From Gammaproteobacteria bacterium (GTDB taxonomy: Bacteria > Pseudomonadota > Gammaproteobacteria > Steroidobacterales > Rariloculaceae): a stretch of 64,000 nucleotides of DNA. The translations under genes and the position numbers were made by a program. Positions 1 through 64,000 of the stretch are shown here, piece by piece (the first letter of the stretch is position 1; each line of letters begins with the position of its first letter). A model generated the notes under the pieces. That model saw nothing but the letters and a program-made list of their open reading frames with translations, was not told the DNA's origin and did no database searches. The stretch covers positions 1,288 to 65,287 of the forward strand of contig DASQOL010000004.1 of assembly GCA_035644475.1 (NCBI GenBank), read 5' to 3'.

Positions 1-135
1 CGACGACCAGAGCAAAGCCTGAAGCACTCGCCGCCCGCTCGCAGAGGCGCCGCACGCGGAACAACTGCTTGGCACCGTGCGCCGGCCCTGCTAGCATCCG
101 CGTCCAATACCTCTAACTGGTAGGCTTCCGCCGAC

Positions 136-2610
136 GTGCTGCTTCACGACCTGATCGTGGCGTTGCGACGGATCGCGCGTCAGCGCTTCTACAGCGCGCT
201 GAGCGTCTCGGCGCTCGCGTTCGGCCTCGTCTGCTTCATCGCCACCTACCTGCTCGTGAGCTACATCCGCGGCTACGACCGCCACTTCGCGAACGCCGAC
301 CGCACGTACGTCATCGCCCAAAGGGAGCGTGCCGAGGGCGAGGGCTTCGACACGCCGTTCAGCGTGAAGAGCGCGCTGCACTTGGCCGAGCAGCTCAGGC
401 TCGACGTGCCGGAGCTCGCGGCCGTCGCCCGCCGTCAGCAAACGTTCCTGCCGGTGGCGCTCGACGGGCAACCCACGCTGCGCGCGATCTCGTACGTCGA
501 GGCGCCGTTCTTCGACATCTTCGACTTCCTCACGCTCGCCGGCGACGTGCACGGCGCCGCGCAGCCGCGCAGCGCCGTGCTCACCCGCCGCACGGCGCAG
601 CAAATGTTCGGCGACGCCGCCGCCGTCGGGCGAACGATCACGCTCAACGGCAGACAGCGGGTCGACGTCACCGTCGCCGCAGTGATCGAAGACTTGCCCG
701 CCGCGTCGCACCTCGCGCGAGGCTCGCTGTTCGCCAACGGGTTCGACCTGCTCCTGTCGTGGGACGTGTACGAGCTGATCGGCAGGACGCCGTCCGTCGA
801 CAGCTGGGTCCAAGGGCCCGTCTATACCTACGCGCTTCTGCCGGAGGACGGGTCCTTCACCGTCGCGCAGCTCGACGATCGCTTCCCCGGAATCGTCGAG
901 CGCAACGTGCCGCAAAACGTGCGCGCGGCAAACGCGATCGAATTCCGGGCGCAGCCGGTATCCTCGATCGCGGCGACGGCTCTCCAGCAGGAATTCGAGG
1001 GATTCAACAGCACGCCGTGGCGAATCGACGTCCTCGGCACGCTGCTGATCTTCGCGGCCGGGATCCTCGTGATCGCCTGCCTGAATTTCGTGAATCTCGC
1101 CACGGCGCAGTCGAGCGGCCGCACGCTCGAGATCGGCACGCGCAAAGCCGTCGGCGCCGATGCCTCGCTCGTGGTTCGGCAGGAGCTCGTGCAGACCGCG
1201 ATCCTCGTGACCCTGGCCATCGCTCTCGCTCTGGCCGCAATCCCGCTTGCCACGAAACTGCTCACGGGCCCGTGGCCGATGGCGTTCGCGCTGCCGTGGC
1301 GCGAGCCGCGCTTCTGGATCTTCCTCGCGGCGCTGCTCTCAGGCGTGACCCTCGCGGCCGGCCTGTACCCCGCGCTGGCAGTCGCGCGGATCCGTCCCAC
1401 CGCGGCGCTGCGCCTCGGCACCGCCCGCGCGGGGCCGAAGGTGTTGCGCACCGTGCTGGTGGGCGCGCAGTTCGCCAGCGCGAGCTTCCTCGTCGCGCTC
1501 GTCGTGGTGCTGCTCGCGCAACGCAACGACTTGCGCGAGACGCTGCTCGGCCGCTTCGCGGACCCGTATGCGGTCTTCGCGATCGCGCCGACGGCGCAAG
1601 TGCCCGATCGCGAGGTCCTCGCAAGCGAGCTCGCGCGCGGGCCGGGCATCAAGGGCGCAACCTATATGACCATTCCGCCTTGGACCGAGGGCCCGATCGT
1701 GCCGGTGAGCCGCGCCGTCGAGGAGCAGGCGCCGCGCTTTCCGCTGGAACTGCAACCCGTGGGCTACGACTACTTCAAGCTGCTCGACGTTACGGTCGTC
1801 GCGGGACGCGTCTTCGAGCGCGAGCGCGCCGACGACGTCATACCGCGCGGCGAGCAGGCTTCCGCGGCGCGGCAGGGCCGTCCGACCGTCGCGGTGCTCG
1901 ACACCACGGCCGCGCGCGCGCTCGGCTGGCCGAACGCCGCGGACGCCGTCGGCGAGATCGTCTACCGCTCCGGGACTCCGACGGAGGTCATCGGCGTGGT
2001 CGAGCCCATCACGATGCAGATCCGCGCGAGGGACAGCGCGGGCGCGGTGTTCACCTTGGATCCGCCGGTCAGCAATATGTGGCTCGCCCGGCTCGACAAG
2101 AGCAACGTGGCCGCCTCGCTCGCGCACATCCGCGACACGATGCAAGCGGTCAGCCCGAGCCGCGCACCTCCCTCCCTCGGTTTCTTGGATCAGATGTTCG
2201 AAAGCGCCTACTGGGCGTTCGCGCTGATCAACCGCGTGCTCGGCGCGCTCGCCGCCTTTGCGATCGCGATCTCTGCCGTCGGGCTGCTCGGCATGGCGAG
2301 CTACATGACGCAGCGGCGCACGCGCGAGATCGGCGTGCGCAAGACGCAGGGCGCGTCGCCGGGCGCGATCGCGCGGTTGCTGCTCGCCGAGTTCTCGAAG
2401 CCCGTGGTGGTCGCGAACGTGGTCGCGTGGCCGTTCGTCTTCATCGCCGCGAACGCCTACCTCGGAGTGTTCACCAAGCGGATCGCGCTCACGCCGCTGC
2501 CGTTCGCGCTTGCGCTACTTGCGACGCTGGCGCTCGCGTGGGTCGCGGTCGGCGCACGCGTCTGGTGGGCCGCTTCGTTGAATCCCGCGAGGGCCCTGCG
2601 GCACGAGTGA
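136..2610 (+). CDS. MacB/FtsX-family ABC-type permease, duplicated form (824 aa)
   Basis: Uninterrupted ORF with a GTG start. The N-terminus MLLHDLIVALRRIARQRFYSALSVSALAFGLVCF is a typical first TM of MacB/FtsX permeases. There are two FtsX-type blocks (GTRKAVGADASLVVRQ... and GVRKTQGASPGAIARLL...), each followed by TM helices. Third-position GC bias is strong. Confidence 0.85.
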   Translation: MLLHDLIVALRRIARQRFYSALSVSALAFGLVCFIATYLLVSYIRGYDRHFANADRTYVIAQRERAEGEGFDTPFSVKSALHLAEQLRLDVPELAAVARRQQTFLPVALDGQPTLRAISYVEAPFFDIFDFLTLAGDVHGAAQPRSAVLTRRTAQQMFGDAAAVGRTITLNGRQRVDVTVAAVIEDLPAASHLARGSLFANGFDLLLSWDVYELIGRTPSVDSWVQGPVYTYALLPEDGSFTVAQLDDRFPGIVERNVPQNVRAANAIEFRAQPVSSIAATALQQEFEGFNSTPWRIDVLGTLLIFAAGILVIACLNFVNLATAQSSGRTLEIGTRKAVGADASLVVRQELVQTAILVTLAIALALAAIPLATKLLTGPWPMAFALPWREPRFWIFLAALLSGVTLAAGLYPALAVARIRPTAALRLGTARAGPKVLRTVLVGAQFASASFLVALVVVLLAQRNDLRETLLGRFADPYAVFAIAPTAQVPDREVLASELARGPGIKGATYMTIPPWTEGPIVPVSRAVEEQAPRFPLELQPVGYDYFKLLDVTVVAGRVFERERADDVIPRGEQASAARQGRPTVAVLDTTAARALGWPNAADAVGEIVYRSGTPTEVIGVVEPITMQIRARDSAGAVFTLDPPVSNMWLARLDKSNVAASLAHIRDTMQAVSPSRAPPSLGFLDQMFESAYWAFALINRVLGALAAFAIAISAVGLLGMASYMTQRRTREIGVRKTQGASPGAIARLLLAEFSKPVVVANVVAWPFVFIAANAYLGVFTKRIALTPLPFALALLATLALAWVAVGARVWWAASLNPARALRHE

Positions 2611-2638
2611 CGGGGCGCGCGCACCGGGTGCCTTGGCG

Positions 2639-3166
2639 CTACGGCGGCAGCACCAGCTCCATCCCGAAGACGCTCGACGGGCGCGGCCCGCTCTGCGCGA
2701 TGATTTCGATGCCGTCGTCGCGCACGAGCCAAACTTCGATCGCGCCTGCCTCGAGATAGGCAGCGACCTTCTCGTTCATGTCCGCCACGGTGTTCGACGG
2801 GGACAGGACCTCGATGCAGATTTCCGGTGCGTTGACGAAAGGCGTGGTCAAGCGGTGACGCACGATGAAATCGTGCGAAGCCCACGCGACGTCGGGCACG
2901 CGCACGCCGATCTGCGTCTCGATCGAGCATTCGGTAAAGGTCGTGCCGTCGGGACGCAGCCTGCGCAGCTCGCCCGCAATGAATGCTTGGAGCATTCCGT
3001 GGCGATTGCTGCCTGGACTCACCTCGATCGCGCCCTTTTCGTTGAGCTCGACTTTGTACGGGATCGCTGCGAGCAGCGGATCTCCGATCATCTGCAGCCA
3101 GCGCTGGCGCAGCTGCGCACGCGAGAGTCGAGGAGAAGTGGCTCGTTCTGCGGTTGTGGCGTTCAT
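2639..3166 (-). CDS. Uma2-family (DUF820, restriction-endonuclease-like fold) protein
   Basis: Shows the Uma2 pattern: YKVELNEKGAIEVSP, then HG..Q, VPDVAW, and EICIEVLSPSN...K...YLEAGAIEVWLV (PD-(D/E)xK-like core). I chose the ATG at 3166. The ORF track extends to a GTG at 3223, which is also possible. Confidence 0.7.
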   Translation of the reverse strand: MNATTAERATSPRLSRAQLRQRWLQMIGDPLLAAIPYKVELNEKGAIEVSPGSNRHGMLQAFIAGELRRLRPDGTTFTECSIETQIGVRVPDVAWASHDFIVRHRLTTPFVNAPEICIEVLSPSNTVADMNEKVAAYLEAGAIEVWLVRDDGIEIIAQSGPRPSSVFGMELVLPP

Positions 3167-3277
3167 GTTTCGGATTCGGGGCCGAACGGCTGATTCGAAT
3201 GTACGCCGATCCGCATACGGCACAAGCGCAGAAACGGGCTATTCGGCCGCGAAACGCGTTGCCCGAGGCAGCTCTGC

Positions 3278-3401
3278 GATAGGGGCCTGCGGCGATCGTC
3301 ACGGCGACGGACGAGTTTTCAACAATCGTCCGGTATTTCCGGACGGGATCGGCGATTTCGTCCGTCGACGTGACGATCCTGCGGAGGCACCCCATCAGCT
3401 C
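3278..3401. repeat. Structured intergenic repeat, copy 1 of 2 (nested hairpins)
   Basis: About 124 bp, roughly four of five positions identical by eye to 7295-7418. An outer inverted repeat GATCGTCAC...GTGACGATC and GACGGACGA...TCGTCCGTC encloses a central hairpin CGTCCGG-TATTT-CCGGACG. It lies in a divergent promoter region, upstream of the + strand permease gene. Confidence 0.6.
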
Positions 3402-3525
3402 ACTGTTCTCTATCGCGCGCGAGTGGCAATACGCGCAGCGTCACCGGACGGTCACCGGGGCGCAGGCCGATCTGGCCGGCGGCCCTGCTTGACCGAGCCC
3501 GCGCCACCCGATCATCCTGCGCTCC

Positions 3526-4737
3526 GTGAGAGCCCTCGACACAACGTGGATGTCGCTGACCGCGCTGCGGCGCTACCCGCTGCGCACCGCGATGCTGCTG
3601 CTCGCGATCGCGATCGGCGTGGCCGCGGTGGTCACGCTCACGGCCGTGGGCGAAGGCGCGCGCCGCTACGTGAGCGGTCAGTTCGCGTCGCTCGGCACAC
3701 ACCTTCTTATTGTGCTGCCGGGCAGGGCCGAGACGGCCGGCGGCGGCATCCAGGGCCTGCTCGTCGGCGAAACCGCGCGCGAGCTCACGCTGCAAGACAC
3801 AATCGCGCTCACGCGCAGCGCGGCCATCAAGCAGGTCACGCCGCTCGTGGTCGGCGCCGGCACGATCTCGTGGCGCTCGCGCGAGCGCGACATCACGGTG
3901 CTCGGCACGAGCGAGCCGATGGCGGCGATCCAGCACTGGGCCCTGGAGCAAGGCCGCTTCCTGCCGCCGAGCGACCTCGACGTCGCGACGCCGGTGTGCG
4001 TGCTCGGCTACACCGTCGGCAAGGAGCTGTTCGACAACGCGAGCCCGGTCGGCGAATGGCTGCGCATCGGCGACTCGCGCTGCCGCGTGGTCGGCGTGCT
4101 CGCGAAGCAGGGACTCGCGGGCGGCTTCAACGTGGACGAGACCGTGACGCTGCCGATCGCGAACGCGCAGCAGATTTTCAACACGTCGGCGGTGTTCCGG
4201 ATCCTCGTGGAGGCGAGCAGCGCGGACTCGGTGCAGGCCGCGAAGCGCTACATCACCGCCGCGATCAAGCTGCGGCACGCCGGCGAGGAGGACATCACGG
4301 TAGTCACGCAGGACGCGCTCGTGTCCACGTTCAACTCGATCTTCGGCATGATCACAGCGGGGCTCGCGGGAATCGCCGCGATCAGCTTGGTGGTGGCGGG
4401 CGTGCTGATCATGAACGTGATGCTCGTCGCGGTGAGCCAGCGCACCAACGAGATCGGCTTGCTCAAGGCCGTGGGCGCGCGCAATCGGCAGATCGTCGCG
4501 CTGTTCCTCACCGAGGCGTGCTGCCTGTCGGCGCTCGGTGCGGCGGTCGGCTTAGGCATTGGCCAAGGCGGCACGTGGCTGCTGCACGCCGCGTTCCCGG
4601 TGCTCGACTTCGCGGCGCCGCCGTGGGCGTCCGCGTCGGCTGTGGGCGTGGCGGTGGCGAGCGGCCTCGTGTTCGGCATCCTGCCGGCGCGGCGCGCGGC
4701 CGGGCTCGACCCCGTGGCCGCGCTCGCGAAGCGGTGA
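3526..4737 (+). CDS. MacB/LolCE-type ABC permease (single FtsX module, 403 aa)
   Basis: N-terminal TM (RTAMLLLAIAIGVAAVV), a large periplasmic-type domain, and a C-terminal FtsX block (NEIGLLKAVGARNRQIVALFLTEA) with 3 TMs. The start could alternatively be the ATG at 3550. Confidence 0.85.
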   Translation: MRALDTTWMSLTALRRYPLRTAMLLLAIAIGVAAVVTLTAVGEGARRYVSGQFASLGTHLLIVLPGRAETAGGGIQGLLVGETARELTLQDTIALTRSAAIKQVTPLVVGAGTISWRSRERDITVLGTSEPMAAIQHWALEQGRFLPPSDLDVATPVCVLGYTVGKELFDNASPVGEWLRIGDSRCRVVGVLAKQGLAGGFNVDETVTLPIANAQQIFNTSAVFRILVEASSADSVQAAKRYITAAIKLRHAGEEDITVVTQDALVSTFNSIFGMITAGLAGIAAISLVVAGVLIMNVMLVAVSQRTNEIGLLKAVGARNRQIVALFLTEACCLSALGAAVGLGIGQGGTWLLHAAFPVLDFAAPPWASASAVGVAVASGLVFGILPARRAAGLDPVAALAKR

Positions 4738-4744
4738 CGCGCCG

Positions 4745-5944
4745 ATGCGCAGCCAAGACTTCGTAAAGCTGATCGCGCAATCCGTGGCCGCGCACCGGAT
4801 GCGCAGCGGGCTCACCGCGCTCGGCATCGGCATCGGTGTGACGGCCGTGGTGCTGCTCACGTCGATCGGCGAGGGCTTGAACCACTACATCGTCGACCAG
4901 TTCACCCAGTTCGGCACCACGACGCTCGCGGTGCAGCCGGGCAAGTCGAGCACGTTCGGGGTCGCGCCCGGCGTGCTGAACTCGACGCGGCCGCTGTCGC
5001 TCGGCGACGCGGAGGCGCTCGCGCGCGCGCCGCACGTGCTGCACTCGGTGCCGATCGTCACCGGCAGCGGCTCGATCGAGGGCAACGGCCGCGAGCGCAC
5101 GGTGAGTGTCTACGGCGTGGGCCCCGAGTTCGACAAGGCGTTCAAGTTCAACGTGAAGAGCGGCACGTTCCTGCCGCCCGACGAGCTCGAGCGGGCGCGG
5201 CCCGTGGTGGTACTGGGCTCGAAGACCTACGCCGAGCTCTACGGCACGAGCAACGCGCTCGGCGAGCGCGTGCGCATCGGCGGCGAACGCTACCAGATCG
5301 TCGGCATCATGGAGACCAAGGGCGATATGGTCGGCGTGAACCTCGACGACACCGTATATATTCCGGCCGCTCGCGGGCTCGAGCTCTTCAACCGCCAAGG
5401 CCTGGCCGAGATCGACGTGCTGTACGCGGAACGCTCGAACGTCGCGGAGGTCGTCGACGGCATCAAGCGGGTCCTGCTCGCGCGCCACGGCGGCGAGGAC
5501 TTCACGATCGTCACGCAGCAGCAGATGCTCGACGTGCTCGGCTCGATCATCGGCGTGCTCACGCTCGGCGTGGCGGCGCTCGGCGGCATCTCGCTGCTCG
5601 TGGGCGGCGTGGGCATCTTCACGATCATGACGATCGCGGTGCGCGAGCGGACGCAGGAGATCGGGCTGCTGCGCGCGGTGGGCGCGCGGCGGTCGCGCAT
5701 CGCGCAGCTCTTCGTAGGCGAGGCGATGCTGCTGTCGGCGATCGGCGGGTTTGGAGGTCTCCTGCTCGGCGTGGCGATCGTGGTGCTCACGCACTTCGCG
5801 CTGCCGTCGATGCCGGCGCGGATCTCGCCGCTCTACGTGGTGCTCGCGCTCGTGATCGCGGTGGCGATTGGGTTGATCGCCGGCGTGCTGCCGGCGCGCA
5901 GCGCCGCGCGGCTCGAGCCGCTCGACGCGCTGCGCACGGAATAG
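4745..5944 (+). CDS. MacB/LolCE-type ABC permease, paralog of the preceding gene (399 aa)
   Basis: I chose the in-frame ATG at 4745 (MRSQDFVKLIAQSVAAHRMRSGLTALGIGIGVTAVV), 8 nt after the upstream stop. The track ORF start at 4559 is an over-extension across the upstream gene. The FtsX block is QEIGLLRAVGARRSRIAQLFVGEA. Confidence 0.85.
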   Translation: MRSQDFVKLIAQSVAAHRMRSGLTALGIGIGVTAVVLLTSIGEGLNHYIVDQFTQFGTTTLAVQPGKSSTFGVAPGVLNSTRPLSLGDAEALARAPHVLHSVPIVTGSGSIEGNGRERTVSVYGVGPEFDKAFKFNVKSGTFLPPDELERARPVVVLGSKTYAELYGTSNALGERVRIGGERYQIVGIMETKGDMVGVNLDDTVYIPAARGLELFNRQGLAEIDVLYAERSNVAEVVDGIKRVLLARHGGEDFTIVTQQQMLDVLGSIIGVLTLGVAALGGISLLVGGVGIFTIMTIAVRERTQEIGLLRAVGARRSRIAQLFVGEAMLLSAIGGFGGLLLGVAIVVLTHFALPSMPARISPLYVVLALVIAVAIGLIAGVLPARSAARLEPLDALRTE

Positions 5945-6124
5945 CGCGACGCGAATGTCCGCTTCGGTCAGTTGTTCGCGTGGCGACTCAACTTCTGGCG
6001 ATTGCGGTCCCCGGAATGTCGTCTTTCGATCGGAACGGGACGATCAGAGAAACGCCGTCAGCGCAAAAGCGCGCCGTCAGTCAGCCGCGGCGGAGGCGCT
6101 ATCCCTTGCCGGTACATCGTGCTG

Positions 6125-6757
6125 TCATTGATCCCGTCGTCCGCCGTGCCGCTTTCGGAACTCGAGGAATGAATAGAGCCGCACCCCGAGCGCGGCCACA
6201 ACCAGGATCATCGCCACACCAATGACCCAACGGCCCCCGGTCGGCTGCACCAGTGCGGTTACGACCAGTGCCAAACCGCCGACCACGACCACCCGCGCGA
6301 GCAGCCGATGAGTGCGCAACCACACCTCGTCGTCGTGGAACGTCCAAGCGTTGCGTATGCCGATGATCGGGTTCTTCCTGAGCCGGCCCATCCCGTTACC
6401 GAGCACGACGAATGCGACGCCTACCAGAACTGGCGCGAGCAAGCCGTACGGCAGACGGATCCCGCCGCGCTCAATCAAGGTCGCGGCCAAATGCGCGACG
6501 CACAGCGCTGCGACGACGATCTGGGTCAAGCGCAAGTGCTTCCGCACCGAGGACGCACCTGGATCGCCCGGGTAGTGCCGAGTCGTCGTAGCGATCCAGG
6601 CCCAGATCGCGGCGGCGGCAAATGGTGGGAGAAAGACTCCGAGCGCCGGCCACAAAAAACCACGCTCCCGATACAGCGTCACATTCAGCGCAGCTGCCAG
6701 TACGAACGCGGCGCTGACGAGGACGCCTGTCCAGAAATCGATGCGTCGAACTCTCAT
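6125..6757 (-). CDS. SdpI/YhfL-family membrane protein (immunity/signal-transducer-like)
   Basis: Polytopic membrane protein containing the motif RKNPIIGIRNAWTFHDDEVW, characteristic of SdpI-family proteins. Its start overlaps the stop of the upstream ArsR-type gene by 4 nt. Confidence 0.7.
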   Translation of the reverse strand: MRVRRIDFWTGVLVSAAFVLAAALNVTLYRERGFLWPALGVFLPPFAAAAIWAWIATTTRHYPGDPGASSVRKHLRLTQIVVAALCVAHLAATLIERGGIRLPYGLLAPVLVGVAFVVLGNGMGRLRKNPIIGIRNAWTFHDDEVWLRTHRLLARVVVVGGLALVVTALVQPTGGRWVIGVAMILVVAALGVRLYSFLEFRKRHGGRRDQ

Positions 6758-7038
6758 CGCTTTCTCCGTCGCGGTGGCCTAAAAAAATCGACCAGCATCG
6801 CCGATACGTCCTGAACAACGGTCGTGTTCAGCGAGTACACCATCTGCTGCGCACGCCTTTCGCAGCGGATCAGCTCCGCACCCTTGAGCACGTTGAAATG
6901 GTGCGACATTGAGCCGTCTGTCAAATCGAACTCCGCAGCGATTTCACCCGCCGTGCGCGAGCCCTTTTGCAGAATCTTGAGAATCCGGCGGCGGTTCGCA
7001 TCGGCAAGCGCCTTGAAAACGGTGTCAGCCTTGATCAC
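6754..7038 (-). CDS. ArsR/SmtB-family (SdpR-like) transcriptional repressor
   Basis: Sequence FKALADANRRRILKILQKGSRTAGEIAAEFDLTDGSMSHHFNVLKGAELI is a canonical ArsR winged-HTH. It is translationally coupled to the SdpI-like gene. Confidence 0.85.
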   Translation of the reverse strand: MIKADTVFKALADANRRRILKILQKGSRTAGEIAAEFDLTDGSMSHHFNVLKGAELIRCERRAQQMVYSLNTTVVQDVSAMLVDFFRPPRRRKR

Positions 7039-7046
7039 TCGGCGAG

Positions 7047-7072
7047 TGTATTTTGATATCTATCAAAATACA
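7047..7072. promoter_or_regulatory. AT-rich inverted repeat, candidate operator of the ArsR/SdpR-like operon
   Basis: TGTATTTTGATA-TC-TATCAAAATACA has 12-bp perfect arms. It starts 9 nt upstream of the ArsR-type start codon and is strikingly AT-rich against the GC-rich background. Confidence 0.5.
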
Positions 7073-7294
7073 AGAAACGCTTAAGTACCGTCAAGAGACG
7101 AGGCGCCCGCTTCGCACACGACCATCCGCTGAACAAGAGCGTAGGGAGGGACGCCGGCAACCGCGCAAAGAACTGCTCCGCGTCGAGACTCAAAAGATCA
7201 GCTGCGCTGAGTCGGGCGTTTGAGCGCGCCGGAACGTTAACGCGTCGACATCGCCTTGCCGCGACGATGCGCTATCCGCGCCGTGTAACTCGAT

Positions 7295-7418
7295 GATAGG
7301 GGGGCCGCGGAGATCGTCACAACGCCGGACGGTTCTCGAGGATCGTCCGGAATTTCCGGACGGAATCGATGATTTCGTCCGTCGACGTGACGATCTTGCG
7401 GGGGCACCCTACCGGCTC
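7295..7418. repeat. Structured intergenic repeat, copy 2 of 2
   Basis: Same architecture as 3278-3401: GATCGTCAC...GTGACGATC outer pairing and a central perfect hairpin CGTCCGGAA-T-TTCCGGACG. It ends 23 nt before the MarR start. Confidence 0.6.
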
Positions 7419-7440
7419 GCGGCTCTCCGGGGAGCTTCAG

Positions 7441-7959
7441 ATGATCACCGCCGAGGCGGATGACCGGCGTGCAGGCGCACGATCCCGTGCCCTGATGGCT
7501 TCGCGCGCGCGGCTCGCACAGACCGAGCTGATCGAGGAAATCGTAGCGACCGCCGAACGCATCACGGCGGCGCTGTCGTTCGGCGGCGAGCCGATCGTAA
7601 AAACCGACGCGATTTGGCGGTTGCTGACCACACTCGATCGCTCCCCGTACTGCTCGATTTCCGATGCCGCGCGATTGCTGCGCGTCCCCAAGCAGCGCGT
7701 ACACGAAACCGCTCGCAAAGCGGAGCTCGCGGGCCTGGTCGAGCTCGCGGCCAATTCGGACGACCGACGCATCGTCCAGATCCTGCTTACCCGCGCCGGC
7801 CGCTCGCAGATCGCAGCGCGGCGTTCGATCGAGAACCAATGGCGCAACGTGCTGCTGAACGGTCTGGACGAGCATCGCCTAGCGACGACGGTGCACGTGC
7901 TGCGCGTCATTCGGCAGCGCCTGCTGCGCGACGAACGCGAACGCCGCACCCGAGAATAA
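7441..7959 (+). CDS. MarR-family transcriptional regulator
   Basis: Contains the winged-HTH block ISDAARLLRVPKQRVHETARKAELAGLVELAANSDDRRIVQILLTRAGR. I chose the ATG at 7441. The track start at 7369 lies inside the intergenic repeat. Confidence 0.8.
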   Translation: MITAEADDRRAGARSRALMASRARLAQTELIEEIVATAERITAALSFGGEPIVKTDAIWRLLTTLDRSPYCSISDAARLLRVPKQRVHETARKAELAGLVELAANSDDRRIVQILLTRAGRSQIAARRSIENQWRNVLLNGLDEHRLATTVHVLRVIRQRLLRDERERRTRE

Positions 7960-8028
7960 GGTTCCGGCGCCGTTGCGCACGGCGAGTGCTAAGCTGTGAA
8001 GCCGCGAATTGCAGCGACCGAGATTCAC

Positions 8029-8334
8029 ATGAGCCACACCCAGCTTCCGAGATCCACGCGCGCCGTCGCGGCCGCCGCCGTCGGCGCCATGGCCGCGCTC
8101 CTGACGGGCGCGCCCGCTGCGGCCGACGTCGTGCAGGGCACCGTCAAACCCGCCACGGCCAAGGTCGCGATCAAGAACGCCGCCGGCGAGCAGGTCGCCG
8201 AAGTGAGCGGCGGCGCGTTCCAGCTGCGGCTGCCGGCCGGCAAGTTCACGGCCGAGTGCCCCGCGCCCTCGCAGAAGAAGGTCACGTTCTTCAGCCTGGC
8301 GCAGCCCACGAGCGTGAACATCGACTGCTCCTAG
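8029..8334 (+). CDS. Small exported protein, unknown function
   Basis: Signal peptide MSHTQLPRSTRAVAAAAVGAMAALLTGAPAAA, followed by about 70 aa of beta-rich sequence with two Cys. It is co-directional with, and 70 nt downstream of, the MarR gene. Confidence 0.55.
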   Translation: MSHTQLPRSTRAVAAAAVGAMAALLTGAPAAADVVQGTVKPATAKVAIKNAAGEQVAEVSGGAFQLRLPAGKFTAECPAPSQKKVTFFSLAQPTSVNIDCS

Positions 8335-8350
8335 CCCCGGCGCGAACCCC

Positions 8351-9406
8351 ATGACGGACGGAACCGACCGGGCCGAGGCCAAGGCCAAACAGGCCGCGAT
8401 TCACGAGAAGTACGCGTTCTGGATGGACGTGAGCGGCAAGCTCGCGCTGCCGCTCGTCACGGCCATCGTCGCGCTGGCGGGCACGTACCTCACCACCAAG
8501 ATCAACGAGCAGAACAACGTCCGCGAGACCATCAACCAGCGCGAGCAGGCGGAGTCCGCGCTGCGCACGCAGATGTTCCGCGAGCTGGTGAGCCCGGTGG
8601 TCGGCGACTTGGGCGCGAGCGCGACGGCCGACGACAATCGTCCGGAGCGGCTCGCGCTGCTCGCCGAGATGCTCGCGCTCAACTTCCACGAGCACTTCGA
8701 GCTCGGGCCGCTGATGCTCTACGTGGACGAGCTGCCCGGTCAGACGACGCTCAACCGCAACCGCATGCGCTCGGTCGCACGGCGGGTGATCTCGCGGCAG
8801 CTCGCGGTGCTCGGCCCGGCCGCGGCCACGGCCGCGACCGCAACGTGCGGCAAGGAGTCGAGCGACGTCGACATCTGGCTCACGTCCGACGCGTCGGAGC
8901 CGGCCGACAAGCCGCAGGCGTGCCAGATCGCGGGCGAGCCCGACGGCAAGAGCGCGTACTTCGAGTGCAGCAGCGTCGACCGCGCGTCCGAGGTGCTGGC
9001 GCCGTTCACCGTGTCTTCGAAGGACTGCAGGGACCGGCTCACGATTCTGCTCGCCGATCTCGACTGGGCGAACAACAGCGTGCGCGTGGTCGCGACCAGC
9101 ACGCCGCCGTCGGCGCAGAGCACGGCGGGAGCGCAAGCCGACGCGAACACGATCCCCGAGTTCGTCGAGTTCACGCTGTCGCCGTACGCAATGCCGTTCT
9201 CCGACAACACGCTGCTGCGCAGCGGCAACCGGTTCGGGCTCTACGTGCGGCAGATCGAGCCGAGCCGCGAGCCGTGCACGCCGCCCGCCTGCGATCCGAC
9301 GACGCGCCTGATGCGGCTGTCGCTGATCTGGTTCCCGCGCGACTTCATTCCGCCGCGCGAGCGCCCCACCGACTTCGAAGAGATCCGCAAGTCCCTCAAG
9401 CTCTGA
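8351..9406 (+). CDS. Membrane-anchored Cys-rich protein, unknown function (351 aa)
   Basis: One N-terminal TM (LALPLVTAIVALAGTYLTT), then a large domain with 7 Cys by my reading. GC3-rich coding signal. I recognise no family. Confidence 0.6.
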   Translation: MTDGTDRAEAKAKQAAIHEKYAFWMDVSGKLALPLVTAIVALAGTYLTTKINEQNNVRETINQREQAESALRTQMFRELVSPVVGDLGASATADDNRPERLALLAEMLALNFHEHFELGPLMLYVDELPGQTTLNRNRMRSVARRVISRQLAVLGPAAATAATATCGKESSDVDIWLTSDASEPADKPQACQIAGEPDGKSAYFECSSVDRASEVLAPFTVSSKDCRDRLTILLADLDWANNSVRVVATSTPPSAQSTAGAQADANTIPEFVEFTLSPYAMPFSDNTLLRSGNRFGLYVRQIEPSREPCTPPACDPTTRLMRLSLIWFPRDFIPPRERPTDFEEIRKSLKL

Positions 9407-9434
9407 AAATAGGGACAGGTTACTTTTTCGCGCG
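9405..9434. repeat. Half copy (single arm) of the AT-armed hairpin repeat family
   Basis: GAAAATAGGGACAGGTTACTTTTTCGCGCG matches the family arm GAAAATAGGGACATGTTGCATTTTCG. It is wedged between the TGA of the + gene (9404-9406) and the stop of the - gene (9435-9437). Confidence 0.55.
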
Positions 9435-10256
9435 TTAGCGGCAGAAGGTCTGGTTCAGCGTCGCCGCGAGACGCTCGCCGGCGCGCGCGAGACGCTCCGC
9501 GGTGACGCGCTGCGCCGCGGCGACGTACTCGGCATCGAGCACGATCGGCGGCGGCGACTCGCGCAACGCGTACACGGCTCCGCGCAACGCGAGGCTCTCG
9601 GCGGCCCACGCGGCGGGGTCGACATCGCGCGCCGCCTCGTCCACGGACCGCAGGCTCGGCGCGAGCCGTCGCGCGTAACGTTGCGCCGAGAGGCCCGCGA
9701 GATCGATGACGTCCGTATCCCAGAAGCGATGCAGGTTGACGACCGTGTCGCCGTAGCGGACGTCGATCGTGTTGCCGCCCCGGTCCTCCGCTCGGCCCAC
9801 ATGCAGCGGCTGATGCACGTCCACGACAAAGTGCACGAGGAAACGCAGCGCGTCGAGCCGCCGGGCCGCGGGCAGGTCCCGGTTCGCGAGATCGCGCCGG
9901 AAGCGCTCGATCGCTTCGAGCACGTCGCCCTCGGGCGGGTGACGAAATGCCGCGATGCTCGCCCGCGCGGCCGCGAGATCGCCCGCACGCGCGGCGTCGG
10001 CCACGTTCATGAAATGCCACGGCGCGGACTGCCGCCATTCGGGCATGCTCCGCACCGCGTCGGCCCAAACACCGAGCTCCGCGAGCGATTCGCCGCCGCC
10101 GAGCGCCGCCACCTCGGCGCTCGCGCCGGCGCAGAGCCGCGGCCCGGCAAGCAGCCCGGCGATCCGGTGGCCGTCGGGCCCGAATGCACCCGCCCGCGGC
10201 GCCGCAACGACGGCGGCCACGGCGAAGAACCAGAGAAGAAACCCTCGCTTGCTCAC
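9435..10256 (-). CDS. S1/P1-type nuclease (exported)
   Basis: Signal peptide, then FGPDGHRIAG, WHF.N, HFVVDVHQPLH, GGN and NLHRFWD. These are the zinc-ligand motifs of the S1/P1 nuclease family. Confidence 0.85.
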   Translation of the reverse strand: MSKRGFLLWFFAVAAVVAAPRAGAFGPDGHRIAGLLAGPRLCAGASAEVAALGGGESLAELGVWADAVRSMPEWRQSAPWHFMNVADAARAGDLAAARASIAAFRHPPEGDVLEAIERFRRDLANRDLPAARRLDALRFLVHFVVDVHQPLHVGRAEDRGGNTIDVRYGDTVVNLHRFWDTDVIDLAGLSAQRYARRLAPSLRSVDEAARDVDPAAWAAESLALRGAVYALRESPPPIVLDAEYVAAAQRVTAERLARAGERLAATLNQTFCR

Positions 10257-10364
10257 GACGACGCCCGGGCACTGTAGAATCGCGCTCGACTATAGCCGAC
10301 GCTCGATCGCCGGCTCACGCCTCGAAGCCGCGATATTGTTCTTCTTTCTTTGGGGGATCATTAG

Positions 10365-11396
10365 ATGCTCGCGCACCGACACTCGCTCGCACTGCTCGCT
10401 CTGCTGCTCGCGCCGCTCACCGCACAGCTCGCACCGCTCACGCTCAAGGAGCAAGGCAGCTTCTTCGTCGGCGGCGAGAAGAAGACCGTGTCCACGCCGG
10501 CCAACAATTTGGTCCCGGCCCAGACGGGCGAGATCACGGTCAACCAGATGTACGTGCAGTACCAGATCCCGATGAACGGCGACCGGCACCTGCCCATCGT
10601 GATGGTTCACGGCTGCTGCCTGAGCAGCAAGACCTGGGAGACGACGCCCGACGGCCGCATGGGCTGGAGCGAGTACTTCGTGCGCAAGGACCGCTCGGTG
10701 TATCTCGCCGACCAGGTGTCGCGCGCGCGCTCGGGCTTCGACCCGACGGCGTTCACCGACGTGCGCACAGGCAAGACTCCGCCCGCGCAGATGCCGGGAA
10801 TCCTATCGGCGTCGCACGAGATCGGCTGGACCGTATTCCGCTTCGGCCCGAAGTACGGCGAGGTGTTCCCCGACGAGCAGTTCCCGATGCAAGCGATCGA
10901 CGAGTTCTACAAGCAGATGATCCCGGACCTGAACTCGACGCTGCCGCAGAACCCGAATCCCACCTGGACGCAGATGGCCGCGCTCGGCGTGAAACTCCGC
11001 GGCGCCGTGCTCATGGGCCACTCGGAGTCCGGCTTCTTTCCGGAGCAGGCCGCCCTCATCAATCCGAAAGGCATCAAGGGCGTCATCTCGATCGAGATGG
11101 GATGCGTCACGGATTTCGGCGCGCAGCAGCTCGCAACGCTCGCCAAGATCCCCACGCTCATCATGTTCGGCGACCACTTGGGCGACGTGAGCGGCGGCCC
11201 CGCGAACTGGGCGCAGTCGTTCGACACCTGCAAGACGTTCGTCGATCAGCTCAACAAGGCCGGCGGCAACGCCACGATGATGCATTTGCCCGCGCTCGGC
11301 ATCAAAGGCAACAGCCACATGCTGATGCAGGACAAGAACAGCGATAGGCTCGCCGACCTCGTCATCGACTGGATCGACAAGCACGTCGAAAAATAG
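10365..11396 (+). CDS. Exported alpha/beta-hydrolase (esterase-like)
   Basis: Signal peptide, a VMVHG oxyanion-type block, and a nucleophile elbow GHSESG. The stop TAG lies inside the downstream repeat arm. Confidence 0.8.
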   Translation: MLAHRHSLALLALLLAPLTAQLAPLTLKEQGSFFVGGEKKTVSTPANNLVPAQTGEITVNQMYVQYQIPMNGDRHLPIVMVHGCCLSSKTWETTPDGRMGWSEYFVRKDRSVYLADQVSRARSGFDPTAFTDVRTGKTPPAQMPGILSASHEIGWTVFRFGPKYGEVFPDEQFPMQAIDEFYKQMIPDLNSTLPQNPNPTWTQMAALGVKLRGAVLMGHSESGFFPEQAALINPKGIKGVISIEMGCVTDFGAQQLATLAKIPTLIMFGDHLGDVSGGPANWAQSFDTCKTFVDQLNKAGGNATMMHLPALGIKGNSHMLMQDKNSDRLADLVIDWIDKHVEK

Positions 11397-11493
11397 GGAC
11401 ATGTTGCATTTTTCGACGCCGCAGGCTCGGGGCCGGTGGCGCCTCATCGAAAATGCAACATGTCCCCATTTTTCGCTGTCCCCATTTTTCGCG
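11388..11493. repeat. AT-armed hairpin repeat, full copy plus 18-nt arm-end duplication
   Basis: Left arm CGAAAAATAGGGACATGTTGCATTTTTCG (11388-11415), GC-rich core, and right arm CGAAAATGCAACATGTCCCCATTTTTCG (11448-11475). This is followed by a duplicated CTGTCCCCATTTTTCGCG (11476-11493). Confidence 0.8.
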
Positions 11494-11508
11494 AGTCGGA
11501 GGGCAGTC

Positions 11509-12063
11509 TTGGTAGCGACCTCTTCCACGCACCGCGAGCTCGGCATCTCCGCGCCGAATTTCGCGCTGCCGGACTACGCCGGCCGCATCGTCGCGCTCGG
11601 CGACTTCCCCGGCGCGCGCGGGCTGCTCGTGGTGTTCTGGAGCAACCACTGCCCGTACGTGAAGTACATCAAGCGCGCGTTCGCCGAGTTCGCGCGCGAG
11701 TACCAGGAGAAAGGCCTCGCGATCGTCGCGATCAACGCCAACGACGCCGACGCCTATCCCGACGACAGCCCCGCGCAGATGCAGGCCGACGCCGAGGAGT
11801 TCGGCTTCACGTTCGACTATTTGATCGACGAGACGCAGAACGTGGCGCGCGCATTCGACGCCGTCTGCACGCCCGACTTCTTCCTGTTCGACCGCGGCCG
11901 CCGACTCGCCTATCACGGCCAGTTCGACGCGAGCCGCCCGCGCAACAGCGAGCCGATCACCGGCGCCGACCTGCGCGCGGCGGCCGACGCGGTGCTCGCG
12001 GGCAAGCCCCCGCCGCCGCAGCAGACGCCGAGCATCGGCTGCAACATCAAGTGGCGTAGCTGA
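11509..12063 (+). CDS. Thioredoxin-fold protein (redoxin/TlpA-AhpC-like)
   Basis: Sequence LLVVFWSNHCPYVKY...AIVAINAND...PDFFLFD is a typical redoxin-family layout. I chose the TTG start at 11509, preceded by GGAGGG at a 6-nt spacing. The track start at 11401 lies inside the repeat. Confidence 0.75.
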   Translation: MVATSSTHRELGISAPNFALPDYAGRIVALGDFPGARGLLVVFWSNHCPYVKYIKRAFAEFAREYQEKGLAIVAINANDADAYPDDSPAQMQADAEEFGFTFDYLIDETQNVARAFDAVCTPDFFLFDRGRRLAYHGQFDASRPRNSEPITGADLRAAADAVLAGKPPPPQQTPSIGCNIKWRS

Positions 12064-12075
12064 CTCGAGCTTCGT

Positions 12076-12705
12076 TCAGCGCCGGCGACCGCCGACCTCG
12101 GCGCCGAGCGCGGCGCGGTAGTCGCGAATCGCGCGGCTCGCGGACGGCCTGTCGAGAAAGGCCACGAGCTGCTCGAGGTCGATGCCGGGCAGCGCCTCGC
12201 TCGACGCCACCGCGTCGTAGCCTCCGCGGCGCCGCACGTAGACGCGAATCCGGCCGTCCTCCCAGAACCACACTTCGCCGACGCCGAGCTTGCGGTACAC
12301 GTCGAGCTTGTCGATACCGCCGGCGGTCCAGATCACGTCGATCATGAGATCCGGACTCCGCTTGCGCTTCGGCTCGGGGCCGAAGATGTAGCATTCGTCG
12401 GCCTCGGCTCCGCGCTCTTCGCGCTTGTTCTTGAGCGTCCACGAGCCGTACGGAGTGAAGTCGACGCCGCGCTCCAAGCACCACGCTTCCACCAGACGAC
12501 CGATATAGGACTTGATCTCGTCGTGCGTTCGCGAAGGGCTCATGATCTCGAGCGTTCCTTCGAGGTACGTGATCCGGGGCGCAGATCGTTCTCCTCGGAT
12601 CTCGAGCAGCCGCAAATAGTCGGCCCACGTGACGCCGTAGAGGTGCACGTAGTGGTCCTCGTGGGGTTCCTCCCCCCGGTCCATGAGCTCGGCTCGCGCG
12701 ATCAT
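12076..12705 (-). CDS. Uma2-family endonuclease-like protein
   Basis: Sequence APRITYLEGTLEIMSPSRTHDEIK...EADECYIF...PDLMIDVIWTAG...KLDVYRKLGVGEVWFW is the Uma2/DUF820 pattern. I chose the ATG at 12705; the track start at 12861 is an Arg-rich extension. Confidence 0.8.
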   Translation of the reverse strand: MIARAELMDRGEEPHEDHYVHLYGVTWADYLRLLEIRGERSAPRITYLEGTLEIMSPSRTHDEIKSYIGRLVEAWCLERGVDFTPYGSWTLKNKREERGAEADECYIFGPEPKRKRSPDLMIDVIWTAGGIDKLDVYRKLGVGEVWFWEDGRIRVYVRRRGGYDAVASSEALPGIDLEQLVAFLDRPSASRAIRDYRAALGAEVGGRRR

Positions 12706-12943
12706 GGGGGGTAGTATAGTCCGGCGTCGTGCTGCGTCGGGCACGGCTCGAAAGCGGACGAAACGCGTATTTTCGCGTTGCGCCGAGAGCGCTAGCGCAG
12801 ATCCTCGAGCTATTGCTGCTCGAGTTCGCCCGGCCGGTGGTGATCGCAAACGTCGTGGCACGCGGGCGCGGCCGTCGGCGTCAACGTGCTACGCGCGGCC
12901 GCCGTGCGGCCGACCGAAGCGCTGCGGCACGAATGACGCGCGC

Positions 12944-13783
12944 TCAGCGCGCGTCCGCCACGGAGTTACTCACCGGATGCGTCGGCGCCTTGTTCCGCGC
13001 CTGCTCGTAGAACGGCATCATCTTCGGCGCCAGCGCGGCGAGCGTCTGCTGGCGGTTGCCGGGGGCCGGGTGCGTGCTCAGGAACTGCGGCGGCCCGCCG
13101 CCCCCGACTTTCTCCATCTTCTGCCATAGCGAGATTGCGGCGTTCGGGTTGTAGCCGGCTTTCGCCGCGAGCTCGATGCCGATGCGATCGGCCTCCGACT
13201 CCGCGGCGCGGCTGTTCGGCAGCTGGATGGCGACCTGCGCCGCGAGCGCCACGGCGCCGAGGGCCGCGCCGTCGTTGTCCTTCGACAAGGCGCCGACCAC
13301 CGCGAGGCCCGCGCTGGTGGCGAGCGCCACCGACATGCGCTCGGCCGTGTGGTTCGCGAGCGCGTGGCTGATCTCGTGGCCGAGCACCTGCGCGAGCTCG
13401 TCGTCGCTGGGGTCGATCTTCTGCAGCAGGCCCGTGTAGACGGCCATGCGTCCGCCGGCCATGCACCACGCGTTCACGGTCTCGGGGTCGTCGATGACCT
13501 GCACGCTCCATTCCCAATTGGCCGTGTCGGGCCGGAACGCGATCGCCTGCGCGACCAGGCGCTCGGTGATCGCGTCGACGCGGCGCGTGACGCGCGCATC
13601 GGTCACGAGCTTCCCTTCCTTGCGCAGATCGCCCATCTGCGTCGCGTACGCCTCCTTGGACGCGGCGATCGCGTCGTTCTCGGAGACCAACGCGAGCGTG
13701 TGCCGCCCGGTGGGGCTCGTGGCGCAGGCGCCGAGCGCGACGAGGATCAACGCCGTCGCGCCGAATCGGGTCTTCGATCTCAT
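12944..13783 (-). CDS. M48-family zinc metallopeptidase lipoprotein
   Basis: Lipoprotein signal LILVALGAC, HEISHALANH (HExxH), and a downstream ESEAD glutamate motif. The ATG at 13783 follows GAGGTGAGG. The track ORF (to 14242) over-extends. Confidence 0.85.
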   Translation of the reverse strand: MRSKTRFGATALILVALGACATSPTGRHTLALVSENDAIAASKEAYATQMGDLRKEGKLVTDARVTRRVDAITERLVAQAIAFRPDTANWEWSVQVIDDPETVNAWCMAGGRMAVYTGLLQKIDPSDDELAQVLGHEISHALANHTAERMSVALATSAGLAVVGALSKDNDGAALGAVALAAQVAIQLPNSRAAESEADRIGIELAAKAGYNPNAAISLWQKMEKVGGGGPPQFLSTHPAPGNRQQTLAALAPKMMPFYEQARNKAPTHPVSNSVADAR

Positions 13784-13860
13784 CGCCTCACCTCGCTGAA
13801 TCACCCGCGATCGAGTTGCAAGCCGCAAGAGTGATGCCAAGAGCTCCCGGAAGGACGCCC

Positions 13861-14268
13861 TCAAGGGGCCACGTCGCACTTGGATTCCCCGTAGGGGCCC
13901 GTGGGCTTGCACGAGTCCTTGAGCCCTATGATGCTCGCGCCGAGCGCCGCACCGATCACCATGGCGACGGTCTTGCCCGGCGCGCTCTTGCGGTGCTCGA
14001 CCGCGGTGATGTCGGCCACGCGCACCGGTACAGTCTCGCCGCCCGCTGTCTTGCCGTGCAGCACGCCGTCCTCGATCGACACGACCTCGAGCTCGGCGCT
14101 CGCGCTCGCCGCCGTGGTCACGCGCACCGTCTCGCCGGCATGCACGAGCGCAGGCAACGCGGCCAGGTCGGAGCCCTTGACGATTTGCCGCGTGGTGCAA
14201 CCCGCGGCCGCGACGAGCGCAATCACGACGCACGAGCAGCACTTGAGACTCGCCGTGAAGGCAGACAT
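13861..14268 (-). CDS. Small lipoprotein, unknown function
   Basis: Signal/lipobox VIALVAAAGC, and a C-terminal Gly/Ala-rich hydrophobic stretch (TVAMVIGAALGASIIGL). It sits between the two M48 paralogs. Confidence 0.6.
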   Translation of the reverse strand: MSAFTASLKCCSCVVIALVAAAGCTTRQIVKGSDLAALPALVHAGETVRVTTAASASAELEVVSIEDGVLHGKTAGGETVPVRVADITAVEHRKSAPGKTVAMVIGAALGASIIGLKDSCKPTGPYGESKCDVAP

Positions 14269-14379
14269 CCGGTTCCCCCGCGTTCCGATCGGAACGTGCG
14301 GGATGCTACGTCGCACGGACGGGTGGCGCAACGCGCGCGGGTGCGGCTACGGCTCGCGGCCGGCGACGGCGGCGCGGGA

Positions 14380-15210
14380 TCAGCGCGGGATGTCGACGGC
14401 TTGGATCGGGAACGTCGGCGGGGTGCCGGCCTTGGCCTGCTCGTAGAACGGCCGCATCTTCGGCCCGAGCTCGGCGAGCTTCTGCTGGCGGTTCGCTGGG
14501 CTAGGGTGGGTGCTCAGGAACTGCGGCGGACCCGCGCCCGAAACTTGCTCCATCTTTTGCCAAAGGCTGATCGCCGCGGCCGGATCGTAGCCCGCCTTCG
14601 CGGCGAGCTCGATGCCGATCTGATCCGCCTCCGATTCCGACGTGCGGCTGTTCGGCAGCTGAACGGCGTATTGTGCCGCGAGCGCCGTGGCGCTCATCGT
14701 CGCCACCGAGTTCTTCGAGAATAGCCCAGCCGCGGCGACGCCCAAGTTGGTCGCCATCGCGACCGACATGCGCTCGGCCGTGTGATTGGCCAGCGCGTGG
14801 CCGATCTCATGGCCCATGACCTGCGCGAGCTCGTCGTCGCTGGGCATGATCTTCTCGAGCAGGCCCGTGTACACGGCCATGCGGCCGCCGGCCATGCACC
14901 ACGCGTTCACGGTCTCGGGATCGTCGATGACCTCGACGCTCCATTCCCACATCTGCGTCTCGGGCCGGACCGTGATCGCCTGCGCGACGAGCCGGCTCGT
15001 GATCCGGTCGACACGGCCCGTGATCGCGGCGTTCGACACGAGCTTGCCGGACTTGCCGAGATCGTTCATCTGGGTGAGATACGCCTCTTTCGACGCGGAG
15101 ATCGCGCTCTCCTCCGAGACGAGTGACAGCTGCCGCCGGCCGGTCGGGCTCGTGGCGCACGCCGCCAGCGCCGCAGCGAGCACCAGCAACCCGATCGTTC
15201 GGGTGTTCAT
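14380..15210 (-). CDS. M48-family zinc metallopeptidase lipoprotein (paralog)
   Basis: Lipobox LAAALAAC, HEIGHALANH, ESEAD. It is collinear with, and highly similar to, 12944-13783 at both protein and DNA level. Confidence 0.85.
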   Translation of the reverse strand: MNTRTIGLLVLAAALAACATSPTGRRQLSLVSEESAISASKEAYLTQMNDLGKSGKLVSNAAITGRVDRITSRLVAQAITVRPETQMWEWSVEVIDDPETVNAWCMAGGRMAVYTGLLEKIMPSDDELAQVMGHEIGHALANHTAERMSVAMATNLGVAAAGLFSKNSVATMSATALAAQYAVQLPNSRTSESEADQIGIELAAKAGYDPAAAISLWQKMEQVSGAGPPQFLSTHPSPANRQQKLAELGPKMRPFYEQAKAGTPPTFPIQAVDIPR

Positions 15211-15344
15211 CGAACGGCTCCTATGCGTGCGCGACGCCGGTCTTGTGACACGCGGGCTGTTGCGACCGATATGGGACCACGGCCTCATGGCCCCCACCGC
15301 CGGGCCGCGGTAGGTTCGACAGGCCTGCGGCCGCGCCGCAGCGG

Positions 15345-16664
15345 CTAGAGCTTACGCAACGCAGCGCCCGCCTCGGCCCGCGGCGCGAGCGGCGTTCGCG
15401 CGGCGCGCAGCACCTGCTCCATGTGCCCGAGCGTGCGCGCGAGCGCGCCGCGGTTGTCGGTGACCAGCGTCTGCGCGGCCGCGCCGGCCGCGCGGCGCAG
15501 GTCCGGCTGCTCGTAGTAGAGCGCCACGGCCGCGGCGAGCTCCTCCACGTCGTGCACCTGCCGCGCCGCGCCGCGCTCGATCGCCATCGCGGCGACCTCC
15601 TCGAAGTGAAACATGTGCGGCCCGAAGATCACGGGCACCGCCACGGCGCACGGCTCGAGCACGTTCTGGCCGCCTTTGGGCACGAGGCTGCCGCCGACGA
15701 ACGCGACGTCCGCGGCGGCGTAAAGACGTTGCAGCTCGCCCATCGTGTCGCCGACGAGCACGGCCGTGCCGTCGGGCAGCGACCCGGGCGTGCGGCCGCG
15801 CAGCGCGACGCACAGGCCCCTGCGGCGCACGGCGCGCGCGACGGCGGTGAACCGCTCCGGGTGACGCGGCACGAGCACGAGCAGCAGATCGGGCCAGCGC
15901 GCGCGCAAGATCGCGAACGCGTCGAGGACCTTGCGCTCCTCGCCCGCGTGCGTGCTTGCAGCGATCCATATCGGGCGGTCGCGGCCCCATGCCGCGCGCA
16001 GCGCGCGGCCCTCCTCGAGCAGCCGCGCCGGCAAGGCCACGTCGAACTTCAGATTGCCGGTGACCTTGATCGCGGATTCCCGCGCGCCGAGGTTGCGCAG
16101 CCGCTGCGCGTCGGTGCGCGTCTGCGCGCACAGCAGGTCGGCCTGCAACAACATCCGCCGCGCGATCTTCGGCACCCGCAGATAGCCGCGCAGCGACGCT
16201 TGCGAGACGCGCCCATTCACGAGCAGCAGCGGGATGTACCGCCGGGCGCACTCCGCGAACAGGTTCGGCCAGAACTCGGTCTCGGCGATCACCGCGACTT
16301 CCGGATGCACGCGATCGAGGAAGCGCCGCACGGCGTCGGGGAAGTCGTACGGCACGTAGCAGTGGCTCACGCGCTCGCCGAACAGATCGCGCACTTGGTC
16401 GGAGCCCGTCGGCGTCATCGTCGTCACGACGAGGCGATGCTGCGGATACCGCGCGGCGAGCGCTTCGATCAACGCCGCCGCGGAGCGCACCTCTCCCACC
16501 GACACCGCATGCACCCAGATCGAGCGGCGCCCACCGAGCGGCGCCACGAACCCGAAGCGCTCGGGCCACCGATGCCAGTACGCGGGATAGCGCAGCCCGC
16601 GCCAGACGAGGTTCGCGAGCGCGTACGGAAAGAGCAAGTAGACGGCGACGGACCAGAACGTCAC
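15345..16664 (-). CDS. waaA: 3-deoxy-D-manno-octulosonic acid (Kdo) transferase
   Basis: Sequence WVHAVSVGEVRSAAALIEAL...ETEFWPNL...LVNGRVS...GGSL.P.GGQN.LEP is the signature layout of WaaA/KdtA. The GTG start at 16664 overlaps the upstream stop (GTGA). The track ORF to 17138 is an over-extension. Confidence 0.85.
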   Translation of the reverse strand: MTFWSVAVYLLFPYALANLVWRGLRYPAYWHRWPERFGFVAPLGGRRSIWVHAVSVGEVRSAAALIEALAARYPQHRLVVTTMTPTGSDQVRDLFGERVSHCYVPYDFPDAVRRFLDRVHPEVAVIAETEFWPNLFAECARRYIPLLLVNGRVSQASLRGYLRVPKIARRMLLQADLLCAQTRTDAQRLRNLGARESAIKVTGNLKFDVALPARLLEEGRALRAAWGRDRPIWIAASTHAGEERKVLDAFAILRARWPDLLLVLVPRHPERFTAVARAVRRRGLCVALRGRTPGSLPDGTAVLVGDTMGELQRLYAAADVAFVGGSLVPKGGQNVLEPCAVAVPVIFGPHMFHFEEVAAMAIERGAARQVHDVEELAAAVALYYEQPDLRRAAGAAAQTLVTDNRGALARTLGHMEQVLRAARTPLAPRAEAGAALRKL

Positions 16665-17350
16665 GGCGTCTGAGGCACGATCTCGGTGGGGACGGCTTGG
16701 CGGGCGGCGAAGTAACGCGCGTACTCCGCGTCCCACGCCACGCGCGACGCGACTACGGCGTCGAACGCGCCGAGCAGGCCGAGCACGAGCTCGCACACCT
16801 CGCGCACGGCGTGCGCGCTCGCAGAGTGACCGGTGATGTAGTCGCAGAGATTCTGGCGCGTCACGTAGTCGTGCAGCAGCGGGCTCGCCGTGCGCCGCAC
16901 CAGCACGCGCACGCCGCAGGCGAATGCCATGCCGAGGTCGTTGACGTCGTCGAAGATGCAGAGCAGCTGCTCGCTCGACAGGCGCTGGCTCGCGCAAAAC
17001 GCCTCGATCGCGGCCGTCTTGTTCCGAGCGCCGTGGTACACGGCGTGGAAGTGCTCGCGGCGCGCGAACTCGCGCGCCGACGGATTGTCGGCGCCGGTGA
17101 TCAGCGCCGCCACGGGCAGCGTGCCGTGCGCGCGCCACAGCGCGTAGCGCAGGAGATTGGTGCCCATCGAATCGGGCTCGTTGTAGGTGCTCGCGGACCC
17201 GTCGCCCTTCGCGCCGTCGTTGAACACGCCGTCCCAGTCGGAGACGAGGCCGCGGATCTCGCGGAGCCGCTCATGGAGCGTGCCGACCGGCGTCAGGAAC
17301 ACTCCGCCGAGCTTCGAGAACCGCGCCTCGATCTCGTGATCGAGCGACAT
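16661..17350 (-). CDS. HAD-superfamily phosphatase, KdsC-like (Kdo-8-phosphate phosphatase-like, long form)
   Basis: HAD motif I (LVSDWDGVFNDG), ITGADN...AVYHGARNK...FDDVNDLGM, collinear with KdsC motifs. It is longer than the classical KdsC and sits in the Kdo operon. Confidence 0.65.
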   Translation of the reverse strand: MSLDHEIEARFSKLGGVFLTPVGTLHERLREIRGLVSDWDGVFNDGAKGDGSASTYNEPDSMGTNLLRYALWRAHGTLPVAALITGADNPSAREFARREHFHAVYHGARNKTAAIEAFCASQRLSSEQLLCIFDDVNDLGMAFACGVRVLVRRTASPLLHDYVTRQNLCDYITGHSASAHAVREVCELVLGLLGAFDAVVASRVAWDAEYARYFAARQAVPTEIVPQTP

Positions 17351-17352
17351 GC

Positions 17353-18390
17353 TCAGAGGTGCTCTTGGCCGAGCAGTCCGAGCTTGATCAGGTCCTGCAC
17401 GTCGAGCACGCCCACCGGCTTCGCGCCGTCGACCACGACGATGCTGTCGATTTCCTTGCTCTTGAAGACCTTCACGGCCTCGTTGAGCAGGGCGTCTTGA
17501 CTGATCGTGACGGGCGACCCGGAGAAACCGATGTCGACGAGCTTCTTGTCGAGGATCGTGCGGCCGCCACTCTGCAGCTTGCGGCGCAGGTCGCCGTCGG
17601 TGAACACGCCGGCCACGGCGCCCTTGCCGTCGACGAGCGTGACGGTGCCGAGCCGCGACTCGGTCATCTTGACCATCGCGTTGGTGAGCGTGTCGCTCGT
17701 CTCGCACACGGGATTGGCGGCGCGGACCACGTCCTTCACTCGCGTGGTCATCAGCGCGGTGTGCTCGCGGAACTGCGCGGTGCCGAGCGCCGTGAGCGTG
17801 TTCTCGCAGAGGCTCTTCATCACGCCGAACGGCATCGTGCAGACGTGCACGCCGGTGAGCATCGCCTGACGCACGTGCTCCGCGTGGCGCACCGACGAAA
17901 ACATGACCTTGCTGTCGTAGCCGTAGCGGTCGATCACGTCGACGCACTGCTCGAAGAGCTGAATCGCGTCGTGGCCCTGGTCCTGCATCCGGCCCGCGAG
18001 CGGGCAGATGAACGACGCGCCGGCCTCCATCGCCATGTACGCCTGATTGAGCGTGTAGATAAGGTGCACGTTGACGCGGTGGCCCTTGGCCACGAGCCGG
18101 TTGCAGGCCTTCACGCCGTCGTTCGAGATTGGCACCTTGAACACGGGCTCGCGCTCGAGCGGCAGGGCCAGGAGCCGCTCCGCCTCCGCGACGATCGCGT
18201 CGGGCGTGTCGCCGAGCGCCTCCACTTGCAGCTCGGGCACCATGCCCGACAGCTTGACGATCGCGCCGTCGACGTCGGTGATGCCGTGCTTGTGCATGAA
18301 CGTGGGCGTCGTGGTGAGCCCCTTGACGAAGCCGAAGGCGAACGCCGCTTCGATTTCCTTGAAATCAACGGAGTCGAGATAGAGTTCCAT
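17353..18390 (-). CDS. Fructose-6-phosphate-aldolase/TalC-type transaldolase-family domain fused to a C-terminal CBS pair
   Basis: The N-terminus MELYLDSVDFKEIE...GLTTTPTF...VFKVPIS (Schiff-base Lys context) matches the short FSA/TalC class. The C-terminal ~120 aa carries two CBS-type repeats (VKDVVRAANPVCETSDTL...GVFTDGDLRRKL and PVTISQDALLNEAVKVFKSKEIDSIVVVD...GVLDVQDLIK). RBS is GAGGAG. Confidence 0.8.
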   Translation of the reverse strand: MELYLDSVDFKEIEAAFAFGFVKGLTTTPTFMHKHGITDVDGAIVKLSGMVPELQVEALGDTPDAIVAEAERLLALPLEREPVFKVPISNDGVKACNRLVAKGHRVNVHLIYTLNQAYMAMEAGASFICPLAGRMQDQGHDAIQLFEQCVDVIDRYGYDSKVMFSSVRHAEHVRQAMLTGVHVCTMPFGVMKSLCENTLTALGTAQFREHTALMTTRVKDVVRAANPVCETSDTLTNAMVKMTESRLGTVTLVDGKGAVAGVFTDGDLRRKLQSGGRTILDKKLVDIGFSGSPVTISQDALLNEAVKVFKSKEIDSIVVVDGAKPVGVLDVQDLIKLGLLGQEHL

Positions 18391-18397
18391 GCGCTCC

Positions 18398-19231
18398 TCA
18401 GTGCACCGTCTGGCCACGGACCAAATTGTGAATGTCGAGGAGTGGCCGCACGAACTTCTCGAGATCGTCCAAGTAGTACTGGCTCGCGGCGTCGCAGAGC
18501 GCCTCGGGCGGGTTCGGGTGCGCCTCGATGAAGATGCCGTCGACACCAGCCGCCACGCCCGCGCGCGCGAGCGTGTCCAAGAACTGCCGCGCGCCGCCCT
18601 TCGGGTCCTTGCTCGGGATGCCGTACTTGCGGATCGAGTGGCCGATGTCGAACACCACCGGATAGCCGATCTGGCCGAGCAGGAAGAAGCTGCGCGGGTC
18701 GACTATCAGATCGTTGTACCCGAACGTGTAGCCGCGCTCCGTGAGGATGATCTTGCTGTTGCCGCTAGCCTCGACCTTCTGGCACGGCTTGGCCATGTTC
18801 TCGGGCGCGATGAACTGGCCGTGCTTGATGTTGACCACCGCGCCGGTCTTCGCGGCGGCGACCACGAGCTCGCTCTGCATGCAGAGGTACGCGGGGATCT
18901 GGAGCACGTCCACGACCTCGGCCGCCGGCGCCGCCTGATAGGGATAGTGGATGTCGGTGAGGATCGGCAGCTCGAACTCGCGCTTGACCTTCGCGAGCAG
19001 CTTCAAGCCCTCCTCGAGGCCCGGTCCCTGGTAGTAGTCGAGCGAGCTGCGGTTGTCCTTCGAGAACGACGACTTGAAGATGATCGGCAGCTCGAGGTCC
19101 GCGGACATCTTCTTCAGCCGCTCGGCCGTACGCATCATCAGCGGCTCCGCCTCGATCACGCACGGGCCTGCGATGAGGAACATCTGATCGGAGCCGCAGT
19201 CGATGTCGCCGACCATCACGTGCTTCTTCAT
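18398..19231 (-). CDS. kdsA: 3-deoxy-8-phosphooctulonate (Kdo-8-P) synthase
   Basis: Sequence FLIAGPCVIE...FKSSFSKDNRSS...ILTDIH...LQIPAYLCMQS...NIKHGQF...ILTERG..FGYN.L.VD...DI.HS matches KdsA along its full length. Confidence 0.9.
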   Translation of the reverse strand: MKKHVMVGDIDCGSDQMFLIAGPCVIEAEPLMMRTAERLKKMSADLELPIIFKSSFSKDNRSSLDYYQGPGLEEGLKLLAKVKREFELPILTDIHYPYQAAPAAEVVDVLQIPAYLCMQSELVVAAAKTGAVVNIKHGQFIAPENMAKPCQKVEASGNSKIILTERGYTFGYNDLIVDPRSFFLLGQIGYPVVFDIGHSIRKYGIPSKDPKGGARQFLDTLARAGVAAGVDGIFIEAHPNPPEALCDAASQYYLDDLEKFVRPLLDIHNLVRGQTVH

Positions 19232-20601
19232 AGACGGGAGTCCAAGTCGTTGGCAGGTCGCGACATTTTGCGGTCAAAGCGCGGCGCGGGCAAGCGGCGT
19301 CGGGTCAACTCGAGCAGCAACTCGTAGTTGCGGGCGGTCGCGCCCTGCCCCGCACGCACCACCTGCTGCGCGCGGCGGCCGAGCTCGCGCCTGCGCGGCT
19401 CGTCGAGGATGAGCTCGGCGACCGACGCCGCGAGCTCTCGCTCGTCATGCACCATGACGCCGGCATCGGCCGCGAGCAGATCTTCCACCGTCTCCTTGAA
19501 GCTGAAATTGTACGGCCCGAACAGCACCGGCACCGCGAGAATCGCGGGCTCCATCAGGTTATGGCCGCCCTTGTTCGCGCCGCGAAAGAACAAGCTGCCG
19601 CCGACGAACGCGAGATCCGCGGCCGCGTAGAGGCGGCCGAGCTCGCCCACGGTGTCCACGATCAGAATTCCGTCGCGCCCGGGCGGCGGCCGCGCCGCGC
19701 CCACCGCCGACTTGAGCGTCGCCGCGAAGCCGCGCTCGCGCGCGCGCCGCTCCACCTCGGGCGCGTCCTTGGGATAACGCGGAACGACGATCAGCGCGGC
19801 GCGGTCGTTCGCCGCGCGAGCGCGCGCGTACGCGTCGAGCAGCGCCTCGTCCTCGCGCTCGTGGAGGCTGCCCCCGACGATGACGAGGTCCTCCGGCGCG
19901 TAGCCGAGCTCGCCGCGCAGCTCGAGCCTGGCGGCGTCCTCCGCCAGCGGCTGCGCGCTGCGCGGGTGCGGAGGCTGCGTGAGGTCGTACTTCATGTTGC
20001 CGGTCACGCGCATGCGCTCCGCGGCCACCCCGAGTGCCGCGAAGCGCTCGGCGTGCTCCTCCGTCTGCACCGCAAGCAGGTCGATCTGCCGCAGCACGCG
20101 CGGAATCAGCCCGAGCCGCGTGTGCGTGCGAAACGACTTCGGCGACATCTTGCCGTTCACGATCGCCACCGCCGCGCCGTAGCGGCGCGCGCAGCCGATC
20201 AAGTTCGGCCAGAATTCCGACTCCACGATGATCACGAGCCGCGGATCGAGCCGCTTGAGATAGCGCCGCACCACGAACGACAGGTCGAACGGCAGCGGCA
20301 GCACGCGATGCCGGGAGTACAGCTTGCGCGCCGCGGCGAGCCCGGTGGAAGTGAAGGCCGTGATCACGAGCGGCACTTCGGGAAGGTCGCGCTCGAGCAG
20401 CGCGATCAGCGGCTTGAGCAACGAGACCTCGCCCGCCGAAGACCCGTGCAGCCAGATGCTCGCTTCGAGCCGCGGGCCCAAGCTCGCGCCGAAGCGCATC
20501 GCGAGATCGCGCCGGGCGGGGCCCGCGACGAAGCGATAGAGGATCCACGGGGAGAGCACCACGCAAGCGACGAGATAGGCGAAGTCGAGCACGAGCCCCA
20601 T
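19228..20601 (-). CDS. waaA: Kdo transferase, second paralog
   Basis: Sequence WLHGSSAGEVSLLKPLIALL...ESEFWPNL...IVNGKMS...GGSLF.RGANKGGHNLMEP. It has a 4-nt overlap with the kdsA start and is the first gene of the operon. Confidence 0.85.
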   Translation of the reverse strand: MGLVLDFAYLVACVVLSPWILYRFVAGPARRDLAMRFGASLGPRLEASIWLHGSSAGEVSLLKPLIALLERDLPEVPLVITAFTSTGLAAARKLYSRHRVLPLPFDLSFVVRRYLKRLDPRLVIIVESEFWPNLIGCARRYGAAVAIVNGKMSPKSFRTHTRLGLIPRVLRQIDLLAVQTEEHAERFAALGVAAERMRVTGNMKYDLTQPPHPRSAQPLAEDAARLELRGELGYAPEDLVIVGGSLHEREDEALLDAYARARAANDRAALIVVPRYPKDAPEVERRARERGFAATLKSAVGAARPPPGRDGILIVDTVGELGRLYAAADLAFVGGSLFFRGANKGGHNLMEPAILAVPVLFGPYNFSFKETVEDLLAADAGVMVHDERELAASVAELILDEPRRRELGRRAQQVVRAGQGATARNYELLLELTRRRLPAPRFDRKMSRPANDLDSRL

Positions 20602-20625
20602 CGGCCATATTCTAGTCTGGCACTA

Positions 20626-20731
20626 GGGTCAGACCCCAGGGACAGGCTGGGCCAGCGTCGTCGTGCTAGGGTCAGACCCCATCGGCACCGGCGTCGCAGG
20701 CTGCGGCCGCCGCGCGCATGGGGTCAGACCC
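20626..20731. promoter_or_regulatory. Three copies of the perfect 11-bp palindrome GGGTCAGACCC upstream of the Kdo operon
   Basis: Copies lie at 20626-20636, 20669-20679 and 20721-20731, with starts 43 and 52 bp apart. The first two share the longer CTAGGGTCAGACCCC. The sites lie between the EAL gene stop (20735) and the waaA start (20601). Confidence 0.45.
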
Positions 20732-20734
20732 TCG

Positions 20735-22066
20735 TCAGGCTTCGGCCTGCTGGAGCCAGAGCTTCGCGACGGGCATGCGGCGGCTCGCCGTCGCGAGGTA
20801 GTGATCGAGCCACTCGGGAACGAGGTCGCCGCGCATCGGCCGGCCGATGAAGAAGCCCTGCGCCATCTCGCAGCCGATGTCGGTCACGACGGCGAGGTTC
20901 TCGGCGCTGTCCACGCCTTCGGCCACCACGCGCATGCCGAACGCGTGCGCGAGCGCGATCACGGTCTTGACGATCTCCCGATCCTTGTCGTCGAGAGCGA
21001 TCGTGGCGATGAAGCGCTTGTCGATCTTGATCTCGGTCGCGGGGATCTGCTTGAGATAGCTCAGCGAGGAATAGCCCTTGCCGAAGTCGTCGATCGCGAG
21101 CTCGATGCCGAGCTTGCGGACCTTCTCGAGGCACGCGAGGGAAGAATCGTCGCTCTGCACCAAGCTGTCCTCGGTGAGCTCGATCGTGAGGCCGAAACCG
21201 TGCGCGTCGAGCGCCGTCTTGAGCGTGCGCAAGCGCGTGAGGAACTCGCCCTCCACGAGCACCTGCGGCGAGACGTTCACGGCCACGGAGAACGGCTTCG
21301 GCAGCTCCACCCAGTCGGACAGCCGCGCCGCGATCTTGTCGAACACGAGCCAGGTCATCGGCACGATGCTCCCCGAGCGCTCGGCGAGCGGCACGAAGTC
21401 GCTCGCGGGCACGAATCGCCCCGACTGCGTGCGCCAGCGCACGAGCGCCTCCACACCGCAGACGCGGCGTTCTCCGATGTCGATCTTCGGCTGGAAGTAG
21501 ACCTCGAGCTGGTTCTGCTGCACGGCCTGCTGGAGCTCGGTCTCGAACTTCCAGAGCGCGGCCTGCTGCTGCGTCGCGTCGGGCCGGTAGATGTCGAACG
21601 ACAGCTCGTTCTCGCGTGCCTCCTTGAGGGCTAGCTCGGCCCGGCGGAACAACGTCGCCGCGTCGTCGGCATGCGACGGGTACACGGCAACGCCGAGCGT
21701 GAGGTCGACGATGAACGTGTCGGAGGCGACCTTGAGCTGCGGCGGATTGTCCTCGGTGAGGCCGATCGCCGCATCCATGACCGCCGACATCGAGTCGACG
21801 TCGAGCAGCACGGCGAAGCGGCGCTCGGAGAGGCGGATGATCGGGGTCTTCGGCGGCAGGATCTCGCGGAGCCGTTCCGTATAGCCCGTGCAGAACTGCT
21901 CGCACTGCTCGTGGCCGAAGGTCGTGGCGATGCGATTGAACGCGTCGAGCTGACCGAGGAGCAGGCCCGCGAGCCGGCCGTGCTGACCCTGCTTCAGGAA
22001 TTGCTCGATGAAGCGGATGCTGGCGCTTCGGTGCTTGCCCGAACCGGCTTCCTGCTCCGCACCCAC
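20735..22066 (-). CDS. Degenerate-GGDEF / EAL domain protein (c-di-GMP phosphodiesterase-type)
   Basis: The EAL domain is intact (GVEALVRW, ELTED, DDFGKGYSSLSYL, KIDKRFI, VVAEGVDS, QGFF). The upstream GGDEF-like domain has SERRF where GGDEF would be. Confidence 0.85.
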   Translation of the reverse strand: MGAEQEAGSGKHRSASIRFIEQFLKQGQHGRLAGLLLGQLDAFNRIATTFGHEQCEQFCTGYTERLREILPPKTPIIRLSERRFAVLLDVDSMSAVMDAAIGLTEDNPPQLKVASDTFIVDLTLGVAVYPSHADDAATLFRRAELALKEARENELSFDIYRPDATQQQAALWKFETELQQAVQQNQLEVYFQPKIDIGERRVCGVEALVRWRTQSGRFVPASDFVPLAERSGSIVPMTWLVFDKIAARLSDWVELPKPFSVAVNVSPQVLVEGEFLTRLRTLKTALDAHGFGLTIELTEDSLVQSDDSSLACLEKVRKLGIELAIDDFGKGYSSLSYLKQIPATEIKIDKRFIATIALDDKDREIVKTVIALAHAFGMRVVAEGVDSAENLAVVTDIGCEMAQGFFIGRPMRGDLVPEWLDHYLATASRRMPVAKLWLQQAEA

Positions 22067-22277
22067 TCGCGCTCCCGATACCTCTGGCCCGGGAATAATT
22101 TCAACAGAACGCGCCGCGAATGGCTGTGAGCAAGGTCACGACCACAAACCCGGCGTTACGTGCGGCGCCGGTCTCGACCGCCGCCGTCGTCGGTCGGCAT
22201 TTTCTGACCGCCCGCGTCACCCGGCGTTGACATAACCGAGGCCGCGCCAGCAGCGGCGGGGCATCTCGATCGGTGGC

Positions 22278-22628
22278 ATGCCGCTTGCACCTTTCGAGCG
22301 CGCGAGGCCCACGCACGGGCGCCTTTACACGACCGAAACCTCGAGCGGCACGTCGATGGTAAAAGTCAAACCGAGCATCCGGCCCACCGAGACGTACACC
22401 GAGCCGAACTTCATCCGCGTCTACACGGCGTCAGCGCCGGACGGCCAGCGGCTCGCCACGATCGAGCATCTCTCGTACGACGCGGAGAAGGGCCGCGGCC
22501 GGGCGGGCTGGAGCTGCCAGACGATCGTCGACGGCGAGGTGATGACGAAAGAGGACGCGCTCTTCATCGCCCGCAACTACGCCATCGCGAACAGCATCCC
22601 CGTCATCTACGAGTGCCACGGCGACTAA
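22278..22628 (+). CDS. Small hypothetical protein
   Basis: ORF with a GC3-rich codon pattern; I recognise no family. An alternative start is the ATG at 22356 (MVKVKPS...). The stop TAA abuts the hairpin repeat. Confidence 0.45.
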   Translation: MPLAPFERARPTHGRLYTTETSSGTSMVKVKPSIRPTETYTEPNFIRVYTASAPDGQRLATIEHLSYDAEKGRGRAGWSCQTIVDGEVMTKEDALFIARNYAIANSIPVIYECHGD

Positions 22629-22712
22629 GAAAATAGGGACATGTTGGATTTTTCGGCGGCCCGCCCGGGCGGGGCGGCGCGGTCGAAAGAAATGCAACAT
22701 GTCCCTATTTTC
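22629..22712. repeat. AT-armed hairpin repeat, full copy
   Basis: Sequence is GAAAATAGGGACATGTTGGATTTTTCG, a GC-rich self-complementary core (CCCGCCCGGGCGGGG), then CGAAAGAAATGCAACATGTCCCTATTTTC. It fills the whole gap between two convergent stop codons. Confidence 0.8.
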
Positions 22713-23506
22713 TAGAGGTGGACGGAGGACGGGAGGGACGTCCTGGTCTTCTTGTGGATGATGACGAGCGAATCCTTGAAGCGAATCTCGTCGATCTCGG
22801 CGCAGATGCGGGGCACCGACAACGAAGACAAAGCGTCCTTGTGGCCCCTTCTGAAGAAGGGCTCGCCCGGATGATCGACGTAGTGGCAATGCATGAAGTC
22901 GACCAAGTCCTTGCACAGATCGACGAACGAATACTTCTGATCGCGGAAGCCTTTCCAAAAGTTCGAATGGGTGTCTTCCACGACGTACACGCCGGGATTC
23001 TTGAGGCCCTCCAAGAACAAATGGTTGAAGCTCGCGACCATGTGCGAGCACATGTGACTGCCGTCGTCTAGGATCAGATCGAAAGGACCGAATTCGTCGA
23101 CTAGCCGGCGTACACCCGGGGTGGACTGATCGCCGATCCTGATGTGCACGTTCTCGTCAGGCCGGTCGTATTGCTTGCACGCTTCGTCGATGTCCAGTCC
23201 GACGATCACGGAGTCGGGGTGCAGGTACTCCCGCCACATTCGAACGGAAGAGCCGTTGTAAACGCCGATCTCGAGCAGGCGAATCGGGCGCTTCGCGAAC
23301 GGCGCCAGGACGGACGCATAAGTCTCGAAATAATGCAGCCACTTGTGACCGTTCGGAATTCCCTTCCAGACGCCATAGAGGTCCCGTGGCAAATCGTCGG
23401 GCAACTGCTCGCCGGCAGCCAGGATCCGTGGCGAGAAGAACTCGGCACTCAGGTGCTTACCCGGCCCCCGAGGCGGCCGGTAGCGATATCTCCTCTTGCC
23501 GGCCAC
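22712..23506 (-). CDS. Class I SAM-dependent methyltransferase (HKWxHYF / sugar-or-macrolide O-methyltransferase-like)
   Basis: Sequence GHKWLHYFETY...LLEIGVYNGSSVRMWREYL...GLDID...DLILDDGSH. G+C is visibly lower than in the neighbours. The start is uncertain: there is no in-frame ATG upstream of the domain, so I chose the GTG at 23506. Confidence 0.7.
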   Translation of the reverse strand: MAGKRRYRYRPPRGPGKHLSAEFFSPRILAAGEQLPDDLPRDLYGVWKGIPNGHKWLHYFETYASVLAPFAKRPIRLLEIGVYNGSSVRMWREYLHPDSVIVGLDIDEACKQYDRPDENVHIRIGDQSTPGVRRLVDEFGPFDLILDDGSHMCSHMVASFNHLFLEGLKNPGVYVVEDTHSNFWKGFRDQKYSFVDLCKDLVDFMHCHYVDHPGEPFFRRGHKDALSSLSVPRICAEIDEIRFKDSLVIIHKKTRTSLPSSVHL

Positions 23507-23517
23507 GAGCTTCGACG

Positions 23518-24264
23518 CTACTGGCCGGCGAGCTTGCGGAGGTCCGCGGCGGTGAGGTTGCCCTTGGCGAGCGGTTGGCCCAGATCGAACTCGCGGGTTT
23601 TGGCGAGCGAGCCGATCATGACCGAGTCGAAGCCCGCGTCGCGCACGAGCCGCTGCGCGACCGCGATGGCCTGCGCGTCGTCGCCGCCGATCGGGATCGC
23701 GAGCCGCTCGGGCGTGCGGTTGCCGTCGTTCGCCAGCGACATGAAACCGATGCAGTTGAACGCGCGCACCACGCGGTTGTTGTGCAACAGCTCGGCCGTG
23801 GCGACGCCCGCGCCCTTCTTCTGCCACTCGGCGGCCTCAGCGCCGTCGCGCCCCGGGTTCGGGTTGCTCGTGTCGAGGATCACCTTGCCCGCGAGCTCCG
23901 CGCGCAGGTCGGTGCCGATCTGCGGCATCGCGCCGTACGGGATCGATACGAGGATCACCTCGCCGAACGCCGCGGCCTCCTTCGGCGTGCCCGCGTGCGC
24001 GCGCGGCCCGAGCTCCTTCACGAGATCCTGGAGCTCCTCCGGATGCCGCGACGAGACGAACACCTCGTGCCCGGCCTTCACCCAGTGCCGCGCGAGCGCG
24101 CTGCCGATTCGGCCGGTGCCGATGATGCCGATCTTGAGCGGCGGGCCGGCTGCTTGCGCGTGCGCGGGCGCCGAAGCGCCGAGACCGGCGAGCAGGCCGA
24201 TGGCCGCGCTCGCGGCGAGCGCGACGATCGAACGGCGGGTGATGACGGCAGTTTTCGTTGGCAT
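23518..24264 (-). CDS. Rossmann-fold NAD(P)-binding oxidoreductase (F420-dependent NADP reductase-like family) with predicted Tat/Sec signal
   Basis: Signal-like N-terminus MPTKTAVITRRSIVALAASAAIGLLAGLGASAPAHAQA, then KIGIIGTGRIGSALARHWVKAGHEV. The ATG at 24264 follows GAGGA. Confidence 0.7.
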   Translation of the reverse strand: MPTKTAVITRRSIVALAASAAIGLLAGLGASAPAHAQAAGPPLKIGIIGTGRIGSALARHWVKAGHEVFVSSRHPEELQDLVKELGPRAHAGTPKEAAAFGEVILVSIPYGAMPQIGTDLRAELAGKVILDTSNPNPGRDGAEAAEWQKKGAGVATAELLHNNRVVRAFNCIGFMSLANDGNRTPERLAIPIGGDDAQAIAVAQRLVRDAGFDSVMIGSLAKTREFDLGQPLAKGNLTAADLRKLAGQ

Positions 24265-24287
24265 GTTGTCCTCGACTGTTTTCGCTG

Positions 24288-24482
24288 TCAGGTCCTGAAG
24301 CTCCGCGACCGGCTCAAGAACCAGATCGCGGCGAGAAAGCCGATCACTCCTTCGGCGACGAAGAAGCCGATCCAAGGCGCGGTCGCACCCTGCATCTTGC
24401 CGGTGGAGAACCAGTAGATCGCGTGCACGAGCAGGAGCGCGCAGATCGCGGCATTCACCCGGTATCTCGTCGGCTTGTTCAT
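24288..24482 (-). CDS. Small two-TM membrane protein
   Basis: 64 aa with two hydrophobic helices and GC3-rich codons. Its ATG overlaps the stop of the dsbA-like frame (ATGA). Confidence 0.5.
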   Translation of the reverse strand: MNKPTRYRVNAAICALLLVHAIYWFSTGKMQGATAPWIGFFVAEGVIGFLAAIWFLSRSRSFRT

Positions 24483-25119
24483 TGCACCTTGGCCCGCTCG
24501 GCGCGCGCCTTCGCGATCAGCTGGTCGACGATCGTGAGCTGACCCACGTACACGCCGTCGTCCTGGATCTCGACCATGTACTTGCCGTCGACCACGAGCG
24601 TCGGCACCCCGGCGATCCGATAGGTCTTCGCGAGCTGGTCACCGCGCGACACGAACGACTTGATGCTGAACGAGTTGAACGCGTTCGTGAACTCCGTGCG
24701 ATCGACGCCGTGCTTCGCAACCCAGTCGACGACGCGCTCGTCGGTCGACAGGTCGACGTTCTCGCGATGGATCGCGTTGAAGATCGCCGCGTCGAGCGCG
24801 TCCACCTTGCCGAGCGCGTTCAAGGTATAGAAAAGCTGTGACGGCTTCGCCCACGGCCCGTGGCCGACGACGACCGCGACGCGCTCGAACACGACGTCTT
24901 TGGCAACGACGCGGTCCACTTCGCGAGCACCGGGTAGAACGCCGCGCAATGCGGGCACGCGTACGAGAAGAACTCGGTGACGACGATGCGCTTCGCGTCG
25001 CTCGTGGGCTGCTGGGGAACGACCGCGACGTAGTCGCGGCCCGCCTGCGGCTCCGCGCCCGCGGCGGCGGCCGCCAACGACAACAGCAGTACCGCGCCCA
25101 TTCGAATCGTTTGCCGCAT
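24479..25119 (-). pseudogene. dsbA: DsbA-family thiol:disulfide oxidoreductase interrupted by a 1-nt frameshift
   Basis: The N-terminal part (signal peptide, FFSYACPHCAAFYPVLAKWTASLPK) is in one frame (track ORF 24820-25119). The rest (DVVFERVAVV...IAGVPTLVVDGKY...) is in another frame (track ORF 24479-25177). The frames join at about 24897-24900, within ..CCAAAG|ACGTCGTG.. on the coding strand. Confidence 0.6.
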
Positions 25120-25199
25120 CGATCGCTTCCTCGTTCGAGACCGCGGTAACTAGACACGTTTCCCGAAGATGCCGCAAGCCGCAGGGGCCGGCCCACCCG

Positions 25200-25218
25200 G
25201 TCGTGTCTCACTTTGGCC
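25200..25218. repeat. Solo copy of the 19-nt terminus of the MITE-like element at 56749-56941
   Basis: GTCGTGTCTCACTTTGGCC is identical to 56749-56767 and to the reverse complement of 56923-56941. It overlaps the last codons and stop of the GNAT gene. Confidence 0.5.
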
Positions 25219-25804
25219 GGTGGCCGTTTCGGAGCAGGGAGTAGGTCAGCGAATCGCGGGGACCGCCGCCCAAGCTCGGGCGCGGGACCCAGCGGCGCAG
25301 GGTTCCCTCGCGGCGCATGCCGATGCGCTCGAGCAGCCCGGCGGAGGCAGCGTTGTCGACGTCGCAGGTCGCCCAGACGCGCGCGATGGTCGGTTGCTCC
25401 CAGGCCCACTGCACGAGCCAGGTCACGGCCTCGCTCATGAGCCCGCGCCGCCACCACCGACGGCCGAGCACGTAGCCCATGTCCATCGACTCGCCGCGCA
25501 CGCGCGCCGACAGCATCCCGACGAGCGGGCCGTCCGGCTTCAGCCTCAGGCACCAGGAATAGGACTTGCCGCTCGCCCACGCGGCCTCGCAGGTCTCGAG
25601 GAACGCCAGGGTCTCGCCCACGTCGCGGTGCGGCCGCCACACCATGTAGCGGGCGACCTCGGGATCCCGCGCGTAGCTCTCGAGCACCGCGTCCGCGTCG
25701 GCGCGGGTTGCCGCCGCGGCGGCGAGACGCGCCGTCTGCCACTCGCGCGGCGGCACGGCCGCGACGCGCTGCTCCAATCCTGGGTGGGCATCGCTCGTCA
25801 CCAT
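25208..25804 (-). CDS. GNAT-family N-acetyltransferase (RimJ/RimL-like)
   Basis: Sequence YVLGRRWWRRGLMSEAV...ARVWATCDVDNAASAGLLERIGMRREG is a typical GNAT core. I chose the ATG at 25804. Confidence 0.8.
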   Translation of the reverse strand: MVTSDAHPGLEQRVAAVPPREWQTARLAAAAATRADADAVLESYARDPEVARYMVWRPHRDVGETLAFLETCEAAWASGKSYSWCLRLKPDGPLVGMLSARVRGESMDMGYVLGRRWWRRGLMSEAVTWLVQWAWEQPTIARVWATCDVDNAASAGLLERIGMRREGTLRRWVPRPSLGGGPRDSLTYSLLRNGHRPK

Positions 25805-26439
25805 CGCGGCTGCACTCGCTCGCCGGGCAGCACCTCGTAGGGCAGCGCCCAGCCGGGAATCCCGCGAACGCGCTCGAGCCACGCGGCGACGTTCGGGAAC
25901 CGGGCGCGCACGTCGTAGCCGCTTTCCTCGACCGGATAGAACAGGTAGCCGCTCATCGAGAAGTCCGCGATGGTGGGCGCCGCGCCGACCACGAACTCGC
26001 GGGCGGCGAGATGCTTGTCGACCACGCCGTAGGCCGCGTCGATCCGCGCCTTGAGCCAGCTCATGACGTTGGGGTCGGGCGCCGTGGGTGCGAACGACTT
26101 CAGGAATCGATACGTGCCGAAGTAGCTCGTGAACTTGTGGTTGTCGAATAGCAGCCAGCGGAGCACGTCGAGCCGCTCCGCCTCGCCGTTGCCGCCGAAC
26201 ACCCCGTGACGCGCGGCGAGGAAGGTCAGAATCGCGCCCGATTGCGTGAGCCGCTGCTCGCCGTCCTCGAGCACCGGGATCTCGCCCATGTCGTTGACCT
26301 CGTCACGCCAGCTCGGGTCGCGTGTGGCGCCGTGGAAGTAGTCGACGAACACGGATTCGTACGGCTGGCGCAGCGCACGCAGCAGGAACGCGACCTTGAA
26401 GCAGTTGCCCGACTGGGCGAAGCAATGCAACCGATACAT
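25798..26439 (-). CDS. Glutathione S-transferase
   Basis: Sequence MYRLHCFAQSGNCFKV...EIPVLEDGEQRLTQSGAILTFL shows an N-terminal thioredoxin-like GST fold plus a helical C-terminal domain. The track start at 26565 runs into the tandem repeat. Confidence 0.85.
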   Translation of the reverse strand: MYRLHCFAQSGNCFKVAFLLRALRQPYESVFVDYFHGATRDPSWRDEVNDMGEIPVLEDGEQRLTQSGAILTFLAARHGVFGGNGEAERLDVLRWLLFDNHKFTSYFGTYRFLKSFAPTAPDPNVMSWLKARIDAAYGVVDKHLAAREFVVGAAPTIADFSMSGYLFYPVEESGYDVRARFPNVAAWLERVRGIPGWALPYEVLPGERVQPRW

Positions 26440-26454
26440 CAGCCCCCCGTGCAC

Positions 26455-26607
26455 GACCGCCATGGATGGCGGGAGTGCCGCAAATGCAGGACGCCATTTG
26501 CGGCCGACCGCCATGGATGGCGGGAGTGCCGCGAACGCAGGAGCAGCTTCGCGGCCGACCGCCATGGATGGCGGGAGTGCCGCGAACGCAGGAGCAGCTT
26601 CGCGGCC
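26455..26607. repeat. Tandem repeat, 3 x 51 bp, each unit containing a hairpin
   Basis: Units start at 26455, 26506 and 26557 (GACCGCCATGGATGGCGGGAGTGCCGC...). Units 2 and 3 are identical. Unit 1 differs in the hairpin, with a paired compensatory change. Confidence 0.85.
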
Positions 26608-26620
26608 TGCCTGAACGAGC

Positions 26621-27436
26621 CTACGGCACTATCGGTATCCCGAGCGCCATCACGCGCAGCGCCACCACGGCGAGCACGGCGATAGCCCAATCGGCGCGCC
26701 GCACCGCCACCCCCTTTCCGTGCGCGCGTCGAGCGGAGCCGACGAGCGCGCCGAACCCGGCGAAAACCCAGAACGCCCCCTCGGAAGCCCGGGCTTGCGC
26801 CGCAATCGCCGCCATCGGCTGGTAGATCAGAAAGATCACCGCCGTGCCCACGAGCGCCGGCGCCACGACCACGGCAGCCACGCCCTTGAGCGCGCCGACG
26901 CCGGCCGGCACCCACTCGCGCAGCTCGCGGCCGATGTCGAAGGAGAACCCGATCAACAGGAACGCGCCGACGCCCGCGATCGCGTAGCGCACGTTCATGG
27001 ATAAGTCGAGAGCGGCGGCCGCATTGCTGAAGTCGCCGACGAACGCCACCGAGAACGTGTTGCCGAGAAAGTTTGCCACGCCGAAGACCGCGACGTAGAA
27101 CAGCGGCAACTCCAACCACCAGCCGCGCATCGCGCGATGCGCGAACCAACAGAGCACGCCGATCACGAGGCTGAAAATCGGGCCCGCTGCGCGCACGAGA
27201 CCCTGCACGTACAGCGTCTCGCTGGTGAGGTCGACGTCCACGTACGAGTGGAACAGCGTCGACGGTAAGCCGAGCCAATAGGCGGCCAACGCGTGCGCGA
27301 GCTCGTGCAGGCTGGTGTTGACCACGTAGCCGACCACGAACAGCAGCGTCGGCCTCAGCATCAGCCGGCCGAATGACGCCGCGGCCGTCTGCGGGGCGGC
27401 GGCGGCGGACGGGATCGCAGTGTCGTCGGCGCTCAT
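26621..27436 (-). CDS. Polytopic membrane protein with HExxH motif (putative membrane metalloprotease)
   Basis: At least six hydrophobic helices. HELAHAL sits at the end of the first helix. I do not recognise a specific family. Confidence 0.55.
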   Translation of the reverse strand: MSADDTAIPSAAAAPQTAAASFGRLMLRPTLLFVVGYVVNTSLHELAHALAAYWLGLPSTLFHSYVDVDLTSETLYVQGLVRAAGPIFSLVIGVLCWFAHRAMRGWWLELPLFYVAVFGVANFLGNTFSVAFVGDFSNAAAALDLSMNVRYAIAGVGAFLLIGFSFDIGRELREWVPAGVGALKGVAAVVVAPALVGTAVIFLIYQPMAAIAAQARASEGAFWVFAGFGALVGSARRAHGKGVAVRRADWAIAVLAVVALRVMALGIPIVP

Positions 27437-27448
27437 GCGTGGAGTGCG

Positions 27449-27955
27449 CTACTCGCCGAGCGCGCGCTGATACACCGCGAGATCGGCCGCCGAGAAGCAG
27501 CAGAACGTGATCGCGTCGACCACGTGGCCTCCGCTCACCGCCGCGCGCACGGTGCTCACCGCAACCCGCGTCGCGAGCTCGACGGGATAGCCGTAGACAC
27601 CCGTGCTGATGCTCGGGAAGGCGATGGTCCGCACGGCGCGCTCCGCGGCAACCTCGAGCGAGCGCCGGTAGCACGACGCGAGCAGCTCGGCCTCGCCGCC
27701 CCGGCCGCCCGCCCAGACGGGGCCGACCGTATGGATCACGTGCCTCGCCGCCAGCCGATAGCCGCCGGTGATCTTGGCGTCGCCGGTGGCGCAACCCCGG
27801 AGCAGGCGGCACTCGGCAAGGAGCGCCGGTCCGGCCGCGCGATGAATCGCGCTGTCCACTCCTCCGCCGCCGAGCAACGACGAGTTGGCGGCGTTGACGA
27901 TCGCGTCCACGTCCAGCGTGGTGATGTCCGCGTGCACGGCACGCAAGGTCGGCAT
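27449..27955 (-). CDS. Macro-domain protein (O-acetyl-ADP-ribose deacetylase, YmdB-like)
   Basis: Sequence [34 protein letters not shown]...IHTVGP.W...[14 protein letters not shown]. The start may be the ATG at 27955 (chosen) or the one at 27982. Confidence 0.85.
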
Positions 27956-28070
27956 CGAGGTCTTCGCGGCGCGTAGCGACATGGTTCGGAGTCTACATGG
28001 CGGCCCCCAAAGCTGTAACCTGAGGCCACGGGCCACGTCTACACTCGAGTCGCACCACGGAGACCTCGAC

Positions 28071-28637
28071 ATGCGCCACGTCTCACTCCCGCTCCTCGTG
28101 CCCGCCGTCGCGTCGCTGCTGCTCGCGGGCTGCGGCATCACCGGCAACTTTCGCAACGATCCGGGTTACGCCGAGTTCGACTCGCCGGGAATGCGCGACA
28201 CGGAACGCGAGATCGGCCTGTCGCTCGGCCCCCTGCCGCTCGGCGTCGCGCGCTTGTTCTTCGGCGGCGACGAGGACATCGGGCCGATGCTCAAAGGGCT
28301 GCGGGCCGCGCGCGTGTACATCTACGACGTGGACGGCGACGCCGAGCGCGTCGAGAAGAGGATCGCCGAGACTCAGTCGAAGCTCCTGGCCGACGGTTGG
28401 TTCCCGGTCGTCACGGTGAACGACGAGGGCGACCGTGTCGCCGTGCTGATGCATGCCGACCGCCACAACAAGCCGCGAGGGATGGCCGTGATCGTGCAGG
28501 ACTCCGAGGACGTGGTGCTCGTGAACCTGATCGGCGAAATCCAGCCGGAGATGTTCAACACCTACATGGCCGAGCTCGGCGTCGACGCGCCGCGCGTCGA
28601 CATCGACCCCGGGACGCTGCAGGCCGTCGTGCGCTAG
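28071..28637 (+). CDS. Lipoprotein, unknown function (possibly DUF4252-like)
   Basis: Lipobox LLLAGC after [15 protein letters not shown], with GGAGA upstream. The family assignment is from memory only. Confidence 0.6.
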
Positions 28638-28641
28638 GAGC

Positions 28642-30081
28642 CTACCCGCCGCTCGCCTTCGCGCGGGCGAGCGTCTGCACCACGTCCCACTGGAAGCGCA
28701 CGAACCGGTGCAGCTCGGCCTCGAGGATCCGCTCCTGGTCGCTGTGCGCGCCGAAGCCCTTGGGGCCATCCTCCTCGTCGGTGGCGGGCCCCATGCCGTA
28801 GCACTGCACGCCCTTCGCGCGCAGGAACGCCATGTCGGTGGCGGCCGGGATCATGGTCGGCAGCGTCTTCGTGGCGTAGTGCTTGCCGATCGCGGCCTCG
28901 ATCACGGTGAACGCCTCGTTATCGATCCGCGATAGGCCGCCCTCGCGCGGCTTGCCGGTAGTCGACGGCGGCCAATGGTTGAACACGACCTCGACGGCCG
29001 GATCGCCGACGACCTTCTCGAGCTCGGCGCGAAACTCGTCCGGGTTCTGATCGGGCAGCATCCGCACGTCGAGCGTGGCGCGCGCCTCCGACGGGATCAC
29101 GTTGTTGCGATAGCCGCCGTTCACGATGTTCGGCGACAGCGACGTGCGCAGCATCGACGCGTGCCGCGGCTCGTTCGCGCGAAGCCACGCGTCGGCCGCC
29201 GCGACCGCTTTGGGATCGGCGCTCAGCACGTCGCGGTAAACCCGCGCAATCTGCGGCGACGACATGTCGGCGAGCCGCGTGAAGTACGCGCGCGTGGTCG
29301 CGTTCAAGCGCACCGCGGGCTGCCATTCGGTGGCCGCGGCCACCGCTCGCGCCAGATGCGCGATCGCGTTCGTCTGCAGCGGTACCGAGCCGTGCCCCGA
29401 CGGCCCGTGCGCGACCAGGTCGATGCCGTTCGGAATCTTCTCGCCGGTTTCCACCGACGCGTAGCGCACCGTACCGCCGAGCCGCGACACGCCGCCGCCT
29501 TCGGCGAGGCAGTACTCGGCGTTTATCTTGTCGAAATGCTCGTTGGCCATGAGCTCGATGCCCATCGGAGTGTTGCCCTCCTCGCCCGCCTCGGCGAGGA
29601 AGATCACGTCGCGGTCGAGCGGCACGCCGGCGCGCTTGAGCAACAGCATGATCATCAGCGCGGCCGTGACGTTGTCCTTGTCGTCGACCGTGCCGCGGCC
29701 GTAGATGTAGCCGCCGTCGCGCACCGCGCCGAACGGCGGGTGCTGCCACTTCGCGGGGTCGACGTTGACGACGTCCAAGTGGCCCATGATCAGGAGCGGC
29801 CGCTTCGCGCCGGAGCCCTTGAGCCGCGCAACCACGTTCGGCCGGTGCGGCTCCTTGGCGAACGTCTCGACGGCGATGCCCTCGCGCTCGAGGACCTGCT
29901 GCAGGTAGTCCGCGGCGGGCTTCTCGTTGCCGGGCGGATCGCTCGTATCCATGCGGACGAGCGCTTGGAAGTGCTGGAGGGTCTCGGCCTCGACGGCGGG
30001 CCAGCTGGGCTCTGCGGGCGGCTGGGCGCGCGCCGCCGCAACGGTAGCGACGAGGACCGGAAGGAGAATCGAGCGCCGCAT
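28642..30081 (-). CDS. M20-family metallopeptidase (exported)
   Basis: Signal peptide, then LLIMGHLDVV, RGTVDDKDNV and EEGN motifs of M20/M25/M40 hydrolases. The ATG at 30081 follows GGAG. Confidence 0.85.
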   Translation of the reverse strand: MRRSILLPVLVATVAAARAQPPAEPSWPAVEAETLQHFQALVRMDTSDPPGNEKPAADYLQQVLEREGIAVETFAKEPHRPNVVARLKGSGAKRPLLIMGHLDVVNVDPAKWQHPPFGAVRDGGYIYGRGTVDDKDNVTAALMIMLLLKRAGVPLDRDVIFLAEAGEEGNTPMGIELMANEHFDKINAEYCLAEGGGVSRLGGTVRYASVETGEKIPNGIDLVAHGPSGHGSVPLQTNAIAHLARAVAAATEWQPAVRLNATTRAYFTRLADMSSPQIARVYRDVLSADPKAVAAADAWLRANEPRHASMLRTSLSPNIVNGGYRNNVIPSEARATLDVRMLPDQNPDEFRAELEKVVGDPAVEVVFNHWPPSTTGKPREGGLSRIDNEAFTVIEAAIGKHYATKTLPTMIPAATDMAFLRAKGVQCYGMGPATDEEDGPKGFGAHSDQERILEAELHRFVRFQWDVVQTLARAKASGG

Positions 30082-30145
30082 CGAACCCACTCCGAATCGC
30101 GCAGATTGCGCGTCGTCGATTCTAGCCGCGGCGAGACCCGTTCCG

Positions 30146-30862
30146 TTAACCCGCGAGCTCGGCGGCGAGCTCCTGGAAGAACGCGCTGCGCTTGCGCCGC
30201 ATGATGTCGGCGGCGGTCGCGCCCTCGCGGTTCGCGATGTCGGTACGCGGCCGGTACTTCGCGAGCATTCGAAAGTGCTTCTCGTCGCTGCCCTTCTTCA
30301 GCATGTGATGCAGCGCGGTCATGCCCTTCAAGCTTTGGAAATTCACGTCGGCACCGAGCTTCAACAACTCCTCTGCGCCCCGGAAGCGGCTCCACTGCAC
30401 CGCGAACAGGAACGGCGACGCGTCTTCCGCGCTCGCGTCGAGCGGCGCGCCGTGCCGCGCGAGCAGACGCAGCGCTTCGACGTCGTCGTTGAAGGCGGCG
30501 GCCCAGAGGCAATGGTTGGGATCGGCACCGCGCTCGAGCAGGAACTCCGCAAGCGCGACGTTCTTGCCCCAAGCGAGCGAATACCAAAGCGGCGTCGCTC
30601 GAAAGTTCTCCTCGGTGAACGCCGCGTCCTCGAGGCTCAAGCCGGCGTCGAGCAGCACACGGGCGGTCGCGATACCGTCCGCCGGCTTCAAGCGGCGCGC
30701 CTTCACCGGGACGCCGCAGGCGAGATGCAGCCACGTGCGGCCGCGCTTGTCCCTCACACCGAGCAAAGGTGAATTGCCGCGGAGCGCCACGGCCACGTCC
30801 TGCGCGCGCAGCTCCTTCACGAGCTCGAGCATCCGCGTCTTCGAGACGCCGGCCACGCTCAA
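30146..30862 (-). CDS. Ankyrin-repeat protein
   Basis: Several ANK-like units (G.T.LH.A...LL..GADPN / GADVN). TTG start at 30862; an alternative ATG is at 30832. Confidence 0.75.
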   Translation of the reverse strand: MSVAGVSKTRMLELVKELRAQDVAVALRGNSPLLGVRDKRGRTWLHLACGVPVKARRLKPADGIATARVLLDAGLSLEDAAFTEENFRATPLWYSLAWGKNVALAEFLLERGADPNHCLWAAAFNDDVEALRLLARHGAPLDASAEDASPFLFAVQWSRFRGAEELLKLGADVNFQSLKGMTALHHMLKKGSDEKHFRMLAKYRPRTDIANREGATAADIMRRKRSAFFQELAAELAG

Positions 30863-30865
30863 CCC

Positions 30866-31330
30866 TCAGGTACCGACAAGCTGCACAGGCACGCCGGCCG
30901 GGTCGCGCACGTGGAACCCGTAGTCGAGGTTGTTCTCGCCTTTGAGGCCGTGGCGGGCGAGCGTGGCCGTCGCCGATTCGCGCTCGAAGCCGTCGACCGC
31001 GATCGCGAAGTGATCGACGATGCCGAACGGCTCCTTGTGGTGCAGCGACACGATGATCCGCGTCGTGCCCATGCGCACGATCTCGTTCGGCTTATCCTCG
31101 TTGACGACGTTGAGGCCGAAGATCGTGCGATAGAACTCGACGGACTTTGCGAGGTCGGGCGTCTGCACGCTGATGTGATCGATGCGCGACGACTTGAACG
31201 GCGTCTCTTGCGCCGCGGCTGGCGCCGCAGCGCCCGTCGCGGCGAGCGCAGTGAGCCCCTGGAGCAACTGGCGGCGCGACAGCGTGCCCGCGTCGAACCG
31301 CGCGACGAGATCGGAGATAACGGCTTGCAT
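30866..31330 (-). CDS. VOC (glyoxalase/bleomycin-resistance/dioxygenase) family protein with twin-arginine signal
   Basis: Tat-like SRRQLLQGLTALAATGAAAPAAA, then IDHISVQT...FY..IFGL...DHFAIAV, typical of the VOC fold. Confidence 0.8.
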   Translation of the reverse strand: MQAVISDLVARFDAGTLSRRQLLQGLTALAATGAAAPAAAQETPFKSSRIDHISVQTPDLAKSVEFYRTIFGLNVVNEDKPNEIVRMGTTRIIVSLHHKEPFGIVDHFAIAVDGFERESATATLARHGLKGENNLDYGFHVRDPAGVPVQLVGT

Positions 31331-31362
31331 GGTTGCCCCCCTTCTTAAGTAAGACTCGGCGA

Positions 31363-31977
<615 letters not shown>

Positions 31978-32034
31978 CGACGGTCATCCCCAACGAGCGA
32001 CGGCCGATGATGCCACAACTCGAACGCGACGGGC

Positions 32035-32277
32035 TCAGGCGTCGACGTTGAGCTTGTCTCGAAGAAACTCCGGCGCGAAGTCCGCTCCGTTGGTCCAGAC
32101 GAGCGTGCGCAGCTCCGGATGCAGCTGGAAGCTGCTGAAGAACCTGACGTCCCGCAGCGGCTTGAAGACCGGTCCCGTCAGTTCTTGCGAAAGGTCGACG
32201 TCACCCTGAGCGCCGTCGTCGAACCGGAGCCAAACGATAAACGCACGGACGTACCGCGCTTCGACGAAGGGCGCCAT
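32035..32277 (-). CDS. DUF2442-family small protein
   Basis: Sequence V.ARYV..FIVWLRFDDGAQGDVDLS..L.GPVFKPLRD..FFSSF...ELRTLVWTNGADFAPEFL matches my memory of DUF2442. I chose the ATG at 32277. Confidence 0.6.
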   Translation of the reverse strand: MAPFVEARYVRAFIVWLRFDDGAQGDVDLSQELTGPVFKPLRDVRFFSSFQLHPELRTLVWTNGADFAPEFLRDKLNVDA

Positions 32278-32352
32278 GCCCGTCACTCCAACGGCTCGAT
32301 CCTGATCAGTGGTAATCCCGCCTGGGCCAGATCCCAATCAAATAGTAGGGAA

Positions 32353-34518
32353 TCACCGGAATTGTGGGAAGGTGAGGCGAAACTCCGCGCCCGGCTCGCA
32401 GTTGCGGACGTCGACGCGGCCGCCCATCGCGATCGTGAGCTGCCGCACGAGCGCGAGGCCGATGCCAGTGCCCACCGCTTCGCGCGTGAGCTCGTTCGCC
32501 GGCCGATAGAACAGCTCGAAGATCCGCTTCATCTGGCCCTTCGGGATGCCGGGGCCAAAGTCGCGCACGGTGAAGAGCAGAGTGCCGTCGCTCTCGCGGC
32601 GGCTCGCGACCTCCACGGCCTTGCGGGCACCGCCCGCGGAGAACTTGAGCGCGTTGTCGACGAGGTTGATGAAGACTTGCGCGAACGCGTCGCCGTCGAC
32701 GAGGACCTCGGCGTCGGCGGGCGCATCGTTGCGGATCTCGAGCGTGAAGCGCGCGCGCTCGACTTGGGTACTCACCTTCGAGCGGACCATGTCGAGCAGC
32801 TCGGCCACGGTGGCGCGCTTCATGTCGAAGTGCTGCGCGTTGCGCGTGAGCCGGGCGAGCTGCAGCACGTTCTCGATGAGCCGCGACAGGCGCTCGCTCT
32901 CGCTGTGGATGTAGTCGTAGTAGGTCTGTTTCTTCGCCTCGTCGGCCCAGCCGGCCTTGAGCATCTCGCCGTACATCCGGATCGAGGTCAGCGGCGTCTT
33001 GAGCTCGTGGCTCACCGCGGACACGAAGTCCTGCTGCTGGCGCGCGAGCCGTATCTGGCCGACGGCGAAGCGATACATCAGCAGGAATCCGCCCACGAGC
33101 ACGACGGCGAGGATCACCGACACCCATGCGAGCAGCAGGCGGCCGGGCGCCGGCGGCAGCTGCTTGACGCCGAACGCGAGCTCGAGACTGCCGAACGGCG
33201 GCGAGAGACGCGTGCGGTACAGCACGGTGCCCGCGAGCTCGCCCGGCGCGGACCCCGACAAGGACGAATAGGCGCCGCCAGCGGCGGCGTTCAGCGTCTC
33301 GAGCACACGGCCCTGGTACGACACGGCGACGTCGCTCATCCCCGCCAGACTGCTCGCGCGGAACGGCGCGCCGACGGCGGCGGCGAGAAAGCGCTCGCGG
33401 TCGATCAGCGCGCCTTGGATGTAGCGCCGGCCGTCGCGCCAGACGTTGCGGTAGAGCACGAGGTGCCCGGTGTCGAGCATGCCGGCCTCGAACGGGTCGA
33501 GCTCGCTCTGGAACGTGCGTACGCTGAGCTCCACCTTGCTTTTCGCCTCGGCCGGCCGCTCTTTCGCGGCGGCGTCTTTCTCTTGCTCTGGGGCCGCGGC
33601 CGGCTCCGGCAGGAGAACCTGCTCGGTTCGCTTCTGCCGCTCGTTCACCCCAAAGGTCGACACGCCCGTCGACACACGGCCCTCCACAGCCGCGCGTCGC
33701 GCGTTGGTCTCGACGGCGTTCTGGGCCGCACGCTCCCCGACCGTCTCGCGATCGGCGACGTCGCGCGCGAGCGCGGCGCCGCCCTCGGCAGAGAGCTTGT
33801 CGAACGCGGCTTGCGCCTGCGGTTGCGTCGTCTCAGCCTTCAGCAGCAACTCGGTCGCGGGAGGCGCCGCCGGCGCGGCGACGCGCGCGGCCTCGTCGTC
33901 GTCGCCCGCGACGGCAGCGGACGTCGGTGCGTCCGCCCGCGCGCGTTCCGGCGGCGGCGCGGCGGCGGACTGCTGGCGCGATCGCACGAGACCGATCCCA
34001 GCCGCCGCGTCGCGGCTCGGCGGCGCCACCAGGCTGTTCTCGGCGAGCACCGCGCCGAGCTGCGCCGCGAGCGCGGCCCGCGCGGCCTGCTCGTCGGACG
34101 CGATTCCGTAGGTCGCGGGGTCGACACCGTCGCCGGGCAGAAGCGGCGTCGTGAGCTTGCCGTCCGCGTCGACCTGGAAGTAACCGAGCGCCCCGGGCAC
34201 CGGGCTCGTCACCGGAAAAGCCGACAACGGCGAACGCTGCACGAAGTTCGCGGCCGCATCGCCGGCCACGACGAGGAACGAGTAGTCGCCGAACGACCGG
34301 GCTTCCTCCGCGCTCACGGCCGCGCGCAGCTCCGCGTCGACGCGCCCAGCCACGTCTTCGGCGAGCTCCTGATTGCGGCGGAACGACTCCCACTTGAGCT
34401 GGCTGTACGCCTGCGCGATCAACGCCACGGCCGGAACCGCGAGCGCGAAAAAGAACGCCACGAGCAGCACCCGCACGCGGCGCTCGTCGAGCTTGCGGAA
34501 CAGCTTCGCGCCGAGCAT
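32353..34518 (-). CDS. Sensor histidine kinase (two TM, large Ala/Pro-rich extracytoplasmic region)
   Basis: HisKA H-box FVSAVSHELKTPLTSI. HATPase_c N, G1 and G2 boxes (NLVDNALKF, RDFGPGI, GTGIGLA). ATG at 34518, 2 nt after the regulator stop. Confidence 0.85.
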   Translation of the reverse strand: MLGAKLFRKLDERRVRVLLVAFFFALAVPAVALIAQAYSQLKWESFRRNQELAEDVAGRVDAELRAAVSAEEARSFGDYSFLVVAGDAAANFVQRSPLSAFPVTSPVPGALGYFQVDADGKLTTPLLPGDGVDPATYGIASDEQAARAALAAQLGAVLAENSLVAPPSRDAAAGIGLVRSRQQSAAAPPPERARADAPTSAAVAGDDDEAARVAAPAAPPATELLLKAETTQPQAQAAFDKLSAEGGAALARDVADRETVGERAAQNAVETNARRAAVEGRVSTGVSTFGVNERQKRTEQVLLPEPAAAPEQEKDAAAKERPAEAKSKVELSVRTFQSELDPFEAGMLDTGHLVLYRNVWRDGRRYIQGALIDRERFLAAAVGAPFRASSLAGMSDVAVSYQGRVLETLNAAAGGAYSSLSGSAPGELAGTVLYRTRLSPPFGSLELAFGVKQLPPAPGRLLLAWVSVILAVVLVGGFLLMYRFAVGQIRLARQQQDFVSAVSHELKTPLTSIRMYGEMLKAGWADEAKKQTYYDYIHSESERLSRLIENVLQLARLTRNAQHFDMKRATVAELLDMVRSKVSTQVERARFTLEIRNDAPADAEVLVDGDAFAQVFINLVDNALKFSAGGARKAVEVASRRESDGTLLFTVRDFGPGIPKGQMKRIFELFYRPANELTREAVGTGIGLALVRQLTIAMGGRVDVRNCEPGAEFRLTFPQFR

Positions 34519-34520
34519 CT

Positions 34521-35240
34521 TTAAGGTCCCGCGACCCCGGTCGTCACGAGTCGATACCCCGCGCCGCGCACGGTGATCAGGTTGCGCGGCTCTTTCACGT
34601 CGGCCTCTATCTTGCGCCTGAGCTTGGCGATGTGAATGTCGACGGTGCGCGTCTCGATGTCGGCCGTGCGGTCGTAGCCCCACACGCGCGTGAGCAGCTC
34701 GGCGCGCGAGACGGGCCGCTCCGTGTTCGACTGCAAGTATTGGAGAATCTCGATCTCGCGGCGCGTGAACGCGAGCTCCGTCGCGCCGCGGCGCCCGGAG
34801 AGATTGCGCGTGTCGATCTCCACGTCGCCGTCGAGCCGGATCTGCGCCGCGAGCTCCGCGCCCACGCGCGAGCGGCGCAGCACGGCCTTCACGCGCAGCA
34901 CCAGCTGCGCGATCGCAAAGGGTTTGGCGACGTAGTCGTCCGCGCCGAGCGTGAGGCCGTTGACGATGTCCTCGTCGCTCGTCTTCGCGGTGAGCATGAT
35001 GATCGGCTGATCGCGGTCGACCTTGCGAATCTCGTCGCAGATCGAGAAGCCGTCGCGGCCGGGGAGCATCACGTCGAGGAGCACGAGGTCGTAGTGCCCC
35101 GTGAGTGCTTTCGCGAGGCCTTCCTTACCGTCGCCGACGGCGTCGACGCGATAGCCGTGATAGACGAGCACGTCCGCGAGACCGTCGCGAATCGCGGCCT
35201 CGTCCTCCACGACCAGGATGCGGGGCTTCGTGGGCTCCAT
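34521..35240 (-). CDS. OmpR/PhoB-family response regulator
   Basis: Receiver domain (ILVVEDE...DLVLLDVMLPG.DG...LTA) plus a winged-helix output (LT.RE.E.L.YL......V.SR..L....WG). An alternative GTG start is at 35246. Confidence 0.9.
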   Translation of the reverse strand: MEPTKPRILVVEDEAAIRDGLADVLVYHGYRVDAVGDGKEGLAKALTGHYDLVLLDVMLPGRDGFSICDEIRKVDRDQPIIMLTAKTSDEDIVNGLTLGADDYVAKPFAIAQLVLRVKAVLRRSRVGAELAAQIRLDGDVEIDTRNLSGRRGATELAFTRREIEILQYLQSNTERPVSRAELLTRVWGYDRTADIETRTVDIHIAKLRRKIEADVKEPRNLITVRGAGYRLVTTGVAGP

Positions 35241-35276
35241 GCGCACCTAGGCTAGCAGCTAAGGCGCGCGCGCCGT

Positions 35277-35295
35277 GTAAATCCTTCGTAAATCC
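35277..35295. promoter_or_regulatory. Direct repeat GTAAATCC-N3-GTAAATCC (11-bp period) upstream of the response-regulator gene
   Basis: Two perfect 8-mers with one helical turn between their starts, 37-55 nt upstream of the regulator start. This is the architecture expected for OmpR/PhoB-family tandem binding. Confidence 0.4.
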
Positions 35296-35310
35296 GCGAC
35301 GTGGATCGCC

Positions 35311-35380
35311 GGAAAATGGGGACATGTTGCATTTTCCGCGGCGGCGCCGCGCGGAAAAGGCAACATGTCCCTGTTTTTCG
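35311..35380. repeat. AT-armed hairpin repeat, short-core copy
   Basis: Sequence is GGAAAATGGGGACATGTTGCATTTTCCG, core CGGCGGCGCCGCG, then CGGAAAAGGCAACATGTCCCTGTTTTTCG. It abuts the stop (35381-35383) of the upstream small ORF. Confidence 0.8.
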
Positions 35381-35647
35381 CTAGCCGCGCGGACGCGCGG
35401 GGGAGCTCGCGACGCGGCTCGCGTGAGCGTTCCGGCCGGCGGCGCGCTCCAGGCTCGCACTAACCGCGTCGAGGTGGCGCGCGACGTCGACGCGCATCGC
35501 CGCACGGTCGATCTCCACGGTCACGACCGGACGCTTGCCGTAGACGACGATCTCGTCCACCGCCTCGTCCGCCCCCGCGTGTCTCGCGCTCAGCAACGCG
35601 CCGGCGGCGAGCAATGCCGCCGGAATATTCCGCCTGTGGGTAATCAA
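35381..35647 (-). CDS. Small exported protein, unknown function
   Basis: TTG start at 35647, preceded by GGAG at a 7-nt spacing. Signal-like (M)ITHRRNIPAALLAAGALLSARHAGA. 88 aa. Confidence 0.45.
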   Translation of the reverse strand: MITHRRNIPAALLAAGALLSARHAGADEAVDEIVVYGKRPVVTVEIDRAAMRVDVARHLDAVSASLERAAGRNAHASRVASSPARPRG

Positions 35648-35784
35648 GGTTGTCTCCTTCCGTTGGAACAATTCGAAGACGGCCCGGTCGTCCCTGACCA
35701 AGCCGGCTGCCGGTGCAATTGCACGTGGCGTGCCACTGTCGGCGGCGAGCATTTAAGCCGAGTTTGATGACAGTTCAACGACTG

Positions 35785-35815
35785 CGGAGATCGTTTGCGT
35801 TGCAAACGATCTCCG
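35785..35815. other. Perfect 14-bp-stem hairpin/palindrome (loop GTT)
   Basis: CGGAGATCGTTTGC-GTT-GCAAACGATCTCCG, with no flanking U-tract on either strand. It lies in the 366-bp lower-GC spacer upstream of pspA. Confidence 0.6.
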
Positions 35816-36013
35816 AGTTGCACCGCCCGGCGCCGCGCGCGCGAGGAAGTGCGACGGGCGTCACATGTCCCATCGAGTGGCGCCCATCGAGTATCGAATG
35901 TGTAAACGTTCGGTAAATCGAGCCGCCGAGATTTTTCGTTTCGCTGCCTGGAGCGCAAGCCGCGCTGCTCCTAACCTCCCCGTCGTCGAAATTCATGAAC
36001 CCGAGGAGGCGTC

Positions 36014-36547
36014 ATGGCTCTCATCAACCGAATGTCGAGGTTGTTCACCGCGGACGTGCACGCGGTGCTCGACCGCATCGAGGAACCGGACGTGCTGCTC
36101 AAGCAGGCGATCCGCGAGATGGAAGAGGAAGTCGACGCGTGCGAGCAGCGCGCGCGACAGCTCGAGCACGAGCGCGATCGGCTCGCGGACCGGCAGCGCA
36201 AGGTTCAAGCAGCCCTCGCCGAGCTCGACGAGCAAGTCGGCGTGGCGTTCGGCGCCGACAACGACGAGCTCGCGCGCAAGCTCGTCAAGCGCAAGCTCGA
36301 GACCGCGCGGCTCGACGCGCACGTGACCGATCGGCGCACGGGCGTCGCGAAGGCGCTCGCGGAGCGCGTCGCGGCCCTCACCGAGCAGCGCGAGCGGCTC
36401 GACGTGCTACGGCAGAAGGCAGAGCTCTTGGCCGACGTGCCACATGCCCACGCCGGCGACGAATGGGGCAAGACCGACTTCACCGTCGGCGACGACGAGG
36501 TGGAGGTCGCTTACTTGCGCGAACGGCAGAAGAGGACGCCGTCGTGA
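36014..36547 (+). CDS. pspA: PspA/IM30-family protein
   Basis: The N-terminus MALINRMSRLFTADVHAVLDRIEEPDVLLKQAIREMEEEV is the hallmark PspA/IM30 helix alpha0-alpha1, followed by coiled-coil heptads. The RBS GAGGAGG is strong. Confidence 0.85.
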   Translation: MALINRMSRLFTADVHAVLDRIEEPDVLLKQAIREMEEEVDACEQRARQLEHERDRLADRQRKVQAALAELDEQVGVAFGADNDELARKLVKRKLETARLDAHVTDRRTGVAKALAERVAALTEQRERLDVLRQKAELLADVPHAHAGDEWGKTDFTVGDDEVEVAYLRERQKRTPS

Positions 36548-37134
36548 GCGCGGCGCGGTCTCTTTCGACGTCGAAGCGCCCGTCGCTCGGGCTCGGCGTC
36601 GGCGCCGGCTTCGTGCTGAGCGTGTGCGGCGCCGCGGTGCTCACGGCGCTGTGGCCGCTCGTCGGCTACGGCGCGGCGCTGCGCGCGGTCGTCGCGTTAC
36701 TCGGCCTCGCCTACGTGCTGTACGTGCTCGGCAAGAGCGGCGAGCGCGTCGGCCGCGTGACGACAGTCGTCGTGTGGACGCTCGCCGCCGCCGCGGCGTG
36801 GGCAAGCGGCATCCCGTTCGTCGGCTACGTGCTGGTCCACGTCGGGCTGATCTGGCTCGTGCGCTCGTTGTACTTCTATTCGGGCGTGCTGCCGGCGCTC
36901 GCCGACTTGGGTCTAAGCGTGCTCGGCGCGGCGTTCGCAGTGTGGGCGGCGCACCGCTCCGGCAGCGCCATGCTTGCGTTCTGGTGCTTCTTTCTCGTCC
37001 AGGCGTTTCACGTGCTGCTGCCGGCCGCGATCGCGGAACGCGGCGGTGGGCCCGCGGACGACGCCGACCTGAAATTCAACCGCGCGCACACGGCCGCCGA
37101 GGCGGCCATTCGCCGCCTCTCGACGGGCCGCTGA
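36544..37134 (+). CDS. Polytopic membrane protein, unknown function
   Basis: The GTG start overlaps the pspA stop (GTGA). About five hydrophobic helices. The track ORF 35995-37134 is over-extended through pspA in another frame. Confidence 0.6.
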   Translation: MSAARSLSTSKRPSLGLGVGAGFVLSVCGAAVLTALWPLVGYGAALRAVVALLGLAYVLYVLGKSGERVGRVTTVVVWTLAAAAAWASGIPFVGYVLVHVGLIWLVRSLYFYSGVLPALADLGLSVLGAAFAVWAAHRSGSAMLAFWCFFLVQAFHVLLPAAIAERGGGPADDADLKFNRAHTAAEAAIRRLSTGR

Positions 37135-37192
37135 CGCGCTCGCCCCTTCAAGTCAACCAAGGCCAACTCAACTCGACAATGGAGCAACCGTC

Positions 37193-38401
37193 ATGAAAAC
37201 GAAGATCCTCGTGTTAGCGCTCGTGCTCGCGACCGTGACGACGGTCGCGATCTATCCCACGTTGCGCGGCAACGCCACGGGCGTGACGCCGCCGAAGCCG
37301 CCGGTCACGCCGACACAGATCGTGCCGCTTGCGCAGAGCGGCAAGATCGACGTGGTGTTCGTGTTGGACACGACCGGCAGCATGGGCGGCCTCATCCAAG
37401 CCGCCAAGGAAAAGATCTGGTCCGTCGCCTCCACGCTCGCACAGGCGAAGCAGTCGCCCGAGATTCGCATGGGGCTCGTGGCCTACCGCGACCGCGGCGA
37501 CGCGTACGTCACGCAGGTCGTCGACTTGAGCAACGACTTGGACACGATGTACTCCACGCTGATGCGGTTCAACGCCGACGGCGGCGGCGACGGGCCCGAG
37601 AGCGTGAACAAAGGCCTGTTCGACGCGGTGTACAAGATGTCGTGGAGCGAGGATCCGCAGGCGTACAAGGTCGTGTTCCTGGTCGGCGACGCGCCGCCGC
37701 ACATGGACTACCAAGACGACGTGAAGTATCCGGAGGTGGTCGCCGCGGCGGTCCAAAAGGGCATCGTGGTGAACACGATCCAGTGCGGACGGGCGTCCGA
37801 CACGGTCACGCCGTGGCAGCAGATCGCTTCGCTCGGCCACGGCCGTTACTTCACGGTCGACCAGGCGGGCGGCGCCGTCGCGATCGCCACACCGTTCGAC
37901 GGCGAGCTCGCGAAGCTCGCGGCCGAGCTCGACTCGACGCGGCTCTACTACGGCACGGAGCGCGAGCGCGCGACGATGGACCGCAAAGTCGCGGCAACGT
38001 CGGAGCTGCACGAAGCGGCGTCGCCCGCCGCCCAAGCACGCCGCGCCGCGTTCAACGCGTCGGCGAGCGGCGCGGCGAATCTCCTCGGCGACAAGGACCT
38101 CGTCAACGACGTCGCGACGGGCCGCGTCGATCTCGCGGCTGTGCCGGCCGTGGAGCTGCCCGCCTCGATCGCCGCCCTGCCGCCGGAGCAGCAGGCGCAA
38201 GAGCTCAAGGAGCGCTCCGAGAAGCGCGAAAAGCTCCAGCACCAGATCAACGAGCTCGCGGGCGAGCGCGACGAGTTCATCGCGGCCAAGGTCAAGGAGC
38301 AAGGCGGCGCCGAGGGGTCGCTCGACGTGCAGATCTACGACGCCGTGCGCGAGCAGGGCAAGGCGGCCGGTTTGAGCTACGAAGGCGGCCCGAAGTTCTG
38401 A
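37193..38401 (+). CDS. von Willebrand factor type A (vWA) domain protein with N-terminal TM and C-terminal coiled-coil tail
   Basis: N-terminal TM helix. MIDAS-type VVFVLDTTGSMGG...DGGGDGPE...VFLVGDAPPH. The C-terminal region is rich in E/K/Q/A heptads. Confidence 0.85.
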   Translation: MKTKILVLALVLATVTTVAIYPTLRGNATGVTPPKPPVTPTQIVPLAQSGKIDVVFVLDTTGSMGGLIQAAKEKIWSVASTLAQAKQSPEIRMGLVAYRDRGDAYVTQVVDLSNDLDTMYSTLMRFNADGGGDGPESVNKGLFDAVYKMSWSEDPQAYKVVFLVGDAPPHMDYQDDVKYPEVVAAAVQKGIVVNTIQCGRASDTVTPWQQIASLGHGRYFTVDQAGGAVAIATPFDGELAKLAAELDSTRLYYGTERERATMDRKVAATSELHEAASPAAQARRAAFNASASGAANLLGDKDLVNDVATGRVDLAAVPAVELPASIAALPPEQQAQELKERSEKREKLQHQINELAGERDEFIAAKVKEQGGAEGSLDVQIYDAVREQGKAAGLSYEGGPKF

Positions 38402-38414
38402 CGGCCGCGCGGCG

Positions 38415-38463
38415 GGCGGCGGTGCGGCGATTCGCGCTCCCTACGAATGGCCGCACCGCCGCC
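38415..38463. terminator. GC-rich hairpin between convergent genes (candidate bidirectional terminator)
   Basis: GGCGGCGGTGCGGC (38415-38428) pairs perfectly with GCCGCACCGCCGCC (38450-38463), and an ATTCG/CGAAT extension lies within the loop. There is no clear U-tract. Confidence 0.4.
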
Positions 38464-38481
38464 GCGACCGGTTGCGATCAA

Positions 38482-39057
38482 CTAGCGCGCGAATACGCTC
38501 GACAGGTCGACGAATGCGTCGGTCGGCGCAATGTGCAAGTTCGTGAGATCGAACAACTTGGCCGTGGTGCGGTAACCGTCGGGATGCGGGTTGCGGTAGC
38601 GCGTGATCTCCTCGTGCTGGAGATCGACGAGCCACACTTCCGAAACGTGATGACTCGCGTAGAGCGCGAGCTTGACGTCACGATCGTACGGTGGCGAGGA
38701 ATCGGCAACCTCGACAATCACCATCACGTCCTTCGGCATCGGATGCGCTGATTTGTAGAAATCCGCTCGCGGCTCGAGCAGGGCGATATCCGGCTGGGGT
38801 TCGGACCACTCGTCGAGAGCGATGGGGCTCTGCACGGAGACTATCGCCGCATCGCCGACAGCGCGCTCGATGAGCCGCGCGATTTGCCGCACCACTCCCG
38901 CATGTCGACTCCCTATCGGCCCCATGTCGATGACGTCTCCGTCGATCAGCTCCACGCGTGCGCTCGGCGGCAAGATGCCGGCCTCGCCCATGCGGTGATA
39001 GTCGTCCGCCGTCAACCGATGACGGCGCGGAGCTTCGTGCTCTTTGGAGAGGGCCAT
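38482..39057 (-). CDS. Uma2-family endonuclease-like protein
   Basis: Sequence LTADDYHRMGEAGIL....VELIDGDVIDMGPIGSRHA...PQPDIALL...VMVIVEVADSS...D...KLALYASHHVSEVWLVD is the canonical Uma2/DUF820 pattern. Confidence 0.8.
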   Translation of the reverse strand: MALSKEHEAPRRHRLTADDYHRMGEAGILPPSARVELIDGDVIDMGPIGSRHAGVVRQIARLIERAVGDAAIVSVQSPIALDEWSEPQPDIALLEPRADFYKSAHPMPKDVMVIVEVADSSPPYDRDVKLALYASHHVSEVWLVDLQHEEITRYRNPHPDGYRTTAKLFDLTNLHIAPTDAFVDLSSVFAR

Positions 39058-39217
39058 GGCCGAAGGCTAGCACCGTGGGCGGCACGCGGCGAGCATCCAT
39101 GCTCGGCGCACGAGCGGAAACGGGGAGCCGCCTCTACCTTGACCTGCGCGGACATTTCTTGGATGTTTGGAGACGCCTAGGTCGAAGGAGCCTTGGTTTT
39201 CCGGGCAACTATTCGGG

Positions 39218-40648
39218 GTGCCAGAGGTGTCTTCACGTTCTAGGCCGAACATCGCGGCCGCAGTCCTGGCGCTCGCCGCCCTCTTTGGCGCGCCCGCGAG
39301 CTTCGCGCAGGCGGCGCCCGAGACGGATCGCCCCGCGACGGATCGCCCCGCGGTGGATCGCGAGGCGCAGCTGCTCGAAACGATCGAGCAGGAATCGCGC
39401 AACGGACGCCATGCAGAAGGCCTGGTCGAGCCGCTGTCGGCGCTGGCACTCCTCTATCAAGACCGCGACGACACCGTGCGGGCGGTCGCGACCATCGAGC
39501 GCTTGCTGGAAGTAATTCGCGCCAACGACGGCTTGCACTCGCTCGAGCAGGTGGAGCCGATTCGACAATTGATCGCGACCATGACCGCGCTCGGCGCCCG
39601 CGAGACCGCCTGGAACCTCGAACAGGACTTGCTCGCGCTCGCGCGGCGTCATCCCGACGACTTGCGGACCGTCCCGATCTTCCACGAAAGCGCGGACAAG
39701 AGGCTGGCCGTCCTCCACCGATACCTCACGGAGCAGCCCCCCCCGGAGATCGAGCTCGGCTGCTACCGCGGCTGGCCACACAGCGCCCCAGGACAGCTCG
39801 AAACGGCGAACTGCAAGTCGGGATCCAAGAAGGACGCGGCGCGCGCGCTCATCGTGGACGCCCAAAGGAACTACGCGGAGGCCATCGCCGTCATCCTGCG
39901 CCATGGGGACTTCTCGAGCCCCGGGCTGCGGGAGCTCGAGGCGGACATGGTCCGCACCGTCGATCTCGCGCGCACGGACGCGGGCCCGCTCAGCCTCGAT
40001 CGAGCTCGTCCCGACCAGGAGCCCTGGCGAAGCTCGTTCGACGCGATCGGCCGATTGGCGACGTGGCCTCTGCCGATCCCCGCCGGGGCACTGCCGCTCG
40101 AGATCGGCACGCCTCCCCCATTCCATTCCACTGGGATGCCCGGCGAGCACACCGGCGGATTCGATTACCTGCTCGCCAGAGAGAGCTTGAAGCGCCAGTT
40201 CCACTACGAGGGCGCGAGCTCGGCCTCGACGGAGATTCAGATCGAGGCGTTCGTTCGCATCGCCGATTGGGATCTGCTGAATTCGCAGAACACGATCGCG
40301 CTCGACGAGTACGAGCAGGCATACCGGCTGCTCGAACAGCGCGGGGACCGCGCGTCGATCGAGCGGGTATTCGCGCCGCCGATTCCGGTGTTGCTGCCGT
40401 GGTACTCCGCGAACCCGTTGTCCTCCGAGCAGGCCGGCGCGTCCGGCTACGTCGATGTCGCGTTCGGCGTCACCAAGTTCGGAGCGAGCCGGCAAGTCGA
40501 GATCCTCGACAGCACGACGAATGCGACCGACGCGGACAAAGCCCAGCTCGTGCGCTTGATCAAGAACAGCCGGTTCAGGCCTCGCGCGACGCCCGAAGGC
40601 TGGGGCCGCACGTCGGCGCTCGTCGTGCGCTACTACGTCACCGGGTAA
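39218..40648 (+). CDS. Exported protein, unknown function
   Basis: Signal peptide ...RSRPNIAAAVLALAALFGAPASFAQA, a helical repeat-like middle, and a C-terminal ~80 aa resembling a TonB-C/beta-sandwich tail (YVDVAFGVTKFG...RFRPR). The start is uncertain: GTG at 39218 or 39227, and the track start TTG at 39167. Confidence 0.55.
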   Translation: MPEVSSRSRPNIAAAVLALAALFGAPASFAQAAPETDRPATDRPAVDREAQLLETIEQESRNGRHAEGLVEPLSALALLYQDRDDTVRAVATIERLLEVIRANDGLHSLEQVEPIRQLIATMTALGARETAWNLEQDLLALARRHPDDLRTVPIFHESADKRLAVLHRYLTEQPPPEIELGCYRGWPHSAPGQLETANCKSGSKKDAARALIVDAQRNYAEAIAVILRHGDFSSPGLRELEADMVRTVDLARTDAGPLSLDRARPDQEPWRSSFDAIGRLATWPLPIPAGALPLEIGTPPPFHSTGMPGEHTGGFDYLLARESLKRQFHYEGASSASTEIQIEAFVRIADWDLLNSQNTIALDEYEQAYRLLEQRGDRASIERVFAPPIPVLLPWYSANPLSSEQAGASGYVDVAFGVTKFGASRQVEILDSTTNATDADKAQLVRLIKNSRFRPRATPEGWGRTSALVVRYYVTG

Positions 40649-40672
40649 CCCGTTTCCCACGCGAGGGCCGCG

Positions 40673-41224
40673 ATGTCGGAATACGCCGAATGGGAGAGCT
40701 TCTACGTGATCGTCGGCGCGGCCGCCGGCGCGCTGATCGGTTTGCAGTTCGTCGTTCTCACGCTGATCGCGGAGCGGCCGCATCCGCGCGCGGCGGAGGC
40801 GAGCGGCGCGTTTCTCACGCCCACGATCGTCTACTTCAGCACCGCGTTGTTGCTGTCCGGGTTACTGCGCATGCCGTGGCACACCGTTACCCCGGCCGCG
40901 GTGCTCTGGGGTGTCACGGGCTTGGCGGGCTTGATTTACACGGCGGTGGTCCTGCGCCGCATGTGGAAGCAGCGCGCATACAAGCCGGATCCCGACGACT
41001 GGGTGTTCTACGTCGTGCTGCCGCCGATTCCGTACGCGGCGCTGGTGGTGTCCGCCCTCGCGGCGCGCAACCATACGCACGAAGCGCTGCTCGGCGTCGG
41101 AGCCGCGTCGCTGGTGCTGCTGTTCCTCGGGATCCGCAACGCGTGGGACAGCGTGGCGTATCACGTGTTCGTGAATATGATGAGGCGGGGCGAAGCGTCG
41201 GACGAGAACAAGCCGGAGGGTTGA
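40673..41224 (+). CDS. Membrane protein, unknown function (about 5 TM)
   Basis: Hydrophobic helices throughout and GC3-rich codons. I recognise no family. Confidence 0.6.
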   Translation: MSEYAEWESFYVIVGAAAGALIGLQFVVLTLIAERPHPRAAEASGAFLTPTIVYFSTALLLSGLLRMPWHTVTPAAVLWGVTGLAGLIYTAVVLRRMWKQRAYKPDPDDWVFYVVLPPIPYAALVVSALAARNHTHEALLGVGAASLVLLFLGIRNAWDSVAYHVFVNMMRRGEASDENKPEG

Positions 41225-41248
41225 TCGCCGAGAGTCTGTCCCCTCGGG

Positions 41249-44041
41249 CTATTCGTAGCGCAACACGGTCATCGGATCGACGCGCGACGCGCGCCGGGCC
41301 GGAATGTAGGCCGCGCTGAGCGTGACAGCCGCGAGCACCGCGGCGGCCGCCGCCAGTGCGAACGGGCTCCCGGCTTCGACGCCGAACAGGAGGCTTTGCG
41401 CCGCATGGCCGAGGAGCCACGCCGCGCTCGCGCCGAGCACGATGCCCATCACCGCCATCCCCGCCACCTGCCGCAGCACCATCTGGCCGATGCGGCCCGC
41501 CGGCGCGCCGAGCGCAATGCGCAAACCGATCTCCCGCGAGCGCTGCGCGACGGAGTACGCGAGCACGCCGTAGAGACCGAGCGCGGCCAACGCGGTCGCG
41601 AGCACGGCGAACACGACCGAGGTTCCGGCGAAGAAGCGCTCCACTGCGATAATCTCGCGGAATTGCTGCTCCATCGGCTGAAGATTCGCGATCGGAATGG
41701 TCGGATCGACGCGAGTGACGGTATCGCGAATGGCGCTCATGACGTCATCGGACGGCAGCTCACTGCGAACATAGAAGGTCGCTGAGCCGGTGAATACCAT
41801 CCCGCTGGACGCCAGCACGAACATGTGCGGCTCGATCGCGTCGGTGATCTTTCCGATCCTCACGTCTTCGATGACGCCGACGATCTCGAACCGATAGACG
41901 GCCCTGACGGCTCGCCCGATGATGGCGTCGGGGACGAGACCGAGGCGGTCGGCGAATCGCCGATTGACGATCGCCGCCAGCCCGGAGCTGGAGCTCTTCC
42001 TGCCGTTGTCCGTGTCGCTGAGCTCACGGCCCGCGAGCAACTCGATGCCGAACACCTCGACGAAATCGCCGCTGACGAAGTCTAGGGACACCGGAAACTT
42101 TTCGCTCTCCATGTCCTCGACGGCCGCGTCGTAGATCGCCGCCCCCTGGAGCGAGAGCAGAGGACGCGCATTCGACCAAGCCACGGAAGACACGCCCGGG
42201 ATCGCCTCGAGCGCCTCTGCGAGGCGAGGTAGGGAGCTCACGTTCGTGGCTATCCCACCCCGGGGCGGCACGGAGAACATGACGACCGGATCGATATCGA
42301 AGCCGAGATCGAGGCGCGCAACGTTCGCGAGGCTTTGCGCGAAGCCACTCATCGTCGCGAGCAGCGCCATCGCCAGCGCGACTTGCGCCGTCGCGAGCGT
42401 GGCACGGAAGCGCGCGACGCCTTTGACTGTGGTCTGCCTCCCGCCATAGGCCTGCAACGCCTTCCCGGGCTCGGCCCGGATCAGTCCGCGGAAGGGAAGG
42501 AGCCCGACGGCCAGCGCCGACGCCACCGCGACGCCTACGCCCAAGAGCGCCGCTGTTGCGCTCACGCGGAGGTCGGGTGCCGCCGTGGAGATTCCGGGCA
42601 CCCAGCTCGCGCCGCGCAGGATCAACCACGCGACCGGGAGGCTCGTGAGCGCCGCCGGCAGCGCAAGCACGAGCGACTCGGCGAGCAGCAGCGCAGCGAG
42701 GCGCCCGCGCGTCGCCCCGATCGACGAGCGCAGCGCCATCTCGCCGCTTCGTGTGGTCGCGCGGACCAACATGAGCCCCGCGACGTTGGCGCAGCACAAG
42801 AGCAGCACCAAGCCGCTCGCCGCCCACAGCAGCCTAACGCCGTTGCGTGCGGGAGAGAGGATCCGGCTGCTCGTTTGCCCTCGCGCCCCGGGCTCGAGCA
42901 CGAGCGGCCTTAAGCGAAACGCCTCGCGCTCAAGTTCGTCGGCGTCGAGCAGAAGAGGCGCTTCGACGTCGCTTAGGGTAGCGCGATACAACGGATTGAT
43001 CGCGGCCTCGGCCCCTTCGCGAGTGACGCCCGGCTTGAGGCGCGCGAAGAGATGGACCCAGTGCAAGTTGCGACGGTCGTGATTCGGGATGGCCGTCGTC
43101 GCAGCGAAGCCATCGAGGCCACCGGAGAACGAGATCGTGATGGGTACGAACACGCTCGCGCGGGCGCCCACCGCCGTGCCGTGGAACCCGGGTGGCGCCA
43201 CTCCAACGATGGTCAGCGGCACATCGGCGACGAGGAGCGTGCGCCCGAGGACACCCGGATCACCGCCGAATTCGCTCTGCCAGTACGCGTGGCTCAATAC
43301 CACCGAAGTGGCCTGTCCGTCGACGCGATCGTCCTCGGGGCCGAGCAGCCGACCGAGCGCGGGCGGAAGCCCTAGCACCGAGAAGTAGCTTCCTGAAACG
43401 ATAGCCAGGGTCGCAAGCCGCGGACGCTCGCCGGTCGAAAGCGTTGCATCGAAGAAGGTGTGTGCGGCAAGCCCGACGAACGGCTCCTGCCCGCGCTCGA
43501 GATCGCGGAACATCGGGTAGCTGAAGAGGGTTTCGTATTCGCCGCTGGCGGACTCTCGCACCACCATAGACGTCAACGTCACCGGATCCGTTTGGGCACC
43601 CATCTGGACGAACATCTTGTTGGGATCGGTCAAGTTCACGAGGCGGTCCGGCTCCGGTGCGGACAGCGGGCGTAGCAGTGTTTGATCAGTCAGCGAGAAA
43701 ATTGCGACGTTGACGCCGATGCCGAGCGCGAGCGTCAACACGGCGACCGCCGTGAACGTCGGCTGCCGGCGCAGCGTTCTGAACGCATAGCCCGCATCTG
43801 CGATAAACGTTTCGACCGAGCCGAGCGCGAGCCTTTCACGCACGCGGTCTTTCGTTTGCTCCACGCCGCCGAGCTCGATGCGCGCGGCACGCCGTGCTTG
43901 CGCCTCGGTCACGCCGGCGCGCATCTTCTCAGCGGCGGAGCGCTCGATGTAGTCCGCGAGGTCGCTATCGAGCGCTCGCTCGATCTCGCCGCGCCGGAAC
44001 AACCAACGCGCGAGCGCGCGAATGCGGTACAGGATCGTCAT
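41249..44041 (-). CDS. ADOP-family duplicated orphan permease (MacB/FtsX superfamily, 930 aa)
   Basis: The N-terminus MTILYRIRALARWLFRRGEIERALDSDLADYIERSAAEKMRAGVTEAQARRAARIELGG is the hallmark ADOP leader. There are two FtsX modules (GEMALRSSIGATRGRL..., REIGLRIALGAPAGRI...). Confidence 0.9.
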   Translation of the reverse strand: MTILYRIRALARWLFRRGEIERALDSDLADYIERSAAEKMRAGVTEAQARRAARIELGGVEQTKDRVRERLALGSVETFIADAGYAFRTLRRQPTFTAVAVLTLALGIGVNVAIFSLTDQTLLRPLSAPEPDRLVNLTDPNKMFVQMGAQTDPVTLTSMVVRESASGEYETLFSYPMFRDLERGQEPFVGLAAHTFFDATLSTGERPRLATLAIVSGSYFSVLGLPPALGRLLGPEDDRVDGQATSVVLSHAYWQSEFGGDPGVLGRTLLVADVPLTIVGVAPPGFHGTAVGARASVFVPITISFSGGLDGFAATTAIPNHDRRNLHWVHLFARLKPGVTREGAEAAINPLYRATLSDVEAPLLLDADELEREAFRLRPLVLEPGARGQTSSRILSPARNGVRLLWAASGLVLLLCCANVAGLMLVRATTRSGEMALRSSIGATRGRLAALLLAESLVLALPAALTSLPVAWLILRGASWVPGISTAAPDLRVSATAALLGVGVAVASALAVGLLPFRGLIRAEPGKALQAYGGRQTTVKGVARFRATLATAQVALAMALLATMSGFAQSLANVARLDLGFDIDPVVMFSVPPRGGIATNVSSLPRLAEALEAIPGVSSVAWSNARPLLSLQGAAIYDAAVEDMESEKFPVSLDFVSGDFVEVFGIELLAGRELSDTDNGRKSSSSGLAAIVNRRFADRLGLVPDAIIGRAVRAVYRFEIVGVIEDVRIGKITDAIEPHMFVLASSGMVFTGSATFYVRSELPSDDVMSAIRDTVTRVDPTIPIANLQPMEQQFREIIAVERFFAGTSVVFAVLATALAALGLYGVLAYSVAQRSREIGLRIALGAPAGRIGQMVLRQVAGMAVMGIVLGASAAWLLGHAAQSLLFGVEAGSPFALAAAAAVLAAVTLSAAYIPARRASRVDPMTVLRYE

Positions 44042-44067
44042 GCGTCCTCCGGGGAAAACGCTTCGAG

Positions 44068-46773
44068 TTATTCGTATCGCAGCACGGTCATCGGATCGAC
44101 GCGCGACGCGCGCCGGGCCGGAATGTAGGCCGCGCCGAGCATGACCGCCGTGAGCACGATGGCGGCGCCGGCGAGCGCGGCGGGGTCGGCAGTCCCAACG
44201 CCGAAGAGTAGGCCTTGCGCCGCGCGACCGAGCAAGACAACTGCGACGACGCCGAGCGCGAGACCCGTCACCGCCATCGTCGCCACTTGCCGAACCACCA
44301 TGCCGCGGATGCGGCTCGCCGGCGCACCGAGCGCGAAGCGCAAGCCGATCTCGCGCGACCGCTGCGCGACCGCGAACGCGAGCACGCCGTAGATGCCGAG
44401 CGCCGCCAGCACGGTGGCGAGCACGGCGAACGCCGAGGACATTCTCGCGACGAAGCGCTCCGTGCCGATGTTCTCGAGGAATTGCTGCTCCATCGTGGCG
44501 AGACGTGTGATCGCCAAGTTGGGATCGACTCGCACCACCGCCTCGCGAACGGCCTTCATCAAGTCCGCGGGCGGGCGAGCGCTTCGAACGTAGAACGTCA
44601 AACCGTGGGAGATCGGCCGAAACACGCGCGGCCCGATGTCGCCGGTGACCTTCCCGAACTGGGCGTCGGCGACCATCCCGACGATCTCGGCGTTGATATC
44701 GCCGATGCGCCGTCCGATCACGCTTCGGCCGAGGCCGAGACGCTCGGCGAAGCGCTGATTGACGATGGCCACCTGCTGCGACGTGTCCGCAGCGCTGAAA
44801 CCGCGGCCCGCGAGCAACCCGATGCCGAACATCTCGAAAAAATCGGAGCTGACGAAGTCCGTGGAAATGTCGAGCGGCTCCGTCTCGAGCCCTTCGACGG
44901 CAACCCTACCCTCCCACCCGCCGACCGAGAGCACGGGAACGGTCGACGAAGCCACGGAAGATACGCCCGGAATCGCCCGGAGCTCCTCGTCCAGTCGATC
45001 GAAGACTCTCGCCGACGCTTCCGGGGAATACCCCGTTGTCGCCAGCGGCGAGATGGAGAACATGACGACCGAGTCGACGTCGAGGCCGAGATCGATGTCC
45101 GCGATGTTCGCGAGGGTACGTGCGAAGACGCCGGTCATGGCGAGCAGCGCCATCGATAGCGCGATTTGCACCGTCGCGAGCGTCATGCGGAAGCGCATGA
45201 CGCCGTGGGACGACGTCTGCCTCGCGCCGTACGCCTGCAAGGCCTTGCCGGGCTCGGTGCGGATCAGGTCCCGAAGGGGAAAGAGGCCGAAGGCCAGGGC
45301 CGACACCACCGCCGCCCCGACTGCCACGAGCATCGCGGCCACGCCGAGCTCGACGTCGAACCCGGTCGTCGGTATGCCGGGGACTCCGCTTGCGATGCCG
45401 CGCAGCGTCAGCAACGCCACCGGCAGACTCAACAGCGCGGCCGGCAGCGCAAGCGCGAGCGATTCGGCGAGCAGCAGCGACGCGATGCGGTGGCGCGTTG
45501 CGCCCATCGACGCCCGCACCGCCATCTCGCCGCTGCGTGCCGCGCCTCGCACCATCATGAGCCCTGCCACGTTGGTGCAGCAGAGCAGCAGCACCGCGCC
45601 GCATACGGCCAACAGCATCTCGAGGCTGTTGCGCGCCGGAACGAGCGTGCGGCTGTGAGTCTGCCCGCGCGCCCCGGGCTCGAGCACGAGCGCTCTCGTA
45701 CGGAACGACTCGAGGTCGTGCTCGTCGACGTTGGTCAACAGAGGCGCTTCGACTTCGTCCACGATCGCGCGATACAGCGGATTGATCGCGGCCGCAGCTT
45801 CTTCACGACTGACGCCCGGCTCGAGGCGTGCGAAGAGATGGACCCAGTACAACAGGCGATTGTCGTGATTCGGGATCAGAGCTCCGGCGTCGCTCGTGAT
45901 CGGCACGAAAACGCTCGCATGTGAGGCGACGGTCGTTCCGTCAAATCCGGGCGGCGCCACGCCGACAATGGTGAGCGGTTTGCCATTGACGATCAGCGCG
46001 CGGCCGAGCACCGCCGGATCGCCACCCAATTCGCTCTGCCAATACGCATGAGCCAATACCACCGACTCGGCCAGCCCGTCGACGCGATCGTCCTCCGGCC
46101 CCAGCAGACGGCCGAGCACCGGTTGAAGTCCGAGCACCGAGAAATAGCTTCCCGAAACGAAGACGCCGGTGGCGAGACGCGCCCGCTCGCCGGTCGAGAG
46201 GCTCGCCTCGAAGAACCGATGCGCAGCCAGCTCGACGAGAGTCTCTTGCGCGCGCTCGAGGTCGCGGAACGTCGGGTAGCTGAAGACCGTGTCGGCCCCG
46301 CCGCTGACGGAGGACGCGGTACTGGCTTGAGACCGCCCGACGATCTTCGGCCCCGGATCGTTCAAATTCACGAGTCGGTCGGGATCGGCCACCGGCAACG
46401 GCCGCTGCAGAAGCTGCTGAAAGAGCGAGAAAAGCGCGACGTTGACGCCGATACCGAGCGCGAGCGTCAACACGGCCACGACCGTGAACGTCGGCTGCCG
46501 GCGCAGCGTTCTGAACGCATAGCCCGCATCGGCGATCAGTGTTTCGACAGGACCGAGCGCGAGCGTTGCACGCACGCGATCCTTCGTTTGCTCCACGCCG
46601 CCGAGCTCGATGCGTGCCGCTCGCCGCGCTTGCGCCTCGGTCATGCCGGCGCGCATCTTCTCCGCGGCGGAGCGCGCGATGTAGTCCGCAAGATCGGTAT
46701 CGAGCGCTCGCTCGAGCTCGTCGCGGCGGAACAGCCAGCGCACGAGCGCGCGAATGCGGTACAGGAAGGTCAT
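44068..46773 (-). CDS. ADOP-family duplicated orphan permease, tandem paralog (901 aa)
   Basis: Same leader (MTFLYRIRALVRWLFRRDELERALDTDLADYIARSAAEKMRAG...). It is collinear with the downstream paralog, and its start overlaps the PadR stop (ATGA). Confidence 0.9.
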   Translation of the reverse strand: MTFLYRIRALVRWLFRRDELERALDTDLADYIARSAAEKMRAGMTEAQARRAARIELGGVEQTKDRVRATLALGPVETLIADAGYAFRTLRRQPTFTVVAVLTLALGIGVNVALFSLFQQLLQRPLPVADPDRLVNLNDPGPKIVGRSQASTASSVSGGADTVFSYPTFRDLERAQETLVELAAHRFFEASLSTGERARLATGVFVSGSYFSVLGLQPVLGRLLGPEDDRVDGLAESVVLAHAYWQSELGGDPAVLGRALIVNGKPLTIVGVAPPGFDGTTVASHASVFVPITSDAGALIPNHDNRLLYWVHLFARLEPGVSREEAAAAINPLYRAIVDEVEAPLLTNVDEHDLESFRTRALVLEPGARGQTHSRTLVPARNSLEMLLAVCGAVLLLCCTNVAGLMMVRGAARSGEMAVRASMGATRHRIASLLLAESLALALPAALLSLPVALLTLRGIASGVPGIPTTGFDVELGVAAMLVAVGAAVVSALAFGLFPLRDLIRTEPGKALQAYGARQTSSHGVMRFRMTLATVQIALSMALLAMTGVFARTLANIADIDLGLDVDSVVMFSISPLATTGYSPEASARVFDRLDEELRAIPGVSSVASSTVPVLSVGGWEGRVAVEGLETEPLDISTDFVSSDFFEMFGIGLLAGRGFSAADTSQQVAIVNQRFAERLGLGRSVIGRRIGDINAEIVGMVADAQFGKVTGDIGPRVFRPISHGLTFYVRSARPPADLMKAVREAVVRVDPNLAITRLATMEQQFLENIGTERFVARMSSAFAVLATVLAALGIYGVLAFAVAQRSREIGLRFALGAPASRIRGMVVRQVATMAVTGLALGVVAVVLLGRAAQGLLFGVGTADPAALAGAAIVLTAVMLGAAYIPARRASRVDPMTVLRYE

Positions 46774-47123
46774 GTACCCTGCAGCACGCTGGCGATCGCG
46801 GCCGTGACTCGCTCCCAGCGCCGTTCCTCCGCCTCGAGATGCTTGCGCCCGGGCGCGGTGAGCGTGTAGTAACGCGCCTGGCGATTGTTCTCGCTCAAGC
46901 GCTCCTCGCAGCGCAGCTTGCCGTCGCGCTCGAGCGCGTACAGAGAAGGAAACAGCGAGCCGGGATTGATCTCGAAGGTGCCTTGCGTGAGCGACTTCAG
47001 CCGCTGCGCGATGCCGTAGCCGTGCAGCGGTTCGCGCCGGACGATGGTCAGAATCAGCAGCTCCAGCGTCCCCTGAGGGATGTTGAGTTTCCCGTCGATG
47101 CTTCCTTTAGGCTGCCTAGTCAT
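46770..47123 (-). CDS. PadR-family transcriptional regulator
   Basis: Sequence GTLELLILTIVRREPLHGYGIAQRLKSLTQGTFEINPGSLFPSLYALERDGKL is a canonical PadR winged helix. It is the first gene of the PadR-ADOP-ADOP operon. Confidence 0.9.
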   Translation of the reverse strand: MTRQPKGSIDGKLNIPQGTLELLILTIVRREPLHGYGIAQRLKSLTQGTFEINPGSLFPSLYALERDGKLRCEERLSENNRQARYYTLTAPGRKHLEAEERRWERVTAAIASVLQGT

Positions 47124-47283
47124 GCGCCGAGTATGCAGCGCTTGCTTTAGGTTGTCTATATGAAGGCTACTCGTGGCGGAGCGCTCCCATGGGCGCTATC
47201 CTCGACGCCGCGTGCCCGCACGTAGGTCGCTTCAACCACTAGCGCAGCCCACTCGACCGTCTTCGACTGCGAGCGCCACCATC

Positions 47284-48438
47284 GTGAATAACTCGTCATC
47301 TGCTGCTCCCACCAACAGTCGGATCGATGCGATCGACGCAGTGCGCGGAGTCGCCCTGTTTGGAGTGCTCGTCGTAAACGTCTTGACAGCGTTCCGCATC
47401 TCGCTATTCCAACAGTTCCTGCCGAACAGGTGGTCCAGCGCGGATAGCTTGGATGGAGTCGTCGAGAGGTTCGTGGACTTTGCTCTAGAGATGAAGTCGT
47501 TCTCTCTGTTTTCGATTCTGTTCGGGCTCGGCCTCGCAATGCAATTCGAGCGATTCGCTCGCGGTGGACGTCCGTTCTATCTTCTCACCCGGCGTTTAAT
47601 CGCGCTGCTCGTCTTCGGTGTCATACATCTGGCGCTGATCTGGAATGGTGACGTCCTGACGGAGTACGCACTCGCCGGACTTCTCGTGTTGCCATTGCTG
47701 CGGCTGAGCCAATCGTCGCTCGCGGCGGTCGCGGTCGGGATGCTGGCGCTGTATGCAGTAAACGCCGTGTCTCCGCTCATTCCATCACCAGATCCGGACG
47801 CGCTCGCCGAACACGTTGCCAACGCGAACAACGTGTACGCTCAGGGCTCCTTCGCCGAGATCTTGAGATTCAGCATCCGCGAAATCGAGCTCTTGGTTCC
47901 GCTGCATGTATCCGTGTTCCCACGGACCGTGGGACTCTTTGTCTTCGGTGCTTGGATCTGGCGGTGCGGCGTGATTCAGCACGCGCCGGACAACGCCGGC
48001 GTATTTGGCTGGGTCGCGGCGGTCGGGATTCTGGTGGGAGTGACGCTGACGCCGCGCGCAGCTGACCCGTTCCTGCAACGCCTCGCGCCCGTCGCGCTCG
48101 CCATCGGCTACGGGTCGCTGGTCGTTTGGATCGCGCAGTTCGAGGAAACCCGGCGACTCCTGGCGCCATTCGCTGCCGTAGGTCGAATGGCGTTCACCAA
48201 CTACATCCTCCACTCGGTCATTTTTGGCTTCATCTTTTTTGGCTATGGGCTCGGACGCTTTGGACAGATGGGGGCAGCATCGGCGTTGCTGTTGGTCGCG
48301 CTTGTCTATTCCTTCCAGGCTTTATTCAGCACCCTTTGGTTGCGCCGGTTCCGATTCGGGCCGCTGGAGTGGCTTTGGAGGAGCATCACGTACAACCGCA
48401 TCCAACCAATGAGAATCGAGAGGCCGCTCGTTCCCTAA
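47284..48438 (+). CDS. DUF418/YeiB-like membrane protein
   Basis: Sequence RIDAIDAVRGVALFGVLVVN...FSILFGLGLAMQ...FTNYILHSVI...GPLEWLWRSITY is the diagnostic C-terminal motif of the YeiB/DUF418 family. I chose the GTG start at 47284. G+C is visibly lower. Confidence 0.75.
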   Translation: MNNSSSAAPTNSRIDAIDAVRGVALFGVLVVNVLTAFRISLFQQFLPNRWSSADSLDGVVERFVDFALEMKSFSLFSILFGLGLAMQFERFARGGRPFYLLTRRLIALLVFGVIHLALIWNGDVLTEYALAGLLVLPLLRLSQSSLAAVAVGMLALYAVNAVSPLIPSPDPDALAEHVANANNVYAQGSFAEILRFSIREIELLVPLHVSVFPRTVGLFVFGAWIWRCGVIQHAPDNAGVFGWVAAVGILVGVTLTPRAADPFLQRLAPVALAIGYGSLVVWIAQFEETRRLLAPFAAVGRMAFTNYILHSVIFGFIFFGYGLGRFGQMGAASALLLVALVYSFQALFSTLWLRRFRFGPLEWLWRSITYNRIQPMRIERPLVP

Positions 48439-49787
48439 CGGACGCGGCCAATGGCTCGGCGCCAGGTCCAGTCGCACGCGAGGGCCATGAGCAAACTCAT
48501 CCCCACGAGAGGGAAGATGACGCCGCCCACGACGATGACGGCGCCGACAGCCCACACCGAGCGTCGGTCGGCCGGCGGCGCCGCCAGCCGGCCTTTGGGC
48601 CGGCGCTTCCACCACATCGTGGCGCCCGATAGAACCAGCACGACGATCGCGACACAGCCCGCCAACATCACGTAGCGGTTGGCCGCTCCGTATTCCTGAC
48701 CCTGATGCACCTGAATTCCCCACTCGATCGCTTTCGCGACGACGCCGTAGTCGCGGTAGCCGACGTCGCCCAGCACTTCGCCGTCTCGGCCGAGATAGAC
48801 CGTGCGCTCGCGGGTGACTTGATCGGGCGTGAAGCTGCCGACGTACGCGCCGCGCGGCCCCTCCGGCGGTTGAACATTGAACGGACGGCGCAGTCCGAGC
48901 GCTTCGAAGCGCGCAACTGCGGCGTCGATCCCGATGTCTTCGGTGCGGCCGCTGCGAGACTGCGGAACCGGCGCTCGGTCGACCGCCCACGGCATCGTCG
49001 CCCGAACCTCGTTGTCGGCGTGCGGCGCGTGGTTCATTCCGGGCATGGCTTCGGTGAGCATCCAGCCGGGCGTCACGTCGGCAGGCGGGGCAGGCATGTT
49101 GAGATTCGCGGCGGTCGCCCACTGTTGCACGTGGTCACCCCAAAACTTCGACCACGGCATTCCGGTGACCGCGAGAAAGAGGATCACCGCGGCGGAGAAC
49201 ACGCCGGTCACGGAATGTAGGTCTCGCCAAAATCTTCGCGTCCTGGGCGACCCGGCAACGGTCACGACGCCGCTGCCCTGCCCTCTCGGCCACCACAGGA
49301 ACACTCCGGTGCCGATCAGGACAATCCCCCAGCCGGCGGCGATCTCGATTAGCGAGCTCGCCCAGAAACCGAAGTACTGCAAGCTGTGCACTTTGCGGAT
49401 GAGCTGCATCGCGCCGCCGGCCGGCGTCGACCCGAGGAACCGGCCGTCATAGGGATCGGCGAACGCGGTGCGCGGCCCTCCGGACGCTACGCGGACGAGC
49501 AACCGCAGCGAGCGATCCGGCCGGTCCGGCAGCGTGACTTGCTCGACGCGTCCATCCAACGCGCGCTCGACGTCGAGCACGCTCGTGCTGATCGGGGCCG
49601 GCGAGCTCGCCCGTGCCGGCACGTCGATCATGTCGCGATAGAGCGCGTGGTCGATCTCCGGCTTGAACAGATACAGCGCGCCCGTGACGGCGAGCAGCAG
49701 CAAGAACGGCAGCACGCACAGGCCGGCGTAGAAATGCCAACGCCAGACGGCGCGATAGAGCGAGGATTGCGCGCTTGCGTCTTGCAT
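48435..49787 (-). CDS. PepSY-domain (PiuB-like) iron-regulated membrane protein
   Basis: Sequence LYRAVWRWHFYAGLCVLPFLLLLAVTGALYLF...FWRDLHSVTGVF...EWGIQVHQGQ is the typical PepSY_TM layout. ATG at 49787, downstream of the TonB receptor gene. Confidence 0.8.
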   Translation of the reverse strand: MQDASAQSSLYRAVWRWHFYAGLCVLPFLLLLAVTGALYLFKPEIDHALYRDMIDVPARASSPAPISTSVLDVERALDGRVEQVTLPDRPDRSLRLLVRVASGGPRTAFADPYDGRFLGSTPAGGAMQLIRKVHSLQYFGFWASSLIEIAAGWGIVLIGTGVFLWWPRGQGSGVVTVAGSPRTRRFWRDLHSVTGVFSAAVILFLAVTGMPWSKFWGDHVQQWATAANLNMPAPPADVTPGWMLTEAMPGMNHAPHADNEVRATMPWAVDRAPVPQSRSGRTEDIGIDAAVARFEALGLRRPFNVQPPEGPRGAYVGSFTPDQVTRERTVYLGRDGEVLGDVGYRDYGVVAKAIEWGIQVHQGQEYGAANRYVMLAGCVAIVVLVLSGATMWWKRRPKGRLAAPPADRRSVWAVGAVIVVGGVIFPLVGMSLLMALACDWTWRRAIGRVR

Positions 49788-49810
49788 GTCGAACCGCCGC
49801 CGAACCTCCC

Positions 49811-51859
49811 TCAGTGCATGTCGAGACGCACGCCCACCGCCGCGCTCAACGGAGTACCCCGGAGAGGCGGGCTGAAGCCGCTGTTGTCCGCCACGTAGTG
49901 CGCGTCGAACAGATTCTCGACATTCAGATAGACCTCGAGATTCGTCTTCAAGGTGCGACTGACCGCCACGTCGACGACGCTCTGGGCGTCCACGGGCAAC
50001 GCGTGATCGTTGTCGCCGTGAGACGCCTCGAGCCAGCGCCACTGCGACGTCACGCGCCACGCGCGCGGTTTCGCATAGGTAACCGCGACATTGGCGCGGC
50101 GGCGCGGCACGCCGGCGATTTGAAGGCCGACGCTGGCGGGATCGAGGGCGCTCTCCGTGATCACGGAGTCGGCGAACGTGAGCCCGAGAGCCGCGCTCCA
50201 TGCGTCGTTGATTTTCCAGTCGCCCTCGAGCTCCGCGCCGCGGCTCCGCGCCTTACCCGCGTTGATGTTGCGCGACCCGAAGAAGAACCCCGGCGGCAGC
50301 TCGCCGAATTCGAGGCTGCGCGAGGTGATCAGGTCCTCGATGTCGTCATGGAAGAGGGTCACGCGCAGCTGGAGCCGGTCGCCGCGCGCGTCCAAGCCGA
50401 TTTCCGCTCCCTTCAACGTTTCGGGCTCGAGCGCCGCGTTCGCGTAGAAGATGCCGGCCGGCACCGAAAACGCGCGATACAGATTGTCGAGGTTCGGCGC
50501 CCGGAACGCCGTATAGGCTGCGCCGCGTAGCGCCAAGCGCGGCGACAGCGCGTAGCGGATCGAGACGCGAGGATCGACGCTCTGATCCGACTTGTCGGGC
50601 GTGTTGCCGAGACCGCCGGGCGTGCCGTCGTAAGCATCGTAGTTCTCGAAGGTCTGGTAGCGCACGTTCACCAGGATCTCGAGCGGGTCGGCCGGACGCA
50701 GGCTCGCTTGGGCGAAAGCTCCCCAGAAGCGCTGCTTGCCTCTGCCGACGTCGAGCCGTTGGAGGGCGCCCGTCTCGTCGAAGATCTGGGCGTCGTCCTC
50801 GCCTCCGATCTGATGGTAGTCGACGCCGAGCTCCAGCGACCGCAACAGGTCATCGCCGAAGTTCTTGGACCAGACCACCGAGCTGCCGAAATCGTCGACG
50901 GGCGTATGGTGCAAGTTCTGCACGAACTCCGCCTCGTTCGCCGGAACGCCGGCGAACGCGCCGGTGTTGTAGGTCGTGAAGTGCGAGCTCGAGCCGAACA
51001 GTGTCAGCGCCAGGCCACCGCCTTCCGCGAGAGTTTTCGTGAGCGAACCGGAATAAGTCGACGCATGCTGATCGTTGTGACTGAGCTCGCTGATCAGCTG
51101 CTGATCCGTGTCGAAGTAGTCGAGCGCCACGTTGGCCTTGAGCGTGTCGCTCACGTCGAAATCGCCGCGCAACGTTGCGTTGTGCGCGGTGAAAGCGGTG
51201 GGCACGTTGACCGGTCCGAGATCGGGCGGCTCTACTTGCATGAAACCGTCCGTGTGGTTGGTCCCAACGCTGAAGCTCAGGCGCGAGCGTTCCGCCGCGA
51301 CCGTCGACCCGAACACGTTGACGCGGTACGTACCGTAGTTGCCCCCCTGACTGTCGAGCACGAGCTCCTTGCTCTCCGGAGCGCGCGTCAGGATGTTGAT
51401 CACGCCACCCATGGCGTAGTTGCCCCACAGCGCGGCGCCGCCGCCGCGAACGATCTCCACGCGATCGACATTCTCGAGCGGGACGCGGCTCCACTGCATG
51501 TAACCGAAGAACGGATCGTTGATCGGCACACCGTCGAGCATCACGAGCGCGCGAATCCCGCCGAGACCCCGCATCGAAACACTCGCCGCGGTCGGGTGCG
51601 CCTGGTTGGACGAAATGGTGGGCAGATCGACGGACGGCGTACGCGCCAGGACCCGGTCGAGGGTCTGCGCGGGGCTGTCCGCGATGTCCCGCGCGTCGAC
51701 GACGCTTACGCTCGCGGGTACGTCGCTGAGGCTTCGCGCCGATCGCGTCGCCGTGACGACGATTTCCTCCGAGGGGGCCGGATTGCCTACCTGCTGCGCG
51801 TGACCCAGTGCCGGCGCGATGAGGATGGAAATCGCCGCAGAAAGGAGCGTGCGAGTCAT
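49811..51859 (-). CDS. TonB-dependent outer-membrane receptor
   Basis: Signal peptide; TonB-box-like EEIVVTATR; plug motifs (SVSMRGLG, LVMLDGVP.ND, VDRVEIVRGGGAALWG); a long beta-barrel. The ATG at 51859 follows GGAGGA. Confidence 0.9.
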   Translation of the reverse strand: MTRTLLSAAISILIAPALGHAQQVGNPAPSEEIVVTATRSARSLSDVPASVSVVDARDIADSPAQTLDRVLARTPSVDLPTISSNQAHPTAASVSMRGLGGIRALVMLDGVPINDPFFGYMQWSRVPLENVDRVEIVRGGGAALWGNYAMGGVINILTRAPESKELVLDSQGGNYGTYRVNVFGSTVAAERSRLSFSVGTNHTDGFMQVEPPDLGPVNVPTAFTAHNATLRGDFDVSDTLKANVALDYFDTDQQLISELSHNDQHASTYSGSLTKTLAEGGGLALTLFGSSSHFTTYNTGAFAGVPANEAEFVQNLHHTPVDDFGSSVVWSKNFGDDLLRSLELGVDYHQIGGEDDAQIFDETGALQRLDVGRGKQRFWGAFAQASLRPADPLEILVNVRYQTFENYDAYDGTPGGLGNTPDKSDQSVDPRVSIRYALSPRLALRGAAYTAFRAPNLDNLYRAFSVPAGIFYANAALEPETLKGAEIGLDARGDRLQLRVTLFHDDIEDLITSRSLEFGELPPGFFFGSRNINAGKARSRGAELEGDWKINDAWSAALGLTFADSVITESALDPASVGLQIAGVPRRRANVAVTYAKPRAWRVTSQWRWLEASHGDNDHALPVDAQSVVDVAVSRTLKTNLEVYLNVENLFDAHYVADNSGFSPPLRGTPLSAAVGVRLDMH

Positions 51860-52024
51860 CGGGAAATCCTCCATGGACTCCCGACTTGGCAAGGCGGCAG
51901 GGAACGGGTGGTCCTCGAGGGATTCTAGGCACCTGCGCGACTCTTAGGGTGCGGCGTATTGCCGCACGCCGCCGGCGAGCGACCTGCTCTGGACCAACTG
52001 CCTCTCATTCGGTATACGGACGCC

Positions 52025-53578
52025 ATGCTCGCTCGCGTTCTGCTGATCGCCGTGACTTTCGGCGCCGCCGCCCCCGGCGCGGCGCAATCACTGCCGCGCA
52101 CGGCCGACGGCAAACCCGACTTGAGCGGCATCTGGCAAGTCCGCAACCGCGCATCCGACGACCTCGAGCTCCATGTCGCGCACGACGGCATGCCCGCCGG
52201 CGAAGGCGTGGTCGTCGCCGGCGAGATCCCGTACCTGCCTGCTGCCCTCGAGCAGAAGCGCAAGAACTTCGCCGCTCGCGCAACCGAGGATCCGTTCCGC
52301 AAGTGCTTCCTGCCCGGCGTGCCGCGGATCATGTACCTCGAGTACCCGTTCCAGATCTTCCAAACCCCCGAGCACGTCGCGATCACGTTCGAGTGGTCGC
52401 AGGTCTTTCGCCTCATCTACACGAACGGCCAGCCGATCAAGCACGAGGGCATCGAATCGTGGATGGGCGACTCGCGCGGCCGCTGGGACGGCGACGTGCT
52501 CGTGGTGGAGGTCACGGGCATGAACGATCGCACCTGGCTCGACGCGTCCGGCAATTTCCACAGCGAGGCGCTGAAGGTCACCGAGCGTTACAAGCTGCGC
52601 GACCCGAACACCATCGACTACGAGGCCACGCTCGACGACCCGAAGGTGTTCGCGCGGCCGTGGAAGGTCGCGATGGCCCTGCACCGCCAAACCGACGCGA
52701 CGCGGATCTTCGAGTACCAGTGCCAGGCCGAGGCCGAGGAAGCGAGCGGCGCCTTCGAGCCCGATCTCAAGACGTGGTATCCGGCCGCGCCGCCCGCCGG
52801 TAACGCGCCGTTCGACGCGCGCGGCGGCGCGGCGCTGCCGCCTCTCACCGTGCCGCGCGACATTCCGCGCCTGGCCGACGGCAAGCCGAAGCTCGAAGGC
52901 TGGTACCAGCCCGACGCCGGCGGCGCGAACTACGGCCTCGAGACGCGCGACCGCGATTTCCTCACGCCCGAGAGCCGCGGCATCGTCGTCGACCCGTCCG
53001 ACGGCTCGCTGCCGTACCAACGCTGGGCGCGCGCCGAGCGCGAGGACCGCGCGCGGCCGCACCGCGGCTACGAGGATCCCACGGCGCACTGCTTCGTCGC
53101 CGGCGTGCCGCGGTCGCAGTACGTGCCCGCGCCGGTGCAGATCCTCCAGCCGCCGGGCTACGTGGTGATGCTGTTCGAGCGGATGTCGTGGCGCGTGATT
53201 CCGCTCGACGGCCGCGCGCATCTGCCGGACCGCATCCGGCTATGGCAAGGCGACTCGGTCGGCCGCTGGGACGGCGACACGCTCGTCGTCGAGACGCGCA
53301 ACTCGAACGGCAAGGCATGGCTCAACGAGGTCGGCGACGTGATCACGCACGCGGCCACGGTCGTGGAGCGCTACACGCCGGTGTCCGCGAACCGCGTGAT
53401 CTACCGCGCGACGGTGTCGGACCCGATCGCCTACACTCGGCCGTGGACGATCGAGGTGCCGCTCGACGAGCAAGCCGACGAGCTGCTCGAGGTTGCGTGC
53501 CACGAGGACAACGGCGACCTGCAACACTTGCAGGACGTGAGGGACGAGTTCCGTGCCGCACAACGCCAGAGGAACTGA
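52025..53578 (+). CDS. Exported protein with internal tandem duplication of a ~240-aa domain, unknown function
   Basis: Signal peptide MLARVLLIAVTFGAAAPGAAQ. The two halves align: ADGKPDLSGIWQ...CFLPGVPR...GDSRGRWDGDVLVVEV...ERY...RPW, versus ADGKPKLEGWYQ...CFVAGVPR...GDSVGRWDGDTLVVET...ERY...RPW. Confidence 0.65.
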   Translation: MLARVLLIAVTFGAAAPGAAQSLPRTADGKPDLSGIWQVRNRASDDLELHVAHDGMPAGEGVVVAGEIPYLPAALEQKRKNFAARATEDPFRKCFLPGVPRIMYLEYPFQIFQTPEHVAITFEWSQVFRLIYTNGQPIKHEGIESWMGDSRGRWDGDVLVVEVTGMNDRTWLDASGNFHSEALKVTERYKLRDPNTIDYEATLDDPKVFARPWKVAMALHRQTDATRIFEYQCQAEAEEASGAFEPDLKTWYPAAPPAGNAPFDARGGAALPPLTVPRDIPRLADGKPKLEGWYQPDAGGANYGLETRDRDFLTPESRGIVVDPSDGSLPYQRWARAEREDRARPHRGYEDPTAHCFVAGVPRSQYVPAPVQILQPPGYVVMLFERMSWRVIPLDGRAHLPDRIRLWQGDSVGRWDGDTLVVETRNSNGKAWLNEVGDVITHAATVVERYTPVSANRVIYRATVSDPIAYTRPWTIEVPLDEQADELLEVACHEDNGDLQHLQDVRDEFRAAQRQRN

Positions 53579-53582
53579 TGTC

Positions 53583-53993
53583 ATGACCGCCAAGTCTGCC
53601 GCCGCCCTGTTGCTGCTGCTCTGCGCCGGCACGGCCGCCGCGCATCACTCGTTCTCCGCGGAGTACGACCCCGACAAGCGCATCCAGCTCAAGGGCAAGG
53701 TCACCGAAGTGAAGTTCTCGAACCCGCACGCGTGGATTTACATCGACGTCGAAGGGCCCGACGGCAAGGTTGCGAACTGGGCGCTCGAGATGACGGGTGC
53801 GAACGGGCTGATCCGTCGCGGTTGGCGGCGCGAGGACCTGCCCGCCGGCACGGTGCTCGTCGTCGACGGCTGGCAGGCGCGCAACGGCAGCACGACCGCG
53901 AACATCACGACGGTCACGTTCCAGGACGGGCGCACGCTGTTCGCCGGCTCGTCGAACCCCACGGCGCCCCAAGGCGCCGCCCCGGCGAAATAG
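53583..53993 (+). CDS. Small exported protein, DUF6152-like (mature N-terminus predicted HHSF...)
   Basis: Signal MTAKSAAALLLLLCAGTAAA, then HHSFSAEYD...LKGKVTEVKFSNPHAWIYIDV...WALEM...L.RRGW. The family is recalled from memory. It starts 5 nt after the upstream stop. Confidence 0.65.
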   Translation: MTAKSAAALLLLLCAGTAAAHHSFSAEYDPDKRIQLKGKVTEVKFSNPHAWIYIDVEGPDGKVANWALEMTGANGLIRRGWRREDLPAGTVLVVDGWQARNGSTTANITTVTFQDGRTLFAGSSNPTAPQGAAPAK

Positions 53994-54974
53994 CTACCGC
54001 GGTTCCCAGCGCTCGGTGTACTGCGCGAGCAACGCGCGGTCGCCGCGCTCGGCGAGCGCAGCCTTCAAGCGCGCCGCCAACTTGGCGTTGTGCTTGTAGA
54101 GCGCGAGCGCCTCGAGAATGTCGGTGGCCGTGGCGAAGTCGCGCTCCGCGATGAGCGCAATGAGCCAGTCGAAGGCGGCCTCGGTGCGCAGCATCGCGGC
54201 AGCGCGGAGCAGCGCGCGGCGCAAGCTCGAAGACACCAGCACGTCGTCCCACGCTTTCCGGAGCAGCGGCAGCACGGCCTCGAGCCTCGACTCGCCGAGC
54301 GCAAGCGCGGCGTGCTCGCGGAGCGCGTCCTCGCCCTCCTCGAGGTAGCGGGCGACGAACGCCAGCGATTCGTCGGGCTCGACGCCCAACAACCCCGAGA
54401 AGCACTCCCCAACCACCGCGGGCTCGGCGTCTCCGCCGACGACCTTCGCGCGCAGCAGCAACTCGGCCTCGCGCGGATTGCCGCAGGCGATCGCGCGCAC
54501 GGCGCCGAGGCGCGACTCCGCCTCCGCGTCGTAGAGCAGCGGCGCGACTTCGACGAGCGCGCGCGAGTAGCCGCTCGCGACGAGCCCCATCGCGCAAATC
54601 GACCGGAGCTCCGCCGCCGTGTCGGCGGTTCCGCCCCACACCGGCTCGGGCTGGCGGTAGCTGAGCGCCGCGACGAAGAAGTCCACGTCCGCGAAGTCGA
54701 GCTCGACGAGCGCGCGCGCGATCGCCTTCTTGCCGATGCAATTCGGATCGGTCTTGAGGGGCTTGTCGAGCAGCCGTCGGTAGGCGGCCGCGAGCGCCGC
54801 GCGCAGGTCGTACTGGAGCGCGCCGGCCGCGATCTTCGCGGCCTTCGCCACGACGCTGAAGTGCCGGTCGGCGAGCGCGGTTTCGAGGCGCGCACGCATG
54901 GCGGCCGAATCCTTCTCGGCCATGAGGCCGTCGAGATCGGCGAGCTTCTCTTCGGGCGTCTTGCGCGGCGTCAC
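53994..54974 (-). CDS. HEAT/ARM-like helical repeat protein, unknown function
   Basis: All-helical, Ala/Leu-rich repeats of about 35-40 aa. The start is uncertain: I chose the GTG at 54974, and the track start at 55142 is Arg-rich and overlaps the divergent PilZ gene. Confidence 0.5.
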   Translation of the reverse strand: MTPRKTPEEKLADLDGLMAEKDSAAMRARLETALADRHFSVVAKAAKIAAGALQYDLRAALAAAYRRLLDKPLKTDPNCIGKKAIARALVELDFADVDFFVAALSYRQPEPVWGGTADTAAELRSICAMGLVASGYSRALVEVAPLLYDAEAESRLGAVRAIACGNPREAELLLRAKVVGGDAEPAVVGECFSGLLGVEPDESLAFVARYLEEGEDALREHAALALGESRLEAVLPLLRKAWDDVLVSSSLRRALLRAAAMLRTEAAFDWLIALIAERDFATATDILEALALYKHNAKLAARLKAALAERGDRALLAQYTERWEPR

Positions 54975-55074
54975 GGAGCGCCGATCATACACGGCTCGCG
55001 GCCCGCTCCGCGTGGCCGCGTTGTGACGGCATCGACTTGCCCCACCGGCAATCTCGGCATACCGTTTGGCGAGC

Positions 55075-55584
55075 ATGAGCGGTGACGACGACGATCGGAG
55101 GCGCGCGCGCGCGCCCGAAGCGGACGACGCGCACGCGCGCACGGGGCTCTACGGCGCGTCGTACTGTATTTTCTGCGGCGCTTTGCACGGCCTGCAGCGG
55201 GCGCTCGACGTGGACGACGAGTGCACGCGTTGCGGGAGCCCGCTGTTTCCGGCGGTTCGCCAGAGGCTCGATCCCTCCGGCCAACGGATGCTCGAACGCA
55301 TGCCGAAACGCAGCAAGGTAGTGCTGTACGTCGGCTGGCCGCAGAACGAGCCTTTTCACGCGGAGATGCGCGACCTCTCGCTCAACGGCATGCGCCTGGC
55401 GACCGCTAGCGTGGTGCCCGTCGACCAGGTAGTGAAGATCGACAGCGAGATCTGCAGCGCCGTGGCACGCGTGGCGCACTGCGAGCGTGACGCGGGCTCG
55501 ACCGAGCGCTGGACGATCGGCGTGGAGTTCCTGACGCTGCGTTTCCGCAAGCGCAGCGGCGCATTCGTATCCGCGCGCGCCTGA
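55075..55584 (+). CDS. PilZ-domain protein with N-terminal CxxC...CxxC zinc-ribbon-like element
   Basis: CIFCG...CTRCG, followed by RR/KR...DLSLNGMRL...VEF, typical of PilZ (RxxxR...D/NxSxxG). Confidence 0.7.
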   Translation: MSGDDDDRRRARAPEADDAHARTGLYGASYCIFCGALHGLQRALDVDDECTRCGSPLFPAVRQRLDPSGQRMLERMPKRSKVVLYVGWPQNEPFHAEMRDLSLNGMRLATASVVPVDQVVKIDSEICSAVARVAHCERDAGSTERWTIGVEFLTLRFRKRSGAFVSARA

Positions 55585-55585
55585 G

Positions 55586-56716
55586 CTACGCCGCGTCGTC
55601 CTCGGCGCGTTTCACGAACCGCTCCCACATCCGCTCGAACTTCGGTCCGAGTCCGCCGGCCGCGACGAGCGACGCAAGGCCCGTGTCGGCGTCGATCAAG
55701 CCGTTCGCCTCCAGCACCGACAGCGCACCGGCCACGAGACCGAACTTGACGGACCGTCCGAGCGCGGACGCCGGCAGCGCCGGCTTGCCGCGGCGTTGGT
55801 CCTCGAGCGCTTCGAGAAGTCGCGAGCTCAGCTCCCAACTCGCGGCGATGCGCAGGGCGACGTCGGCCGTGTGCTCGTCGAGCAGCGCAGCGATCGCGGT
55901 GGCGTCGGGCCTGAGCGATCCCTGCGCGTAGCGATCGGCCGCGACGCGAAACACGACGATCGCGGCGAGACCCGTGACGAGCGCGAGCAGCTGCGCGCCA
56001 AACGGATCCGTGCTCTCCACGGCCTGAGCATGGATCTCGGCCCCGGCCGCGGCGCGATACGTGTACTCCCAGACCACCTCGGGAAACTTGCCCGTTTGCG
56101 CCCCGCCGGGGCGGAACACCGGCTGCACGAGCGCGACCGCGATCAGCGAGCGGATGCCTTGGGTGCCCATCACGGTGACGGCGCGCTCCACGCTTTCGAC
56201 GGGTTGCGCGGTGCGACGGTACACCGAGCTGTTCGCGAGCCGCAGGAGACCGCCGACGAGCGCCGGATCGCGCGCGATCATCCTCGCGAGCTCGCCGCGC
56301 GAGGTGTCGCTGTCGCCGACGGCGTTCAAGAGTTGCGGCAAGAGCAGCGGACGCCGCGGTGCGTAGCGCGGGTCGGTGGCCGCCGTTTGCAGCGCCTCGG
56401 CCACGCGCTCGGCGATCTCCGCGTGCTCGGCGGCGACCTTCGGCTCGAGCGGCGCGCCGAGCGCGAGCTCGTGGAGCTTGCGGAAGACTTCGGCGCGCTC
56501 GAGCGCCTTGCTGGGCGGCGCGACCGGGGCGAGGGGCGCGGCGGGGGTGTCGCCTCGCGCGTCGTCGTCGCCGGCCGCGTCCGCGTCATCGCTCGCATCG
56601 TCGGCGTCGGCGCGCGGCGTGCGCCGCAGCAGCGATAGGATCACCACGGCCAGCGCCGCGACGACCACGAGGAACAGAAGGCCCCTGAGCAAGAGCACGC
56701 GGGCTATATACAACAT
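55586..56716 (-). CDS. HDOD-domain protein with N-terminal TM and acidic linker
   Basis: TM (LLLRGLLFLVVVAALAVVILSLL), an Asp-rich linker, then the HDOD pattern LP.LL.AV.D.D.S..ELARMIARDPALVGGLLRLANSS.Y......V.SVERAV.VMG. Confidence 0.8.
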   Translation of the reverse strand: MLYIARVLLLRGLLFLVVVAALAVVILSLLRRTPRADADDASDDADAAGDDDARGDTPAAPLAPVAPPSKALERAEVFRKLHELALGAPLEPKVAAEHAEIAERVAEALQTAATDPRYAPRRPLLLPQLLNAVGDSDTSRGELARMIARDPALVGGLLRLANSSVYRRTAQPVESVERAVTVMGTQGIRSLIAVALVQPVFRPGGAQTGKFPEVVWEYTYRAAAGAEIHAQAVESTDPFGAQLLALVTGLAAIVVFRVAADRYAQGSLRPDATAIAALLDEHTADVALRIAASWELSSRLLEALEDQRRGKPALPASALGRSVKFGLVAGALSVLEANGLIDADTGLASLVAAGGLGPKFERMWERFVKRAEDDAA

Positions 56717-56748
56717 CGGGGCGCTTCGTGCCACGATCGCGGGTTGGA

Positions 56749-56941
56749 GTCGTGTCTCACTTTGGCCTTTGGCACCGAGATCGCGGCGGCCGCACCTCGA
56801 AGGGGTCTTCCCGAGACACGCCGGAAGATCGTCCCTGAGGCTCCGCGCGGCACATCCCTGTGCCGCGAGGGTCTCGGGAAGACCCCTTCGAGGTACGACC
56901 GCCGCGGTCACGCGCATCGTGGGGCCAAAGTGAGACACGAC
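56749..56941. repeat. MITE-like 193-bp element with 19-bp perfect terminal inverted repeats
   Basis: The terminal inverted repeats are GTCGTGTCTCACTTTGGCC (56749-56767) and GGCCAAAGTGAGACACGAC (56923-56941). There are further internal inverted blocks (ACCTCGAAGGGGTCTTCCCGAGAC / GTCTCGGGAAGACCCCTTCGAGGT). It has no convincing ORF and is intergenic. Confidence 0.6.
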
Positions 56942-56967
56942 GCCTTTTTTAATTGGGGGGGACTCGC

Positions 56968-58440
56968 ATGCGACTACCGGCACGGCTCCTGTTCTGCGCG
57001 TTTGGCATCGCGGTCGCGAATGGTTGCGGGGCGCAGGCGGCGCGTGGGCTGCTCGAGCAGGCGGCCGAGGCGATGGGCGGGCTCGAACGGCTGCGGGGCC
57101 TCGACAACGTCGTGCTGACGGGCTTCGGCGTGTACCTGAGCCAGCAAGGCGGGGGCAATTTGTCGCCCGACGCGCATGCCCCTTCGAAGTGGCAGGAAGG
57201 GAACGCGGCGCGACGCGTCTTCGATCTCAAGGGCAAGCGGGCGCTCTATCAGGATCGGCGCATCTCGATGTTTCCGTTCGCTGCCGCCTCCGGCAACCGC
57301 TGGAGCGAGACGCTGCAAGTGCAAACCGGCGTCCAGGCGCTCGACCATCCGCTCACGGCGCTGCTCGCGGCGCTCGAACCGGGCGCGCGGCTCGGGCCCG
57401 TGCGCACCGAGAACGACCTCGCCGTCGTCGAGCTCACCGTAGCCGACGGCGCGATGCTCTGGATCGCGCTCGACGCGCGCGCCCACCTGCCCGCGTGGGT
57501 CCGCTGGGTCAACGGCAGCGCGACACTAGGCGACGTCACGAGCACGGCGTACTTCACGGGTTACCTGCCGTTCGACGGCGTCGAGCTGCCGACCGGCTTC
57601 AAGACCATGATCGATTGGCGCGATACGACCACGTCGGAGTTCCAGGTCGACTCGTATCGATTGAATGTGCGCGACCTCGAGCCGTTCCCCGCCACGATCA
57701 CCAACTCGCCGCCCGGCGCGACGGCCCTCGCGGTGAAACCGGTGGCGAAGGGCGTGTGGGACGTACGTTATGGCGGCAACGCCGGCGCCGTCGTCGAGTT
57801 CGCCGATCACCTCACGATGTTCGAAGCGTACGGCAGCGAGCTCGCAACGTTCGCGCGGCTCGACGCCGCCAACAAGCTCGTCAAGGGCAAACAGGTGACC
57901 GAGGTCATCGTCTCGCACCATCACTTCGACCACAGCGGCGGCCTGCGCGCCGCGGTGTCGCGCGGCCTCACGATCATCTCGCGGCGCGCGAACGAGGGGA
58001 TCTTCCGCGAGATGGTCGCGCGGCCCGCGCCGAACTTCCCCGACGCGCTCGCGCGCAATCCGCAGCCGATGAAGTTCGTGCCCGTCGACGAGCATCTCGT
58101 GCTCGAGGATAAGACGATGCGCGTCGACGTCTATCACGCGGTGGGCCACCTGCACATGGCCGACGCGGTGTTCGCCTACGTGCCGTCGGTGCGCGTGCTC
58201 ATGGAGGGCGACTTCACGACGTTCGACTGGGATTACAACTGGTGGGGCGGCGCCTACCTCGACAACGTGGCGCGCTACAAGCTCGACCCGGCGATCAACG
58301 TGCCGGTGCACGGCAAGGTCACGACCTTCGCGGAGACGACGGCGGACATCGAGCGGCAAGTCGCGAACGCGCGCAAGTTCTGCACCGACAACGCGGCGGC
58401 CGCCATCTTCACCGCCGGCTGCCCCGTCCCCGGAAAATAG
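56968..58440 (+). CDS. MBL-fold metallo-hydrolase lipoprotein
   Basis: Signal/lipobox FGIAVANGC. HxHxDH motif VIVSHHHFDHSGG. ATG at 56968 after a G-rich RBS. The stop TAG lies inside the downstream repeat arm. Confidence 0.8.
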   Translation: MRLPARLLFCAFGIAVANGCGAQAARGLLEQAAEAMGGLERLRGLDNVVLTGFGVYLSQQGGGNLSPDAHAPSKWQEGNAARRVFDLKGKRALYQDRRISMFPFAAASGNRWSETLQVQTGVQALDHPLTALLAALEPGARLGPVRTENDLAVVELTVADGAMLWIALDARAHLPAWVRWVNGSATLGDVTSTAYFTGYLPFDGVELPTGFKTMIDWRDTTTSEFQVDSYRLNVRDLEPFPATITNSPPGATALAVKPVAKGVWDVRYGGNAGAVVEFADHLTMFEAYGSELATFARLDAANKLVKGKQVTEVIVSHHHFDHSGGLRAAVSRGLTIISRRANEGIFREMVARPAPNFPDALARNPQPMKFVPVDEHLVLEDKTMRVDVYHAVGHLHMADAVFAYVPSVRVLMEGDFTTFDWDYNWWGGAYLDNVARYKLDPAINVPVHGKVTTFAETTADIERQVANARKFCTDNAAAAIFTAGCPVPGK

Positions 58441-58517
58441 GGACATGTTGGATTTTCGACGGCGCGCCCGACGACCCTACGCCGGGTCGCCGAAAATCCA
58501 ACATGTCCCTATTTTCC
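58432..58517. repeat. AT-armed hairpin repeat, full copy
   Basis: Sequence is GGAAAATAGGGACATGTTGGATTTTCG, a GC-rich core, then CGAAAATCCAACATGTCCCTATTTTCC. The arms contain the TAG of the + gene (58438-58440) and the stop of the - gene (58509-58511). Confidence 0.85.
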
Positions 58518-60260
58518 GAGAGCGGCGCGGCGGGCGGCTTCGAACTCGTTGCCGGCATTCCAAACAGGCAATTCCGTCTCGTTCGCGACGATCAGGCCGG
58601 CGTAAAAGCCGAATTGCGCGTCCTGCACCATGCCGTCGAAATTCCATTCGGCGGTGAGCTCGTCGCTCGGCTGGTGATAGTTGCGCTCGGTATAGGCGTT
58701 GACTTGCTCAACGCCCCACTCGGGCGGCCGCCCGACGAAGTCCGTGCCGCCGCTGAAGTAGAACGCCGGCACGCCGATCTTGGCGAAGTTGAACTGGTCG
58801 GAGCGATAGTACGAGCCGCGATCGGGAAACTGATCGGCCTTGAGCGCGCGCTGCTGGAACGCGGCGACCTCGGTCGCGATCGCGTCCAAGCTCGACTTGC
58901 CGAGCCCGATGAAGGTGATGTCGCGCGTCGCGCCCCAGATGTTGCCGCTGTCGTAGTTCACGTTCGCCGCGATCTTGCCCGGGGGAACGGTGGGGTGCGC
59001 GGCGAAGTACTGCGAGCCGAGTAGGCCCTGCTCTTCCGCGGCGGGGAACAGTAGCGCGATCGAGCGGCGCGGCCGTTCCGGCAACGCGGCGAACGCCTTG
59101 CCGATCGCGAGCAGCATGCCGACCCCGCTCGCATTGTCGCGCGCCCCGTTGTAGATCTTGTCGTTCGGGTCGCCGTTCAAATTCGGCGCGCCGACGCCTA
59201 GATGATCGTGATGCGCGCTGTAGATCACGACCTCGTCGGCGGCCGTGGCGTCGCTGCCTCGCAGAACGCCGAGCACGTTCGCGGATTGCGTGCGCGTCAC
59301 GCTGTTGCGCAGCGTGAGCGACGTGGTGATGCCGAGCGGCACGGGCACGAAGTCGCGGCGGCTCGCTTGCTTTACGAGGCCGTCGAGATTGCCCGCGGGC
59401 CCGAGCAGGCGCCGCGCCGCGTCCTCCGTGATCCAGGCTTCGATTTGGACGCGGGGCTCGTCTCCCGCCGGCAAGTGGAACTGCGCGCCGCCCCACGACG
59501 CCTGCACGACCTGCCACGGATATCCCGCGGACGGCGTCGTGTGGACGATGATCGCACCGGCCGCCCCGTGCCGGGCCGCGCTCTCATATTTATAGGTCCA
59601 GCGCCCGTAATAGAGACGCTCGGTGCCCGCGAACAGCGCCGGATCCCAGTCGGGATCGTTGTTGAGCATCACGAGCACCTTGCCGGCGACGTCGACGCCC
59701 TTGAAGTCGTCCCAGCCGTACTCGGGCGCCTCGATGCCGTAGCCGACGAACACGAGCTCGGCACTTGCGATCTCGGTGCGGGGCGTCTGCACGCCGCTCG
59801 CGGCGATGTAGTCGGCGTTGCGCTTGAGGTCCACGTGCTCGCCCTCGCGGACGAAACGCCACATCGTGGGCGGCGTCGACGTCACGCCCACGAGCTCGAC
59901 CGGCTGCTCGTAGCTGCCGTTCGCCGCGCCCGGCTCGAAGCCGAGCGCCTTGAGCTCGCCCGCGAGGTATGCGCGTGCGCGTTTGTCGCCCGGCGTACCC
60001 GGCGCGCGGCCCGCGTAGCGGTCGTCGGCGATCTCGGCGACGACGCGTCGAATGTCCTCACCCGTGATCGCGCCGGCGGCCTCTTGCGCGGAGCGCGCAA
60101 TCCGCAACGGCGCGACGGGCGCCGGCGGCGAAGCCGCGGCCGGCGCAGCCGCCGGCTCGGTCGCGGGCGCGGGCGGCGGACCGAGCTCCTGCGGCTGCTC
60201 GCGCTCGCAACCGCCGAGCAGCGGCAGCAAGAGGAGCAGCAACGGGAGCGCGAGCCGCAT
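58509..60260 (-). CDS. M28-family aminopeptidase with PA domain (lipoprotein)
   Basis: Lipobox LLGGC. Sequence VVIYSAHHDHLG...NGARDNASGVGMLLAI...FPAAEEQGLLGS shows the M28 zinc-ligand motifs. Confidence 0.85.
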   Translation of the reverse strand: MRLALPLLLLLLPLLGGCEREQPQELGPPPAPATEPAAAPAAASPPAPVAPLRIARSAQEAAGAITGEDIRRVVAEIADDRYAGRAPGTPGDKRARAYLAGELKALGFEPGAANGSYEQPVELVGVTSTPPTMWRFVREGEHVDLKRNADYIAASGVQTPRTEIASAELVFVGYGIEAPEYGWDDFKGVDVAGKVLVMLNNDPDWDPALFAGTERLYYGRWTYKYESAARHGAAGAIIVHTTPSAGYPWQVVQASWGGAQFHLPAGDEPRVQIEAWITEDAARRLLGPAGNLDGLVKQASRRDFVPVPLGITTSLTLRNSVTRTQSANVLGVLRGSDATAADEVVIYSAHHDHLGVGAPNLNGDPNDKIYNGARDNASGVGMLLAIGKAFAALPERPRRSIALLFPAAEEQGLLGSQYFAAHPTVPPGKIAANVNYDSGNIWGATRDITFIGLGKSSLDAIATEVAAFQQRALKADQFPDRGSYYRSDQFNFAKIGVPAFYFSGGTDFVGRPPEWGVEQVNAYTERNYHQPSDELTAEWNFDGMVQDAQFGFYAGLIVANETELPVWNAGNEFEAARRAALGK

Positions 60261-60279
60261 CGAAAGCGGCGCCGCGCGT

Positions 60280-60741
60280 TCAGCCGACCACATGCAGACT
60301 CAACCACTCCGCGACGAGCGCGGGCTTCTCTTCGTTCTCGATCTCGATCGTGACGTCGACCTTCACGATCACGTTGCCCGGCTTGCGCTCCTCGACGCCC
60401 AACAGTTTGACCCGCGCGCGGATCCGCTTGCCGACCTTCACCGGCGCGGAGAAGCGGACCTTGTCGAAACCGTAGTTCACGACGAGCTTCGTGTCGGCGA
60501 GCTTCGGGATGAAGATCAGGCAGAGGTGCACGATCATCGACAGCGTCAAGAGTCCGTGCGCAATCGTGCCGCCGAACGGCGTGGCGCGCGCGCGCTCGGG
60601 GTCGACGTGCAGGAACTGGTGGTCGAGCGTGACGTCGGCGAAGTCGTTGACGCGCGTTTGCTCGATCAGAAACCAGTCCGACACGCCAAGGGGCTCGCCG
60701 ACCTGTTTCTCTAGCTCCTGCCGTGTGACCGTCCCTGCCAT
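60280..60741 (-). CDS. MaoC-like (R)-hydratase/dehydratase
   Basis: Sequence DFADVTLDHQFLHVDPERA......GGTIAHG.LTLS is the hot-dog fold hydratase motif. ATG at 60741. Confidence 0.85.
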   Translation of the reverse strand: MAGTVTRQELEKQVGEPLGVSDWFLIEQTRVNDFADVTLDHQFLHVDPERARATPFGGTIAHGLLTLSMIVHLCLIFIPKLADTKLVVNYGFDKVRFSAPVKVGKRIRARVKLLGVEERKPGNVIVKVDVTIEIENEEKPALVAEWLSLHVVG

Positions 60742-60869
60742 GGCAGGATTGTGGTCGCTGCGCCGCACGGCGTAAAGCCCGTGTGACCTACGTCGCAAAC
60801 CACCCCGCACGCACTTGCGCTTCCAGCGCATTGGTGCATTATTGTACTAATTCACACTGAGGCGCGGCT

Positions 60870-61280
60870 TTGTTCATCCTCAAACCGCATTCCGGCGTGC
60901 CGATCTACCGGCAACTGCTCGACCAGATCCGGCGCATGGCCGCGAGCGGCCAGCTCGCGCCCGGCATGGAGCTGCCGTCGATCCGCGACCTCGCGCTCAA
61001 GCACGCGATCAATCCGATGACCGTGTCGAAGGTATACAGCCTGCTCGAGACCGAGGGCGTGCTCGAGCGCAACCGCGGCAAGCCGATGACGATCGCGAGC
61101 GCGCCGCGCGCGCAGTCAGCGTCCACGAAGCGCGCGCAGCACTTGGAGGCGCATCTCGAGCAGCTGGTGCTTGCCGCGCGCCAGCTCGAGCTTGGCGAAG
61201 CCGAGCTCGTCAAAGCCTTGCGAGATCACTGGGAGAAAACCGATGACCGGTCCATACGTCGCCGCACAGCGGCTCGGTAA
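60870..61280 (+). CDS. GntR-family (YtrA-subfamily-like, short) transcriptional regulator
   Basis: Sequence PIYRQLLDQIRRMAASGQLAPGMELPSIRDLALKHAINPMTVSKVYSLLETEGVLE is a GntR winged-HTH with a short helical C-terminus. TTG start. The 3' end overlaps the next gene by 38 nt. Confidence 0.8.
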   Translation: MFILKPHSGVPIYRQLLDQIRRMAASGQLAPGMELPSIRDLALKHAINPMTVSKVYSLLETEGVLERNRGKPMTIASAPRAQSASTKRAQHLEAHLEQLVLAARQLELGEAELVKALRDHWEKTDDRSIRRRTAAR

Positions 61281-62121
61281 GTCGTTCGGCGCGAAGCGCG
61301 TGCTCGAAGACGTGTCGCTCGAGGTCGAGCCCGGCGACGTCGTCGGCGTGCTCGGCAAGAACGGCGCCGGCAAGACCACGCTGCTCGAGCTCATCCTCGG
61401 CTTCACGCCCGCCAGCGAAGGCAGCGTGCGGCTATTCGGGCACGACAGCTACCGCCTGCCGGGCACGGCCAAGGCGCGCGTCGGCTTCGTGCCCCAGCAG
61501 GACGAGCTCATCAACCAGCTCACTGCCACCGATCAGATCGGCGTGATCGCGTCGTTCTATCCGAGCTGGGACGACGCGCTGATCGAGCGCTTGTGCAAAG
61601 CCTGGGAGATCGACACGCGCGAGCGCATCAAGGGAATGTCGGTGGGCCAGCGGCAGAAGCTCTCGATCATCCTCGCGCTCGGTCACCGGCCCGACCTCCT
61701 GATCCTCGACGAGCCTGTCGCGAGCCTAGACCCGCTCGCACGCCGGCAGTTCCTCGAGCAGATCGTCGAGGTCGCGGCCGACGGCCGACGCGCGGTGGTG
61801 CTCTCGTCGCACATCGTGTCCGACATCGAGCGGCTCGCGAACAAGATCTGGATCGTGAAGGACGGGCGGCTATGGTGGCGCGGCGACTTCGACCTGCTCA
61901 AGGAGTCGATCGTGCGGCTGCACGTGCGCGCGGCGCGGCCGCTGCCCGAGGCGTTCGCAATCCCGAACGCGTTGTCGCTCGAGCGCAATGGCACCACCGC
62001 CACCGCCGTGGTGCGCGACTGGACCGACGAGCTGCACCGCGACGTGCGGTCGCGGCTCGACGCGCAGCTCGAGGTCGAGAGCCTCGCGCTCGAGGACATC
62101 TTCCTGGAGCTGCACCGGTGA
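61243..62121 (+). CDS. ABC transporter ATP-binding protein
   Basis: Walker A GKNGAGKTT, Q-loop, signature MSVGQRQK (LSGGQ-like), Walker B LLILDEP, and H-loop SSH. Confidence 0.9.
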   Translation: MTGPYVAAQRLGKSFGAKRVLEDVSLEVEPGDVVGVLGKNGAGKTTLLELILGFTPASEGSVRLFGHDSYRLPGTAKARVGFVPQQDELINQLTATDQIGVIASFYPSWDDALIERLCKAWEIDTRERIKGMSVGQRQKLSIILALGHRPDLLILDEPVASLDPLARRQFLEQIVEVAADGRRAVVLSSHIVSDIERLANKIWIVKDGRLWWRGDFDLLKESIVRLHVRAARPLPEAFAIPNALSLERNGTTATAVVRDWTDELHRDVRSRLDAQLEVESLALEDIFLELHR

Positions 62122-63473
62122 AGGCCGTCGCGCGCCTGATGCTCGTCTACTTCACCGGCACCGTATGGACGCGAGCCGTGAGCGCGCTCGGCCTCACCGC
62201 CCTCATCGTCGGCGCCGGCATACTCGCCTACCTGCCGCCGCTTGTGGCGCAACAGGGCGGTCGCGCCCAGTTCTCGCTCGCCGTGGAAACGGTGCTCAGC
62301 GTGCTGCCCGTCGCCGGCATCGTCGCGCTGATGTTGGGGGGCTCGCTGATGCCGACGATGGTGTCGCGGCTTGCGGCAGGCCACTACTCCCACGTCTTGC
62401 CGCACGCGCGCGGCAAGCTGCTCGCAAGCGCGTTCGGCACCGCAGCGCTCGTCGCACTGGTGGCGAGCGCGGCGCTGCGGATCTCCCTGCCCGTGCCGAT
62501 CCTATCGTTCGAACGGTTGCTCGCCGGCTCGATGCTCACGTACTCGTCGGTGTACCTCGCGCTCTGGATCGCGAGCCGTTTGCGCAGCTCGTTGGCGCTC
62601 ATCGCGGGCAGCGTGATGGTCCTCGCTGCGCTGGTACTGCCGTTGCGGTCCATGGGTTTGATGGTTCCGCTGCGCTGGGCGGTAATACCTTGCGCGATCC
62701 TTTGGGCCGTCGTCGCCGTGGCGCTGCTCTTCGCGCCGCGCATTCGCCGCGCCGCCGTCGGCTTGCGCGCCCGGATGCGGCGCGGCACCTCGGGCGCGTT
62801 CGCAGGCATCTACGACGGCGGCGACGAGGTCGAGCTCATGCTCGGCACGGCGCGGCCCTGGCTCCTCGCGCTCGGGCAAGTAGTGCCGATCGTGCTCGCC
62901 GCGTATCTCCTTGCCTGGCTGTTCGGCGACGTCGCGATCGACCGCAAGCTCAAGCTCTGGCTTGGCTATCTCACGCTGCTCACGATGCTGTCGGCGGGCG
63001 CCGCGTGCTTCGCCCCGGCGCGCAGCCGCGCGCTGTGGCTGCGCGCGCACTGGACTCGGGAGCAGCTCTTCGCGCGTGTAGAAGCCGCGTACTGGAGGCG
63101 CAATAGCTATGTGCTCGGGGTGCTGCTCGTGACGATGGTGCTTCTCGGCACGTACTTCGGCCTCCCCACGCGGCCGCTCGCGTTCGGCCTCGTGGGGCTC
63201 GTGCTCACCGCCACCGTGAGCACGTACTTGGGCCTCATGATCACTCGCTCGATCGGCTGGGCCGTCACGACGATCGCGCTCGGCAGCATCTTGCTGATGC
63301 TCGCGACGGCGCTGTATGCCACCGACACCGGCACTACGGCGGTCAAGGTCGTCGCGCTGGAAGCGGCGCTCGCCACGCTCGCGGTCGCGCTGCGCTGGTT
63401 CGCGAAACGCCGCTGGCTCGGCCTCGACTGGATGCTGTCGCGGCCAGAAGCCGCGACTCGCACGGCGGCGTAG
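62118..63473 (+). CDS. Large polytopic membrane protein (putative permease partner of the ABC ATPase)
   Basis: The GTG start overlaps the ATPase stop (GTGA). About 10-12 hydrophobic helices. I recognise no permease signature. Confidence 0.6.
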   Translation: MKAVARLMLVYFTGTVWTRAVSALGLTALIVGAGILAYLPPLVAQQGGRAQFSLAVETVLSVLPVAGIVALMLGGSLMPTMVSRLAAGHYSHVLPHARGKLLASAFGTAALVALVASAALRISLPVPILSFERLLAGSMLTYSSVYLALWIASRLRSSLALIAGSVMVLAALVLPLRSMGLMVPLRWAVIPCAILWAVVAVALLFAPRIRRAAVGLRARMRRGTSGAFAGIYDGGDEVELMLGTARPWLLALGQVVPIVLAAYLLAWLFGDVAIDRKLKLWLGYLTLLTMLSAGAACFAPARSRALWLRAHWTREQLFARVEAAYWRRNSYVLGVLLVTMVLLGTYFGLPTRPLAFGLVGLVLTATVSTYLGLMITRSIGWAVTTIALGSILLMLATALYATDTGTTAVKVVALEAALATLAVALRWFAKRRWLGLDWMLSRPEAATRTAA

Positions 63474-63476
63474 CGC

Positions 63477-63896
63477 ATGAGGACGCAAGTGCATCCTGGC
63501 GTGTTTCTCGCAAGCGCCGTGGCCGTGAGCGCCGCGTGGCTGTGGCTGCGCCCCGCGGCGGAGACGGCGGCGCCGGCCGTGTCCTCGTCGACGGCCGCCC
63601 GAGTGCGCCCGGCCGACACGCGGCCGAGCATGCAGGTCGATGCGTCGGTGCTGAAGCGCTACGCCGGCCGTTACGAAGTGGACGCATTCGCCGTGACGGT
63701 CAGCGTCGACGGCCAGCGGCTGATCGTGCGAGGTGACGATCTCGCGCTCCCGCTCGGCCTACGCGCCGCGTCCGAGACCAAGTTCTTCTTCGAGGACTCC
63801 CCCGGCGAGATCACCTTCGAGGCCGGCGACCCGGCGAAAGGATTCATCGCGAACTTAGCCGACGGCAGCCACCGCGCCAAGCGCGTCGGCGACTGA
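63477..63896 (+). CDS. Hypothetical membrane-anchored/exported protein (DUF3471-like C-terminal domain?)
   Basis: N-terminal hydrophobic segment. The C-terminal pattern LKRYAGRYEV...VTVSVDGQRLIV......L.LRAASETKFFFEDSPGEITFE resembles the small beta domain often appended to beta-lactamase-like proteins. Recalled from memory only. Confidence 0.45.
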   Translation: MRTQVHPGVFLASAVAVSAAWLWLRPAAETAAPAVSSSTAARVRPADTRPSMQVDASVLKRYAGRYEVDAFAVTVSVDGQRLIVRGDDLALPLGLRAASETKFFFEDSPGEITFEAGDPAKGFIANLADGSHRAKRVGD

Positions 63897-64000
63897 GCGG
63901 TCGGTTCTGAGGGCGGGCAGCACTCGGACGCGCCGCGGCGAGACTTCTTCAGGCGGTCGCGCTGGCCCTTTACGTCCGACGCGCTTAGAGTCAGCGCGAA

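Follow-up and report, generated by a model that had tools for sequence, protein, structure and literature searches.

What kind of element is the hairpin repeat that recurs in this DNA of an uncultured soil gammaproteobacterium, how does it reach its sites, and what might it do there? A preliminary description of the window (the whole 64,000 nt stretch that was analysed) had reported five loci with conserved arms and variable cores and had not recognized them as REP, BIME, ERIC or Correia elements. This holds at the level of the family; the kind of element is one already known. The ∼85 bp family is a REPIN/MITE-like small palindromic intergenic repeat, that is, a new family of a known kind.

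Copies and anatomy of the repeat

The sequences of the reported hairpins were confirmed (Table 1). The window has four full hairpins, one solo arm and one arm fragment, compared with a chance expectation of 0. The 26 nt arm consensus, with up to three mismatches allowed, has 8 matches in the window versus 0.00 expected (100 shuffles), and the 11-mer GGGACATGTTG has 8 versus 0.46 expected. An nhmmer profile of the arm gives exactly nine arms, the number counted previously, plus a 15 nt outer-arm fragment. The window is ∼68% GC, and the A/T runs of the arms stand out for that reason, as had been remarked.

Table 1. Repeat copies of the window and the stop codons that lie within their arms (arm limits from nhmmer).
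Feature	Start	End	Strand	Remarks
Solo left arm, subtype B	9405	9430	+	GAAAATAGGGACAGGTTACTTTTTCG; overlaps TGA stop 9404-9406
Full type-A hairpin	11387	11475		Arms 11387-11414, 11448-11475
TAG stop of gene 10365-11396	11394	11396		In left arm of the 11387 copy
Outer-arm fragment	11477	11491	-	CGAAAAATGGGGACA on -, TGTCCCCATTTTTCG on +
Full type-A hairpin	22629	22712		Arms 22629-22654, 22690-22712; between convergent genes, stops TAA 22626-22628 (+) and CTA 22712-22714 (-)
Type-A hairpin, short 13 nt core	35310	35380		Arms 35310-35338, 35352-35380; abuts stop CTA 35381-35383 of - strand gene 35381-35752
Full type-A hairpin	58431	58518		Arms 58431-58458, 58490-58518, perfectly complementary; GC-rich core 58459-58489
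TAG stop of metallo-beta-lactamase-fold gene (56953-58440)	58438	58440	+	Inside left arm AAAATAGGG
TAG stop (CTA on +) of M28 peptidase gene (58509-60293, -)	58509	58511	-	Inside right arm

The arms are also found elsewhere. A metagenome scan revealed 62 further distinct full copies beyond the window, and the window together with 63 metagenome loci provides 66 distinct full copies (75 doublets) and ∼10 true solo arms. The metagenome loci (L009–L071) derive from three JGI samples, and more than one related genome may be among them. They were retrieved by exact arm match, and the apparent conservation of the arms is therefore inflated; the unselected partner arm is an exact 23-mer match in 37 of the 63 loci.

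Elements are 69–96 nt in length across the family, with the mode fixed at 85–86 nt, and are ordered as an A-run, a conserved arm, a GC-rich core, the second arm and a T-run. The four full window copies fold into long hairpins (−51 to −72 kcal/mol, z −6 to −10). The copy at 58431, which is identical to that on JGI contig L031, has −66 kcal/mol on the plus strand and −72 on the minus strand, with z of about −10. Stems are 27–31 bp, and 8 of the 27 consensus pairs show changes on both sides. Complementarity between arms spans positions −9 to +22. Outside the A/T runs the flanks are inverted complements over 1, 2, 3 and 4 nt in 54, 42, 31 and 14 of 62 copies, respectively. In 95% of copies the arm has ATAG, which pairs with CTAT in the opposite arm; GTAG takes its place in a few copies only. 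The dinucleotide TA flanks GGGAC...GTCCC in ∼95% of arms.

Three arm subtypes, A, B and C, are found across the family, and the dominant type-A arm reads (A/G)GGGACAT. A distinct subtype, GGGACAGGTTAC, is represented by the solo arm at 9405. A single arm contains only a weak GAAAAT...ATTTTC dyad, and the segment 9395–9445 that includes this solo arm folds at −8.1 kcal/mol (z = +0.83), with 157 of 200 shuffles folding as well. The same arm makes a full hairpin in three other loci (L074, L044 and L055).

Position at gene ends and terminator layout

A gene end lies within 60 nt in 55 of the 66 copies. The TAG of the arm is the stop codon for 29 of 68 adjacent gene ends, and a TGA overlapping the arm edge serves 13 more, such that stop codons overlap the arm at 62% of adjacent gene ends. 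Both stops shown in Table 1 for the 58431 copy are of this type, and in L072, L073 and L074 the M28 peptidase orthologues likewise end on the TAG of an arm. It is only in this lineage that a beta-lactamase-fold gene lies next to one copy. Copies are confined to gene 3′ ends: the intergenic context is convergent for 27, co-directional for 24, divergent for 0 and unresolved for 15. A 28 nt gap with convergent genes on either side holds the solo arm at 9405, and the copy at 35310 lies upstream of a response-regulator gene (34521–35246). All arms of the family are intergenic or overlap a stop codon and none is within a gene away from the stop; near-matches to the 11-mer that occur inside genes are without arm context.

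On both strands the element reads GAAAA(A)UA-GGGACA...UGUCCC-UAUUUU(U)C, as a bidirectional intrinsic terminator would, with an A-run at the 5′ side, a G+C-rich stem base and a U-run at the 3′ side, the last being short (4–5 U after UA). Judged from this layout, the element probably stops transcription from both sides, and such a role fits the position of copies at gene 3′ ends. The copies escape a simple terminator scanner, whose loop limit of 3–8 nt excludes them by design. Ordinary terminator-like sites show no excess in the window (14, 13 and 11 versus 9.8, 11.4 and 11.7 expected). A terminator role alone fails to explain the invariance of the arms, since a terminator needs no particular stem sequence.

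Insertion and turnover

A relative, L084, has an empty site, CTCTAG|TCGC (CACCTCTAG|TCGCTG), at which both the window (the 22629 copy) and a second relative, L083, carry a unit of ∼84 nt with CTAG on both sides. The comparison shows that the whole unit inserts in one step. The empty site indicates that the A/T runs are part of the insert and that the TA beside GGGAC is not a duplicated target, a junction reading that comes from a single empty site and is ambiguous by 4 nt. Comparison with relatives, which the preliminary description had proposed as a way to find target-site duplications, yielded this empty site; across the family the flanks show no general direct duplication.

The interior of the 22629 copy is inverted relative to that of the L083 copy at the same site, which shows that the two arms recombine with each other. 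Arms can therefore be homogenized without selection. This bears on the earlier claim that arms covary within a copy because the hairpin is selected or because one arm was copied from the other. Covariation stands for the 58431 copy (TTGGA/TCCAA) and the 11387 copy (TTGCA/TGCAA), but the other two full copies are mismatched at position 12 or the next: GGA versus GCA in the 22629 copy, which is discordant at position 12 and has one arm with an odd inner end, GCATTTCTTTCG, and GCA versus GCC in the 35310 copy. Across the family, position 12 is concordant between arms in 88% of copies versus 48% expected. Matching is thus beyond chance, but individual selection of each hairpin is not required.

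Orthologous gene ends differ in the arm subtype that they carry. The M28 peptidase locus carries type A in the window, type C in L072 and L073, type B in L074 and no element in L075. At the locus of a 343 amino acid gene the window has type A plus the fragment, L076 a type-B solo arm, L077 a decayed type C and L078 none. In L076, a relative of 92% identity, the solo arm is a type-B right arm and is situated where the window has the fragment 11477–11491, which is either an older type-B right-arm remnant or a 16 nt tandem duplication. In addition, about eight composite loci consist of a B solo arm, 5–25 nt and a complete A hairpin. These complete A copies adjoining stranded B arms suggest that new copies home into old ones. 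Arm subtypes succeed each other at the same addresses in different lineages, because new copies often lie in or beside older ones. Solo arms are leftovers of full copies; many of them are degenerate or belong to the minor subtype B.

Cores and inherited arm states

The cores are GC-rich and fast-diverging and the arms nearly invariant. The cores had been described as wholly different, which is correct for the four copies of the window but does not hold across the family. Fifty-two core pairs score ≥0.35 versus 0–2 in GC-matched controls, nearly all of them with unrelated flanks; two of the copies that share a core are 2.7 kb apart on one contig, and the core of the 58431 copy is homologous to that of a copy at an unrelated locus (L049:5524). 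This shows that duplication to new loci has involved whole units together with their cores, and that cores are not independent sequences. An earlier core test against mononucleotide shuffles looked strong, but similarity of the central 22 nt exceeds that of GC-matched genomic 22-mers by only ∼2 SD, and a single ancestor is therefore secure for clusters of copies but not for all cores. Selection on core structure is weak (mean z = −0.41 ± 0.14).

An uncompensated mismatch, TTTGA opposite TCCAAC, recurs in identical form in about eight independent loci, and arm states are thus inherited from source copies. Near-identical strain pairs were checked for hypermutability of the hairpin; the 4 differences found versus 1.4 expected (p = 0.05) are all at one locus, and hypermutability is accordingly not established.

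Comparison with known repeats

The family shares with REP, BIME and REPIN elements, which RAYT HUH transposases mobilize, the property of high-copy extragenic palindromes with two conserved inverted halves, a more variable spacer and a long hairpin. Palindromic units, in work of Gilson and co-workers from 1987, reportedly have species-specific sequence at conserved positions. A REP unit is itself a short imperfect palindrome of 20–40 bp that folds alone, whereas a single arm of the present family is not a folding palindrome (solo z = +0.8). Hairpins in REP families arise from doublets separated by a spacer, of which the singlets are remnants (PMC3116915); similarly, doublets here (75; 66 distinct) outnumber the ∼10 solos, which are often decayed. 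REP-type repeats are found mainly between co-directional and convergent open reading frames, downstream of genes, and one end of each unit carries an unpaired GTAG or CGTC tag (PMC3733652). The extragenic co-directional and convergent contexts are seen here as well, as are the lack of a consistent target duplication and subfamilies with a master-like structure. In contrast, the unpaired tag is absent, the arm having a paired ATAG, both ends of the arms are A/T-rich within a genome of high GC content, and no RAYT gene was found in ∼0.8 Mb.

The TIR families associated with TIRYT (RAYT-like) genes are moderately abundant inverted repeats that occur as dimers or in clusters and show no relationship to GTAG REPs (Di Nocera et al. 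2013; PMC3733652). Several of them share the motif GGGGWSAS and are found in Xanthomonadales and Acidobacteria (PMC3733652). Compared by motif as given there, the B arm with G at position 0, GGGGACAG, fits GGGGWSAS, whereas the A arm, (A/G)GGGACAT, matches 6 or 7 of the 8 positions. No TIRYT gene flanked by arms is present in the ∼0.8 Mb searched. Separately, a second repeat in the window, GGGGTCAGACCCC, is an exact fit to the GGGGWSAS motif.

Correia elements, which duplicate a TA target, function as terminators and as substrates of RNase III. The element described here resembles them in being small, in having inverted ends of ∼26 bp and in lying beside genes. The Neisseria Correia/NEMIS sequences are likewise small with ∼26 bp inverted ends, insert next to genes and form hairpin transcripts that affect neighbouring mRNAs (PMC3733652). 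With respect to MITEs in general, stems of 27–31 bp and elements of 69–96 nt fit ends of 15–30 bp and a size of 70–300 bp, but MITE interiors are normally conserved and the core here is the fastest-evolving part. Regular direct duplication is lacking, and no parent insertion sequence was found in the ∼0.8 Mb searched. The DUS of Neisseria and USS of Haemophilus form inverted pairs at gene 3′ ends that serve as terminators, and show lineage ‘dialects’. Motifs of this type are over-represented across the whole genome, within genes too, and arise by point change. A conserved short motif, inverted pairs, a variable loop and location at gene 3′ ends are common to these and the present repeat; however, here the whole unit inserts at once, the motif is absent from coding sequence and its density is lower by a factor of about ten.

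Searches of databases gave no known family. Rfam returned 0 matches in the window at gathering scores, and at E ≤ 10 the element matched only generic microRNA-precursor hairpin models far below their thresholds. A full-text literature search for GGGACATGTTG found unrelated primers only, plasmid BLAST gave no match, and three scans of viral contigs gave chance matches in AT-rich phages only. Integron attC sites carry a 5′ RYYYAAC and a 3′ GTTRRRY and are found in co-oriented cassette arrays next to an integrase. They were rejected, as the present repeat has these motifs in the opposite order, with GTTG in its 5′ arm and CAAC in its 3′ arm, and the copies are dispersed, half between convergent genes. 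A sigma-54 promoter was set aside, the GG and GC elements being 2 nt too close; dif/Xer, parS and Noc sites were likewise set aside on spacing or sequence.

Origin and possible function

The reading that we favour, at a probability of roughly 0.6, is that of a non-autonomous REPIN/MITE-like palindromic repeat that probably doubles as a bidirectional intrinsic terminator. Transcription from either side would produce an RNA stem of 27–31 bp with GGGACA/UGUCCC at its base, and this stem would act as a bidirectional terminator and 3′-end protector. Such a layout would account for the tolerance, and perhaps the retention, of copies between convergent or co-directional genes and for their complete absence from promoter regions. 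A trans-acting protein, most likely a mobilizing enzyme encoded elsewhere in the genome, would recognize the arms, and the need for this recognition would account for their near invariance. Recombination from arm to arm may keep the arms matched and leave the core free to drift. As to the enzyme, our first guess is a RAYT/TIRYT-like HUH tyrosine transposase, based on the lack of consistent direct target duplication.

No transposase is near the copies, as had been noted before, nor was one detected in the ∼0.8 Mb searched, which is part of the genome. In tblastn searches of this sequence with 10 published RAYT/TIRYT proteins (PMC3733652, Additional file 5) the best E value was 0.22. An E. coli RayT query had no match in tblastn, and a scan of the ∼0.8 Mb for HUH...Y..NP motifs gave 0 matches. 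This part of the genome also has no full-length, transposase-encoding element bounded by such ends. The intervals between close element pairs, the regions beside solo arms and the solo-to-full interval of L036 have housekeeping genes only, and no pair of solo arms brackets a gene of transposase size.

A classical MITE derived from a DDE insertion sequence (e.g. IS5-like or IS630-like, with CTAG or TA targets) is a possible but unlikely origin. The repeat would then be selfish, the 26 bp arms its terminal inverted repeats, and the position at gene ends simply where insertions are tolerated or where TA or CTAG occurs in a 68% GC genome, i.e. at stop codons. Size and inverted ends of 26–31 bp are in keeping with this, as are the TA beside GGGAC...GTCCC in ∼95% of arms and the overlap of stop codons with the arm at 62% of adjacent gene ends. 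The sole resolvable empty site is a CTAG, present on both sides after insertion, which fits either reading. However, the L084 site places the A/T runs within the insert, so that the TA is not a duplicated target, and outside the A/T runs TA or CTAG is found in only 3–4 of 62 copies. The flanks are inverted complements, which are direct repeats only if palindromic, and there is no general direct target duplication. The drift of the core, far beyond that of usual MITE interiors, and the lack of a solo-arm pair around a transposase-sized gene also argue against a DDE parent.

It is still less probable that the arms are DNA-binding sites maintained by the host (an uptake signal with dialects, or a nucleoid or recombinase site), with inverted pairs doubling as terminators and subtype turnover due to molecular drive and not to transposition. 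Arm sequence is invariant well beyond the needs of a hairpin, arm subtypes are lineage-specific at the same orthologous loci, and hairpin families in Planctomycetota MAGs have the same GGGACATGTTG 11-mer with A/T-rich flanks, all of which such sites would lead one to expect. But an 84 nt unit that appears in one step at an empty site, with fixed length and cores shared between paralogues, is foreign to them. The same is true of composite loci, where a complete A unit lies beside a B arm with no sign of gradual conversion, and of the exclusion of family arms from genes other than at stop codons. The density, ∼1 arm per 7 kb, also differs from the roughly 1 per kb of DUS/USS. Similarity of unrelated intrinsic terminators by convergence or chance, to which position at gene 3′ ends and GC-rich centres might point, is refuted by the identity of 26 nt arms across dozens of loci versus 0 expected; mismatches shared within subfamilies, shared paralogous cores and insertion polymorphism also contradict it.

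A more far-reaching version of a mobile origin, which we consider rather unlikely, takes the arms as sites of a perhaps TIRYT-like HUH enzyme with a cross-phylum (G)GGGACATGTTG specificity; related hairpin families occur in Planctomycetota MAGs. The element would be a self-homing palindrome that rewrites fixed gene-end addresses lineage by lineage. Every new subtype would insert into or beside the previous one, and the element would go on giving the host terminators and even stop codons.

Significance

The general picture of REP and MITE biology is unchanged by this family. The identical 26 bp arms are likely breakpoints for rearrangement, as the lineage-specific place of the beta-lactamase-fold gene suggests, and are also a hazard for metagenome assembly. 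Subtype replacement at orthologous gene ends, with half-replaced intermediates visible, constitutes a clear natural record of family turnover, and it makes tractable the question of whether palindromic repeats home to others of their kind. Should the self-homing version prove true, it would represent a long-lived, address-keeping partnership between repeat and host, unlike scattershot transposition. The repeat also gives many genes their final codons and their stop codon. If the non-autonomous repeat and terminator reading is true, one mobile repeat family would supply a sizeable share of the lineage's clear hairpin-plus-U-run terminators, especially between convergent genes.

Structure of the repeat

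The 26-nt arm consensus, with at most three mismatches, has 8 matches in the window versus 0.00 expected, and the core 11-mer of the arm, GGGACATGTTG, has 8 versus 0.46 expected. Scanned with an arm profile made from copies that lie elsewhere, the window yields exactly nine arms, the number counted in the preliminary description, together with a 15-nt outer-arm fragment at 11477-11491; inspection of the sequence also agreed with the locations first assigned to the copies. In a window of about 68% GC, the full copies have folding energies of -51 to -72 kcal/mol (z-scores -6 to -10), unlike the solo arm, which has no fold. The arms had been said to covary within a copy. This holds for two of the four full copies, whose arms are fully concordant, but in each of the 22629 and 35311 copies the arms disagree at position 12 or 13.

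In the window and the metagenome loci combined, full hairpins number 75 (66 distinct), alongside about 10 solo arms. Full copies are 69-96 nt long, with a sharp mode at 85-86, and the arm has the layout CG-A(4-5)-TA-GGGACATGTTG-[G/C]A-T(4-5)-CG. Arm positions +1 to +10 hardly vary at all, which is partly an effect of fetching loci by arm matches. The two arms of a copy agree at position -6 in 85% of cases (54% expected by independence), at position 12 in 88% (48% expected) and in the length of the inner T run in 92% (56% expected). RNAalifold gives 27 consensus pairs, with both sides changed in eight. About eight independent loci carry an identical uncompensated mismatch, TTTGA opposite TCCAAC, and this shows that a copy takes over the arm state of its source. 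Beyond the A/T runs a further 3-4 nt of complementarity of variable sequence is present (CTAG/CTAG, CCGG/CCGG, GCTG/CAGC, CCCG/CGGG), reaching 3 nt in 31 and 4 nt in 14 of 62 copies. In these 62 copies, direct repeats are found at the flanks only where the flank itself is palindromic. The cores have a GC content of 76% and exceed shuffled sequences in structure by only a little (mean z = -0.41 +/- 0.14).

Three arm subtypes, A, B and C, have a common outer part, AAAATAGGGACA, and different inner parts. Subtype A (TGTTG[G/C]ATTTTCG) is dominant among loci that were themselves fetched by A-arm matches. Subtype B (GGTTACTTTTTCG) is represented by 18 arms, many of them solo, including the 9405 solo of the window; subtype C (GGCTGATTTTTCG) is found in relatives only.

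Hairpin copies, arm subtypes at orthologous gene ends, similar core pairs and Planctomycetota hairpins
Feature	Locus	Basis, state or score
Full hairpin (11388 copy)	window 11387-11475	arm profile
Full hairpin (22629 copy)	window 22629-22712	arm profile
Full hairpin (35311 copy)	window 35310-35380	arm profile
Full hairpin (58432 copy)	window 58431-58518	arm profile
Solo arm, subtype B	window 9405-9430	arm profile
M28 peptidase gene 3' end	window	A
M28 peptidase gene 3' end	L072, L073 (89% protein identity)	C
M28 peptidase gene 3' end	L074 (83%)	B
M28 peptidase gene 3' end	L075 (78%)	none
343-aa gene 3' end	window	A + fragment
343-aa gene 3' end	L076 (92%)	B right-arm solo
343-aa gene 3' end	L077 (85%)	decayed C
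343-aa gene 3' end	L078 (84%)	none
Similar core pair	L061:5332 and L066	0.77
Similar core pair	L022 and L027	0.69
Similar core pair	L031 (= 58432 copy) and L049:5524	0.67
Planctomycetota hairpin repeat	L001:5623-5697	
Planctomycetota hairpin repeat	L007:4116-4258	
Planctomycetota hairpin repeat	L003:1778-1851 and 3307-3360	
Planctomycetota hairpin repeat	L006:4156-4209	

Gene ends and predicted function

A gene 3' end lies within 60 nt of 55 of 66 copies; by nearest predicted genes, 27 copies have convergent neighbours, 24 co-directional and none divergent, with 15 unresolved, all counts being approximate because genes were called crudely, as long open reading frames with high third-position GC. 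The stop codon is a TAG within the arm (AAAATAGGG) at 29 of 68 adjacent gene ends and a TGA overlapping the first GA of the arm at 13. Both genes flanking the 58432 copy have their stop codons within its arms, at 58438-58440 and 58509-58511. The metallo-beta-lactamase-fold gene at 56953-58440, which ends in the left arm, is absent from the relatives L072, L073 and L074, where the HDOD gene comes immediately after the M28 peptidase gene and its hairpin. One edge of a gene-sized insertion or rearrangement coincides exactly with this hairpin.

RNA of either strand would read GAAAA(A)UA, a 27-31 bp stem with the base GGGACA/UGUCCC, then UAUUUU(U)C, and by this layout the element is predicted to be a bidirectional intrinsic terminator. 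That copies occur strictly at gene 3' ends, are enriched where genes converge and are missing from divergent regions fits such a role. Ordinary terminator-like sites show no excess in the window. The invariance of the arm sequence exceeds what a terminator needs, and would call for a sequence-specific partner.

Insertion, copying and turnover

Comparison with relatives that lack the insertion, proposed in the preliminary description as a check, was possible where the 22629 copy lies. In the relative L084 (76% protein identity) there is no element, and the convergent genes overlap their stops at the palindrome CTAG, CACCTCTAG|TCGCTGTGG. Both the window and L083 (84% identity) have a unit of about 84 nt, A/T runs included, exactly at this site with CTAG on each side, the window's right side being CTTAG. 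In this one empty/filled comparison the junction is ambiguous by 4 nt, and the event could be a 4-nt duplication, a TA duplication or entry at the centre of the dyad. Between the window copy and L083:2176-2259 the interior of the element is inverted, together with the odd arm end GCATTTCTTTCG; once flipped, the two are 88% identical. As one site thus holds the element in opposite orientations in two lineages, it is likely that the two arms recombine with each other, which would be a way for arms to stay matched with no need for each copy to be selected.

The cores had been thought to differ completely between copies, which is not entirely so. A very strong apparent similarity against mononucleotide shuffles shrinks to about 2 SD when central cores are compared with GC-matched genomic 22-mers, so the comparison does not establish a single ancestry of all cores. 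Even so, 52 core pairs have a normalised alignment score of at least 0.35, versus 0-2 in GC-matched controls. Flanks are unrelated in nearly all 52, and the whole unit, core included, has thus been duplicated to other sites. Two copies with related cores are found on one contig, 2.7 kb apart.

At orthologous gene ends, relatives carry different subtypes or none (see table). About eight loci have a B solo arm and, 5-25 nt after it, a complete A hairpin beyond which no B arm lies. The simplest account would be that a new unit enters an old one or the DNA next to it, and that the leftovers are then deleted. Such arrivals would create direct repeats, through the outer-arm sequence held in common and the CGAAAAA/TTTTTCG motifs at either end of each arm, and deletion between these would clear what is left of the old unit; deletions of the same kind would give rise to solo arms. 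On a JGI contig (P0125, 3300048101), convergent genes at 3384-4436 (+) and 4523-5356 (-), orthologous to those flanking the 9405 solo, are separated by 86 nt, versus 28 nt in the window. Since 86 nt is the size of a full hairpin, this suggests that the solo is the remainder of one. Near-identical strain pairs gave no firm sign of hypermutation of the element (4 differences versus 1.4 expected, p = 0.05).

Distribution outside the window

Across 185,579 species, each represented by a single genome, a scan with the pattern GGGACATGTTG-N25-55-CAACATGTCCC gave only seven loci, from Planctomycetota, Polyangiales and Nannocystaceae MAGs, none with the window's arm flanks. A scan of JGI metagenomes with one 23-nt arm gave 63 loci, almost all of which belong to three soil samples that are related; the partner arm, outside the query, is also exact in 37. 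One, L031, is identical to the window across 1.7 kb and is its 58432 copy. DUF1592/DUF1588/DUF1595 and DUF1554 proteins, best known from Planctomycetes, are encoded on some element-bearing JGI contigs (L009:1700-2600, L036:1276-1989), and therefore some metagenome loci may be from organisms other than the window's. Two Planctomycetota MAGs have hairpin families of their own, with the same (G)GGGACATGTTG between A/T-rich runs (CCGAAAAAGGGGGACATGTTGAATATCGACA and TTGAAATTCGGGGACATGTTGKGCAATTGC) and cores conserved within each MAG; in L007, two direct solo arms lie shortly upstream of a full hairpin.

The metagenome locus L032 matches L034 in both orientations, over two adjoining stretches of about 2 kb (95% identity, many gaps), and looks like a fold-back mis-assembly. 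Its hairpin copy (1340-1422) lies within one stretch, away from the junction near 3200. Palindromes such as these may seed assembly artefacts.

The window corresponds to a contig from a soil metagenome in ENA (ERZ27253147 k141_1314383, 64.9 kb). The nearest named homologues of three window proteins are labelled 'MAG TPA: Gammaproteobacteria bacterium' (83-100% identity). The window encodes TonB-dependent receptors, ADOP-family permeases, with three paralogous duplicated permease genes (136-2610, 41249-44041 and 44068-46773, two of them adjacent), and Kdo transferases, with two WaaA-like paralogues within 5 kb (15345-17138 and 19228-20601), the former extended at its N terminus by about 155 aa in the open reading frame as called.

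Relation to known repeat systems

The initial observation that no transposase is nearby was borne out: none occurs between closely spaced copies or next to solo arms, no RAYT or TIRYT was found within the approximately 0.8 Mb searched, and plasmids and phages gave no element matches. As regular direct duplications are missing, our guess is a single-strand HUH enzyme rather than most DDE transposases. Di Nocera et al. (2013; PMC3733652) describe repeat families made up of long inverted repeats flanking RAYT-like 'TIRYT' genes; several of these repeats share the motif GGGGWSAS. Compared by this motif, a B arm that has G at position 0 (GGGGACAG) conforms and the A arm has 6-7 of the 8 positions. 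A second repeat family in the window, GGGGTCAGACCCC (20626-20732), also fits the motif. It consists of four copies of the near-palindrome GGGGTC(A/T)GACCC(C) in about 110 nt and is intergenic, between minus-strand genes at 19228-20622 and 20735-22135. Its 12-mer is present in 22 metagenome loci, and it sometimes directly adjoins a B/C-like arm (L011:1203, L039:2077; AGGGACAGGCTGGG at window 20642-20655).

In action and appearance the element is most like REP/REPIN and MITE sequences. However, a REP unit folds on itself, whereas a single arm here does not, and the unpaired GTAG tag of REPs is absent, as is the regular direct duplication that MITEs require. Because these two defining REP features and the MITE duplication are lacking, the element is filed as a new family outside every named one; the preliminary description likewise recognised no named family, although the kind itself is known. 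The arms might instead be read as uptake-sequence-like, but this is unlikely since the unit enters as a whole and coding sequence lacks it. Within the known REP/REPIN-MITE kind, what lifts this family above the routine is the turnover of arm subtypes that keeps its address, the supply of stop codons to genes and the GGGACATGTTG motif held in common with Planctomycetota hairpin families.
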